Part shown: positions 1-64,000 of the stretch, piece by piece
Layout of the letters: each line of letters opens with the position of its first letter
How positions within the stretch are numbered: position 1 is the first letter of the stretch
Source: Glaucostegus cemiculus
Lineage: Eukaryota
NCBI GenBank assembly: GCA_976551045.1
Contig: CDPCPM010000370.1
Coordinates: 1,240,001 to 1,304,000 of the forward strand
Direction: 5' to 3'
Length of the DNA stretch: 64,000 nucleotides
The notes under the pieces: generated by a model
Seen by the model: only the letters and a program-made list of their open reading frames with translations
What the model was told of the DNA's origin: nothing
Databases searched by the model: none
Position numbers and translations under genes: made by a program

Positions 1-1900
1 ACTCAAGGTCCATTCACTGTTCATTCTTCACTGAGCCTGATTACAAGAATTTCAGTCAGTTTTCCTCATAGACTGGGCAAATTAATACTTTGCCACGTGA
101 GTGTTCATGTTACATTGAGACGGGAACACCAGGCCCAGTCACCGTTCATATTATATTGGGGCCTTTACCTCCAGGCGAAGTTACGGATCACATCATACTG
201 GACCTTATAATACCAGATCAAATAGATTTTCCTGTTAAACTGGGTTATCTTACATCAGCGCCGTCATCATTTACCTTAAACAGGGTCACCTCATACAATG
301 TCCAGCTGATGATCTTATTGAAGGGGCCAATAGCTCCAGGCCCAGTAACTGTTCACATTTCACCGATCCCCATCCACCATGCCTGATTATTGTTCATATT
401 ATACTGAATTCGGTGACACTCTGCTCAGTCACTGTTCATGTTATATTCGGCCCGCTAATACATGGCCCACTCAGTGTTCTTAATACGCTGGATAATGCAA
501 TACCCTTCCCCAGTGAGTGTCTGTGTTATGTTAAGCACAAAGGTCCTGGCCCAGTCGCTTTTCATTTTACACTGGGCCCCGTAACAACAAACTCAGTTAC
601 TGTTCATACTATACTGAGCTAATTAACACTCCACTCATTTACTGTCCAACTTAGAGAAGACTCTATCACATCAGGCCCATTTTCACATTCTCAGGACAAA
701 GTAATACTCTGCCTCGTGAGTGGTGTGTGACATGGCTCAAATACCAGGATCAGTCACTGTTCATATCACACTGGGCCATTCGAACCCTCTAACAGTAAAC
801 TTTCACGTGATCTGTATCCTAAAACACCAGCCACAGGCACTATTGAAATTACCCTTGGCCTTAAGACACCACACTCAGCGATTGATCATATTATCCATGT
901 CCTAAATCACCAGGGACAGTTAGTGTCCTTTTTAAAATTGGTTACCTTACACCAGTCACAGGCATTATCCAAGGTAGATTGGGCCCGATGAAGCCAGGCC
1001 CAGTCACTGATCACATGACATCAGACCGTAGAATAACAGGTAAAGTCAATTTTACTCACACGATGGACAATGTATCATTCAGTCCAGTGAGGGCTGATGT
1101 TATGGAATGCTCCGACCATCTGTTCCAGTTATTCTACGTATGTTACTGCTTTTATGACAGCAAGATAAGTGACTATTCACCTGATTTGGATCCTAAAACA
1201 CAAAGCGCTGGAATACTTCAGATGACACACGATCGTATTAAACCAGGCCCACTCAGTGTGTTCAAGTTATGCTGTGCATTACAGCAACATTCCCAGACAC
1301 TACTCACGTTGCAGTCCGCCGAATAACACCAGGCCCATCACTATTCATTATACACTGTGTTCAATAACATCGGCCCCATTCCCTGTGCATATATACTGGG
1401 TCGTAAAACAACAGGTGCAGACACTTTCCTTATTATGTTTAGATCCATATTATTATGCCCGGTCAGTTTTCATGACAAACCCTGTCCTTTGACACCAGAC
1501 CCGGTACTGTTTATACTAATCTGGATCCAAATAATACAGACCTGTTCACTGTTCATATCACACTGAATCTCAACAACGACAGTCCCATTTGCAGGTTACT
1601 TTTAATTGTTTCTAAACAAGCAAATAGTGACTGATACAATTTGGTTTCCAAATCACCAGGCGTAGATACACTGCATTTTATACTTTGCAACATAAACCAC
1701 GCCGTGTCTCTCTTTATGTTAAACTTAATACGATAACACCAGGCCCATTCGCTGATTATTTCCGCTGAAAATTCCTGACTCTCACTCTGTTCATGTTACA
1801 CTGGGCCCTATAATCCCAGGCCCTGAAACGCCAAGCCCATGCACTGTTCATACAACACTGGGGTGTGTGAAACCCGGCCCAGTGACCGATCACGTAACAA
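1..1900. repeat. Degenerate ~42-bp tandem minisatellite (consensus approx. CCAGGCCCAGTCACTGTTCATATTACACTGGGCCCNATAACA)
   Basis: CCAG starts recur at 129, 171 and 213 (period 42). The motif GGCCCAGTCACTGTTCATA recurs to ~1890. ORF translations repeat PGPVTVHI. Continues off the left edge. Confidence 0.85.
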
Positions 1901-3730
1901 AAGGCAACTGCTACTTGTCATTTTTGCAATTCTTTTTCTACAGATCTGTTTGGTGAGAACATTTACAAATTATTTGACACAAGCTCTTGTTTAAAGTCCA
2001 GATTTCTCACTCTCTTTATTTATATGCCATCCCACTCCATCACTGTTTAAAGAGCACAGTTTTTATTGCATCGGGTTCTGTACTCTGGTGAGACGCCATC
2101 ACACGCAGTCTCTGTTTTAGCGCCAATTTGTACCTTTGTTTATAGAATTCTCAACACATTTTTGATGCTTGCTGAATTTCACGGAGTGATATTTCCGTTA
2201 CTGCCATTTCTGCCGACTTTACCCTGCACTCCGACCATGTTTTGCATTTCACCAAGTCTCAGTATAAATTATATTGGTGCCTGTTTGCGTTAACACCAGC
2301 CATAGTTACTCCTATCTGAACCAGACTTTTAGCTCTCTCTGCTGCAGCCGATATAGCGTCGATATTACACTCCTCCCTGTCCAGATTCACTAAACACTGG
2401 GCTATTTCTTTATATTTCCTGCCCACGTCCCTGTTTTTATGGAATCCCATCAGGAGGGGCATCAGCAAGAGAGTCACTGCACTCAGTCTGCATAGAGCTG
2501 CTCTGCCATGTTTCTCCAGTGGATAGATTGGCAAACACACTGAATAATGGTTGCACACTTGAAGATATTTGCCGCCGCAATGATTATGGGTGGAAGACGA
2601 CGTTTCGTCTGCTGAACAGCCCACGGCAGCTTCATTGCAATTTCAAATTTATATGGTATTGGGGCAGTGCTATATGTGAGTTGAACAATTCATTCAGAAA
2701 TAAAAATGGAAATTTCGCAACATTGTAAGCTCTCGGAAACGTTCTCTCTCTGTGCTTAAAACGATTAACATTTCTGAGTATCTCATTTGTGTGGGGGTAT
2801 GTATGCATTATCCCGTGTTGATCGCAGTGTTTGCAGTGACGGGCATTAGAGTTTGGATATTTGGACCGGGCAGTTGCCCATCCGACGGCAAGCTTTGTGT
2901 CACCACCCGGTGGCCATGATTATCTGACCTTCAATGTGGGAATATGATGGAAGTTAACGTCGCCATTTTGGTTGGATGTCCAGATAATTCTGTGGGTCAA
3001 AGGAGAGCGGAATTCAGTGCACTAGGCTGAACCCTGTTGAGGAAACTCAAGAATGTCGCATTCAGGCGGCAGTACAGTCCAAATGAGTACTTTAGTGAGT
3101 CAGTGCTAAGGTTTTCTCGTTAGAGAAAAATGAATAGAATTTTCGGAATTCTAAACAACGACTCCAACTTCGTAATTATAAATTCAATCTGTAAACAAGA
3201 TTTATCACCAAGTATTTTCCCGCAATTGACATGTTCTTCCGTTCACTGGCAAGTTTCCATCTATTTCGAACAAAATAAATTTCCTTCTTGGGGCCATTGC
3301 AGAGTTTATCTCGTCATTTTAGAAGTGTATTTATCTTATTTTATTTTACTTTCTTTGAAAGAACCATAGTTTCGATTCCCCCCTTTGCTTTTGTAGTCTG
3401 TGTAAAAGAACTGCGAAGAATGCTCTGAATGTGGCCTCAGTTCGTGGACATAAATATGCAGAATAAATTCTTTGAAAAGCAAAACAAATCTGCAGTTGTA
3501 GAAAACACGAAATAAAACGGAAGACGCAAGAGACTGTCAACAGGTCAGTCCGTATCTGTGGAAAGCAAACTGGAATGAACCAATGTGTGTTGGTTTTGAT
3601 CACAAGACTCTGCACTGTGGCGCTAGTTTAAATACTGAGAGGACGATCGGTGTTCCAGTGGCAGCAAAGCTGGAGTGGGGTTCAGTCCAGAAATTGACAA
3701 TGGTTCAGAAAAAAAAACATGAAACCAGTT

Positions 3731-3802
3731 TTCCCAGACTGGGAATCGAACCCGGGCCACAGCGGTGAAAGCGCCGAATCCTGAACACTGGACTATCAGG
3801 GA
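3731..3802 (-). tRNA. tRNA-Glu(TTC) gene, diverged or probable pseudogene
   Basis: Minus strand reads TCCCTGATAGTCCAGTGTTCAGGATTCGGCGCTTTCACCGCTGTGGCCCGGGTTCGATTCCCAGTCTGGGAA (72 nt), anticodon loop CTTTCAC, B box GGTTCGATTCC, T-run terminator at 3717-3709. It has a T-T mismatch in the acceptor stem, a C-A mismatch in the T stem, and the D-loop GG is lost. Confidence 0.85.
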
Positions 3803-4959
3803 TACCTGAGGAAGAATTGACCAGACAGTCTGGTGAACACTGTCAAGCCAAAATCCCACGGATCAGCCGACTTTCAACCGGAAAACCGGTGGCACCTCGG
3901 CATTTGCTGCCATCTGCGGCAGGGTTGCGCGAGAATTTCTGGTGAAGAAATGCTTCCCAATTTGTTAATAGATTGGAATGAAATTTAGATTTTAGAGGTA
4001 AGGAAAGGGTCGAAGATGCAGTTTGCGGTCACTGCAACTTGGATGTTTATCACAGAACGCGTTCATGGTATATCCCGGCATTTATTCAGCAACCTACAAT
4101 CCCCGGACACTTAGCCCGAGTTTACTCTGACGAGAACCGATTATGTGGATGTTTTCCAAAAAAACAACTTCCCTTCGGCATTCGTCAACTCGGATAATTT
4201 TCCAGCTTACACCGTCTAGAGGCAGCAGATGAGCAGCTTCAAGGAATTTTCCTGCAACTTGATACTCATTCTGATGGAAACCAGTGAAACTATCTCCCAT
4301 GAACTCCAACCGCCGTGCAGATCTCCGCTAATCTTTCTGACGCCGGGTATAACCCAGGGTGTGTGCTGTTTCCCATCGTACCGCGGAGCTGTCTCCAATA
4401 CTCTGGTGAGATTTTTGATGAGGTTCACTTGGTACAGAACCCATGATGCTTACCCTTCATCCACTGGGATCTGCCTCTGTGGAATCCCTGTCTGTAGATT
4501 ATTAGCTGCTGCACTCGAATGTTCTCTGCACCAAATCTCTTAATTGTCTCAATAGTCTGGATCCGAGAACCGCTCGGATTCACATGTCGTTCCTCAACTT
4601 TTGGTGGAATCCTAGTTTATATTCTGTTCCGTAATGCGCCCCCCGCTCTCCCCTAATTTCCCGAAAACGGTGAATGCCACTGATATCCTTCATAATCCTT
4701 GGAAGCGCGTGCAGTCAGGAGAAACAACGTTTAATACTGAACCTGTTCATGGCGGCAGCGATTGTTACACGGTAACCCGAAGAAAGGGGTAATAGGAACG
4801 GCAACCCAGCGAGAAATGGAAACAGATACGGTGACCCAGAAGGAGGGGTAAAAGGGCCACATGATAAAACCAGATTTAGAGATTAAGGAGTCAGATTGAC
4901 GTGTAAAGTGTCCAATTAAAATCTCCTTCGTTAACATTTTACAGCATATATACCGGGTT

Positions 4960-5800
4960 AGAGATATACAGAATAGTTTAATGGTTCAGCGTGAAAGCAT
5001 GCCTCTCAGCTCAGCTCGTCCATACTGCCCACTGGACATCCTTACGTATTAACCCCATTTCCCAGCTCATGGCACATATATGTCGATGCCAAAGAAATTT
5101 AAGTCATAATCTGCACACTACTTCAAAACTGTCAACGACCCAGTTTCAACCACTCTCTGATGCAATCCGTCCAAAGTACTTGGCACTGTCTGGCCGTAGA
5201 TCGTCCAGCTCATATTCACTCTGAGTCCCATCTCCCTTACCCGAAACCTCTGTCCTCCATTTCTAACTATGATATATAGAAGTCTGCAGACTTCCTGCGG
5301 TCTGCTATACCTATACCCTCGATGTTTTATATTACTCAACCACGTACACTCTAAACCTCCTCAACCACAGGAAGAATAGGTCTAGATTCTCCTGTCTCTG
5401 CTTATAACCGACCTGCTGCATCTCAGGCAACATCTGCGGAATCTCCCCTGCATTCACTTTTAGCGTTATTACATTATTTCCCATATATCAGTAACCACAA
5501 CTGTACACAGTCTTGCATTTTTCTGGACTGAACATTTTTTTTTTAATTGCAGTATAACCTCCATATTTCAGAACTTATCTACCACCTGTGATCGCACACC
5601 TATGTCTATCTGTTCCTCAATATTCATTAAAAACCCTACCATACATGCTCTGTGATCTAGCCTCATTTATGTTGACAAACCATATTGTCTCACATTTGTG
5701 GGATTAAACTGAATCTCCCATATACTGCCTGTTTCATCAAAACATCGCTTCGTCTCTGCAGCTTGAGCCTACCTTCAACAGTATCAAGACCTGTGCCAAT
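4960..5800 (-). mobile_element. Degenerate CR1-type LINE 3' fragment
   Basis: Antisense resemblance to the CR1 RT 3' region seen more clearly at 12.4, 34 and 46 kb. Boundaries approximate. Confidence 0.55.
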
Positions 5801-8120
5801 ATGGATATGAAAGGTTCAAAGGATGTGGGATGGGAACAAACAACATCGTTGAAGTATCATTAGAATTGCGAAGTCCATGTACGTCATACGTCTGGGCTAC
5901 TCCTCCCGATTTTGCGCGTTGCTTCAGTTTTATGAACAAAAACGGTTTCGATCCCAACGATAGAAGAAGTCGACTGATTGCCTCGTCTGTCACTCGTTTC
6001 AACAAGTGCTCTTTTTGTCTTATATGCTCCCAGAACATCGAAAGTATCGTCACCAACACATTACTGAAATCCATGCCGTTCAGCCTTTTTTGTACAGATT
6101 ACATTTTTCATTTTGTTGCATAAGCTGACAATTTTATGATGCGCAGCACAGATGATAGTGCGTGCTGCCTCGTCGAACAAGCGTGTGCAGCCTGGATCTC
6201 CAGATAATCATCTGGATATTGTTCTAACAAATCGTGACATTGTTTACATTTCTGCTATTCTATTTTACACCTCTGCAAATTAACTGCATTTTCGACAAAA
6301 GGTCAATGAAACTACGGATGCGTTTCATTCACAGGATCCTAGCAAATTGCTTTATCCGTTTGCAGACAACAGACTAACGGACATTTGATGTCCAACTGCC
6401 ATCGGATAACTGATCAGTCAGACGGCGGTTGAAAAATGCACGGAGGTTACTGAGTCTACAATAAGACCACTGTCTCTCCACCAACCAGTGATAACTGAGT
6501 CAGTGCAGAAAAACAAATCAGGTTTTACCGATGTAAGAAGATGGAGTGGTTAAAGAGAAGCATGAGCCTCAGTAATCGTCGATGGATTTTTAGTATTCCA
6601 TCTCCCTTTACAGAATGACGAATCAAACGCCAGCCAATATCGCGACAGAGAAGGAAGCCACTCTGTTAATCTTCTGCTGTGCTGTCTCACGGAGTATTCC
6701 ATCCGTTCCATCCGCAGCTTCTTTTCCTGTAATACTCAGACCGTCAACTCCCACCGCTTCATTAGCCTGCCAGCCATGTACACTAACTGTAATTTACAAT
6801 AGCCAATTTGATCCATTAAACATGCCCACGTGTTGGAGGAGGAAATCACTGGGTACCTACAGGTTCACTGAATGAAGGTGCAGGTGTTACACAGAGAAAT
6901 CGGAGGTCAATATCAGAAGTAGTTTTTTCCGCAGCTGTGCAGCGGCAGTATGAACCGCTGTGTCACTATCCCACTGACTTGAAGCGTTAAGTAATGGATT
7001 TGAAGCTGTGCTAATCAGATGATGCACGCGGAGACTAAACCTTTTGGCCTCTGGGACTTCAAAATGCTTCTCAGCCACAATAGCAAGAATTAAACCACTA
7101 AGTCTCTCCTGTTCTCCCATCTAATCACAAACTTTCCATTTCCCTTTCCCGTCCCCAAGAAACTCAAGCAGCAGTACCCCAAAATCTCTGCAGCGCAATA
7201 AATGCTGTTTTTCCAGCTGTATCGAAATGTCATGCAACTGAAACAATATGATTGTTCCTCTCTCTAACCACACTGCCTGACCAGTCTGACCATAGTTCCA
7301 GCCCGACACTGAACAACGAACGATCCAGCTATTCACATTCATAACTCATTCAGCATCATGTATTTGATCTGGAAGTTTCAAAGTGCACTTCCATTCGTCC
7401 GGAAATCTGATCACACTTTGGCATTCAGCAAGATTCAGTGCTTTGCCTCCGCCAGGAATGCGCTCCTCAGTCATGGGCGATCACGAGAAAATGATTGAGA
7501 ATTTCCGTGATGTAACATCAGATGGCGTCGTACCGTAATAGACAACGTGACTGCAGAAACTGACGGCACACAGGAACATCAAACCATTCAGCATTACTGT
7601 GTCCGCCAGAAAACAACCAAACGATTTGATCCCGCCTCAGCCGTGGATGTGAATCCCTGCAGGTGCGCACTGAAGTGCTGAATGCCACATCACTTCCGTC
7701 ATCTTCTCATGTATCTTTTAAAGATGCGGCCTGACCTGGTGAGTATTTTCAAAATTGTCTCCCTTTCTGCCAGTTTTCCAGGATCTGCGTTAAAAATAAC
7801 GAATGTTGCTTCTTGTGTCGTCGGATATATGTCACCAGATTCGAGGCACCTTCTTTTGTACGAAGAAATTCCCGGTTGTACCGATTTCAAAATATGGTTA
7901 CGGACTAACACCCGACATATTTCCTGTCCTGCGATATTCGTTGGAGATGTACTAGTTTGTCTGTTTTTCACGGTCTCTGTCCTTTTCACAAAGCGCACTT
8001 TCCTTGCACCCGTTGGCAAATAATTCTCCTTCTACTCCACCGTACACTGATCCCGCCGTACCAGTCACGCAGAAGTAGTGACATTTCTGTACGAGGGTGC
8101 TCTTTGCTGATCCCGCCATG

Positions 8121-8424
8121 TCACTCAACGCGCAGTGATACAGCACTCCGTCTGACAGCTGCAATCTGCAGGGAAAATTTACCCTCATTTTGCAACTTAT
8201 GGAGAGATGCAGAAAGACAAGCAGAAATATATCGAGCCCTGAAACTTCTCCGGAGCAAGGAATGAGGATAAAGAAGCTGAAACCAATGTTCTCGTTCCAA
8301 CGGTACAATTATAATGAATATATGGTATTAGTGGTCCAGAAGCTGTAATTAATAGTCGCCAAGTCTCCTTAAATCCGCCTCACGTTATCCAATTCATTTG
8401 AGACCAATTCTACGGAATCTACAC
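8121..8424 (-). pseudogene. TCR alpha/delta-type V pseudogene (inverted)
   Basis: Minus strand: acceptor AG at 8426-8425, then ...GDLATINYSFWTTNTIYSL*LYRW... and ...RLQLSDGVLYHCALSD. First Cys and Trp lost, stops present. Decayed RSS: CATGGCG (8120-8114), 23 bp, ACAGAAATG (8090-8082). Confidence 0.75.
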
Positions 8425-10203
8425 CTTCACAGACCCGTTATTACAATATACATTTGTAATAATTAACATGCGATGGGGCGAAGAAAATAGGTCAGGTTCC
8501 TTCTTCTGGGAGAAGGAAGAGGTAATTTGGTCATTTTACTAAATTATGTAATTTGATACCGAAGGGAGAATTGGAGATTTGGACAGAATTTGATAATTTG
8601 CAAACTCACTGGTTTGCAAATAAGCTGCGACCGCGAGAATTGAAACAGCAGAAACAGCGAACATGCTTGCCGATGACGTATCTGAACAGAGATGTCGAAC
8701 CGGAAGGTATTTTAGAGAGCATGTTCTGCGATATACGGTCTCACTGCTGATTGAGTCATTGTAATAGTTCACCGTCGGTACTCAAGGCGCCCAGAAAGAA
8801 ATGAGCTGTCAACTAATGATGAGTGCCTCCTGCACCTTGAATGAAAATCCATGTTTTGCAGAATTTCACAGATATGTAAAGACAGAAAAATTGTCCTTCC
8901 ACGAAGTGGTCTGCAGGGTTTGTCTCCTTTCTGGTTCATAATGCAGTGAAAGTGGCCAGAACCTCATCGTGAATTGTGCACGGAATATCTGAGCACCGGT
9001 GAGAGGATCCAAAGTGCAGGTTTACACTGGCCAAATAATTATGTACAGAGCTCCTGCAATCTTGGTTTTAGTGTTCAGGCAAATAAAGGGTGTGATCAAT
9101 GTTCATTTAAGGGACTGGGGGACGATTCCTTTCTCAGGAGTTGAGGCAGGAACATTATGAGAGAAGGGCACCCGCGTAAACATATACAGCGGTTGGAGTT
9201 TCTGAAAGAGGATTCAACAAAGTTTCACGACTATGAGCGTCGACGCGGACATATCGACCTCAGAGTCGTTCAACTACTGTCGAGAGATAGTCAAACTGCT
9301 GAATTTCGTGTGCTGCAGAGAAATGTCTTCTCCCAGAAACTGCTTTCTTCTCTGAACTTCTGAAGCATTTCAACAGAATAAAATCGATCAAGTCGTCCCT
9401 GTGTTGCCCATACCAAAGTACGTTATATCCGCTGTTCAATGTTGTGTCGCAGGTGGAGTTTCATGTAAAGGATGCTCCTTCTGTATCCGGAGCTGAGGAA
9501 AGCGGCTGGGTGTCAATGAGGTTCTGCAGCCGTGGTAATCTATGTTGCCTCGGTATATACATGTTTGCTCTTTATTTATTTTTGAGTTCCTTCAATGCCA
9601 TCTTCTTTCTTCCTGTTTTCGGCCCTCGAGTACATTCCCTTCCCGTCCACATATCTGTTTCTCTCTGCAACTACCATGGGAAAGGTAACGGCTGCAATAG
9701 TTGACAGTCTTTTAACCCAATCCCATCCGAAGGACACCTAGAACCCGCCACCTGTTTCCTTCTTTTTTCTGTTCCATCTTTATACGATTCATTCGTTTTT
9801 CTCTGATTATTTCTTTCATATTTGCTAATTTGATCCAGTGTTTTCTATCAGCTCCTTCAACATGGTAAAATAATGGACGCGTTGCATCCGCTGACAATTA
9901 GCTGTCAGTTATTTAAAAAAAACTAATAGTGGCGCAATGAGGAATAAATGTTAAGTTGTAAAAACAATTTGTTCCGAATTTGCTCCTGCCCCATTTCTAA
10001 GATGTTGACAAACTTTAGCATAAGGAGTGAGTGCAATCGTATGAATTATACGGCAAGTCATTCCTTCCCAGAAGTCCGAGAACTCTCTCTCTCTCTCTGG
10101 CGTGTGTTTCCGACTATTATACAGTTATCAGCTCTGAAGCACGACATTCTGGTGTTTAGAGGGAGCGGATGGCATTATATCCTCTCCTGCGTGCTGCTCT
10201 GCA

Positions 10204-10216
10204 GGAAGTGACGTCA
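10204..10216 (+). promoter_or_regulatory. ETS/CRE composite motif GGAAGTGACGTCA
   Basis: Perfect TGACGTCA; AGTGACGTCA fits the CRE-type decamer of TCR V promoters; ~670 bp upstream of the V leader at 10883. Confidence 0.35.
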
Positions 10217-10882
10217 TGACAACTTCAAACAGTGCTCTCGGGTCTGGCTGATGGACGCTTTGTCGGCTGATGAGACATGCAGTCATTCTGCAGACGGGGA
10301 CATCGAAGATGAGACACCTGCTGCACGCTGCGACGTGGGTGATGATCATTATCCGTAAGCAGAAACATTTCTGTAATCAGTTGCACTTCCAGTGAGACGG
10401 CATTTACAAAATATAGAATGATTCAGTGGAAATTTCAGCTTGTTTGTTGAGACAAACATATATTAAAATCAATCGTGCACGTCGACTAAAAGGGGAAAAA
10501 TATATAATTTTAAGTACTTTTAAGGGACGTGTAATTTCTTAGAAAATGTCGCAGTTCTTTCTCTCAGGAAAGGAAAGCATGAGTGTTTGATCCATGTGAG
10601 AAACGTCTTTCTGAACTCGACACTGAAGGCCCGGTTTTGAAAATTCGTGGTGTATACAAAAAAATAACGTCTTTTTCCAGGGACTGTGAAAATCTTCCAC
10701 ACAGGACAGTTGGGCTGAATATCATAAACAAATAGTACACGTTTCAGAACAAAACACGAGAAAGGGAAATATGAGACTATGATTAACTGAGATGATATAA
10801 GGGAGGTGGGGATTTGGTAAAGGTGGAAACCTGTGCGCGATATGCAGGCGGTCAAATTCCGTTTGTTATTAACAAACTAATT

Positions 10883-11287
10883 ATGCGCCATTATTTTGTG
10901 AAATATCTCCTCCATACTCTCACCTACAGTATGGTTCAGTCTGAAATTTAGGTTTATTTTCTCCCTCTCCTTAACGTGTTGCAGGTCTAGTCCATGCAGA
11001 TTCCGTGACCCAAGAGGAAGCCGCAATGAGTCGGACAGAGCGTGAAGAGGTTACTTTATCTTGCACTTATGCCAAAGAACGTTATTTCTTATACTGGTAC
11101 CGCCTGTACCCTGTGGATGGCCTGCGTTTGCTGTTCGGATGTACACTGATGGGGGTGATGAAATTCAGGCTGATTTCACACGAGACCGGTTTTCTCACGC
11201 AGTCCACCAGTCGGAGAAAAAGTACCGTTTGACTATCTCTGATCTGCGGTTGTCTGACACGGCGGTGTATTACTGTGCAGTGCGTGT
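10883..11287 (+). pseudogene. TCR alpha/delta-type V segment with a 1-nt frameshift (leader 10883-10928, V exon 10985-11287)
   Basis: Leader MRHYFVKYLLHTLTY with donor GTATGG and acceptor GCAG. Reads DSVTQEEAAMSRTEREEVTLSCTYAKERYFLYWYRLYP, shifts frame near 11113, then GWPAFAVRMY...YRLTISDLRLSDTAVYYCAVR. Confidence 0.9.
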
Positions 11288-11326
11288 CACAGTGCCTGGA
11301 ACGGTGTGTAGACTCGTACAATAACT
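11288..11326 (+). promoter_or_regulatory. 23-spacer recombination signal sequence
   Basis: CACAGTG (consensus) + 23 bp + ACAATAACT. Confidence 0.92.
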
Positions 11327-12337
11327 GCCGCGCAATTCTTGGGCACATCTGCTGTCTATTCAGGGATGATGATTACTGCAGCTCAGACAGTGGCACCGGA
11401 AACCATCAACTGTGTGCAGAGAGCACGAGCAGATGGATCAACGTTCGCGTTGTTTCTTGACTCCTTCTAATTCTTGCTGTAACTGTCGGCTTCAATATGT
11501 TTACTGTTGATCCTCCGACCACAACTAAAAAGATCTCAAGTGGTAGAGTTAACAGACAGCCGATGATTAACTGACCACTCTCTCACAATGAGCAAATAAA
11601 GATTGGTTGAAGTTTCTGCTGTGCGGCATAACCAGTGTGATTGGAAAATGTTAACATTCTCAGGAGCAACATCTGTTACTTCGGCTGCGCTCTCTGTTGC
11701 AAACTCAACATTTTAGCTGATTAATATTTGTTCCTGAACAAGTAGATTCCTGCGGCAGTTTTCCAGAACTACAGACAGCACAGGATAACCTCAATTTTGC
11801 CAGCAAAAAATCGTTAGGCCTGAGGTGTTTATAAAACACCCGGTAGCCCAGGTGTTCTTTATACACGGGTTGATTAGGGGCAGATGAACGACAATTAACA
11901 CAGAAAGTTTGGAAGGACACAATCACTCACACATCGGGGTATATGGTCCGTAGAAATCAGGAAAACAAAAGGCCAATTGCAATGTCGTCGAAAGGCGAGG
12001 AAATACCCGTGGAATTGGGAAGACGCAAACTCAAGAATATACCACAGTAGACAATGAAACCGTTGATGGATTATTCAGTGAATGATTTAATCGGTTAACT
12101 GATTATGACTTTTTTTCTAGCAGGCTTTCATTTGGCTGAATAAATGTTGCAAATAAAGCCAGCAAGGACATCACGAACGGGTTTAGAACATTACATGGAG
12201 ATAGTTCAGCAATAAATTATAAAGGTTGCACCCAACACAAGATGTCATTTTCGACACTATACAGTTTATAAGGATCACGCTGCTAGCTCTGCCGTTGTTT
12301 TCCTCATGATGTCTGAATTCGGCACAGGGAAACGTCA

Positions 12338-12713
12338 CCATAGAACCATAGAACCATAGAACAATACAGCACAATACAAGCCCTTCCGCCCTCCATGTTG
12401 TGCCGTCCATCAAACCACGCCTCACTATCTAACCCTTTCCTCCCAATTATCCTTCTGTCCCACATTCCTCCACATGTCTATCCAACAATCTCTTGAACCT
12501 GTCCAACGTATCTGCCTCCACCACCAGCCCAGGCAGCGCATTCCATGCGTCAACCACTCTGTGGATGAAAAACCTCCCTCTGACATCTCCCCTGAACTTC
12601 CCTCCCATAACCTTAAAGCCATGCCCTCTTGTCTTGAGCATTGTTGCCCTGGGAAAGAGGCACTGGATGTCTACTCTGTCTGTTCATCTCAATATTTTGT
12701 ACACTCTCAATAT
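12338..12713 (-). mobile_element. CR1 LINE 3' end (RT C-terminus, 3' UTR and tail)
   Basis: ORF 12447..12641: KTRGHGFKVMGGKFRGDVRGRFFIHRVVDAWNALP...FKRLLDRHV, a typical CR1 ORF2 end. Tail (TTCTATGG)x3 at 12338-12361. Confidence 0.9.
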
Positions 12714-12992
12714 TTTGCACATAAACCCTGCTGAATATCAGACAACATAGGTGAATCGAAGTACCATATTACTCCTCGTGTTACCACTTGGCAGTAAATC
12801 CACAGGAGTCGCTCGCATCCATCTCCAAAGTGCTTTGGCCCAATGCAGATTGAGAATTTCAGGGAATAATGAAGGGTTTAGGTCATTGGTCCTTCTCTCT
12901 CTCTCATAGACGGAGATTCTATGTCACTTCATCAGCAAACTGGGATAGCCCCAGTTTCCGCTGCATCATAATATCATCCATTCTCTGCTGCC

Positions 12993-13240
12993 AGTGTCTG
13001 TAAGGAGTTTGTACGTTCTGTCGGTATCTGCGAGGGTTTCCTCCGGGTACTCCGGTTTCCTCCCACATTCCAAAGACGTACAGGTTGGGAAGTTGTGGGC
13101 ATGCTGTGTTGGCGCCGGAAGTGTGGCGGCACTTTCCGGTTGCCCGCAGAACACGATGCAAAAGATGTATTTCACTGTTTGTTTCGAAGTACATGTGACG
13201 AATAAAGCTTTTATCTTATCTCATCTTATATTATATTATC
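12993..13240 (+). mobile_element. 5'-truncated V-SINE (HE1-like core) with ATCTT-type tail
   Basis: Core GTAAGGAGTTTGTACGTTCT...GGGTTTCCTCCGGGTACTCCGGTTTCCTCCCACATTCCAAAGACGTAC, shared with the SINE at 62.4-62.6 kb. Ends AATAAAGC followed by ATCTT repeats. Confidence 0.8.
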
Positions 13241-13724
13241 TTAATAGTGTCTTGGCTCTCATCAGTCTCCATCGGCGCTTCACATACAGGTTTACTTCTC
13301 TGGAAAGCAATTCAGCTGAAAATACTTACCCTTGTTGTTAATCTTCCAGATTAGATCAGCGCTGTCTTTCTCTGTAATATCCATAAATGCAATATATACT
13401 TTTTATTCTTTCCAGAGTTTAACTGTAGCAGCAATAGTGGTGTCTCGCTTAAATCCTCCTAGCCCACGATCCGTAACAACCCAACGTCGAAATTTTCATA
13501 TCTCTCCGTTTCTATCTTGCCTTGTACAGAATCATAAAAATTAGGTTTCAGTTAAATGGGCATCGGCATATCGTTTGCCCACCTCTTCCTTTGGTTTTTT
13601 TTGCATGTCTATGTTGACCTCACTCCCACGAGATGCCTTGAGATATGTTGAAACAGGCTATTGTCATGGTTCCGAGAGGGCTTATCTCCACAATGGTATT
13701 GGCCAATTTGATTCATCAAGTATA

Positions 13725-13930
13725 TTGAGTGTGGAGTAAACATTGGCTGGCACAAAGGAGATACACCCATTGTTCTTCTTCGAAGTATCATCATGGGAAC
13801 TCTTCCATCTGTTGAAATACAAGGAAACGGACATGGCTTCTTTATCTCGGTTGACTTTGAGTCTGTAAAGCTGGCCTGAATTTTACGTTGGATGTCAGCT
13901 CTGTCCATGTGCCGGGATATTCCTGAGATG
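13725..13930 (-). mobile_element. Degenerate SINE fragment, possibly Deu-domain type
   Basis: By-eye resemblance of AAACATTGGCTGGCAC...GTTCTTCTTCGAAGTATCATCATGGGAACT...GATGTCAGC to the antisense Deu domain. Not verified. Confidence 0.35.
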
Positions 13931-14274
13931 ATTTCTTTCCACGAACACGGCCTCAAACTATATTTTAAATAGGATTTGTCAATATTGCATCAAAATGCAT
14001 CTGACCAGCCCACTGTTGTTTACGAAATTTTTCAGGTAATGCACATTTTTGGATGTGGTTGATTGAGAAGCAGCCCAATAACATCGCGTATCATTGTTGA
14101 AGCTCAATCTCTATTTCCTGCTGGCACATACTCGTTCCTGGTGCTGTCGCTCCTGGAATAAGCAAACAGTGTTTCAAACAGAAAACGCTATTGATGGTCA
14201 ACGACTTTATACAGGGAAAAATGTTGAACTTAAGCTGCTAATCCCGATGCAACACACTGTGGGACACTGTCTTT

Positions 14275-14396
14275 TATGTTTCTGTCGTGGATGTGAAGGA
14301 CCCGAGGACGGCCGACACAGCCATCTATTATTGTATCAGAATAACAGTCAAGGGTTCACTATGTTGCAATCAATGAACTCCCCGTTGACAAATCAG
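14275..14396 (+). pseudogene. Relic of an IgH VH(-D) 3' end with decayed RSS inside the TCR V array
   Basis: Encodes VDVKDPRTADTAIYYCIRITVKG (compare [22 protein letters not shown] at 51.05 kb). Then CACTATG (14357-14363) + 24 bp + ACAAATCAG. The 3' flank resembles that of the 51.1-kb VH. Confidence 0.75.
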
Positions 14397-17300
14397 ACCA
14401 ACTAGATTTCTCCTGCTTTAAATTAACAGCATGGCAGTAAAACACGAATAAAGACCGAGGAAAGGAAAGTCACATGATTGTTAATCACCTGAAGTTACAA
14501 AGCTCACTAAAATGACCACTATTTTACTCCTTGCCGTCTCAAGCAGCTTTGTATACTCTGGGCCACAACAGTCGTCCATTGTGTCTACTGTAGCAGAAAA
14601 GTGATTTTCCGCGCAGGACGTGCACCAGACGCTTTACAACATCTCTGAAATTTGGGCTTAAGTTTCAACAGTGGGCTCCAGCACAAACACAGCTATCTGC
14701 ATTGTGAGCAGAGGAAGTTCAGGGAAGAGCTGCTCTACGCCCTAAAATACCCCTTTGTTTGTTTGGAAAATCAGTGAAAACATGCTAACCGGGTTTTAAG
14801 CCGTTTCTCAACACAAAACATTATGCGCCCGACTGGCTGATCTTCTAAATGTGTCTCAGTTCATTCTATTAATTCCCCAAAATAAATCTTACTAGAACGA
14901 CCGCTAAACCATATAAACTACGTTATTGTTGTCAAATCGCTTGTTTGCTATCAGTTCATTTGTTTCAGTTGTGACTCGAGAAAAGGCATACCAACTTGCC
15001 TTTCCCATTGGGAATCACTGAGATTGTCATCGGTTATCGTCTTTGTTCCCTGTTTTTGCCGGCCTTCGAATCCAACGGCCGCGCCTTCAGATTACGGAAC
15101 AAAACAAAAATACGTAATTCCGTTCTGAACTTCTCCGGTATCCTCAGTTAAACGCCTCTTCAAGCCAAGATCTCCGGCACGAATTTCATATTTCCCCCTC
15201 TGTATACAAAAGTTGTCTGCCATTTTACTTTGTTTGTTAACTTTCCTGTAAGCCATGTCTGGTATTTCGTTGATCGATTAACTGATTTCTGTTTCCTTCC
15301 ACTTTGAGATCGGAAATTTGAGCAATTGAAATATATCTCTCGATTCGTGTGTCTATTTCTGTAGATGTTTCCGCGGAGGAACATCCACTCCACCGACTTG
15401 TCGATGAAGCCTCAAATTCAGTCTATTTTTGCTGTTGCTTGACCGATTATACCCCGCGCGTTTTCGGGTGCGTGTGTATCAATCACTTCGATGTCAGCCA
15501 GGATTAATATGTGCACTTCATTACCACTAGCACGCTTGTGCCATTTCATATTATCTGACATTGAAAATCCCTTAGGCGTTTAGAAACGGTCTCTACGACA
15601 TCATACATGAAGTGTCCACATTACTTAACAGAATAATAATCACATAGTTTAGTGAAACTGGAAAATTAAATGAAGAAATACAATAAACTTGAATCGCATG
15701 AATGGCTGATATTTAGATTCAAGAATCTATTTTCGAAATGAATCGATGTTCAGAGGAACGCAGGGTCAATCAATGCGTGATCGGGTTCCGACGCGTAACT
15801 CCAGCACAGCCATAATGTGACGTCGTGGGGCGTCAATTCTTTTGCTCTGGCCTGAGGAAGGCACCTGGTCGGAGAGCTCAGCAGGGTGATACGTTCTCCA
15901 TCCCTATCCCTTGGATCCACCTCAATTCCCAGTTCCAAAACTTGAGATGGTGTCAGTTAACTGCAAGTGTCAGTCAAACAAATAATTCGAGAGTTGTTGC
16001 ACGGGAATTATTATGTTTGCAGGGAGGGTAGGAAAGTGACAACTTCCTAGGTTCAACCCTTTTCTACTCTTCAACAACCTCTGCAGGAATGTAAGGAACA
16101 GTCCTTGTTTCAGCCCTCCTGCGGCCCACGCACTATCTCCTTTCCTCGTACACCTGTCATCACTGCTGTTGTGCTTCGTGAAGACTCATCTCATTTCTTG
16201 TCAATTTTCAACCTGCTCTCACTCTCACGTGGCCCATCTCGGACTCTTCCCTTCAGCTGTTGAATCTCCCCATCGCATCTCAGGACATTAGCTCACCACA
16301 AGCAGCCATTGAAAGCCCACAGACTCCCCTATTTTCGTCCCTCCGGTCCCTCCAGAGAACTTCATAAAATCGGAATTGGGACATGACCCTCGTCCTGCTT
16401 CTACTGCACCGGGCGCCAAAACAGAAAATATTTCAATGATCTTTGTAACTTATTATTATCCTGCTTCTCAGAAGGGCCTGACTGCAGTCTGCATGAGCAA
16501 ATAAAAATGCAGGTAGAACAATGATAAAAGCAAAGAGTACATTGGCTTTCGTTGCAAGATAATTTGAGGTCTCGTGTACAGGCGGCTGACAGAAATTATG
16601 GAAGCATGCAGCTGGACAATAGCTGGAATAATACCGGTTGCAATGTTACTGGAATATTAAAGGTGTATGGTTGCCTGCGCCACTTGAGGAATAATTTAAT
16701 TTTGAAAGAGTAAATGAAATGCCCAGTTACTCTTGAATGTTTACAAGAAATAACCTCATCGCATCATCCAAAAGTCTGATGGACCTTGGCAGACAAATGT
16801 ACTGATGGTGGTCTCACTAGCTGGGTGCCCGGAACAAGATATCACTAAACATTTTCATACTATCAGTTCACTGAACGCTGAATTTGTGCCGGAATCCTCT
16901 CGTTCAATAATATTTGAACAGCACAGGAACAAAGTTCGTTTACTTTGTCTGCAATTCAACTTTGTTTCATTGTTCCTTTCCTTTTCTATTTCGTCCTTTC
17001 TATTTCATCATTCGCTCTACTCCATCACCTTTCCGTTTACAACGTGTATAAAATATTGGAATTACATTACATTTCTTGTATATGCTTCCGTTTTAGTTGG
17101 CAAAATGGCATGGGGTGTGAAGGAGTGACGACAATACTGAATATAATTTCCGCCCACTGTGGACTCTTTCCTAATTTGTCCCTCGCTATCGACATCGTGA
17201 CTGATGTAAGCTGATTACCTTTCTTCACAGCTGTGGGACTGAGGTTATGTTAGGCCGTTTACAATTCAGAATCGACCTGCATTTATCTTGATATCCAGGC

Positions 17301-18639
17301 AGATTCCACCTCAGGACGTCCGTCTAGGTTGCAGAATGCAATGCAAAGAGGCTGCAGCTGCAGATGTACCGGAAGAAACACCATCCACGTGTCTTAATGG
17401 AAGATCACATATCCAGCTCCTCTTTTTAATTTGCACTGGGATAACAAAAACAGAGACAAGCGCAAATTCTGCCAGTGTATAATTGACTCAATTTTCAAAG
17501 AACGCTACAGCAAAATAAGTTTTCTTTGACGATGAGTCGAAAAGAAAATCAGAACACCGAATGTGTCTCTGTTAGGAGTTTATCGTGTTTTGCAGCTCGA
17601 CTGGAGCTGAACAAACGCATTCGAACTCAGTCAGCGGTAATCTCAGTTTGCAGGTTAAATAAGCCCCACCTTGTCTGCCAGTGGCAGGAGCGGCTCTGTC
17701 GCCAGCGTCTGATTCAACACATTTTATCTTCCCTTGCAACGCCAACGACAATGCAGCCAGTGTCCCCATTCAGCTAAGAATGAAACTCGTCTGTCTTCTC
17801 AGACACCCCACAACATTACCACCAAATGCTTCTCTGTCGGTAGCATGATTTATTTCTAAAACAACGCAAAATGTATGACAAATTTCCACATTTAATTCTA
17901 CCGTGGATACATCAGAATTTTGCCCACATGGCAAACATAGTGAAATTGACGTTGCAGAACATTGAAGAACAATTGGAGAGACCAGGAAATCAAGGTTTGT
18001 TAACGTCAGTCGGACATGAGCCACCAACTAAAAATACAACTACTGGGTTTAAACCCGTCCACTGAAGGTAATTCATTCAAATGGTCTTTCCGGTCGGCCA
18101 TTTGGGCACTGAGACTTCCACAGCTGATAACTTCTCGTTCTTTGCAACAGTAGTAAAGCAACAGCTGCTCTCAGACGCTAGAAGTATCGGCGGGGTCTCA
18201 GCGAACATGATGGGACAAACATCAGAGCACCGGGCTTTCCCCGTTTCTTTACTTTGATGTTGCCAGCCTTCTGAATGCCTCGTCTTTATTTCTGTTCACT
18301 CCAACGTCTTCATCACACTGGGATTTGATGAAATTGTTGTTTGTCAGGAAGAATCAGAAAACCGCAGAAAGTCTGTTGCATTGACAAAACATGAATTGCT
18401 TGGTGGAACATTTGAACTAAAACAAGCCGCCCTTGCAATTAGTAACCTCAGGCAACGGTTTCAAATTCTTCTCGTAAACGCAAGCGAAATTGCCCAGCAT
18501 TTATCCAAATAGAATCAGTTGTGGTCATCTTTCTGCAAAGGCATTTGTGTTCCCTTTCCGCGAGACGGGAGAAAACTGTGGCAACGACCGAAGAAGTGAT
18601 TCTGAGAAATGGAAAATAACGTCTGCAAATCTTCGGAAG

Positions 18640-18800
18640 CTGGGATCAAACAGAGCACATCAGGATTTTATAGACATCAGAAAAGAACTCAACAAGGGCA
18701 CGAAGAAAGCCAGGTCAGGTCACGAAAAGTTATTTGCAAACAGGATTAAAGGAAATCCTAAAGCATTCTATGACACATGGACCCGGACGGCAGCCAATGG
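18640..18800 (+). mobile_element. CR1 ORF2 fragment
   Basis: Translates as RKELNKGTKKARSGHEKLFANRIKGNPKAFY, matching the CR1 motif before the RT domain. Confidence 0.7.
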
Positions 18801-19722
18801 ATAACATGCATCGTTGCGTCACCTAGCGGCCATGATTATATGTTATCCAGTGTACGATATTGTCGTTAACTCCTGACTGTCATTTTTTAGAGACATCAGC
18901 TACGTTCCGTGTGGTCAAAGCGGAACAGCATTGAATTTCGGGGCAGATCCCGGATGGTGGGACAGAAGGTCGCCTGGGTGAGGAGGCCACCAGTTCCTCA
19001 TGGTCACTGTAATTTTGGCGATGTAAAACCCAAGGCTAAAGATGAACACATTATACTCAAGGGATTCTGAACAAGCCTTCCAAATACCTGAGTATCAATG
19101 CAATCTCGAAACACTGGTTCTCATTGTAATTATTTTCGCCGTTCGTTATTTTCTTATCTACATCGCCCTTTTATTATGATAATGTTTGTAAACAGGAACC
19201 ACGATGTTCTCTTCAGTGACCCATCCTTCTCTGTTATGAGTAGAATAGTTTTCTTTCTCTCGGTCACAGTACACATCACGGCTTTTTATTATACGAGATG
19301 CCGGACAGATTTATTATATACATCTACACCTACTTGGCTTTCCTTCATTGAGTCATGTTCTTTTTCCTTTGATTTTGATACGTGTGACAGAACTGTGATG
19401 TGTTATGAATGTGGTCAAATCCAGTACTGGGGCATAAATAGCCAAAGTATAATCTTTGGACAGCAAAATGTAACTGCAGATGCAGGAAATTCCAACTCAA
19501 GGCAGGAAATCACACAGACTCTCAGTAGGTCGAACAGTACCTGTGAAAAGGGAAACATAACTGTCTGCTGTTGAAATAACTGATTTCTTCTTAATCCCAG
19601 AAGTTTGTACAGCAGCGCTAGTTTAAACGTTCATGGGCTGCTGGTGGGTGACGTGTTGGTCATCGCGTGAAATTGCAGCTTTGCGCGGAGCTTAATCCTG
19701 GACACGCGGTTTGTTTCCACAG

Positions 19723-20077
19723 TACAATCCCGGCAAACATTCCCATTTATCGCTGGCCGGGAAAGTTACCATTGTCGACGAGTAGAAAACGCCAAATCCT
19801 GACCACAAGCCCTTCGGGGATACCGATAAATGAATTAACCAGACGTTTTAGTTACTGCTGTCGAACGAAATATCCCCCCAAGCAAAGGACTGTCGGGACC
19901 AGAAATACCAGGGCTTTTACTTGCTTCTGGTTGGAAGGCCTCAGCAAGACGGCTGACTTAAAGACTTAAAACCACATGCTTCCCTACCGCACTGAAAAGC
20001 TCAGATAATTTTTGCGCTTTTACTGACACGGGACTGCAGCTGAACGGCTCCGCCGATTATTTTTACGCCCTCAAGCT
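19723..20077 (+). pseudogene. Heavily decayed TCR V relic
   Basis: 3' end reads FTDTGLQLNGSADYFYALKL (like LTISGLQLxDSAVYFCALR). Candidate acceptor TTCCACAG at 19715-19722. RSS barely recognisable; 5' boundary uncertain. Confidence 0.45.
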
Positions 20078-21479
20078 CATCTTGATGTTAACCAGAGTAA
20101 CTGCTGTCTGGCAACTCCGGCCGCTGTGTGGATCTATGCTCTCCCCCTTGACTCCGCGGGGCACCCCGAACTTTTACAATCTCTCGCCATCCGGAGAGAT
20201 GAAACCAGGAACCTGACATTTTCCCAGGCTTCTCATGCCTCCCTCCTTTACTTTCAGGAGCTCAGTGAAATTTATCATTTCCGTTCACTTCTATTGGGCT
20301 GCCCGTAAATTTAAAACTTCCGTTAAATTTCCATTCAGCACTGCTTCAATGAAATCACTCCACGGCTGCCGAGGCTTTTTGCCGATTTTTTTCCTAGTTG
20401 AACATTAACCTTATGATCGATTCTGCGCCCATCGAATACAGACACATCTCTATGTAATTTAATGAGTGGAACTGCACGTAATACTCAAGCAGCCGCCCTA
20501 CAGATATTGCACATAATTCCGACATAACCCTCCTTACTTTTCTCATTCTTGTGTTTTGCATTGGCTTATCGCCGAAGACAATTGATTCCCACTTGTATGA
20601 CAGAGAGTTTTCAAATGGGCTTCTCCGAGCATAAGAAGACTCCCTCAGAATCTGCCATTATGAGCTGCAGAATCGCAAATATGACATCTTTTACCTGTGT
20701 GTCATCTGACAGTGTTCGAGTGAAATACCGTGTCTGTGCCTTTTGAGTGGCCCGTTTGTGCTTATCTGTTTGGGCATTTATTCCGTCCATGTTTGTGTAT
20801 TTCCCTCGTACGTTTTTTAATGTGTCTGTGTGTTTCTGTGTGGAGTGCATATAAGTGTCCCTGTTCAGTCGGTTCCGTGTATGGTTTCCGCAGTTCTGCT
20901 TCCAGCCTCCAAGCGACAATAGAGGTCGCTCTCGGGACACGTCTGAAATCCCATTCGTTTGAAGTATCTGACATGTGGTGCAGAGCAGTCCTGCACCAGT
21001 TTAACTGTTGATGACAAAGGATCTTTGACCTAAATCTTCACGCTCGTTCTATTCCGCAGGTGCTACCTGGCCTGATGAGTTATTTTTTCCGAGCGTTTTG
21101 AGATCTTATATGTATTCATTCATTGGTTGTCTATAAATCCTGTTTCCAAAAGCATCCAAATACACCACGCTTGTCATCGTTGTTCACCGGAGAAGACTTT
21201 TCACAGATCCAGCAGCTTCCTGCTGGAATCCGCTAACGACAGAGGAACCGGCGCATGGCGGTCGGAAAAAGTCAGCAGTGATTGGCCAGCAGCTCCTGCT
21301 GACATGTTCACTGTTGGTTGTATTTTAGAGTGACGAGCTAATCATCTGTTTCACCAACGCCCCCAAGTCTTCGAATCACAGAAGCCCGCCGTGACCTGAT
21401 TGTCTTCCTTAATATTTTACTCCAGGGGACGAAAATGTTGTGAACATTCTATTGCCAGTCCGAATTTACACCGAGAACC

Positions 21480-21917
21480 ATGCACTCCTTCTGTTCATTG
21501 CTGATCGTACTGGGGCTACTGCCTGGTGAGTTTGTATACAAATTATGAATGTGTGTCCTGAGAGTCACAGTATTTCCTGCACTGTTTGAACTCTAAATGC
21601 CTTGTTGCAGGAGCGAGTAGTGAAGATTCAGTTTCACAGGATACGCCCGAATTAACGGTTGAAGACGGAAAGACCATAACACTGAACTGCACCTACTCCA
21701 CATCGGATGCCTTTCCCTACCTCTTCTGGTACATGCAGTGTCTTGGGGAAGCTCCGGCATATTTATTGAAGAGATACGGTAAGGACGGGCAGGATCGGTC
21801 TCCAGATGTCCCTTCCCGATTCTCTGCGGATTTTAACCCGGATAAGAAAACGGTTCCATTGACAATCTCCAGGACCCTTGTCTCCGACACTGCTGTCTAT
21901 CACTGCGCTCTGAGACC
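21480..21917 (+). CDS. TRAV: TCR alpha/delta V segment, open frame (leader 21480-21525, V exon 21611-21917)
   Basis: Leader MHSFCSLLIVLGLLP with donor GTGAGT and acceptor TTGCAG. EDSVSQDTPELTVEDGKTITLNCTYSTSDAFPYLFWYMQCLGEAPAYLLKR...SRFSADFNPDKKTVPLTISRTLVSDTAVYHCALRP. Alpha versus delta use cannot be resolved here. Confidence 0.93.
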
Positions 21918-21956
21918 CACACTATAGCAGGTGTGCAGTCAGTCCATACCAAAACC
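21918..21956 (+). promoter_or_regulatory. 23-spacer RSS
   Basis: CACACTA + 23 bp + ACCAAAACC. Confidence 0.85.
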
Positions 21957-24160
21957 GGTGAAGGAGGACTCACTTCTGCTATGTTCCAGCAACAACAGAA
22001 AAACAACTAGCCATATATAAATGTTATGAACTATTTATTAATAACTACCTGTAATAACACGATAAAAAAATAAATGTTTTTTAAACAATGACCCCAAACA
22101 TATACTCGAAGTGTGTATGTGGCAAATTCCCAAGCCCCATGTTTAGGAATAGCTCTGAAAGTTCATTTCAGCGAGTCACGAGGAAGAACGACGAGCAAAG
22201 GCTTTTGTAAAACCACAGCAGATTGCAGAAAGAATGTAGAGAGAAGTTAGGAAATACACATGTTCCACGATGTGGCCCATACGACTCCTCAATCACCGAT
22301 GATCTCCAATGCTTTGTTCCGAAGTATCTGCCACAACGAGGGCATTCGATACGTGGCCGCGCACAGATATACCTGCTTTACAGTACAGGTTAACGACAAA
22401 GTAGACTCCAGAGATTGCTCCAAAAAATCGTGCATGGATCGTATTGTGAAAATCACAGCTGTTGTTCTTCATCCATAGATACAGAAACCGGCAGTCAATC
22501 TCTCTCTGTTTCTCTCTCTCCGTGTCTGTCTCCCAATGCAACAGTTCAAAAGCCAGTACTGCACAGTTGTAGTCTTGCAGTCGTCAGATAACACACTGCT
22601 GTCCAGTTGCCTCGGTGGGACATTTGCCAAGTAGCAACCTCTCTCGTAACACCTCCCCAAGAGAAAAATGTTTAACTGCGTATACAATTGATAAAGCAAC
22701 GAGTTACAATTATCACACGGCATGATTATGATAGGAACCTGGCTCGTAACGCCTCTCATCACGAGATCGGATGAATGATGTGATTTCACAACGGAATCCA
22801 CTTCAAAATTTCATTGGGGGCGATGAAAGACTTTGGGTTAAAGATTATATCTTTATAAAAGCACAATTTTGCAGGCGTAACACCTTATTCATTAATTGCC
22901 TGAACAGCGCAGCAAGTATTATTTTCCACGTTGGACACAATGAGTGTCTGAGCCTGCGCAGCCGCACAGAACAGAAGATTGCAAATATTCGAATCCACTC
23001 CTTGGGTAAAGAACTGTCTTTTCATCATTGCCTTCAATTACGATCTCTTGTTGTGGAACGGGAATTCTTTGTTCAATACACTGCCGCCATGGGTAACCAT
23101 GAACTATCCATCCACCAGTCGTCCCATACATGCAACATCCAGTGTTCATGAAAGATGGCGCCGGAGGGTGGCCACTCGTTGCAAGCTACTGATTGGAGAT
23201 ACCCTTGTTACTTCTACAAAAATAGTTCTATTCTTCTCACTCCTAATTTTAAGACTGTAAGAATTGCTGTGTTGTAAATCATGTTATTCTGTTCCCCCTT
23301 GTACTATCTCGATGTACTGAAGGGATGAAAAGATCTGCATAAATGACATGCAAGAAAGTTTTTCATCATACCTCATTACACGTGACAACAATAAACTCAT
23401 CTGCCAATTTGCCGTAAGGGATGAGTAGGTTTCAGATAAGTTTCCCTCCATGTTTCTCTGTATACAAGAGAGTGCAGACCCACTCTGCTTCATCCCTCGC
23501 TCAAAGAGAAACAAGCCATCATATGGTGATCTTTGTCCTCACCTCCCCTATCACAAGTAGAGCTTACTTGAATAAGGTGAGTAGCCTTGACCAAATATTT
23601 AGATGAATGCATTCGGAAGCTCTATCTGATTGGACGTGTCTCAATGCGACTTTAAATGCGACCGTTACAAAAAAAAGACATAACACATATATTTTTGACA
23701 TGCCTCCATTCTCTGCTGATATCTTTGCATGTTATGAAATCCCATTCCTTACATTCGTGATGTATGTCTCTTGTTTTCAGAAAGCGTCTCGTTTCGACGG
23801 AGTATTAGGAAATGAGGACCACAACCGAAGTGTACACACCACTGTTGCCGGTTTATTTTGAACAGAGGTCGTCAAATTGAATGATTTTATTTCAGATACC
23901 CAGGAACACTGTGTTTGCGTTAGAGATCAATTTTCTTTTTTTTACTGTTGAGACAGAATGATCATCGCCCACACCTCCCCTGTTCCCATATCACGAATCT
24001 TCGAACCAATGAACTGTGAGATGATTGAACGAGTTCAAGAACAAAGGACCAATCAGCTTATTCAACGTCACCAGTCTGGGTGCCAGAGAATACTCATTTT
24101 GCATCAAACCGAGGTCGACATAGCGTATTCTGTTAAAACTTCCATCAGATCTCTGCAAAC

Positions 24161-24680
24161 ATGTTCGCTGTTCGTTCATTGCTCATAGCGACGATTGTCT
24201 TCACCGGTGAGTTCACAAGCTGTCAATACTACTCCTCACAATTTTATTGGATGTGAAATATGAACGGTTAGCGCATCGGAACTCGGAAAGGCAATGACAA
24301 ACGGTTAGTTTATGTGATAGAAGCATTGTGAAATAACATTGTGAAATAACATTGTGAATAACGGCTGTTTCAGGACACTGTCGTGGAGATTCCATTTCAC
24401 AGACTCCGTCCGCAACCACACTGAGCGAAGGGGAAGATGTCCTATTGCACTGTAATTATACAGCAGCAGGTGCTACGAATCTGGATTTGTTCTGGTACCG
24501 TCAATATCGCAGCGGGGCCCTGGAGTTTCTGGTCCAGAAAAGCAGGTTCAACGAGAAGAAGGCGACGAATGCAGGGGAAAGATTCTCAGTCACCCTCCAT
24601 CTTTCGAATGGAACCGTTCCTCTGTCTGTGTCTGAAACCCATCTGGGAGACTCAGCGGTGTATTACTGCGCCCTGAGAGC
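24161..24680 (+). CDS. TRAV: TCR alpha/delta V segment, open frame (leader 24161-24206, V exon 24374-24680)
   Basis: Leader MFAVRSLLIATIVFT with donor GTGAGT and acceptor TTTCAG. GDSISQTPSATTLSEGEDVLLHCNYTAAGATNLDLFWYRQYRSGALEFLVQK...ERFSVTLHLSNGTVPLSVSETHLGDSAVYYCALR. Canonical C, W and C are present. Confidence 0.95.
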
Positions 24681-24719
24681 CACAGAGATACGAACCAGGG
24701 TTAGACTTGTACAAAATCT
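24681..24719 (+). promoter_or_regulatory. 23-spacer RSS
   Basis: CACAGAG + 23 bp + ACAAAATCT. Confidence 0.9.
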
Positions 24720-27700
24720 CTCCCCAATGCCAGCTGCAGTGTAAAGGATAGGGAGGTTTTCAGTGTGGGGACCGCCGCGTTTCCTCTCAGTGCGCGGCTG
24801 TATCACAAAGTGCGCCCCCTCGGGGTTGTTTCTTTCTGCAGAAATGAGATCCAATTTAAAACTCACCAACCGTCATAGTTCGCTTTATTGTCCACCCAGG
24901 CCCCGTCTCACTTGCTGTCTGTGCTAATACGTGGAGTAAATAGCGATGTGTCATTGGTACAGTTCATCTGCACCGATTACCCTGTCCGGGCAATGCTGAC
25001 GGACCGAGACTGCAGCTCCTATTCCGCGATGCATAAACATAAAAGCTAAAAAGCAAAATAAGAAAAATTGAGATTGGACTACCGGGAATAAATAAAAGAA
25101 ATCAAAGTTATAGAGCAAAATCGGCGGGACTTAATTATCAGCAGCGTCGTGAAGAGGAGACACAGATTCTAGTGCACCGATCAGAATATCCTGAGAATTT
25201 ACGTGTTCCAGATTAAACGGGGTACTGTATGCATCAGAGCAAACTTGCAGAGTGGAACTGGACAGTCCGTGAGTGAACGGCTCCACTGCGGAAGTCTCCG
25301 TGAAATGGGGTTTTCAACTGCTCTTCGATTGGCCAAATTAAGTTATTATTTCATTTGTTTTTCATTTGTAAAGGCCCGCTTCAGTATCTTAACTGCATTG
25401 GTCCGTTTTTTCTTTTCTTTGTTGCTGCACGCTGTTGTGGATTGCGCCAAATCTGCTGACAGAGGATGCTGTTTCGAAAAGGTGGTCTTTGCGATAATTG
25501 GATCGGAGACGATGAGCATCGTGGGAGGTGTGTGCCGCTGCTCAGCCTGAAGCAGAGCTGCGGGGAGAAAACGGTCGACGGTTCGTAAAGAGCAATTTGA
25601 TAGGCTGGCTGCTCTCGTTCATTGTGCACGCAACTGGCACCTCAGCGACGGAACAAATAAACGCCGTAAATACAGGGATTTTTGTGCGCATGTTCTAAAA
25701 ATGTCTACCGACTGATACCTGGACCACGTCGTTGTTTATATATACTTAATACTCTTTACTTTGGTAATATTTTTATGAATAAAACATGATTATAAGATGT
25801 GCGTCAATGGATATGACTGGAAATGCGTCATTGATGATACACTCCTTTGAAATAAATTTGCTCTCTGCTGTCTATTTTAACAGGCATTGAAATTATTGTT
25901 CTTACGGATACTGGTCTTTGTACCCGTAACCCCGTGGAGGCTGCCGGGTGTGCTTCTCTATCATTCAACAGATGGATTTGGAGGTGCAGTTTAGTGTGAT
26001 GTTACTTTTTTCTGTGAACGTCATTTCGGTGACCGACTGATCCACTGCGTATTGGAGAACACGAAAAAAACATATTAGTTACCATGATGAGCGCAATTGA
26101 CCGGATTATCATCATAGTGTGATATTGTGGTTACAGAGATAAATGTAAGCCTGGTATTTTAATGAGAAGAAAACCCTGACCGAGAAGTGACATAATCATG
26201 AGGAGCGGCGCTGGGGGATTCTTCATGATGCACCTAATTCGGTAAATTTGAAGACAGTCGGTGAAAAATTAAGGACGCCTCTCCTGCAGCGCCCCGTGGA
26301 CCCAACCAATCACAAGCCGTGACAGTCTTTAACAAGGCTCCAATCATACAGGTCAGGAAATATGCACAGAACATAAGCAGTAAACGTGAGATTAGGGCAA
26401 GACGGCCACGGAAGTCAAATTTCATCAGGTCGGCGTCTGTTTGAAGGGGTGGGAACACCGCAGCGCAGCGCCTCCCAGCGGAGTGCGGAGCTGGCAGTTG
26501 TGAACTAGAAGACTGTTACCAGAGTTTGCTCACAGAGTCAGTGACTGTGACTCGAAATATTGGAGCGAAACGGAGCGACTGCACCGCAATGGAGTTAGTA
26601 ACGGTATTTAAACGGACCTGAACGAGATCTGTAGCAGACAATAGAAACGCAGTTTGAATTAAAAGATCGGGTACAATTCAACCGCCTCAAGTCCATGAAA
26701 ATTCGCCTTTCATTGAAGCGGTATAATAATCTGGCATTTCTCTGAATAAATTAGTTGTTTATTGAAGGGATTCTAGGAGAGATTTTGAGACGGCAGGCCG
26801 TTGCAGTACACGACGACGGCACTGAGGTGCAAGAAGCAGTTACGGCAATAAAAATAAGACCTGTTCCACCAGATGACAGCAAAATACCAGTAATTGCTTT
26901 ACCTGAGACTTCCACTGATTCTGTCTCCGCAGATGCTGTTTGACCCTCTTAATGTTTCCAGATTTATCAAAAAAATCTGTCTCCGCAAAACTGAAAATTA
27001 AGCTCTCCTTTTCTACTCAGATGGCGAGTAAGCGAAGTGAAGAGTCAGCTGGAGGATCACACCCTGGTAACCATGGGAACAAACTCGTCGTCTCTCGTCT
27101 ATGAGGATGTCTCATTTCTGGCAGTTTCCCATTCATAGGACCAATTACCGGATGAATTATCTGAAATAAGTACGCGTTTATTTCTGCGGTCGGGAGGTAG
27201 ATCAAACTACCAAATCCAGGCAGAACTGCACCTGATTTCTAGTTGGGTTTATGCGGGATGTGACCCAGCGCCCCTAAAGTCAGCGCTGTCCACGCCCCGT
27301 CACTGATGACTCGATAATCTCAAACTGGTCTCGTTAGGAACAGTAACAATGCAGTTCCTTGCACTGTCTGCGTGGTGGGTGATATTCATCACCAATAAGG
27401 AAGGAAACCGTTTTAAATTTCCATTGTGCTGTCAGGCGAACTTTATCGGGAATGCAGTGATAACGTGGAACATAGTATCAGATATAGCAATGGAGGGAAA
27501 TAGTTATGATTTAAGTGAAACTTTTGTTGTTTCAAGGAGAAAAGAATAGGGTCACAAACTGATAAGATGAGGTAAAGAAGGACATTGAAAGCTTGAGTCG
27601 GATTGACGCAAAGACAATTCCGTTCTCCATGACGAATTCACGGTAATTCTGTGGAACATTCGATGCGCGCTGTCCCTTCCACTAAGTTTAGTTTGAACGT

Positions 27701-27739
27701 TAATTAATTATTGTTTACCTTTCTTTACCCCCATTCCAG

Positions 27740-28035
27740 GTCTGACTGATGCCAATTCCGAGACTCAGTGGAAGTTCGCGCACCAAAGGGCAGAATGGCA
27801 GGACATTACTTTATCCTGTGCGAGTAATGCTGATTATTTATTCTTGTACCCTCAGTACCCAGGCGGGCTTCCCGAGTTTGCTGTCCAGAGACTCATTCAC
27901 GGCGGCTCAGAACTTCAGGTATATGTCGCTAATGACTGGTTATCTGATGTAATCCAGGGGTCTGAGAAGAAGCATCGATTGACGACCCATGGTTTGCGGA
28001 AGTCTGACCCAGCCGGGTGTTGCTGCGTTGAGTAA
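27740..28035 (+). pseudogene. TCR V pseudogene, paralog of the 10985-11287 segment
   Basis: Acceptor TTCCAG. DITLSCASNADYLFLYPQYPGGLPEFAVQR...SEKKHRLTTHGLRKSDPAGCCCVE*. Conserved Trp lost, YYC changed to CCC, heptamer destroyed, nonamer remnant ACAGTAACT at 28064-28072. Confidence 0.85.
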
Positions 28036-30081
28036 ACAAAGAGGAAAAAACAAATAACTTCATACAGTAACTACCGCGGGTTCTGGTGCACAATCGCTGT
28101 CAGTTGACGGCTGTTTCCAGCCGCTGCTCAGACGCTGACACGGGAACACAATGGTTGTGTGCGTAGACACTGAGCAGAGACCACGGGGACTACACACAGG
28201 TTAGGTCACAGCGAATCCTGACTGCTTTAATTGTTGGAATACGCGTGTAAGGCTGAAACTGTTCGTTCTCTCGTTATGTATCTTAGGAACCGTTCCTCAT
28301 CCATTTACAAGCAATTAATGTGAAGGATTCAAAAATAGGTTGTCACGGAGAGTCAATGGTTCAGCTCCAGTTCCCTTCAAACAGATAAATTAAAATGAGA
28401 TATTCAAAAAAATTGTCTTGTGACAAATGAGGAAGATCTGACATTTCACACTTCCTTTCAACATCATCTATTCAGCAATGATGTGAGACAACAGCCGAGT
28501 TCAGCTATGTCGCCTCATCGCCAGTGAAATATTGTTGGGATCGATTTCCAGACCCCTTTTGTGTCAACCAAATAGTTGTTTCCTGTGGAGCAGACCAGTC
28601 ACGACTCAAAGATGACACCAAACAACCTCATGGGATTTTGCTATTGCTAATCTTTTCTTTATAACGTCCAGATTACTCCGTTAGTTCTTCTTACTATGCA
28701 TGGATGATGTTTCAGATTTAGCTCGCCTTCCAGTGGCCTGAAGAACATTGCATTGTAGCACCAAGTACATTAATTGAAAATAAATTATCACTACATTTGA
28801 CCCTTGAAACATGAGTAATTTTCAGGGAAAAAAATCGCGGGCTGATGAGCAATGACGTATGATCCAAAATCCGCAAGTTCTGGAATCCTGCGTCTAGCCA
28901 TTAGACCAAATAGTCAATTGGTCGACAAGTCTCAAAAGGAATACACAGGAATAAGATAATATGATCAGTCATGGACTGTGAAAAAGGAAAGAAGCGTCTA
29001 ACGAAATATTTGAAGCGAATGCATGCATAAAACTAATAAGAGAATGTCATGTTTTAAGCATTGGGAATCAATTATATCTCAACAACATTTCTTGACAAGT
29101 TATATTCTACTTAATTTGATTCGAGGCTCCGTGGAAAAATCTGCATAAAATGTTTGAGTTCCGACATTCAAGGAGAATGCTGGGTCTCAAAGTTGCTCCA
29201 AAGACTGACCGTTCCAACTTTGTTCAGAAAGGTAAACTGTAACTGCCTGAGCTGCTGAGACAACGCGCGAGTTGTACTTTCTCTTGCCCAGCGTAAGTTG
29301 AGTTCGATGTCGTGACATTTCAAGTCTCAGTGTTTAAAATAAGAAGACGAAAATATAATCAAATGGAAGGAAAACTGACCGAGCAGCGCAGTTGATTAGC
29401 TTTATCAGCAAAAAGGTCGGAAGTGAATGACTGGGCGGTATTAGTTGCCCGTCAATTTGTCAGTGAACATATTTAAGACTTATATTCAGAAAATTAATCC
29501 ACACGGTTTGGATGACCACTATTTTAATAACATTCTTTGTATAAGCCTGCAGGGGACGGGGTCCAAATCAGTTGCTGAAATTAGAAATCTCCATAGATGA
29601 AAAATGACATTGACGTGACTGGCGCTGTTATGTCAATGCGTGAGCGACTGTTGGTGGTAAATGATCGGATCGGAGCAAAGGATCATTACCGCTAGCGCAC
29701 TCTCATCCCCTCCTTCCGATTAATTTACACTCTCAGTCACTGCAAACGATTCAGGACGTTGGATGTATTGCAATAATGGTGCTCGCTTTCCGACGCTAAT
29801 TTCGATTTAACGGAAGTACTCTTCAATAAAACAATGCAGCATGATTCTCGAAGCTGTTAGAATAATTGGAAGCTGACAGTGTCTTTGCAATGAACGTTTG
29901 GATCAGCTTTGGGCTAGAGAAATTCGATGTGACATCTATCAACAATCTATTTCCACTTCCGCACTTCAACTACATTTTGTACTCGTGGAGCAGAGAACTG
30001 AATTGTCCGCCATTTTGATGTTTTTCAGTTCCCTTGGGTGCCTTCGCCCTCTGGCGTCCGATCGTAGGACTTCCAAGAGTC

Positions 30082-30120
30082 GGTTTCTGATCGGGTATGC
30101 TGTATTTCTTCTGTACCGTG
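30082..30120 (-). promoter_or_regulatory. 23-spacer RSS (inverted V)
   Basis: Minus strand CACGGTA + 23 bp + TCAGAAACC. Confidence 0.8.
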
Positions 30121-30601
30121 GAGTTCGTGGCACAGAGGTACGCAGCAGAGTCTAAGATCATTTCCTTGTGGATTGTTCGCTCCGTGATTTTAGTCTCTTT
30201 TTCGAAAGTAGAATAAATTCGGTCAGTGAGGTCTCTATGTTTCTTTAGGTTCTCTCCCACAAAATGAAGCAGGTCCTCTGGAGGTTCGCCATGGCGCTGT
30301 CTGTACCAGAAAACACACAGGCTTGAACGGGTTGTTTTCAAGGTGCAGTTCAGTGTGATATTATTTTCTTCTTCAGAGGTCATTTCAGCTAACGACTGTT
30401 CCACTGAGTTTTGGAGGTACAAATCTGACGGGAAAAAAAGAATGATTATTCACCACCACTACTTTATTAAAACTAAGCATCGTCATTCTATGACAGTAAT
30501 GTCAGGGTTATAGACATCCAACAAAGTCTGTCATTTTACGGGAATGAATTTTTACCGGTAAGTGATACAATGATGAGCAGTCGCACTTGGTATTTCAGCA
30601 T
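30121..30601 (-). CDS. TRAV: TCR alpha/delta V segment, inverted, open but divergent frame (leader 30601-30556, V exon 30424-30121)
   Basis: Leader MLKYQVRLLIIVSLT with donor GTAAAA and acceptor CGTCAG. QNSVEQSLAEMTSEEENNITLNCTLKTTRSSLCVFWYRQRHGEPPEDLL...DRIYSTFEKETKITERTIHKEMILDSAAYLCATN. Confidence 0.85.
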
Positions 30602-32175
30602 TATGAGCTCTGAATCTGAAGATCTGCAGTTCGGGTAACCCTCTGTCTGTCCAGGTAAATAGGAGCCACGTTCTACCGCTCTGCGGAGCCAAGCAATCAC
30701 ATGTGGCAATTCGAAGTCACAACGCTTCGATTAAAGGGAAGAAAAAAAGTTCGAGCCGAAAGTATAAAACGTGAGATGTGGGCGGATCGGCCATAGGAGT
30801 CCAAAGTGAGCAGATCCCCATTAATTTGAAATAGGGAGAAGTACGCAGCGCCGCCTGGCGGCCACCAGATCTTATGACTGTCGAAGTGAAGACTGCTAAG
30901 AATCTGTGTTTGGTCGAGCGGTTGGACAATAAAATATTTAATAACAGTCTTTAATTATTTGCGAACGGGATTTATGAGAGACAATAGATGTAATGTTTTG
31001 CGATAGAAGTGCAGAATCTGCAAACCACCTCAATCTCAGAATAATTAGCCGAAGATTTCTGTGGTATGAGAATCAAGTTCACTTCTGCCTTACTTTATTA
31101 ATAACGTCGGTGTGTCCGTTTGTCTGAGGGATTTAGGGGATGGCGCTGTGGGCGGAGAACGTGATGGGGGCACTGCGGAGGCAAAGGTCCACTGGATCAA
31201 AAATTACCGGAAGAAAATTTGATTTCTTTCGAAAGAATGCAACAAAGACTCATACGAAGCAGATTCAAAACGCCGACACTGTTTGCACAGATGATGGTTG
31301 ACCTGCTGAGAGTTTCCGGATTTTCATGCCGGCATTTTAGACTTCCAGAATTTTCATTTTTTAAATTTGTTTTCAACTGTCTTGTCTTGAGCCTACGGCT
31401 TCAAAAGAGAAATATACAACAATATGCAAATGGGAAGAATTATTTAGAGGTTTCTGTGAGTCCAGTCACTACAGTGTCCTGCTTTCATGGCCGCTACGCG
31501 AGTTCTTGGATTAGCAGTCAAAAGATAGAACAGTTGCTCCGAAGAAAGATATTTGGTTTTATCCTGCGACCGTTGGTGCAGAATAGATTAACACGCGTGA
31601 AATTTTAATCGGTCCTTCTTTTGATCGTACCTTTCCCAGATAATACGCACTCTCATTCTCGGGCAGAACTTCAGGGTTTCAGTTTATTTCCCAGCTGAAT
31701 GTTTCAGAGGCTATGAAGTGTACATGGATTCTTGGGCTCGGCTGAAAAACAGGTCCCGAGTTACAAAGAAGAACTGGTACAGTGTAACAAGAAATAAGTT
31801 GAAGTAAAATGGATCTGGAACTTCTGTTGGAACAACACAGTTCGTATGCTGTATAATGTGAAAAGGGATGAGGCTTTTATGATATAATCTAGCACGGAAA
31901 CGTATTTAATATAGAGTGAGAAATGGTCCAATATGAGATGCACAAAGTCAAGTCCTCCTTTGATATTCATGAGCAGAGGGCGAGTTGTAATAAAATTATG
32001 GGCAGAGTCTGATGTTACGTTTGCACAGTTAAGACCTCAAGCCACAGAAACAGCTGGATGACTTTGAGTAACATAGAGGAAGGCATGTTTTCCTACTGTG
32101 TACAGAGCGGCATGGCCCACTGTGATATACAGACCCATAGGCCCATGTGAGTTATAATCAAAGGCAGTATTCTAT

Positions 32176-32194
32176 AGACAGACAGAGACAGACG

Positions 32195-32246
<52 letters not shown>

Positions 32247-32370
32247 TCGATAGATATAGATAGATAGATTGATTGATTGAAGATAGGTAGATGGATGGAC
32301 CGATAGATAGATAGAGATAGATAGATGGATTGACAGATTGATAGATAGAGAGAGAGAAAGAGAGAGAGAG
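32176..32370. repeat. (GATA)n/(GA)n microsatellite
   Basis: Direct tandem GATA run. Confidence 0.95.
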
Positions 32371-33994
32371 TGCTAATGTTCTTATTTAAATTGGGACGTC
32401 CTTGCAATGTCTACACCAGCTGTGATGGGAACTGGTACGTGATTTCATGACACTTGAACTGAAACAGGATCCAGCAGGATAAATAAGCACCACTGCAAAA
32501 ATGTGTCTATTGAGACAGAGCTTCGTAGTATATGAACAGAGGAAGTGTCAAGTTCTAACAGATACAATGTCGGAGTTTAACAGACAGAGGTTGCTGTAAA
32601 ATATGGATCGAAGCAGGGTCAAGTGGAATGCAGCTGAAGACAATGTTTACTGTGATGTAAATAATTGTGGGACTTCGCAATAAAGCAGACAAAAGTTGTG
32701 GTGTCAGGTAAACAACGAAGGTCACGGTGACAGTCAATGCTTCAGCTCCCATAATAGTCTAATTGGAGAGGAAGACAGACTATGAGCATTTCTGGAGAGA
32801 CACTGCAAATGTAATAAGATTATCTGAAGAAGATTTGTGTAAAAAAATGATAAAATTCAAAATATTATGAATAATAATGTGGCATACAGTGATTTATACA
32901 TGTAATGGCTCTCCTGTAATACAGAGGCGGGTAGCATAATACGTACAGAGAACTTGGCGAGGGTGATATAAACAGGAGTAGAGGGATTGCATGAGATAAA
33001 CTGAAACTGGTCAATGCAGGAAAGTGTAGAAACAATCCCCAATGATATAACAGGAACACTGGGACTTGTCATTTCACAACAGCCATAAGCAACTCGATGA
33101 TACACATGGAACCAATATGATATAAGCAGTTACAAGTCGCATTTAATCCAGGAAGAGAAAGGTTTCCGAATAACAAGGAGTATTCTAATAAAGATATGTT
33201 CAATGAATTACGTCGAATTAGTGGGTTAACACGAATTAGTACTCGACATCAAGCGACAATTCCGAATGTGCATTTACATGTGCATTTCCCACATTGGCTT
33301 CTTCTATGGAAGTAAGGCATCCCGAGTAACTGCCAAAGGAGAGGAAAACAATATCTTCAGAGGACTGTGTAATAAAACATGGCCCAATACTAACCAAGAG
33401 CAAACAGGCCTTATGAGGTATAAATTGGTCCGAGTGGAAAGGTCGAACTCAGAGTCCCACCTCTGGGAATACAGTGTTCGAAGTTCGCTTGAAAATCCAA
33501 ACTCATGCAACGATCAGGTCTCCACACAAGAGGAGAACGCTGCAGAGTCCTTTCATCCGACATTTAAATGTAAGCTGTCCACGCTGTGACTAATTTTGAG
33601 TTTCAGCGAGCAATGTGAACAGGCATCAAGCCCGCAGTAATGCCGAAAGGAGAACAGAGTTTCCCAGTGTGCAGATTGTGAAAGAGAGCAATGAATTCGC
33701 AAAACTTCAGGCTGAAATGGTGCAGTTTTAAAGCAGCCACACGTGCACAATGGGCAAAGATATTTTAGCTGCGCCTCGTGCGCCCCCACTGGGATGGTAT
33801 GCATATTTAAACTCAAAGAAGAGGACGGGTTGTATTTCCTGTTTCACAAGAGAGCATTTGGAAGTTGAGACTTATCAATAGAAATTTCCAATATGTCACC
33901 TTTAATGTAAACATAAAGCAGCCCTTGTGTAATTTTAACAGGCCCAAGAACTGTAAACTGAGGAAGTGCCTGGTTTGATATCAACAAATAAGGG

Positions 33995-34810
33995 ACCTTC
34001 AGCAGGGTCATGGATTCATACCGCAGTGAAACAGGATTGTCGGCCCATCTGGTCGATACCGACCAAGATGCGCATCCAAGCTGGGACCATTTGCCAGTTT
34101 GGCCCATAAATTCTGAATATTTTCTCTCAATGTTCCTGTCCAACTGTCTTTTAAACGTTATTCTTGAACACTCCTCAACCACTTTCGCTGGCAGCTCATT
34201 CGATCTATGCACCACCCTCTGTGCAATAACTTGCCCATCACGTTCCGATGAAATCTGTCCTCTCCCACATTTAATTTATCCCAACTATTTTCTGTTGATT
34301 CCCCATGTCTGGGAAGAAAAGGAAAACAAAAAATTCACCCTTTGTCCTTCATGATATTATACATCCTATAAAAATCATCTCTCGTTCTCCTACGCTCCAA
34401 GGAATAACGACTTATTCTCTGCCCCCTTCCCCAAGAACTCAGTCCCTGGACTCCTGACAACATCCTTGCAATATATTTCTGGGCATTTTCTCGTTTACTA
34501 ACATTTTTCCCGTGGCAATTTGACGAAAATTGGGCACAATACTCCAAGTGCGGCCTTATTCAGCGTCGTGTACAACTACAATATAACCTCTCTGCTTCTT
34601 TACTCAATGCACTGACTGATGAAGGCCAGTGTGCCAAAACCTTCCTGGCTTGCCTGCCTTCTTGTAACCTCATTCCGAGGGCCCTCTGTTTTATAACACT
34701 CCCAGGCCCTACGGTTCACTGTGAATGTCCCACTGCAATGTTACTTTCCAAAATGCAACACCAAGCACATATCCAAACTGAACTTCATTTGCCATCACGC
34801 GGCCAATTTA
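33995..34810 (-). mobile_element. CR1 LINE 3' fragment
   Basis: ORFs 34335..34547 (EYCAQFSS...ARMLSGVQGLS...YSLERRRTRDD) and 33844..34215 (NELPAKVVE...FKRQLDR). Confidence 0.85.
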
Positions 34811-34990
34811 TCCAGAATTACAGGGGCATAATGTGAAATAGACACACGGAGTATTTAATGTCCCACTTCAAAGTGACTTTCCAAAATGCAACACCAAGCA
34901 CTTATCCAAATTAATCTTCATTTGCCCTCACGCGGCCCATTTATCTAGAATTACAGGGGCCTAATGTGACGTAGAAGCACCAAGTATTTA
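34724..34990. repeat. Tandem duplication, 2 x 133 bp
   Basis: AATGTCCCACT...ACTTTCCAAAATGCAACACCAAGCAC...AGAATTACAGGGGC...AGTATTTA starts at 34724 and again at 34857. Confidence 0.9.
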
Positions 34991-36456
34991 TGGATATCAA
35001 CAGATACTGGACTTAATGTAATAGAAACAGAACCGCTCGCATTCTATGTCACTGTGTCTATTAAGACTTCAAGTCTTGAAGAAAGAAGAAAAGCAAGTAC
35101 TTTGCGTAATTTTACAGTTTCTAGTTTAAGTAGGACAGAGGCAGGGCGTTACTGGGAAGACCGGCCGTGGCCAGTGCCGCCCAGACCTATAGGTTCTGAA
35201 GTAAATATAGAAGAGGCAACATCTGCAATTGGTATCTTATGCCATCCTTCAACAACCACAGAGGTCCACTCTAGTGCTATTGAGGCAGAGGTAAGGCACA
35301 AAGGAAAAACAGTTAACTCAGGACCAAGAATAATGAAGGTACAGACGACAGCTACTGAGTGAATAACAAGAACAGAGTTTGATTCTGCAATGCTCTCCTG
35401 TAAATGTGAACATATAATGGGATCCTATGTTGACAACACATGCGGTATCAGTGGTGAAAATAACACTGAAACATGGATTGGGAACATTACAATCAAGGGT
35501 CAGTATCAGGGCTTCATGATAAAATTGCAATTGACTGATTGCAATAAAATGATTAACCAGCACTGCAATCGCAAGAGGAGGTCACTTTGTGAACAGCCTG
35601 GGCAAGGTGAAGTAAATGGAAGCTGGAAATAGATGGTTCAAATAGTTTGAGTCAGAATGATAGTATATCTTGGCTTCAACTTGCAGAACTGTGAGTGCAG
35701 AATCTAATCAGATGCCTCAGCGTCTGTGCTGCTGGACAATACCCTAAACAGCTGGTGTCTTTCAAATGAAGTAGTAACCTGGTGCCCTTTCTGCTTCTCA
35801 GTTTTTTATTTTGGCATCATTTTTACTCGATACTTGGTTGAGGCAATACATAACATGAGGGAAGAGACCGTATAAATAAAACGGAGAGCATAAGTAAAAG
35901 ACAGATCTTCTAGTTTGCAATAAATATTTCATAATGCCGAGTGAACCGATTAATAAACATGTCATAACAAATAAATAATCAGTAATAATGCAAGTATGAT
36001 CAGAGATAACAGTACATTTGCAGAGTTAAGGTCCAGTTTTTTTTTTAACATACACACAAGATCGTTTTTTTGAATAAAGTTAACTCCTGAGGTAATACAA
36101 ATGAAGAAAGAGACAAATTTGCAAACAGATGTATCCCTTAAATAGAGACGTGTTAATATTCAACGAAGACAGCATCTCGGCCGTGGTACGGACTGGTGTA
36201 ATAACATGAACAGGATTGAATCACATGCCACCAGAAACAAAGACCGGTTATTGTTCAAGTCCAGCAGCATATTCAGAAACAATTTTATCATTGGAAACAT
36301 TGTTTGCTGCAGCGATATCTCAATTAAGGCTTTGTGTAGTAGAAAGTGCAAGATAACCGAGATCCATAATAAAAAAAAAAGTATTATGAACAGAGACAGG
36401 TCAACTGCTGTAATGACACATGCGCTGTAAAGTGCAATGTGAATCATGCCCTACCG

Positions 36457-36551
36457 CAATGATACTTCAGAGAAGACCAGCTGTAATATTAGCACGGGCC
36501 CGAACAATGATACCTCAGAGAAGACCAGCTGTAATATTAGCACGGGCCCGA
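36457..36551. repeat. Tandem duplication, 2 x 48 bp
   Basis: CAATGATAC(T/C)TCAGAGAAGACCAGCTGTAATATTAGCACGGGCCCGA starts at 36457 and again at 36505. Confidence 0.92.
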
Positions 36552-37619
36552 TCAACTGATATTACCTGTTAAACTCGGCCTTCTGCAGTAATACTGAGAC
36601 ATGGCCCGAAATTAGATTGTTCCGATGTTTATATTGTAATAAACCAACACCATTATGGCGTGATCACTTGGGTCAGTCGTGTCCTATCGTTGCTTATAGT
36701 TATTCGGCAATAGTCGCTAAAACAACATATTTGCCATGAGAGCCTCTTGCGCACCCAATGCCCATTGCATTTATGCATTCTGCTGACGGACTAATTTTTT
36801 AAAAAAACCTGCAGCAGTGGTGCAGATTATTTTAAGACATCTGATGGTCATGTCTGGAAATACCGAATTTGAATGATTGTTTTACCACAAAATATTAACG
36901 GTTTGCAATAAAATCTAGTATGTTTAAACTGCGAGGCATTAATGGACCTATCCCACTCTCCTCTGGTAAAGACAGAACGTGCGAAATCTAAGTGTGCTAG
37001 AACATTCTGAAAATGGATACAGTGGAATGTCAGCTTGTTCCGAATTGTCAGACTAATCACTGTCGTAAAAAGCGTCCGTCGTTCGCCTATTGGAGGAAAA
37101 TCCAATTTGTTTTGTTTTATAAAACTACATCTGATGTCATTTTCCAAGTAATTCCAGTTTATTTTTCAACAGCTGCTGATAATCTGAAAATAATCCCTTT
37201 GATCAATTGAGACTCATCACTGAGGACCAATGTTGATTAATTTATTTTTTTCTGTGGGCACAGCTGGACGTGACAGATGCGTTGATGCAAATAATCTGCG
37301 AATGACAAATCCAATATTAGAACACCGAGAGAAAGAAAGAGAATAAAATTGTCCCCACCAACACAAAATAGAATAACAGAGAGCGAGATGCAAATCTTCA
37401 ACATATCCGGCAGCAACGTTTAATGTTTCAGATATTCTTTTTTAGTTATAGGAACATAAAATGGAGCTGATATCGACGGTAAGATTGGATGCATTTTTCC
37501 AGAACTCACCGGGAATATGCATGTACCGAATGCCGGTGCATGCAATTTTCCTGTACCCCTCTGCCTCTTTTCAATCTTTTTATCACTTTTCAAATTAGTA
37601 CGAATTAATACGTATAACA

Positions 37620-38477
37620 TTAATAATTATAAATTTAGTGCAAAGAGATCAGGATAACAATCATAGCAGTTAAAATATATAATCACAAGGAGTTAAAAAG
37701 TAATCTAGACCTCCCGCTCTCTTATTAAGTGAACATAATACAAAAGGAAAACTGAAAAGAGATTTAATTATATGAGAAAATAACCCAAAAATTAAATAAA
37801 TAATAATAATAAACCAAAGGAAACCAAAAACTTCAAAAAAAGTGGACTGAGAGTTCTTTAAAAAAAAACAGCGTTATTATATCATTAACTCCGCTCTTCT
37901 GTATTCAAGGGTTATTGAAAAGGTTCTGAAAAAGGCTAGCTAATATCATATGGAAATATTGAATAATTGGTCTTCATACTTCCTGAAATTTAAACGAAGG
38001 ATCAACAGTACCTCTCCTATTTTTTCCGAAGTTTAAACATGCTATGGTTTGAGACAACTACTGAAAATTGGTAGGAGGTATTGGAACCTTCCATTTGAAT
38101 AATATGGGTCGCTTGGCTATTCGTGTGACAAAAGCGATCATACGACGAGCAGAAGCAGATCAACAGCCAAATTTCATCATTGGTTACCTACAAATTGTAG
38201 TTTAGGATGAGGTTGTAAATCGATATTCAATACAGATGAAATAATGTTAAAAATGTCTTTACAATATTTTTTCCAAATGTGGACAGGACCAAAATATATG
38301 AGTAAATGAAGCAACGTTCGAATTACATCTGTCACATATAGGATTTATATGATGATAAAAACGGGCTAACTTGTCCTTGGACATATGGGTCCGGTGAACC
38401 ACGTTAAACTGTATCAAAGAATGTCGCGCACACATTAAAGATGTGTTAACCAATTGAAGAATTTTCTTCCGTGTCAC
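37620..38477 (-). mobile_element. L1/Tx1-type LINE ORF2 3' end and 3' UTR
   Basis: ORF 38259..38477: CARHSLIQFNVVHRTHMSKDKLARFY...CDRCNSNVASFTHIFWSCPHL, the C-terminal CCHC zinc-knuckle region of L1-clade ORF2. Confidence 0.85.
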
Positions 38478-39329
38478 TGCAGGAGACTCCCATTGGATTC
38501 CTGTACCATTTTTATCGGCCTGGCTTTTATAATTCTGGATGTCAAAACTGATGCAATCTTTCTAGGCCTGATTCTCAGGCCTTCTACAGATTCATTGGGA
38601 GTGTGCGGCAGGAGTTTTGCATGAATATGTGCACAGTGTATTCAATGATCTGACGGTGTTCACGGTCAAAAGATAGCCTGAATCAGACACATTTCGAAAT
38701 TGCACGGGGAGCGTTTCATAAGACGGTATAAAGGAAACGTGACGCTCTTCCTGATTCACATTTTCCACTCCACAGGGAGTGCTTGTTGGCCTCTAATACA
38801 GGGAACTTTTTCTGCGACCAATGGGAATGAATGACGAGATACTGTGGAAGGAACAGGTTTCAGTATCTGTCCCGCATCATCTCACGTGGATATCGAAAAG
38901 ACATTTGTCGTAATATCACTCTGAACGAAAATTGTTCTGCCCATTACCCGGGGATATTTCAAGCTCGGCTCCGTATCTAATCAACAATGCCCTGCCCAGG
39001 TGTAATTGATGGGACCGTGCTGTGGGAGACTTGCAGTGTATATACTCAATTAATCTACTGCCTGGACATTGTTTATGACGGTCACCCTTAGTCTCACCAG
39101 TGCCGTCACTGCCATGGGAGTGACAGGCGGGGAAATAGAGGGAAACGTCAGTTGAGATTACACGGTTATTTTTTCAACAACTACTCTCGGCAACAAAAAT
39201 GTTGATTCTTTTAATATACTGCAATTAGCTGAGCTACTGGAAACTGTGCACCTTCCATGATTTACATTTGCTGAATGCAATGAAAGCATTAACACCGATA
39301 CATTCAATGCACATCCTCATGGCAGAGTG

Positions 39330-39670
39330 TGTCCAAAGGGAGAATTCCTGTCACTGTCAGTCTCAGCTTCTACCCCACTGTGATAAGACTATTGAATGGT
39401 TCCTTTATACAGTGATATGTACTATGACCTCACGATCTACGTTGTTATGACCTCGTACCTTACTGCACTACACTTTCTCTGTAGCTGTAACGCTTTACTC
39501 TGTCCTGTCTTGTTTTTACCTGTGCTACATCAATGTATTCTGTACTGAGTCAATGCAACTACACTGTATAATGAATTGACCTTTACGATCGGTTCGTAAG
39601 ACAAGCTCTTCACAGTACCTCGGGACAAGTGACAATGATATACCAATACAAATACCAATACCAATACCAG
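39330..39670 (+). mobile_element. LINE 3' end (Rex1/Babar- or L2-like) with (ACCAAT)n tail
   Basis: CAGCTTCTACCCCACTGTGATAAGACTATTGAATGG...TGACAAT followed by ATACCAATAC repeats. Clade assigned by eye. Confidence 0.6.
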
Positions 39671-42600
39671 TAGCCATGGATTGCGGAGAGGTGACTGGTT
39701 AAGCAGGTCACATGGGGAATCTCTGAACCCACCACTGCCTGCTAAGTAAATCTCATCTGTCCTCTGGCTGAGGATCATGGTATCCAGATCCCAGTATTCC
39801 TTGTCAGTGCCTTTCATATTTTTACAAAGAGCTACTTGAATTCACACATTGACTTTCATACAGAAGAGTTCACTCCTTTAAGAAATGGTCAGTGAGTGGA
39901 GGTGCGCTGATCGTCGTCTCTTCTGGAAATAGCCCTAAATGTATTGGAGAGAAATATCCAATCATTCCTCGTGCTTGAGCTCCCAGTAGTGTTTGTTTCT
40001 GATTATCCCTGTGCTTGGATTCAATGTAAAATCTCGGTGTTGATGATACCCATTGTAACAATGGCAACAAATCCCAATCAATCCCTGCGGCGAGTATCCA
40101 CACTCTCAGACTGCATGGAATTTCCATTTCAATCGGAATGATGGACGATGGAACCAATCGTAACGTTTGCTGGCCGTGTGATTTATATGTTGCTGGGAAG
40201 ATTTATGTCTAGTAATATCTCATTCACCATAGTTGACTTTCTTTCTCTGAGCAGCAGACTAGAAACAACTCATTGATTTCTGGGCATGGAGTCAACAGGT
40301 GTTTCCTTTCAGTTAAATTTTGAGCTGACAGTTGGACTTCGGACATATAATCTGAAGGAGAAATGTCGACTGACAGGAGATGGGCACAAAATTAAACATG
40401 CCATTAATCAACATTTCTTTCTCAATATAGTTTTCAAAGAAGCACATCAAAGAGCAGAACTATTGATCAGCTAATGTACAGTGCAGTGCAATAATACGCG
40501 ATCAGGGAAGCATGAGATAGAAATACGTAAAATAGCATTTCACCCTTATTTAATAGTATGTCCTATTGCAATGTTGAAGAAAGCAGTGTGAGTGTGACTG
40601 GTTTCATCTCGACAGAGGGTTTTCTGATATGAACAAGGATAAGGAACCTAAGAAATACTGCGGAATTTTCCAATAGAACGGTTCCGCCGTTCAACATTCA
40701 CATGCATGACCGTGCAGATTCAATCGCCTATGCTAATTGTACATATGGCTTGATGTGTTTATTATCAGGTCATTCATCACTTTCATGAACATATCTCATG
40801 ATTTGGCATTTCATTTTATTCTATTTTTCACGCAGTCCAACTCCCCCCCCTCCCCCCCCCACTATGTTCTTTGGCGGAATCCAACATTTCACAGTCCACC
40901 ACCTGCCGGAGCTCACCATGTAACTGAACGGAAGCACCTGTGGATCCTGTGCAGCGAGATTAATGAGCTGCTTTCAGCCTGCTTCGCACAGAGGGAAAAT
41001 CAGCGTTGGTGGTTGCGACCAAACGACACCAAAAAACTGTCCAGCAACACGGCTGTCATACCGTCAGTGCATGCCGCTATTGGTTATCGGATGGATCATT
41101 CTGAATAACAAGTTAATGCTGCTTTTAGGACAGTGTGGATACAAGGCCACTACGGACTGGAAGTACTGCTTGGGAATGGGAATTACATCTAATAGCAAAT
41201 CGATATTTATGTCCATAAAGATGTTAGATATTCATATCGATTAGTTGAGATATAAACACTGGTCTTGCTGCTTCCGGAGGAGATACTGATCAGAAAAGTC
41301 CAACGTGTTTCCATATTTTAGACCAGCCCCAATTCATGCCAATAATTTACCAACCAATGCGTGTCAATGGTTTTGTGTGGGAACCCCTTAAGTCCAATCT
41401 TATCTGATTCTTCTGAAAACCTAATAGAGGTCAGAAAGCACCTTTATCTGCACCATTTGAAACATCTTCAGAGAATTCCATGACTTGTGTCAAACACCAT
41501 TTCCCATTCAGAAAACATACGTACCGTGGTTGATTTACTTGTGAATTTCCAAATGTCTTTATGGACATGTAGTCAAATATATTTTCCATCACAGTTGTTC
41601 GGCAAACTGGCTTATTCTTTCCTGCATTCTGCCACCCTCAGTTTTACTGGAATATGATGTTTGCAGTTTTACACTTGTCTGTGATCTTTACACAATGCAT
41701 GCCGTTTATCAGAGATTCGAATCCACACATTATCTGAGCCTGCAGCCATTTGCTTTATGAACCTTGGGTTCAGGCCATCTCAGCCAGTGGGCCTGTTTGC
41801 CAACTACGTTTTTCTCCATTGTCAGAGTTTGCATTATGTTGCTAATAGCTCGCTGTGCTTACATGTTTTAATTTGGATGTGAAGACATCAAGATTTATTT
41901 GGGATCCCTTCCACTCCTGCTTCCATGGTTTATTCCCCAAATAATTAATGTGATTCAAGGTTTTACTTTATTTAAGAATTTTAGTTCCAATGATGTCGCT
42001 TTAATCTGAAGCAGCCTCGGAATGACAGAGGCACACTGACAATATTTGACCTCACTCCACTGATTTTCTTTCCACCACGCAGGACACGACTGGAGGTTTG
42101 TTCCTATTTATGCAAAATGTGAGCTATAATTCTGACGGATGTAAGGCCTGCTGTGATATGGATATCTGCAGTGTATTTGTGTTATAAAATGAGAGACTCG
42201 GCCTCATGTGATATTACGGGAGACAAGAGTTGTCTAATATAAAAAAAGGGACTGTGTGTGAGAGGAAATTGAAACGGAATGTGATATGAAAAATGCAGAT
42301 CCCTGTGTTAAAGAGGTAGATTATGGTTCAATAAATATAGAGATAGGACTGTTGTGTTGGTAAGTGCCACTATTTCATTCAAGAGAAATTTTAAAACAAT
42401 GCATTAAAGAGGCATTTTTAAAGCAGTATTTTCATGAGTTTGTTGTCAGTGGTAGATTTTAAATAATTTTAAAATCTTTGTAGATAATTATCCTCGGAAA
42501 TAGGATGTACTCAACATTGTACTCAACATTGCCTTTGATAATAGCGGGAAAAAAAAACAGGGGCGGAACCCTTTGAAATTGCGACAGTTGTTCGTTAAAT

Positions 42601-42779
42601 TTCGTGGTCCTCATGAAAAAGGACTTTCTCCAAGAAATAAAGTGTGGAATGAGGAAGGACTGATGTCGAATGTATTACTTAAGACTTGGCAAAGTTAGAT
42701 AGGGAACAGCTGCAAGGGCGAAAACAACATCCAACAGGATCGAGGCATTTAAATGCGAAGTAGCGAGAGATCAGAGTCA

Positions 42780-44720
42780 GCATGTCCCAAGAAAAACAGA
42801 AGCAAAAATGGTAAGATTAGGGAGCATTGATTTGCAAAATAAAGAAGGTTCCTTCTGAATTTGGCAATTGGTATTCACTGGAAACTTTGAGGTTTTAAGA
42901 AGATATAGGAGATGAAAAGAAATAAAGTTGGAGGAAATAAAGGCGACATGAAATGGCTTTGGCAAGCATTATCACCGACTATTGATGTAAGGCTCAACGA
43001 CGTGTCATTTCCACGCCAAAAGGTTTTACGTCCATGAGAGGCAAGACGGTAGATCAGGAAGGAGTCTGCCTCCTCGGAGACGAAAATTGAAATGTTTATT
43101 TGGTACCAAAGGTAATCCGTTGGATCAAATTGAATTCACCAGGCCGAAAGTGGTCGAGATTGAGAGTTAAGTGATCTATACATTGATGTTCTGAGTCCTG
43201 TTTGTGTACTCAGACGGATAATGAATTTCCAATGTCGACGGGATCTATCCAAGGATGCGATGATAAATAGGGCATGAGATTTCTACTGCTCGAACCGAGA
43301 TTTTTGCAATTTTGTTAGCCACGTGTGAGTCATCTGAATACTCTCTGATGCTGCCCTCTGATGCAATGAAGAGCAATGGGGCCAAGGCTGTAAAGGACAT
43401 TCCAGTGAGTCTGACATCAAAAGAAGGCAGATTATGAAAGGCAGTTTGAGGGAGAGTGTTGATGTTCACTGGGAAAGGCAGCGAGACATCAGGAAACTTG
43501 AAAATAGTTTTATGCAGAAAATTTGTCTCACAGATTTGATTGAGATGTTTTGTGGAGTTGCATACGAAAGGTGGGGAGGAAGACTTGGATAAATGGACCT
43601 CAGCAAGAATTTTGACAAAAGTTCCGCGCGGTTGCCTGGTCCACAGGGTGATGGCACATGAAATCCAATATATGATAGTGACCTGGATCCACAAATGGAT
43701 TCGTCATAGGAGGCAGGGTAAAGTAATTAGGGGTATTTTCTGACGTTGTCTCTTACTAGCGTGTACCGCAGGGCTGGGTGCTTCAAGCATCGTTGTTTGT
43801 CGACATATCAATAATTTTCATGAGAATGTTATGTAATGAGTAAGTTTGTTGACGGAGTGGTAAATAGCGAAGAAGGGCATGAAAGAAGACCGGTGGAGAA
43901 TTGAGAAGACTTGTGAAGACGGATTCAATCCTGACAAATGTGAGGTCGTACCTTTTGGGATGTCAAGTGCGAACAATATGTTCACGGTAAATGACAGGGA
44001 GATCAGGGGTGTTGAATTACAGAGGGGCGTTGTAGGAAAGTTAATAGCACCTTAAAAGGGGGGAAAAGGTAAATAGTATTGTAAAAAAAAGTCATTCGAC
44101 ATGTTTGCCTTCATAGGCCGAGCCATGTGTATAAGAGCTGCGACGTGATGCATCAGATGTACAAAACATCATTCATGCCGAGCGTGAGGTATTACTCACA
44201 TATCGGATCCCCCACATCACCAGCATTCGGCAGAGTGCAGAAGGGATTCATTTGGATGCTGCCTGGAATGAATGGCTGAAGTTACCAACAGGTTTTGTAT
44301 AGGTCACTTCTATTCTACTTGGAGTGTTGCTGATTCAGGGTTGCCCAACCGAAGATCATAAAATTATGAGGGACAACGATCAGCTAGGTAGCCAGAGTCT
44401 CTTACCTGGGGTGGTGGAATCTAAAATTATTGGACATGTGTTTAATGTGGGAGCCGGAAGATTTCAAGGATATCTGATGGATGCGTTTTTCACATAGAGT
44501 GTGGTTGGTATGTGGAACAAGCTTCCAGAGGAAGTTACAGAGATCGATCATATTACAGTATCCAAAAGCATTTGGATAGGTACTTGGATGGAAGGGCGTT
44601 GAGGGATACGGGTCAAATGGAGGTAATAGATAAGTGCAGACAGATATCACGTTCGGCGTGGTAGGGTTGGGATGAAGGGCTACTTTTGAGCTGGAGAATG
44701 CTCTGAATTTATGATACGAA
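42780..44720 (+). mobile_element. Degenerate CR1 LINE ORF2 (RT) to 3' end
   Basis: ORF 43540..43743 LDKWTSARILTKVPRGCLVHRVMAHEIQ...WIHKWIRHRRQ corresponds to CR1 RT MDFSKAFDKVPHGRL...WIQNWL. CR1 3' motifs at 44.48-44.6 kb. Confidence 0.85.
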
Positions 44721-45889
44721 TACACGTTGATATAAACAGAAATATGAGGCAGTACAACATGAAATGGAAGAACTAAGCTGATGCACACAATCACACGGTT
44801 CCGTCGAACACCGACTGCAGCTGATGAAAGGAAATGCACACAGTCAATGCATCACGATGATTATAAGCAGATACCTGGATTTGCATGATGCAATCTGAGA
44901 CTAGGCGCTATTTAGTGTATGCAGAGATGTGGTGCAAACATATATAGAGGCACAAAGCCGACTGTAATATAAGACGAGAAATATTCTGGTATAAAAGAAA
45001 GAAGTAATGGGAGACGGGGGGAGAGAAAGAGAGAGAGACGGACTCAGAGAGAGAGGGGGAATAGAGAGAGGGGGAATAGAGAGGGGGTGGGGTCCTGGTA
45101 TGCCCAGAACGTTCCAGGTAATAGAGTAATTCTATTAAGAGACAGGTCACAACAATAGAAGCCGAAATGCTGTCTGCTGTTAGCTAACCAGATGCAGAAC
45201 CTGTGCTGTATTGACAATTAAAAATCGCAGTGCAATCTGTAAAGTAAACGAAAATTGCGATTGAATGAAACAGTGTCTTGTGTAACAATTGCGGTGTTGG
45301 GCCTGGTATTACATACCAGTATTGTACTGGGTGATGTACAGTGAGAACACATATTGATGTAATGCACGCAGAAATCATGTTTACTTTATGCAGTGAAAAA
45401 GAATAACACAATGCGTTGGATTACGAAGATATGTGTAATCTTCTCAAAGGCAAAATTCTGTGTCACACATCCAGAAAAGAAGGACCATTTTGACGTGTAC
45501 ACATACAATGGCTTTTGAAATATAAATTGAGATAAAGCAGAGTAGAATAACCGGCAGAACAGTTACTATTCTGTCTGACCGCTCCAGCGGTCCTGTTTGA
45601 CCCGAATCTTTGGCATTGCCTGAGAGGATTTTGTGCACTCACTTTGCGCTACATAGTTTTACTAAGATGTGCTCTTTAGTTAATTGACCACTCTTAAATT
45701 TCATAAAGTGAGTGCGTGCAGTAGGAACATCAGGAAAGACTTGATTGGAAGGTCAGTGATACTTGACGAAATGGAATTGTGGTGTGGAGTGAATGAGGTT
45801 TCCCCGAGAGCCAGCATGGATACGGTAGGTCAAATGAGTTTGTTCGAAGTGGTGAGGAAATAGGAAATAAACAGATGAATTGTGGGCAA

Positions 45890-47050
45890 AGAATCATGGA
45901 GTAGTATAGCACCGAAACAGGCCCTTCGGCCATCTAGTCCATGCTGACCTGATCTTCCGCCGAATCCCATCCACCACCTGGACTATATCCCTCCAAGCCT
46001 TCACGAACCATATACCTGCCCTAATTCCTCCAAATATTACAGTTGAACCCGGTTCTACCACTTCCTCTGCCATCTTCCGCACCACGCACTGACTAAAGAA
46101 GTTCCTCCTCATATTCCGCTTGTATTCAGATTTCACTGGAAACTTATACCCACTAGTTCTAACCTTACCCAGCCTTTGGTCAGAAGCCTTCATGTATTCA
46201 CCCAGTCTATACACTAATAATTTTGTACACCTCCATAAAATCTCCCCTGATTCTCCTGCGATCCAAGTAATAAAGTCCGACCCTGTTCAACCTTTCCCTA
46301 TCACTCAGGCCCTCAAGCCCCCGCAACATCCTGGCAATTTTTTTTTGCACCCCGTCAAGATTATTGATAACTTTCCTGCAGATAGGTGAACAGACCTGCA
46401 CATAACAGCCCCAAATTCCGCCTCACCAACGTCTTGTTTACGTTGAACATAACATCCCAACTCTTGCATTTAATGGCATGATTGAGAAAGGCCAATGTAC
46501 CAAAAGCTCTATTTACGATCCTCTCGACCTGTAACGCCACATTCATGGAACTGTGGACCTGTATTCCCAGGTTCCTCTGTCGACCGTACACCTCAGAGCC
46601 CTATTATTCGCTCTGTCGCTTCTAACCTGTTTCCCCCACCCCACCAAAAAATGCAACACCTCGCCTTTTTCTTTATTGAATTTCATTAACCATTATTCAG
46701 CCCAATTTCCTGGGGGGTCAAGATCACGCTCAAGATTTGATAGACTTCCTCGCTGTCCACTATGCCCCTCAATCTTGGCTTCACCCACAAATTTGCTGAT
46801 CCAGTTTAGCACATTGTCATTAATATAGATGACAAACACCAACGGAACCAACACTTATCCCTGTGGCACACCATTATTCACAGTCCTCCAGTCAGACAGA
46901 CAAACATCGACTCCCACTCATTGGCATTTCCCCTGAAGCCAGAGTTCAATCCAGTAGGCAACTTTATCCTGAATGCCCAGTGGCGTAACCTTCTGGACCA
47001 GCATCCCCTGCTGGACTTTGTCAAATGCATTGGGATTGTTCGTGTTGACC
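45890..47050 (-). mobile_element. CR1 LINE 3' fragment
   Basis: ORFs 46207..46401 (VQKKIARMLRGLEGLSDRERLNRVGLYYLDRRRIRGDFMEVYKI), 45894..46214 and 46361..46591. 3' UTR GGCCGAAGGGCCTGTTTC. Confidence 0.9.
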
Positions 47051-48345
47051 CCGGCCAGATGCAGAAGCTTTAGGAGTGATTTGCTAATTTAAACTGTTAG
47101 CGTTTTTAGGATAAGTCACATTAAATTTATTTCAGCAAATATACAAAAAATACATCTCACTGCGAATGCAATTTGTTTTGTATCATCGGTCAATATCCTT
47201 AGATAAATCTTGTTCACAGTTGAGACTAATAGACGTGCCTTCATTGATCTGTTACTGTTGACGAAAGCACATGGAAAACACTCATGAGCTGATCTGAATG
47301 AACACTGAATTTACCAGCCCCAAATCAGTATTCGATCAGTGATGACAAGAATATAATAGATATTTCCTCAATAACACAGGGCATAAATAAGAAGGAAATA
47401 CAAATCTCCTTGCGGCCTGCACGGAGTTTCTGTGTTCAGAATGTTATCTTCCCCATCAGAAAAATAAACAGATACATTCCATGTTCATTTCAGGCAATAT
47501 CATTCCTAAAACGTTAAGTACACCTCGAAGCAGTTTTACATTCAAAACTTCACTAAAATATAGTTTGGTATCAGTGGCATTCCGTATGAACATCGTAAGG
47601 TCACAAACTTTAAGGAAGTAAATAGGCAGGTTTTAAGGAATTCAAACTCATGTGATAAATTAGTGGAAGCTCAGAACGATGGAGAATATTACTGGTATTT
47701 TCCCTGCTCTTCATTGAATTCAAAACTTTCCTTCTCCTCTGTGTTTTCTTCAGGGCCCAGCCAATTATTTTTATTTCAAATTATTTCTTACAATATTTCT
47801 GTATGATTGCTTGTCATCCGCTCAATTATTGCTAATTGAACCATTGCAACAGGTGGACCAAGTATCGCCATTACGGATCGGTGATTTGTGAAGTATTTAC
47901 ATTCTCTTTCTAAGTATTAGCGAACCTCCTGCCAGTGAATGCGCCATCTGACCATGAACATGACTGATAAACCTCCGAATGCTGACCATTTAAACTCTTT
48001 TTCATCTCCTCAAACACTCCCTTTTCTCCGTCACTCCACAGAACTGTGATCGCTCATTCCTGTCCGGTGTGATAAAAATATCTCCTTCCGAGTCCTTACC
48101 GACCTTCTGATCATTTACTTCCGTTTTGTTTACCTTGAATTTCTCCTGCGGATTTTCATTGCAATACCTCTGAACATTGGAATTGGCAGTCCTCGCTGTA
48201 TGAGTGGAAAAAATGATATTGATAACAGCTGCTGTGGATTGCAAATGTCGTACGGAGTGCATGGCAGACCATTGAGGGTGTGTCTCGAATATACAGACTT
48301 TAAAACTTGTTGGGTAGAAATTAATTAAGATCAGTCAATCTGTAT

Positions 48346-48865
48346 TTCTCTCTCTCTCTTTCATCCCCTCTCTCTCATCTATCTATCCACCTACCTATCT
48401 ATCTATATATCTACCTATCTGTCTATCTGTCTTTCTATCTATCTGCNNNNNNNNNNNNNNNNNNNNNNNNNNNNNNNNNNNNNNNNNNNNNNNNNNNNNN
48501 NNNNNNNNNNNNNNNNNNNNNNNNNNNNNNNNNNNNNNNNNNNNNNNNNNNNNNNNNNNNNNNNNNNNNNNNNNNNNNNNNNNNNNNNNNNNNNNNNNNN
48601 NNNNNNNNNNNNNNNNNNNNNNNNNNNNNNNNNNNNNNNNNNNNNNNNNNNNNNNNNNNNNNNNNNNNNNNNNNNNNNNNNNNNNNNNNNNNNNNNNNNN
48701 NNNNNNNNNNNNNNNNNNNNNNNNNNNNNNNNNNNNNNNNNNNNNNNNNNNNNNNNNNNNNNNNNNNNNNNNNNNNNNNNNNNNNNNNNNNNNNNNNNNC
48801 CTATCTATATAACTATCTATCGATCGATCTATCTGCCCATCAGCATATCTATCAAGCTATCTATG
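48346..48865. repeat. (CTAT)n microsatellite spanning an assembly gap (N 48447-48799)
   Basis: CTAT/CT repeats on both sides of the N run. Confidence 0.9.
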
Positions 48866-49027
48866 TGTGTGTGTGTCTGACCGTCATATCGCCATTACAC
48901 CCAGCTCTGTATCTCAGTATCTATATTTGTCTGTTTTTCTAAGGTGATATCTTTCCCTTCTCTCCCACCTCGACAGCATCCCGCCTTTCTCTCTCTCTCT
49001 CATGCATATATAAACACATACAGTAAT

Positions 49028-49095
49028 ACACACACACAGACACACAGACACACACACACACAGACACACACACACACACACACACACTTTCACAC
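49028..49095. repeat. (CA)n microsatellite
   Basis: Direct CA run. Confidence 0.95.
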
Positions 49096-50326
49096 CTCAA
49101 TCTGCATCTCTGTGATTCATTCTATATATGTAGCTATATGTACCCGTGACTATGGATTGCTGAACACATTCACCAATTAGTGCCGTTATCAGCTGTGTGC
49201 CTAAGCCTTGACTATACCTTTTCTTTCATACTGAGATTTGTGAGCCTTTCGACACAGGTGCACAATGAAGAAAAAATATAAAAGAGATGCCTTGGGGATT
49301 GGTTTGAATTGGAACCTGATTGCAATTTTGACAGTTTGACCTGGCTTCCATCAGTTTAACAGTCAGGAGGAGGATCTTATCTTCTCGCCAAAGTCCATGT
49401 GTTTTCTGCAACTGATGTTCGATTCTTTAACCGAGATCTCACCAGTCACTGATTGCTGCCAATTGTCTTGTTGAATGGATTGACATTTTTGAGGGGAATC
49501 TTCGACTTTTAATTATTTATCTCGTGGCATTTATTCAGCCGTATTTCCACATGGATCAAACAAATGAAATTATTCAGCAGACATAAACAAACTTGAGTTA
49601 TTCCATACAAAATAGTTACGTAAAATATAACAGCATGAAAGCGATCCGCATGCCATCTTATTAATTCTGAAAGAAACTCGCTCAGAGGGATCGTACAGGG
49701 AAAACCCAAGGACGAACAGATCCAAAAGTCACAAATATATGGCATAAAAGGATCAGTAAGATAGCAGTAATCTTCTTTGGAACGGAATGGAAGCGGCAAC
49801 ATTTATTTTATTTCCATTGGAGTCTGCGTGTCCCATGCACAGCAAGGGTTTATGCATCACCGACCGTCTCCCACAGGCCACACTTTTATTATACTCTGGA
49901 CATATTTCTTCAAAATTCATTCCAAGCTTTTGGCTGCGGTATTAGGGAAATAGTCGGGCATTTATCTGTTTGAGGACCTGATTATCTGTAATATCGGTCG
50001 GTGTCCTGGTGGATAATAGGAATGAGTATGGATCTGATGTCACCCCGGAGATCGCGCAGTGGGTCCTGGCTCACTACCTTAATGTAAGTCTATCTGCAGA
50101 AGTAAACAAGTATCAAGCTATAACTCGATCCCGCTGGTGATGTGGAGAGGGCAGCTTAGCTCCGCCAGCCTCCCCATCAATCGAATGGTTCCACCCACAA
50201 CCGCGTCCTCCTCTCTTCTCCCGGGTATTTATATGTCGTACACAGTCTCCACAATCCAACTTTCCTCAGTTGGTTTGTAACAAAGTTTAGCGCAGGATTA
50301 ATTCCATCATGATTCCCAGAAGGATA

Positions 50327-50369
50327 ATGTCGGCGGCTTCACTGAGCCTGTTTCTGGCTTTTTTACCTC
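50327..50369 (+). CDS. IGHV: IgH V leader exon
   Basis: MSAASLSLFLAFLP, phase-1 donor GTGAGT at 50370. An in-frame upstream ATG lies at 50309. The intron contains an N gap (50419-50701). Confidence 0.88.
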
Positions 50370-50793
50370 GTGAGTCATGTTGCAGGACATGTTTTTTGAC
50401 GCTCACTGACTACCTCAGNNNNNNNNNNNNNNNNNNNNNNNNNNNNNNNNNNNNNNNNNNNNNNNNNNNNNNNNNNNNNNNNNNNNNNNNNNNNNNNNNN
50501 NNNNNNNNNNNNNNNNNNNNNNNNNNNNNNNNNNNNNNNNNNNNNNNNNNNNNNNNNNNNNNNNNNNNNNNNNNNNNNNNNNNNNNNNNNNNNNNNNNNN
50601 NNNNNNNNNNNNNNNNNNNNNNNNNNNNNNNNNNNNNNNNNNNNNNNNNNNNNNNNNNNNNNNNNNNNNNNNNNNNNNNNNNNNNNNNNNNNNNNNNNNN
50701 NGACTCTTCCTTTTTATCTCAGAGCATAGAATCAGGACTCATTGTCCCAAGGTTTGTCCTCAGTCTTCTTCTCCTTTTTTACTTAATTCGCAG

Positions 50794-51107
50794 ATGTCCA
50801 TTCATACGTCCTGTTGACGCAGCCCACGACAGAGACCTCCAGACCCGGGGGGTTCCTCAGACTGACCTGTAAAACCAGCGGTTTCGATCTTGGCAACGAC
50901 TGGATGCACTGGGTCCGTCAGGTGCCCAAACAGGGGCTGCAGTGGCTGCTTGAATACAAAAATCCATCAAGCAAAACCTTCGCATCGGGCATCGAGAGCA
51001 AATTTACTCCGTCCAAAGACACCCGAAACGGGATCTTTGCCTTAGATATGAAGAATCTGAGGACGGAAGATACGGCCATTTATTACTGTGCGAGAGATAC
51101 GACGGGT
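50794..51107 (+). CDS. IGHV: IgM-type VH exon with 3' extension (probable germline-joined V-D)
   Basis: Acceptor [58 protein letters not shown]...[35 protein letters not shown]. There are 18 nt between the Cys codon and the heptamer. Confidence 0.95.
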
Positions 51108-51145
51108 CACTGTGCTGCAACCAGCGTGATTCCCGAACAAAAACA
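51108..51145 (+). promoter_or_regulatory. 22-spacer RSS 3' of VH(-D)
   Basis: CACTGTG + 22 bp + ACAAAAACA. Confidence 0.88.
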
Positions 51146-51444
51146 TACACAGCATATTTCCTTCTGCTTGAAGTTACCAACAAGACAGGAGAGGCCGATG
51201 AAGGCAAACTCATATTATAGTTCTGCATCTAAACTTACACAGAGCGAAAAAAATGTAACTGGCTGCAGTATAGTTTCTGTCAATTTTACAGGTGCTACAG
51301 GCGAACATAACTGAGCTTTATTTCTGGCAATGAGGAGCACACGGTGACATAACCCACGAGTGCACACTTTCAGCGGTGTCTGAATCAGTGTTTTTAAAGC
51401 CAAAAAAAAGTCGTTCTCGGCATTCTTCAGCAGACCATCTGCGG

Positions 51445-51472
51445 AGATTTTGTCATGGCTTGTCTCGCTGTG
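51445..51472 (-). promoter_or_regulatory. 12-spacer RSS 5' of the (D)J segment
   Basis: Plus strand AGATTTTGT + 12 bp (CATGGCTTGTCT) + CGCTGTG, which on the minus strand reads CACAGCG-12-ACAAAATCT. Confidence 0.85.
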
Positions 51473-51532
51473 TTTACCGGGAGGCCTCCCTTGAAAACTG
51501 GGGAGGAGGCACCATGTTAACGGTGACTGACG
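51473..51532 (+). CDS. IGHJ: IgH J segment with 5' extension (probable germline-joined D-J)
   Basis: 60 nt reading (tt)YREASLENWGGGTMLTVTD, with the WGxGT motif. Phase-1 donor GTGAG at 51533. Not present in the ORF track. Confidence 0.9.
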
Positions 51533-54500
51533 GTGAGAAACATCCTTGATTCACTGACTGATCAGTTGTGATTTTACTGGGTGGCTCATGTTATTTTGGC
51601 AAATAATTCCACTACGTATGTTTTGCATTCTGTAGAATTCTGGGTGATGCTCTTCTGAAAAATGTGATGTGATACTGCTGCAGGGAAATCATGGAATTGA
51701 ATTTTGCCCATGCTGATTCCAATTGATGCATTGACCTTCAGGTTTTGTGATTTAAGTTGTATTTGATCAAGTATGTTTGCGCCCTGATTGCTTTCAGTGC
51801 ATTGGTGTTTTGAAATTGTTTAAAATGTATACAATGATGATCCTGGGAAATAACCAACTGCCGTTCGTGATCCAAAGCAAAACTTTGTATCAATCTGCCC
51901 AGGGAATACAACAATGCAAGAACAGGTAAATTTTGAGTTCAACATAAGCATGTTTCCGAAGTGTGTGTTTTAATTGGTGTAATCGCAGAGCAATAACGAA
52001 CATTTTATTTTAGATTGGACCCGTAACAGTCCAACGTTTACATACTATGAGAATTATACTGATTACAAGTGATAAATAGTGTCTTTGACCAATATCGCAG
52101 TTGTGCTCCAAATTCGCAATCCGTGAAACGTGATCCATGGAATCAGAATCCAGTGGTCTTTATGGTATTCAGGGTTAATTTAACACAGTTTGCTTATTGA
52201 AAGCAAGGTTTGGTAGAATTTTATTGGAGATTATTCTGCAACTAATTCTGGTGAATTAGTTTCGAAAAATAATGTTATGAGATACAGCCCATCAGTGACA
52301 TAGTTTAGTGATTGTCTCTGTGTGACAACATGTCACGATATTTCAATGACCGGCCCTTCTAAAAGCTTAATCCAAGTGGCCGTGAATGTTGCGGCTTTAC
52401 TCAGTGTGGGGTCAGATCATCTGACAGAAAGCACGTCAGTAAAATGACTATGTTTTTAACTAGTTACTGGAAATAAGAAACATAAATAGTAAATTCTACA
52501 AACACGCAGCGTATCCGACACATGTGCGTGAAGAGCAATAGAGATTAATTTTCAGCTTGAGATCCTTCGTCAGGAATAGTCTTCGAAGGGTCATCGACCT
52601 GACCTGAAATTTTTACTTAGTCTCTCTTTCCGCAGATGTTGCCTGACATGCTGAACGTTTCCTGCAAACTGATGTTTCAGACACGCAAGTAAACTGTTTG
52701 GGGCAATATATTGGCTAGTTTTCGGTAGATTTCAGAATTCGAATGAAATTTACCGAAGTGACGTTTTAAATTCCAAACTTGGCTCCCGATGAAATATACG
52801 AGATATTAAATATTGAAATATAATATCTCACAATTGAAATAATCATCCATTTGTGATGGTAATAATTAATGGATTGGCAGTTTGAAGAATAGTTATGGGA
52901 ATAAAATGGCAAGTTATTTAATAATAAAGTACGAACTGCAAATGTTGTGCGTTCGGTAGTTTCCAGTTGATAACTGCAAATACACAGCAGTTTAATCACT
53001 TCTCAGCCTTAAATCATACCTTCATTCTCCTTGAATATAATTTTCTGTTCAGTAACAAATCCAATATCATATGATTAAGGGCAATTCAAAGCTGCTTAAA
53101 AATTAATTGGGATCTCAACAATTTTTAATTTGATTTTTAATAAATTCAGCGAAGGTACACAGTCTGTTGTAATATTTCATTCGAAGGGTTAATGTGATCC
53201 TTATATTATTCCCTTCTGCCGGTTTCCAACAGTTGTGCTGCTGATACAGAATTTACTCAGGTATTATGTTGAGCGTATATTTTTAAATGCTCACAAATTC
53301 AATCTCCCCTGTGCATTGCCCAGTGTGAATGAAATGCTTCTTTCAGTTCGAACTGATCATTACAAACATTGCATATCATAATTATCAGGATATAACTAAG
53401 TTTTGTTTTTCATTTTTGTGAATGATAGGAGTCAAGAGAGTCAAATATTCAGTGTACTGTTTATCATCAAATAACGGTGCCTCCACACAAATTCCATTTA
53501 TTTTCTGAGTCCGCTTGGTCTTATTGACAAATTTGTGGCCATGCCCAGGAGCTAATTTATGATAGTTTATTTGTAGCTTCTCACAATCTGTCGTCCTGGG
53601 TCCAATATTGGGAAAACCACTGTTTTGCAGTCCATCGTGGTTAGTGCAATTTTACGCTGCCAAACTCTGAACTATTGCAATGTCAGAACCTTAATACATT
53701 ATCAGGAATATGCTCCGAGTATGAGGAAATTAAATTAAATTGTAAATATCTGGAGTTGGGAGGACAGGTAGAAGTTTCAAGCTATATTAACAGGTTTTAT
53801 TTAAATATATAATGCTCCAAAATAGTCTTTCATTCATGCAATTGTTGATGATTTTAAAATGTGATACACTCCCCCAATTCATATTCTAAAATTTGTCGGC
53901 CAGTCAAAAACTGGTGTAAAATTTCTACTCCTCAGAGTACAGTTGATCAATATGAATATTAATTCCCATTGAAAATATGTTAAACCAAACTGGTTTGACA
54001 CTATCCTTCTTATCGCATTGGTTTACACTATGTGAAATATCAACGGCTGGATAAAAGCTTTCACTTTATCTAAATTGAGAGATCCTCAGTTGAGAGATCA
54101 GCGTATTTCATTGTTCTACCCAGCTGTACAAAGCATTGCTGTTGATCTCAGCGACTTTACCCCGGATTTTCTGTGACGATATAAAATCTTCCGCTTAATC
54201 ACCAATTTAAAACAACCGACATCGTGCCTCTGAATTGGCATCACTGCGCCAAATGCCATGGGATGTTCTTAAGTGAGTTTAAAAAATTCAAAGGAATATG
54301 ATTGTGTGGGTCAGCACACTCAAAGAACGTAAAGTGAAATTGTTTGGTGTTCAATATTGTTTTACCCAATGGGATTGCAATTTTCATGGAAATAATCTGC
54401 AGATTCAAATAATTGGGCAGTAAATAGATACCAGAAGTTCTGAAAGTGACAGATCCCACAGATCTGTTTTCGATTTAGGCACCGTTTTTGCGTGTCTGTT

Positions 54501-55870
54501 TCCACGCCACTTATCGCCTGCTTAGAATCACATATTTTACTGCCTGGATGTTAATCTCACATTTCCCTTTCTTGCATTTCGGTGTCATTTGGCCTCGCAA
54601 GTGCGTTCATTTTTATCTACGCGTTAAGGGCGACTGCTTTACTCAAACCGATTAGATGCTTTTGGAAGACAGCTGGTGGCATTCAGATTGAGCAAGTCCA
54701 TGGAAGCACAGTCGGAGTTCAGAACAAGATTAATACAATGGATAAAAAATGCTCCGGCTGAATCTGGGTGGCAGGTTGTGAGTTGGTGCGGGGTTGCGGG
54801 GGAGGGGGTGGTGGTGGTGAAGGCAGACATTTCGCTTACGGCACACATCAGCTGGATGTTCATTTAACATTCCTGTCCTATTTTCATCGATCAGCTTGTC
54901 CAACAGGGAGTACGGCGAGCTCTGTCCGAGCCAACAAACAGTTTGAATTGCGAGACACATTTATTCAGACACGGAAGGACAACGACATGTTTTCTGGCAC
55001 TTCTTCTGATTGCCTTATGAAACACAACATGACAGTATGGCGGTGGAGGGGCGTGATCATGTTTAAGTAAATATTAATTGTAGCCACAGGGCATTTCAGG
55101 TAACTGATTGTTCTTGGGAAGTTGACGACTTAAGGCTGGAGGCCCAGCGATGTATTTATCACCGCGGACACTGTAAGGCTTTCAGTTTAACTTGCAGCTG
55201 GTGGCGTTCCAAGGATATTGTAATCAATGTAATTCTCAGCGGAAGAATTCCCGGAATCACCTGCTGTTGAGGATTTCATGTCATGTTGCTGCAGTGTACA
55301 GTACAGATAACCCACTGCAGAAACACGTCGCGTACCTTTGATTGATAAAGAGCAAAGCGTGGTTGGATGGGCGAAAATACATCGAACTATATTGTTCTCT
55401 TACTCGTGGTCGATGTGTTCTGCTTTATCCGCATAGAATGGGAAACATTCCGACAGAAAGCTCGATTGTGCCGTGTGGATTGCGGGTCGCTTTTTGCCGC
55501 GCCAAGAGGTGTAGCTAAAAGAACACTCCCCATTTTGGCTTTGTGTCTGCGCAGTTTATTTTGTTCTGTGAATTTTGTAAAGTTTTGCTGACAGAGAGCT
55601 CGGGGTTCACACGGCGCCTGGAATTCAAGGATAGATTTTTTTTTTAATCTTCTGGAAGTGCTTATTGCAATAATTTTCAACTGGATGTTGCAGAAAGAAA
55701 TTCGCGCTGATGAGACCATGTTGTGTCGATATGCTATTATATGGTTTTGACAAATTCATGAACCAGGCAAATGCAAAAAAAAGATTCATATATAATGAAT
55801 GTTTGATGGGATTGAATATGGATGAGCAAGAATAGAATGTTGATTTTTTCATGTGACCATTCTCTTCCAG

Positions 55871-56167
55871 CGGCACCGTCTGTCCCCTCCCTCTACGCTC
55901 TCCTCTCCTGTGACCAACCCAGTCAGGCCGGGTCGATCACCTTCGGTTGTTTGGCGATGGACTACTCTCCGACGGGCATCAGTGTTTCCTGGAAGAAAGA
56001 TAAACTGCCGGTCACCACCGGACTGAAGAGCTACCCCGCAGTGTTCAACGAGAAGGGAACTTACACCCGCAGCAGCCAGTTAACCATTACTGAGTCAGAG
56101 GCAGGGAACAGCACCATATACTGCGTGGTTCAGTATCGGGATGCAGTCATGGAGGTCAAAATGCCCG
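55871..56167 (+). CDS. IGHM: IgM constant exon Cmu1
   Basis: Acceptor [21 protein letters not shown]...[10 protein letters not shown]...SWKKD...[29 protein letters not shown]...IYC...MP. Donor GTTAGT. Confidence 0.95.
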
Positions 56168-57142
56168 GTTAGTGTTGGGATAAACAGCGGGGGCGAGCAT
56201 TGTGAAGTTTACCATTTAGAAAAGAACGTGGTCAAATTCCACAGAACATTGGTCATACTGGACTTAATATGTTATCAATTTTCCATTATCCTTGTCACAT
56301 TGATCGTGCAGCGCGTTGCGCAAAACAACATAAACCTTTTAGCGAAGTACCAACACTTCAAGTTCACATATAACTGGTAAAATGGAGGGCACACGCCTGG
56401 AGACGAAATGGCATATAAAACACTGCTCACAGTTAAATCTTCAATGTAACGACCAGTGGTTTATGATCTCAGTAGAAAATAAACACATAAACTGTGAGGA
56501 CCTTTTCCCGTAACTGAGGGATGAGAGCGACCCAGAAATATCGAGGAATTGATTTTTCCTCTTGCGAGATGGGAATTAGTGCCTTTAATTATAAGCATTT
56601 CACGGGTTTGTAAAATAGTAGAGGTATTTGTCCGGGTAGAGAGATGAAAAACAGTGAGAACGAAGTGAATATGGTTGCAGACACGTCCATGTTAATGTTG
56701 TAGAAGCTTATCTATCTTGAGGTTAATTAGCTTGTCGTATTCACCAATACATTGTGCCGTTGAAGCCACGTTATTACGAGGCTTAGGTGGTCTTTAGAAT
56801 CATAGAAACGGAGACGTTCAGCGCAAAAATAACCCATTCGTCTTTTCACGTCCATGCCGACAATGCAGTAATTATCTACACTGCCCATTTTACTAGCATT
56901 TCGTTAATTGTCTTTATAAGTCCCTGTTTTAATCGGATTTTGCGAAGTCAACGGCGGTGAACGAAGTTTAAGGCAGTATTTATTAAGCCTCAAAGAAAAG
57001 AAGTTACATTGGCGGAAAGGAATATCCCACTTAATCTTCTTCTTGTCTGCATTGTGCATTCAGTGCCAGTAAATCGCATTCTTCATTTATGATCGATTGC
57101 ATTTTAAGAACAATTCCAATGCCGTTTTTTTTTTCCTGCAAG

Positions 57143-57454
57143 ATCGAACAGTGTTTCATCCCACTATCGTGATCACTGTGAATGGCATTGATGAAATAAG
57201 AATGAGTAGAAAAGTGACAGCCGTGTGTTCGATCACCGAGTTCCGTCCCGCGAAACTGACCGCGACGTGGTTAAGGAATGGGCAGCCCTTGAATTCAGGC
57301 GTCGTCACTTCCCCTGCCTTTGAGGTGAACGGGAATTTCTCGGCGACCAGCTGGGTCACATTCCCTGCCGCAGAATGGTTCAGTGGTTCGGTATTTACCT
57401 GCCAGGTCACCCATAGAAATAACACACAAAGCCGAAACATCAGCATCTCTCAAG
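57143..57454 (+). CDS. IGHM: IgM constant exon Cmu2
   Basis: Polypyrimidine tract and CAAG acceptor. DRTVFHPTI...VCSITEFRP...WLRNGQ...EVNGNFSATS...EWFSGSVFTCQVTH...SRNISISQ. Donor GTAAGA. Confidence 0.95.
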
Positions 57455-57649
57455 GTAAGAGATCATCGCTGGAAAGTCCTAAATCTCAGTGTGATTGCGG
57501 ACAACAGTCGAAGTTCTACGGTCACTAACATTGGGACAGGGCAGACATAGTTGCTCCTTCCATCTTTGATGTTTCTCTCAGGTCAGAGCTGGAATGTAGT
57601 CACATACGATTTTGTGCTACAAACCAGGGATACATTGCCGGGAAAGAAT

Positions 57650-57730
57650 TTTATTATTTGTCATATTGCACGGTAACAGGCTCATCCGGCCCTGCTAATC
57701 CGCGTCTCCCATTTTAAACCCATGTTAACC
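57650..57730 (-). mobile_element. SINE 3' fragment in the Cmu2-Cmu3 intron
   Basis: GGTAACAGGC...CGGCCC...CCCATTTTAAACCC matches the 3' part of the SINE at 62.4 kb. Confidence 0.65.
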
Positions 57731-57820
57731 TGCGCATGCTTATTAAAACCTTGTTTGGTGAATCTTGTGTTACCATTTCTGCTGGTGAATCTTGTCTTGA
57801 TTTTCATTTCTGTGTGACAG

Positions 57821-58126
57821 ATCCGAACTGTTACGAAGAACAGATTACAATTCAGCCACCAAGACTGGAACAGGTCTTACTAGAGGCGTCTGTGACCTTA
57901 ACCTGCATCGTATCTCATGCACCTTATGGCGTCCAAGTGGCCTGGAGACAAGGAGAGAAGCAGTTGAAATCAGAGGTTACCTTCCAGCCAGGAGAGGCCC
58001 GCGACAGCGTGATCAGCAACCTGAAAATCTCGACGCAAGCCTGGCTGAGTGGGGATGAATTCCATTGCGTGGTGAGCCACATGGAAATGCCAACTCCGAA
58101 AAGGGCTTCGATCCGCAAGTACGATG
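57821..58126 (+). CDS. IGHM: IgM constant exon Cmu3
   Basis: Acceptor [47 protein letters not shown]...[32 protein letters not shown]. Donor GTATGG. Confidence 0.95.
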
Positions 58127-59451
58127 GTATGGTGGGATTCGTGGGAAGGAAAATTGCTCTTTTCTTTATTGTTACGAAATATATATGTATAAGAAAGTCC
58201 ATAATGTTGGGCAAAATTTGTGGAAAGAATCTCAGTGCTTAATGTTTCATGAAATGCAATCTTCAGGACTGAGAGAGAGAAAGCACGCGTGAAGCTGCAT
58301 AGTAGCTAAAGGACATATGGAATGGACAAAGGGAATATGGCTAACAGGATGTGATATGGGTTACCATGGGGTGAAGTTATCGAAGATACACAGTCGAAAA
58401 TTTTAATGAGAACAATCAGCGTATGTAAACGCAAAGCGGGAGGCGTAATGTGTTGCAAATAACAGTAATGTTAGGTACACTCAGTAATCAGGTTGTGTTA
58501 ATGGAGGGATAGTAACTGAGCTAGTGTCGCGTCTAGCAGAAGTGGGCATGTCTGAAACAGACAGAGGGAGCGATTTACATGAAAGCCTGAAAAATAAACT
58601 GCAGGTTTCCTGATATCTGAAAGAAGTTCCTTGAAGGTGGATAATTCGCTATTGAATCCAAGAATCTGCAACATACGCTGACGGAGGACGGAGTGTTGTT
58701 TCGTATGCTTATGTTGGGCCTCGTTATAGAAGTGTAGGATGACACTTACAGACAGATTTGAGCAGAAAGATTTTGCACTTTTTCTCAGCATTCTCTGAAT
58801 ACCCAGTTGTTTCCTTTTCTTTTGTCTATTGCACCCCCGCCAGCTCTGCAACTGAACACATTGGTCTATTTTTTCTTCCATATCTCAGGAAGATTTGCGA
58901 TCTGATACGTGAAATCCCTCCTTTTTGCGCACACGCTGTCTGACATGCTGAGTGTTTCCTGCAATTTCAATTATTTTATTTTGCATTTCTAGAAGATGCA
59001 TGCTCATTTTCGCTTCTTTATCATTAATTCCTTTTCCGAACTGGAACTCAAAGATAATAGTTTCCCTAATTGAATCATCGCGACCATGACAAAATATAAA
59101 TAAGTGGTCGTTGATACGTGAATGAGGTAGATCGTCCATGCCAGAAATGCATTTAGAGATATACTATAATATTGGCATGAGATCCTCATGATGTAGCAAC
59201 ACTGGCATTGGTAGTGGGGTGGAAATGACTTGAACCTGTACTGTAAGTTTCATCTAATATTACAGAAAACCTTCCAGCTTCTCCAGAAAATAGCGCAAAC
59301 TCCTCTATCCAGTTCCGCAAAAGAGCGAACGGTCACAGAAGTCAGATTTAATATAATTAACCTTTAGCTCACATTCCCTTCATGCCTCAATCTATCAGTT
59401 TCTCGTCTCTAATTCCTCAATGTAATGAATGCTCTCGCAATCGCTCCGCAG

Positions 59452-59843
59452 ATCCACATCCGCGGGAACCATCCGTATCCGTCCACCTTCCGCCGACAGA
59501 TGAAGTCTCCGCTCAGAAGTCTATAACTCTCACCTGCTTTGTGAGAGGTTTCTCCCCTCGCCAAATCTTCGTTAAATGGACGGTCAATCACAAGCCAGTG
59601 GATTCGCGCAACTACAAGAACACCGAGGTGGTGGCGGAGAAGGACAACAGAACCTTCTTCATGTACAGTGTGTTAACCGTTGGGTCGGAGCAGTGGAATA
59701 GCGGTGCGTCTGTCTCCTGTGTAGTTGGACACGAAACCCTCCCCATGAAGACCATCACCAGAACGGTCAATCGGTCTAGCGGTAAACCCAGTTTTGTCAA
59801 CGTTTCCCTTATACTGATGGATGCTGCCAATACTTGTCAATGA
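59452..59843 (+). CDS. IGHM: IgM constant exon Cmu4 plus secretory tailpiece
   Basis: Acceptor [20 protein letters not shown]...[17 protein letters not shown]...[10 protein letters not shown]...[22 protein letters not shown]. Internal donor G|GTAAAC at 59782 for the membrane form. Confidence 0.96.
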
Positions 59844-59869
59844 GAATCTCTTGACTCTCGAGAGATACA

Positions 59870-59885
59870 AATAAATACAAATAAA
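59870..59885 (+). terminator. Secretory-form poly(A) signals (two AATAAA)
   Basis: AATAAA at 59870 and 59880, ~27 nt after the stop. Confidence 0.75.
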
Positions 59886-62196
59886 TACTGTGTTTCTTCC
59901 AATGTTCACCTGACCCTGAGAACACTTCGCTAATTGTTTGCTAATTTTACTTAGGGACGGCTGTACTTGTGAGGGCGTTGTGGTCTGTCAAACCAGTGCT
60001 CCTGTATCAAATTCAATAGGGGTTTGGAGATAATTTATAGCTCCATCGTTGTCGCGCTCCCGGACACACTTGAGAGCCATTTTTTTTGTTGTTGTTGTGC
60101 TAATTCGGATCCAATGTTCTGGACTTCCGTTTTCTATTTTTTTTTACTGTTCTCCATTCATTCGGAATGGAACAAGAGCAGGATCTCAGCCACTGAGCCT
60201 TGTGCAGAGTTCCACGTCAGACAGCAGTCTGTAACTCAAACTTCCCTACGAGCGGTCAAGCTAAGAGCTACTGCCCAGACAGTTTTACACACATTTCCTC
60301 AGCAAGGCGTTGACATTCTCATCGATACTCTGAAATGCGATTGAAACACACATTTCTGTGATCGCAAGAAATATTATCTGAACACGGATTATAATCAGGG
60401 CCATCAAACAGACCCCGAAATCTTAAAACGAAACCTTTGCTAAATGGCTGATTCAAACCTCTCACAATCACGCAAGGGTACGCACAAAACGACAGGGAGA
60501 GGACTGCTGTTTCATATGGACGCCAATAAAACGGACACATGAACACCAGTCATCAGCACGTAGACATTGACACATAGCAGACACATGTAATCACAAGGGC
60601 AAGAATGTCACAGCCGCTCGCTCACACGCAAACACAAACACACGGAAAGGCCTGCACTCCCAAATGCTTTGTTCGTACATTTATGAATAAATAATGGACA
60701 GAAAGCTGTTCGTATGCTTCTTGCAGGTGTGACTGCCGTTTTCAGACTTTTGGTAGTTAGGAGAAGAGAAGGTTTCCTCCAATCTTGTGATATCAATAGA
60801 TTTCCACGAAAAGATCTCCGCAAGGTAGATAACCAGGATACATGGTCACAACTGAGACCAAAATGTCGAGAGATCGCTTCTCAGAGGGTTGTAAAACTCC
60901 TGCGTTCTCTGATACAGATTTCTCCAGTCCTTCAATGTAATGTACTCCAGAATGTGACAGAATGTTCAGGCGACTGAGCGGGAACGGATATGAGAGTAAA
61001 AGATGAACATGAAGTTAGTCCCAAATATCAGATGGGGAGATATATTTAATGGCGAGCCCTGGCTCTCGCACCCACACCTACATAAAGCATATGAATATTT
61101 CAAGCATATACTAAACCAAAGAAAATATCGAGCTGATTATACAACTATTCACTTACATACAAAAAATAAGTAAACATAAATCCATGAAACTGCAGCAACA
61201 AATTCCAACATTCAAACATTTGTTGACACATTTTCTGACACATCAATGGACACGCATACAAAAATTCGCATAACTGTGTATGAACAGGTATGTTTGCCAG
61301 GTCATTCGTTTATTCACAAACTAATGTTGACGAGCGCTCGAGAAGATGCTTGACAAACTCAGACGCACATGTCCTAAATCGTATAGATGCACAACACCAA
61401 CCTGTAAATTGCAAATACGAGCACACGGACATACGCAGACATGGACACATAGACACATTTACAAACCAACAACCCTGCAGGGAAATGAAGGAAGTAATAA
61501 ACATCAATTTAAACATTTGAAGAAAACTTCGCGTCGACGCAGTGGACGGCACAGGAAGAACAGACTGAATGTGAGAACTCATAATCAATCACACGATAGA
61601 AAGGACTAAATCTCAATGAACTAGATTTAGGCAATGCATGTACACCGCACATTTCTTGAACAGGCAAAGTCTCTAAAATATATTTATAATGCAGTGTTAT
61701 GGAGGACTGCAATATATCCCTTTATTCTGACCCTGCAAGTATCAAGCAACAAGGTTCTTTGGGGTTAATGAATGCAAGTTAATGGCATCAAACATGCTGC
61801 ATCCAGTAAATCCTCTCGATGAACATCATTTAACATTTCCAGATACGTTTTAGACAAGCATAGCAAAAATAACCTAAATCAATTGGTACATTGCTACGCC
61901 TAACAGATCGTTACATTCTTGGACGGGGTATATAGACTGAACAACGTATACCGGAAAGATATACATGTAACTATCACCGACAGTAAATATGAACCAGTGA
62001 GGTGGGCCGCTGATGTTAGAACAGGCATTGCTTGCTGAGAACTATATTTTGAGGAAGCTGACCATAACACAAAGGGTCACTGAAAATTAAGTTCACAGAT
62101 AAAATTGGATGTTCACGGAAAATTAACAAAACATGAAAGAAAGGATTCCTGGGCTGGATATCAATGAGAACATGTTTCCTTTTCTGATTTCTTTAG

Positions 62197-62324
62197 ATTT
62201 ACCTGACAGCCACAAGATTGAAAACTATGAAGGAGACAGAGAGAATATCTGGACAATGGCTTCCACATTCATCATCCTGTTCTTCCTGAGCATTTCCTAC
62301 GGCGCTGCCTTAACTCTAGTGAAG
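62197..62324 (+). CDS. IGHM: IgM transmembrane exon TM1
   Basis: Acceptor TTTAG. DLPDSHKIENYEGDRENIWTMASTFIILFFLSISYGAALTLVK with the conserved antigen-receptor TM motif. Donor GTGAGT. Confidence 0.95.
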
Positions 62325-62384
62325 GTGAGTTCATTTCACTCACCATTCCACCTGATTGAAGTCAGTGGACAAATATCGAACATT

Positions 62385-62643
62385 TTTAAATTAATTAATT
62401 TTTAATTATTTACAGCATGGTAACAGGCCCTTTCGGCCCTCCGAGTCCACGCCGCCCATTTTAAACCCCGAAATTCATCTACCCGTAGGTCTTTCAGAAT
62501 GTGGGAGGAAACCGGAGCACCCAGAGGAAACCCACGCAGACACGGGAGAACGTACAAACTCCTTACAGAGAGCGACGGGAATCGAACCCCGATCGCTGGC
62601 GCTGTAACAGCGTCGCGCTAACCGCTACGCTATCGTGCCGCCC
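62385..62643 (-). mobile_element. Full-length tRNA-derived V-SINE with CR1-type 3' end, in the TM1-TM2 intron
   Basis: Minus strand GGGCGGCACGATAGCGTAGCGGTTAGCGC (A box), GGTTCGATTCCC (B box), core GGGTTTCCTCTGGGTGCTCCGGTTTCCTCCCACA, then GGCCGAAAGGGCCTGTTACCATGCTGT and an AT-rich tail. Confidence 0.9.
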
Positions 62644-62743
62644 TACTTTTATCCATTCTAATTTTCAATTTTATCCATTGAAAACATGTATTGAAGTTTT
62701 CCATCACTAATCGACTTATATATTCTCTATCCTTCTTTCATAG

Positions 62744-62752
62744 GTCAAGTGA
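62744..62752 (+). CDS. IGHM: IgM TM2 exon (VK*), giving cytoplasmic tail KVK
   Basis: Acceptor TTTCATAG followed by GTC AAG TGA. Candidate poly(A) signal AATAAA at 63477. Confidence 0.9.
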   Translation, partial: VK

Positions 62753-64000
62753 TGGTTGAACCAATGAAGCCAGAGATTTTTCCGATTGTTCCTTGGACAC
62801 CTCAGTTGAAATACATTTAAAAAAATCCCGTTCAGGAACTGTCATGAGTTGGATTTCAGTTCCTCATTCTGTATTGTTCATTATCAGAATTTTCTGCGGC
62901 CACATGTCTCACTAATTCGGCTGTGTTACTTTTAAATCCAGATGTCCTGAGTCAATTCGTCGATTTTTGTTGAATATTCCCAGTTTTTAAACCATGATCC
63001 TTCCCTGTCCTCTTCCCGGCATCCGATGTATTTCTGAAAATAGCTGCCAGAGCAATTTGTTCGCAAGGAGGCCGTTCTTCGTCATTTTCACTTTAAGATG
63101 CATTTAGGTCAGAGAATCCGTAATTAGTGGAATGGCTAAAATATATCTAATGGTCCAAGAACTATCTTGGGATTCTTCTCTTGAAGCCTTCTGCACAAGT
63201 TCCAATTCCACCTCACACAGCTCTTATATCTTCCCGCACTGTACTGTCTATCACGTTATTACATTTCCCGGAATGTAAATTATTCGCATATTCTTGTGTA
63301 AAATTTGTCCTTCTCCATATTCCCACCCTGCCCTGTTTCTTTGCTCTGTTGTGCTTTACAATTGCACAGAGTGCTAGCAGCTCAGACTGCCTGTTCTCAG
63401 GATGAAAAACAATAGTGATTAGCATTTTTTCTTATTTTTCAAACAATATCTACAAATTGTTCTGTGTGTAATAGTCAATAAAGCTGTATTTTCAAAGTCA
63501 CCAATTTGGCATTACATTCCTTTCTACTTACCGTACCCAAGTTGCTGCAATTTGACGATCACTGTGACATCTTTCCCCAGTTACAGTTTCCAACTTGTCT
63601 GCCTCTGCTTGCATCCATGTATCGCCGATTAGTTATACACAACGCCCTCTGGCGGCTCAACACACGGGAGTGACTTCTCTGCGCCATATTATTTCAAGTT
63701 GCAGGAATGAAATGGTGAGCAAGACACAGTTGTAAACTTTAATATTATTGCGGTCTGCAGAGTCAACTGGAATATTACGATGGATTTTCCATACCCACAT
63801 AGAATAAAATAACTCAATTATTGACAATACGTCCTTGTTTTGGAAAATAATATATTTCAGATCATCCAACTATCAGTATCCATGACAATGGGAGCACACA
63901 TAATATGTCTGGTATTGACGTACCACTACTCTTGCAAATACTTCAGAAAATCTCTCTAAAATGGGGCATGGGAATGAGAGGGAAGGATACTACGACTGAA

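Follow-up and report, generated by a model that had tools for sequence, protein, structure and literature searches.

The window, a stretch of 64,000 nucleotides (positions 1240001-1304000 of the contig CDPCPM010000370.1, below C370), contains an IgM heavy-chain gene on its plus strand. Coordinates below 64,000 are window positions, whereas positions in kb or Mb are those of the contig unless the window is named. The gene includes the following features:

50226..50233, plus strand: TATA-like promoter box, about 100 bp 5' of the leader ATG and in a similar place in most paralogues
50327..50369, plus strand: IgM leader exon with a phase 1 donor (splice and frame check)
50794..51107, plus strand: VH exon fused to a D1 remnant, ending in YYCARDTTG (Pfam V-set, frame, RSS comparison)
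51108..51145, plus strand: 22-spacer RSS of the D1 3' type, CACTGTG / ACAAAAACA (RSS scan, spacer comparison)
51445..51472, minus strand: 12-spacer RSS of the D2 5' type, CACAGCG / ACAAAATCT (RSS scan, spacer comparison)
51473..51532, plus strand: D2 remnant fused to JH, YREASLENWGGGTMLTVTD, open in the J frame
55871..56167, plus strand: Cmu1 exon (Pfam C1-set, splice and frame)
57143..57454, plus strand: Cmu2 exon (Pfam C1-set, splice and frame)
57821..58126, plus strand: Cmu3 exon (Pfam C1-set, splice and frame)
59452..59843, plus strand: Cmu4 exon and secretory tail with penultimate Cys; internal donor of the membrane form after 59781, secretory stop at 59843
59870..59885, plus strand: two AATAAA motifs of the secretory form, starting at 59870 and 59880 (motif read)
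62197..62324, plus strand: TM1 exon (splice and frame)
62744..62752, plus strand: TM2 exon, ending in VK and a stop (splice and frame)
63477..63482, plus strand: first AATAAA 3' of TM2, candidate signal of the membrane form (motif read)

The original prediction of open leader, VH, J, Cmu1-4, secretory tail, TM1 and TM2 with canonical splice sites, and of poly(A) signals for both forms, was borne out: all exons were recovered with AG/GT ends and matching phases, and no stop was present in the translations of leader plus VD, J to secretory tail or J to TM2. A second AATAAA 3' of TM2 is found at 63803. Pfam assigned the V to V-set and each of the four C exons to C1-set, and the top PDB matches of Cmu4 with its tail were mu chains. 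Identity of the C region was 57% with a named IgM of Triakis and 41-45% with heavy chains of chimaeras, which marks the source as an elasmobranch; the protein search found named shark and chimaera IgM relatives, and a near-identical protein was absent among its six matches of similar length. As in other miniclusters, one L-V-(D)-J is followed by its own four Cmu exons, Cmu4 has the secretory tail with the penultimate Cys in addition to TM1 and TM2, and a 12/23-compatible RSS pair is available for joining within the cluster. A TCR-like TGATGTCA motif 5' of the gene was dropped as a candidate, as it is not found at a like place in most paralogues.

The gap between V and J is 365 bp. V is followed by a 22-spacer RSS in forward orientation, and J is preceded by a 12-spacer RSS in reverse orientation. 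None of 2000 shuffles of the V-J interval gave a facing pair of a 22/23- and a 12-RSS with three or fewer mismatches. The unjoined paralogues have a V-23 (22 in two of them), D1 12/22, D2 12/12 and J-23. The 22-spacer of the window gene shares 13-18 of its 22 bases with the D1 3' spacers of eight clusters and 7-12 with the V spacers of the 13 clusters with an unjoined V, and the D2 5' spacer of two paralogues agrees with its 12-spacer at every base. Since the flanking spacers are of the D1 3' type after V and the D2 5' type before J, as in germline-joined VD-DJ genes, V is read as fused to D1 and D2 as fused to J; because the D1-type 22-RSS faces a D2-type 12-RSS, one rearrangement is left. 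The predicted VH and J are intact but not a plain V and J, the J also being a fusion (D2-J) and the state of the cluster VD-DJ. In a B cell, RAG would join the D1-type 22-RSS to the D2-type 12-RSS 338 bp away in a single cut-and-join. By established V(D)J rules the product would be V-D1-N-D2-J, variable at one junction and fixed at the other two, and it would be spliced to Cmu1-4 and further to the secretory tail or TM1/TM2.

Pairwise dN/dS of the C exons between the window gene and five paralogues was 0.27-0.31, an average over the whole branch that recent silencing would escape. When neutral evolution was simulated at the terminal branch length of 0.13, 20 of 5000 simulations stayed free of stops. 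These substitution patterns show the C exons to have evolved under purifying selection. The gene could be intact and yet silent as an antibody gene, like the germline-joined heavy-chain genes of horned shark, of which expression was undetected according to PMC2193156, and the three mismatches of the window 12-RSS to the consensus fit this. Silence is nevertheless unlikely, as dN/dS is about 0.3, the frames stayed stop-free over a long terminal branch, the promoter region is 64-74% conserved with 14 paralogues, and the nonamer of the same 12-RSS also serves D1 of another open cluster. To judge from its sequence, the IgM gene is likely expressed.

The window also includes four TCR V genes:

10986..11326, plus strand: TCR alpha/delta V, frameshifted, with 23-RSS
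21480..21956, plus strand: TCR alpha/delta V with leader, open frame and 23-RSS
24161..24719, plus strand: TCR alpha/delta V with leader, open frame and 23-RSS
30082..30601, minus strand: TCR V with leader, open but divergent, with a weaker 23-RSS; nearest to the IgM gene

Of these, the V genes at 21.5 and 24.2 kb in the window are clean, that at 30.1-30.6 kb has an open but divergent frame and that at 11 kb is frameshifted. For the V at 24.4 kb in the window, the top PDB matches were mostly TCR alpha chains. The predicted distance of 20 kb from a TCR V agrees with the 19.7 kb measured from the leader ATG of the nearest one (about 30601, minus strand) to the IgM ATG.

In all, 1.66 Mb of the 3.07-Mb contig was fetched and examined in detail, and the two short N runs of the window are the only ones there. 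Mis-scaffolding at a gap, named beforehand as what would undo the association, has practically no chance of being the cause of the adjacency, because the gene itself spans an N run and is linked N-free to TCR V genes on its right, and another IgM cluster is linked N-free to TRDC. The promoter and leader lie to the left of the second N run and the V to the right of it, all of them homologous to the paralogues; rightward, no N separates the cluster from a further IgM cluster and from TCR V genes, and from the cluster at 367-382 kb N-free sequence extends to TRDC and TRAC. Published shark and ray assemblies show the same order.

The contig comprises the entire TCR alpha/delta locus, with TRAC, 93 J-alpha, TRDC, nine J-delta, two D-delta and V genes out to 3.0 Mb. 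The constant-region candidates and D segments lie in cis with the window gene as follows:

about 56 kb (C exon) and about 53.6 kb (TM), minus strand: TRAC candidate (position, J array, transmembrane motif)
about 198 kb (C exon) and 196 kb (TM), minus strand: TRDC candidate, one strong match in the genome (position, J array, transmembrane motif)
229.5 and 229.9 kb, minus strand: two D-delta with 12/23 RSSs (RSS scan)

The PDB search of the TRDC candidate gave generic Ig constant domains only. The RSS and position filter was passed by 102 of the 105 J-type motifs (93 J-alpha and nine J-delta, with 12-RSS), all on the minus strand.

The search with TCR V placed 149 of 150 scored matches (590 candidates) on C370, between 272 and 3009 kb. 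With Cmu4 as query, 150 matches were scored (540 candidates), of which 17 were 73-100% identical and lay without exception on C370, between 370 and 2024 kb, the next match being 40% identical and on another contig. All 17 Cmu4 exons found in the assembly, which may be missing further clusters, have distal TCR V genes on one side and the TCR D-J-C region on the other. The original prediction placed the IgM gene next to a TCR V array, in a shared neighbourhood of B-cell and T-cell receptor genes: the sharing holds at the level of the contig, but the cluster is not merely adjacent, as it lies inside the whole TCR alpha/delta locus. Thirteen of the 17 clusters are on the strand of the TCR D-J-C region, and four, including the window cluster, are inverted. 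Interspersed among the clusters are TCR V genes, V-D-J units of the NAR-TCR type that a V-delta follows, and lone VH-like segments (1132, 1138 and 1191 kb) that have no D, J or C close by. Past the last IgM cluster, 410 kb was sampled in blocks picked as known to be minus-rich, so that their strand share is biased: 72 of the 83 V-like segments were open with a 22/23-RSS, and all 83 were on the minus strand. By hand count, 84 of the 118 TCR V matches beyond 2.04 Mb are on the minus strand. IgW-like C exons were seen on other contigs, which are unordered relative to C370.

The same spacer test shows partial joining in seven of the 17 clusters, no two of which share a junction, and full joining in none. 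Their states according to the RSS comparison are:

381, 984 and 1480 kb: V-DD-J clusters
430 kb: V-D-DJ cluster
1945 kb: VD-D-J cluster
743 kb and the window cluster: VD-DJ clusters

Frameshifts or deletions were found in at least three of the 17 clusters (1431, 1480 and 1530 kb). The C-exon trees place the long-branched joined clusters without resolution, and the groupings tested were chosen once the first tree had been viewed. The 381- and 430-kb clusters form a sister pair (100/100) yet are differently joined, and a single clade of the three V-DD-J clusters was rejected (p = 7.8e-6). A single origin of the partial joins was discarded on these two results, and joining therefore occurred several times. 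A clade of the two VD-DJ clusters, that at 743 kb and that of the window, was neither recovered nor rejected (p-AU 0.22), and one of the window cluster and the VD-D-J cluster at 1945 kb was weakly rejected (0.045).

It is highly improbable that the VD-DJ state is a somatic lymphocyte join caught by the assembler, with the inherited gene unjoined. The four partial states on C370 (V-DD-J, V-D-DJ, VD-D-J and VD-DJ) are the ones that are somatic in nurse shark thymocytes, and VD-DJ is a somatic intermediate in both B cells and thymocytes of that species (PMC2435157). However, somatic joins are private to a clone and would rarely win the consensus at seven of 17 loci, the contig carries D-delta1, D-delta2 and the J arrays in unrearranged form, and rearranged bands were absent from nurse shark whole blood and heart DNA in PMC2435157. 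The window cluster was likely joined in the germ line. Its V-D1 and D2-J joins would probably go back to ancestral RAG activity in germ cells, as proposed for other joined shark genes. Taken together, the window gene is very probably an intact and likely expressed elasmobranch IgM minicluster, likely germline-joined as VD1-D2J and one of 17 nested in the TCR alpha/delta V array.

A further proposal was that the VD 22-RSS could donate to TCR D/J 12-RSSs. It is 12/23-compatible with D-delta1, the 12-RSS of which is a perfect consensus and better than the cluster's own, and VH-to-TCR-delta trans-rearrangements are termed common in sharks where PMC12227049 cites others. That the cluster has been maintained chiefly as a ready-made VD donor, with its 22-RSS joined by inversion to D-delta1 to give an IgVH-TCR-delta chain, is still very unlikely: the four Cmu exons and the TM exons are all under selection, D-delta1 is 1.06 Mb off with the V inverted while the cluster's own RSS partner is 338 bp off, and the lone VH-like segments are already at hand. 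Another IgM V lies about 150 kb from D-delta1 in deletional orientation, and a VH-C-delta chimera was absent among the 11 longer protein matches. Because every unjoined cluster also offers a 22/23-type RSS, with compatible V and D1 ends of which some are much nearer to D-delta1, the window VD end has no special donor status, and as a side activity it could occasionally join D-delta by the 1.06-Mb inversion.

As the minicluster lies between distal TCR V genes and D-delta/J-alpha, T-cell joining is predicted to delete or invert it. To judge from the orientations, a distal minus-strand V joining D-delta or J-alpha would remove the entire IgM array from that chromosome, and with a distal plus-strand V the array would be inverted; T cells using a distal same-strand V would excise all 17 IgM clusters of the chromosome. 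Opening of the V array for TCR assembly would further expose the IgM clusters to RAG, and the same accessibility leaking into germ cells would have repeatedly fixed thymocyte-like joins, now seen in seven of the 17 clusters and in four states. In nurse shark thymocytes most IgH is partly rearranged without transcripts, the germline band being down 60% in thymus, and the NS5 light chain is unrearranged; permissive chromatin was the explanation given, the positions of the loci being then unknown (PMC2435157). Exposure to RAG along with the TCR locus would explain both the partial joins without transcripts and the untouched light-chain isotype. We give somewhat less than an even chance to the joint reading, in which the entire IgM repertoire is a passenger of TCR alpha/delta, is excised in T cells, is exposed to RAG in thymocytes and has had joins fixed by leakage into germ cells.

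If this is true, T cells often cut out or disturb their own IgM genes while building their receptors, and the nesting predicts loss of IgM copies in mature T cells. The shark thymocyte puzzle of 2008 would become a testable position effect, and seven differently pre-joined clusters in one genome offer material for the study of germ-line RAG activity. The literature search, the coverage of which left out most subscription papers, gave no paper stating full nesting of IgM or its excision in T cells, and for germline V-DD-J (three clusters) and V-D-DJ (one) it gave somatic examples only. A bystander explanation of shark thymocyte IgH rearrangement was not found in it either, nor a set of 17 clusters of which seven are partly joined in different ways. 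Deiss 2019 reportedly deals with IgH segments located in the TCR delta locus of nurse shark, and it or Ott 2021 may already contain parts of the argument for nesting.

TAILV are IgH-like V segments without a C region of their own that are used only with TCR delta. The window V resembles those described for IgVH-TCR-delta trans-rearrangement (cited in PMC12227049) in that it is an IgH V, has an RSS of the 22/23 type and lies in cis to D-delta, but it belongs to a complete Cmu cluster. With its own J and Cmu1-4 it was rejected as a TAILV, and the lone VH-like segments of C370 fit TAILV better. IgM1gj of nurse shark is likewise a germline-joined IgM, but it is fully VDJ-joined and without Cmu2; the window gene keeps one rearrangement and four C domains, Cmu2 among them, and was not identified with it.

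Taken alone, the window gene is a shark IgM cluster of an ordinary and known kind. The following sources list germline VD-DJ clusters (PMC5192425), report other partly joined clusters (PMC4279169 and PMC6795676), name VD-J, VD-DJ, VDD and VDJ as joined types (the reviews PMC5192425 and PMC4279169) and argue for RAG joining in germ cells (PMC2193156). The germline-joined shark and skate clusters described there (PMC5192425, PMC4279169, PMC2193156) share with the window gene the partial pre-joining, the loss of inner RSSs and the one rearrangement left. To the joined types named in these reviews C370 adds V-DD-J (three clusters) and V-D-DJ (one). The nurse shark IgM miniloci of Malecek et al. 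2008 (PMC2435157) are also VH-D1-D2-JH-Cmu cassettes with segments about 400 bp apart, and there are about 15 of them against 17 on C370; unlike C370, nurse shark is without canonical germline-joined IgM according to PMC5192425.

The sharing of a locus by IgM and TCR genes is not the surprise that had been implied, since Flajnik et al. [quoted passage not shown] Linkage, intervening TCR V, VH-TCR-delta trans-rearrangement and germline VD-DJ are all in print already (PMC12227049 and PMC5192425). In Table S1 of PMC12227049 the stingray IgM models, at 21.7 and 24.1-24.4 Mb, are flanked by TCR V from 21.0 Mb onwards and by TCR delta C at 26.15 Mb, and those of white shark lie among TCR V. The elasmobranch antigen receptor complex, or AgRC, of that study and C370 agree in having IgM miniclusters in cis with TRAC, TRDC, D and J, and TCR V and NAR-TCR V units between the clusters. 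The AgRC study used NCBI gene models and described the genes as "linked near", whereas C370 provides, on one contig, an RSS-level map with all 17 Cmu4 inside the V array and every IgM cluster between TCR V genes and the TCR D-J-C region.

Seven of the 17 IgM clusters, located between 367 and 2038 kb on the contig carrying the TCR alpha/delta locus (C370; kb positions are those of this contig), contained differing partial joins. Four states were present, fused letters denoting joined segments: V-DD-J in three clusters, VD-DJ in two, and V-D-DJ and VD-D-J in one each. The clusters at 381 and 430 kb are sisters, and their joins differ.

A second, unjoined IgM cluster lies at 1310.8–1325.8 kb, tail-to-tail with the window's cluster and 8 kb past the TM2 exon of the latter. 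In the cluster at 1027.6 kb, otherwise open, CAC is missing from the D1 3' heptamer, so that D1 may be unable to join D2.

Several NAR-TCR-type units were present on both strands at 1090–1236 kb and 1339–1399 kb, each with a NAR-like V and its own D and J, followed after approximately 2.5 kb by a V-delta with an additional Cys. The RSSs were verified in four units. Other TCR elements were as follows:

C370 229.4–229.9 kb, two D-delta segments
Window 8200–8310, minus strand, decayed V-like fragment amid TCR V genes
Window 14250–14340, decayed V-like fragment amid TCR V genes
Window 25930–26080, minus strand, decayed V-like fragment amid TCR V genes
Window 27700–28030, decayed V-like fragment amid TCR V genes

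IgW-like heavy-chain C exons (approximately 40% to Cmu4) and light-chain-like V/C exon arrays were located outside the TCR V array, on other contigs: C97, C117, C132, C628, C868 and C900, and C50, C157 and C436.

The first D-delta is G-rich (GGGACTGGGGTACG) and similar to the conserved vertebrate TCR D. Three isolated VH-like V segments (1131.8, 1137.7 and 1191.1 kb) each have a 23-RSS, with no D or J signal detected within 3 kb. The V of the outermost IgM cluster (2037 kb), highly divergent at 42% to the window's V, is similar to these lone segments, which themselves resemble TAILV, an IgH-like V without its own C region, used only with TCR delta.

Follow-up and report, generated by a model that had tools for sequence, protein, structure and literature searches.

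Partly and fully assembled heavy chain genes have long been recognised in the germline of sharks and skates, and a significant fraction of the IgH miniloci in horn shark and little skate is described as being in this state (Lewis and Wu 2000, PMC2193153). The forms named in that account, first described in 1988, are V DD-J//C, VDJ//C and V D1-D2J//C, and a 2016 review (PMC5192425) names VD-J and VD-DJ forms. The VD1-D2J layout is already known, and Lewis and Wu 2000 (PMC2193153) trace it back to the late 1980s. For the light chains of nurse shark it has been argued that germ-cell RAG activity produced the joined genes, with P regions left at the joints (PMC2193156). The same paper (Lee et al. 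2000, PMC2193156) gives expression of germline-joined H-chain genes as undetected in horn shark, takes this failure as a reason to doubt that joined and partly joined heavy chain genes are significant, and considers their joints hard to dissect.

The gene analysed here occupies the region around positions 50794..51537 of a stretch of 64,000 nt from contig CDPCPM010000370.1 of Glaucostegus cemiculus, referred to below as the window. It is a real, further example of a layout described decades ago and is not new as such. We consider it likely that it represents an intact VD1-D2J IgM cluster, probably of germ-cell RAG origin, in which a single D1-to-D2 join remains to be made and which would yield a semi-invariant CDR3. 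There is direct support for the anatomy, for the nature of the spacer, for intact frames and for purifying selection on the branch of the gene. A literature search, with most subscription journals outside its reach, returned no genome-level description of joined IgM clusters, and an earlier description of the locus may exist.

The features of the gene are collected in Table 1. Leader, Cmu1-4, the Cys-bearing secretory tail and the two TM exons are all in frame with canonical splice sites, and the gene possesses what defines an elasmobranch IgM minilocus, that is one VH, D segments, one JH, its own four Cmu exons, a tail and TM exons. The closest named proteins to its VH are shark VH with 62-67% identity, and its Cmu4 is 72-80% identical to those of 16 paralogs on the same contig. 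The leader starts one codon 3′ of the ATG of the paralogs, where the window gene has ATA. Its leader intron, mostly N, measures 424 bp versus 101-184 bp in 14 paralogs.

Table 1. Features of the VD-DJ IgM gene, in positions of the window
Feature	Position	Strand	Remarks
Upstream (promoter) region	49950..50326	+	aligns with upstream regions of 14 paralogs; candidate promoter by sequence homology
TATA-like TATTTATA in upstream region	50226-50233	+	
Leader exon MSAASLSLFLAFLP	50327..50369	+	phase-1 GT donor
VH exon to usual V end (8 nt after Cys codon)	50794..51097	+	open frame, V-set domain
D1 remnant, 10 nt, fused to V	51098..51107	+	position beside D1-type 22-RSS; 7/10 match to L002 D1 3′ end
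22-RSS, D1 3′ signal, CACTGTG/22/ACAAAAACA	51108..51145	+	
D1-D2 intersegment interior, 299 bp	51146..51444	.	homologous to D1-D2 interval in 8/8 unjoined paralogs
12-RSS, D2 5′ signal, CACAGCG/12/ACAAAATCT	51445..51472	-	
D2, 12 nt, fused to J	51473..51484	+	position and length as in paralog D2s; letters 3-7/12
6 nt, exact reverse complement of last 6 nt of D2	51485..51490	+	candidate P nucleotides or diverged J 5′ end
JH (…LENWGGGTMLTVTD)	51491..51532	+	GT donor
Cmu1 exon	55871..56167	+	open, AG/GT ends, C1-set
Cmu2 exon	57143..57454	+	open, C1-set
Cmu3 exon	57821..58126	+	
Cmu4 and secretory tail (NTCQ-stop end)	59452..59843	+	membrane-form internal donor at 59781; AATAAA at 59870 and 59880
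TM1 exon	62197..62324	+	in frame in membrane form
TM2 exon (VK-stop end)	62744..62752	+	

The full V exon including the fused D1 (50794-51107) is open, ends in C-A-R-D-T-T-G and continues for 18 nt beyond the Cys codon before the 22-RSS is reached. Behind the 12-RSS lies the DJ (51473-51532), which is 60 nt long up to its GT donor, has 26 nt ahead of the Trp codon and reads YREASLENWGGGTMLTVTD. The two signals are separated by 299 bp from nonamer to nonamer and by 365 bp from heptamer to heptamer. No further RSS was found between 51108 and Cmu1 when up to 4 mismatches were allowed, and no [WF]GxGT J motif was found in the J-C intron. All of this agrees with the original prediction, made from the letters of the window, which had read an extended VH and an extended J facing each other across only two RSSs, with no free D or second J before Cmu1, and had proposed that V and D1, and likewise D2 and J, were fused in the germline.

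Seventeen IgM clusters were identified in the genome by a Cmu4 search, every one of them on the contig of the window, and the V-to-J region was read in all 17. Ten are unjoined V-D1-D2-J clusters with the RSS pattern 23 / 12-D1-22 / 12-D2-12 / 23, although the D1 3′ RSS is damaged in one of these (L004). The other seven are partly joined and carry nine joins in total, and fully joined clusters were not found among the 17. The VD-DJ form is present twice, in the window gene and in L014, each with 409 nt from Cys to Trp, while V-DD-J occurs in three clusters (L007, L011 and L047), VD-D-J in one (L013) and V-D-DJ in one (L015/L016). The free V ends of 14 other IgM clusters lie 7-10 nt after the Cys codon (usually 8), with a long (22-24) RSS spacer where it could be read, and in the unjoined Js the Trp codon usually comes after 14 nt and the signal is a 22/23-RSS, showing that a long V end and a J with a 12-RSS are not the normal state in this family. 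The clusters L047 and L016 are sisters (100% bootstrap) with different joins, D1-D2 and D2-J respectively, and joining has therefore happened more than once. The two VD-DJ clusters were not grouped in free trees, with weak support, and a clade of the two was not rejected in AU tests (p 0.38 for the spacer, 0.36 for the C exons and 0.085 for all); in these trees Cmu1 of L009 is missing and the three DD-joined clusters contribute no spacer.

The interior of the spacer was aligned to all three intervals of eight of the ten unjoined clusters (L004 and L049 were left out). It matches the D1-D2 interval in each of the eight, with scores of +76 to +130 and identities of 0.57-0.61, whereas all scores against the V-D1 and D2-J intervals are negative. 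Since the spacer aligns to D1-D2 and to neither of the other two, the window gene is VD1-D2J: the V-D1 interval is gone together with its RSSs and V is fused to D1, the D2-J interval is gone together with its RSSs and D2 is fused to J, and the remaining 22/12 pair flanks the D1-D2 interval. This alignment had been set in advance as a check on the proposed fusions, which it supports, and a spacer derived from the V-D1 interval, which would have spoken against them, is contradicted by the negative scores. A second check, on the letters of the D segments, gave a more mixed outcome. The D1 remnant, about 4 nt short of the usual 14-nt D1, agrees modestly with the 3′-terminal 10 nt of the D1 in L002 (7/10), while the D2 has only 3-7 matches of 12 across 11 paralog D2s. 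The D1 and D2 assignments are thus suggested mainly by position and length, and letter matches as modest as these are consistent with the 75% identity to the nearest paralog V.

In a three-point Nei-Gojobori estimate against five other clusters, dN/dS on its branch is 0.28 for the C exons (95% CI 0.20-0.42, 411 C codons) and 0.26 for V (0.10-0.65, 101 V codons). No orthologue was found among 13 proteins (best 67% identity) and the join could therefore not be dated; the estimate spans the whole terminal branch (dS about 0.3), on which the join is not placeable, and use of the gene may have ceased once the joins were made. The two RSSs keep CAC and have 27/32 positions in canonical consensus. 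Judged against the majority letters of the family the RSSs (23/32) match no more closely than the spacer interior (197/299), and conservation of the RSSs above the spacer, a sign of continued use, was not found in this comparison. From its sequence the gene is probably functional and likely to be in current use. The alternative that the joins are inherited in a gene now unused, a neutral accident silenced or sidelined too recently for decay to be visible, is a serious though lesser possibility. It would accord with the joined H-chain genes that lacked detectable expression in horn shark (PMC2193156), with RSSs no better kept than the spacer, with the shifted start codon and long leader intron, and with the frameshift in L011, one of the seven partly joined clusters. 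It is harder to reconcile with exons and splice sites that are all intact, with dN/dS values below 1 whose intervals exclude 1, and with the open V and C exons of L014, the other VD-DJ cluster. Decay is also seen in the unjoined clusters L003 and L009, so that joining does not predict decay on this contig.

The TCR alpha/delta V array (248-3014 kb) encloses all 17 IgM clusters (370-2035 kb), and the window itself contains four TCR V segments. TCR-type V exons between IgH clusters have been reported (PMC12227049), and linkage of IgH and TCR is already known from that report. In nine non-IgM clusters the V-D1 spacer is precisely inverted, heptamer to heptamer, in a case of RSS-swapping. The prejoined VD might in this setting serve mainly as a ready antibody-type V for TCR delta, by inversion to a D-delta about 1.06 Mb away in opposite orientation, whose 5′ 12-RSS fits the 22-RSS, and trans-rearrangement of IgH V to TCR delta has been described in sharks (PMC6795676, PMC12227049). 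We regard such a main role as improbable, since the V-23RSS ends of ordinary unjoined clusters are equally compatible and prejoining adds no special access, since the Cmu exons of the cluster itself are under purifying selection, and since its own 12-RSS partner is only 299 bp away.

The joins of the window gene are probably inherited. That the assembly captured a lymphocyte in mid-rearrangement, with a VD-DJ intermediate of the two-step (2R) kind, is very improbable, even if such intermediates occur commonly in thymocytes of nurse shark and also in B cells (PMC2435157), and the contig shows a thymocyte-like tendency with partial joins only and no full VDDJ. In a public DNA run (X1) one contig covers 50848-51408, that is V, the VD join (the only one of the two joins covered) and the spacer, with 2 nt differences that suggest another haplotype or individual. 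X1, a single sample of unstated tissue from one study and possibly the source of the assembly, has a gap in cover at 51409-51496, and the cover of a second run (X2) does not extend to this locus. Depth across the VD join is 5.71 versus 5.69 in the J-C intron, and no loose end of a free V at the locus was seen in the X1 contigs. The variation between cells that a somatic junction would bring, at a minor share of bulk DNA, was not seen, as a single junction is present at flank depth, which is moderate evidence given that contigs drop rare variants. No rearrangement is seen in the TCR D-delta, J-delta, C-delta and J-alpha segments of the contig that holds the window. N additions are usual in somatic shark junctions, and none of the nine joins on the contig has net added letters or exceeds the blunt sum of typical segment lengths. 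Another, related heavy chain family repeats one joined form in 9 copies of 98-100% identity, which only inheritance explains. None of the observations that the original prediction had held against itself was made.

How the joins arose is suggested by their ends. The lost intervals both stop at coding ends or no more than a few nt away, and no RSS remnant is left. The 6 nt following the 12-nt D2 are the exact reverse complement of its end, as the opening of a hairpin would leave, and when real D2 and J ends of this genome were paired bluntly, 1 of 143 pairs gave a palindrome of this length (shuffle p 0.0007 at the site and 0.005 anywhere in the 26 nt). Contrary to a P-nucleotide reading, 12 plus 14 nt equals the exact blunt length and one paralog J matches 10/14. 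We tend to favour candidate P nucleotides over a diverged blunt J end. The V-D1 and D2-J fusions were likely made by RAG recombination in the germ cells of an ancestor, and such joining appears to have been repeated in this genome, the census representing several types of germline product. Loss of the two intervals through ordinary deletions, without RAG, is hardly credible, for although there is no closely related unjoined cluster (best paralog 75%) from which the joins could be rebuilt base by base, both losses stop at or near coding ends with the RSSs wholly removed, and equal precision is seen at 9/9 joins and at the heptamer-to-heptamer inversion in another family.

In a developing B cell, RAG would cut at the 22/12 pair of the VD1-D2J gene and join D1 to D2. 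The resulting IgM would carry a CDR3 of short range, semi-invariant and about 12-16 residues long, with the pattern ARDT(T)(G)-x-(Y)REASLEN. A blunt D1-D2 join leaves 18+26=44 nt between Cys and Trp and is out of frame, as predicted. The further claim that processing is required holds in this sense, but no special constraint follows from it: in a toy junction model with assumed trimming of 0-5 nt and additions of 0-6 nt (100,000 joins each), 33% of joins are productive for the window gene versus 30% for two unjoined clusters. Distinct CDR3 peptides in the same model number about 1,900 for the window gene versus about 30,000 for the unjoined clusters. What the prejoined state would gain is therefore a single step in place of three, along with a much narrower CDR3; the gain would not lie in frame yield. 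The comparison with a light-chain-like join, also part of the original prediction, is apt for the single step, but the join is otherwise one of D1 to D2 (22/12).

Malecek et al. (PMC2435157) propose that H-chain exclusion in sharks is achieved through limited rearrangement, and by extrapolation from that proposal a gene two steps ahead of the others might be over-used. We raise only tentatively, as a view that may well prove wrong, that partly prejoined IgM genes are no accidents but long-kept and expressed, that through an early head start they provide innate-like, semi-invariant IgM and perhaps also TCR delta chains of antibody type, and that germ-cell RAG has repeatedly reshaped the IgH repertoire of this genome, in 7 of the 17 IgM clusters and in the nine-copy inversion with swapped RSSs. 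If this were true, the window gene and L014, both two steps ahead, would outpace the other clusters in rearrangement during early life. The CDR3 tags CARDTT and REASLENWGGG, one for each side, make the use of partly joined H genes testable, and a single-copy, intact and selected VD-DJ gene is a clean test object for whether and when such genes are used.

Among described systems the VD1-D2J//C genes of horn shark and little skate are the closest, likewise with V and D1 and with D2 and J fused, with the D1-D2 interval and its RSS pair kept and with unjoined clusters alongside. Compared with those forms as they are described, the window gene comes from another genome and adds a complete gene, evidence of purifying selection and a full census of clusters. 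The IgM1gj of nurse shark (PMC4279169, PMC5192425) is also a germline-joined IgM heavy chain with a restricted CDR3, a property which is predicted for the window gene. As described, IgM1gj is fully VDJ-joined, lacks Cmu2, does not need RAG and is the dominantly expressed form of neonates, whereas the window gene requires one somatic join and, in line with the original prediction, has kept Cmu2. Assignment of the window gene to IgM1gj is ruled out by the remaining 365-bp RSS-flanked spacer and the intact Cmu2. The NS4 light chain genes of nurse shark (Lee et al. 2000, PMC2193156) resemble the present situation in that joined and split genes are mixed, RSSs are cleanly removed and candidate P nucleotides are present, but they encode a light chain, are fully joined and have split sisters of up to 99% identity, whereas the nearest paralog of the window gene has 75%. 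The somatic 2R VD-DJ intermediates of nurse shark lymphocytes (Malecek et al. 2008, PMC2435157) are identical to the window gene in topology; those joins are described as somatic and variable from cell to cell, whereas the window gene carries one fixed pair in the assembly.

A second VD-DJ IgM cluster, L014, lies on the contig of the window (C370) and has 17 nt past the Cys codon and 26 nt ahead of Trp. Its V and C exons are open, with a C-exon dN/dS of 0.37, and the TC that directly follows the V end is possibly a 2-nt P addition. The leader intron of the window's own gene (50370-50793) measures 424 bp versus 101-184 bp in 14 paralogous IgM clusters of the contig, which suggests an insertion, and in this gene the site matching the paralogs' start codon reads ATA, with an ATG one codon on.

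L047 and L015/L016, near 381 kb and 430 kb of C370, are sister IgM clusters. Both have an unusually long V-D1 interval of about 1.1 kb, and they differ in their germline join, D1-D2 in the former versus D2-J in the latter. The ends that are fused in one sister are still free in its partner, which makes each join legible at single-base level; both display trimming only, with no added letters.

Damage is seen in other IgM clusters: a J stop and a Cmu2 frameshift in L003, a V frameshift in L009, frameshifts in V and Cmu2 in L011 and a broken D1 3' RSS in L004; in L005 the J Trp is replaced by Phe. The last IgM cluster (L049:7570-7866, C370 about 2037 kb) combines an ordinary Cmu set with a VH that shares only about 41% identity with the window's VH.

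All 17 IgM clusters of the contig are enclosed by a TCR alpha/delta V array (248-3014 kb), four V segments of which fall within region 10960-30460 of the window. Deletional joining of a distal TCR V to J-alpha would be expected to delete IgM clusters from those T cells.

Coordinates of the joined clusters and TCR V segments (G000, the assembly holding the window; C numbers, its contigs)
Feature	Location	Strand	Remarks
L014	L014:1506-2270 = G000:C370:743205-743963		second VD-DJ IgM cluster
L091-L099	G000 contigs C97, C117, C628, C900, C615, C868, C969		non-IgM heavy-chain clusters
TCR V segment 1	window 11288	+	23-RSS; frameshifted
TCR V segment 2	window 21918	+	23-RSS
TCR V segment 3	window 24681	+	23-RSS
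TCR V segment 4	window about 30120	-	23-RSS

Among the non-IgM heavy-chain clusters, L101 and L109-L115 have three D segments each, and their VHs carry a KEC/KDC motif in framework 2, giving an extra Cys.

L091-L099 are nine copies (98-100% identical) of one other non-IgM cluster, presumably IgW-like, in which the V-D1 spacer is inverted from heptamer to heptamer; when reverse-complemented, a normal spacer matches it at 93% identity. The 12-RSS is now on V and the 23-RSS on D1, a swap that would make D1 obligatory in every rearrangement. D2 and J are also joined, the D1 5' end bears a P-like addition of 2 nt, and a doubled heptamer lies 3' of D1. The V-D1 inversion is a germline double hybrid joint. 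A literature search found no V-D1 counterpart of such germline hybrid-joint inversion, which PMC2193153 describes for D1-D2.
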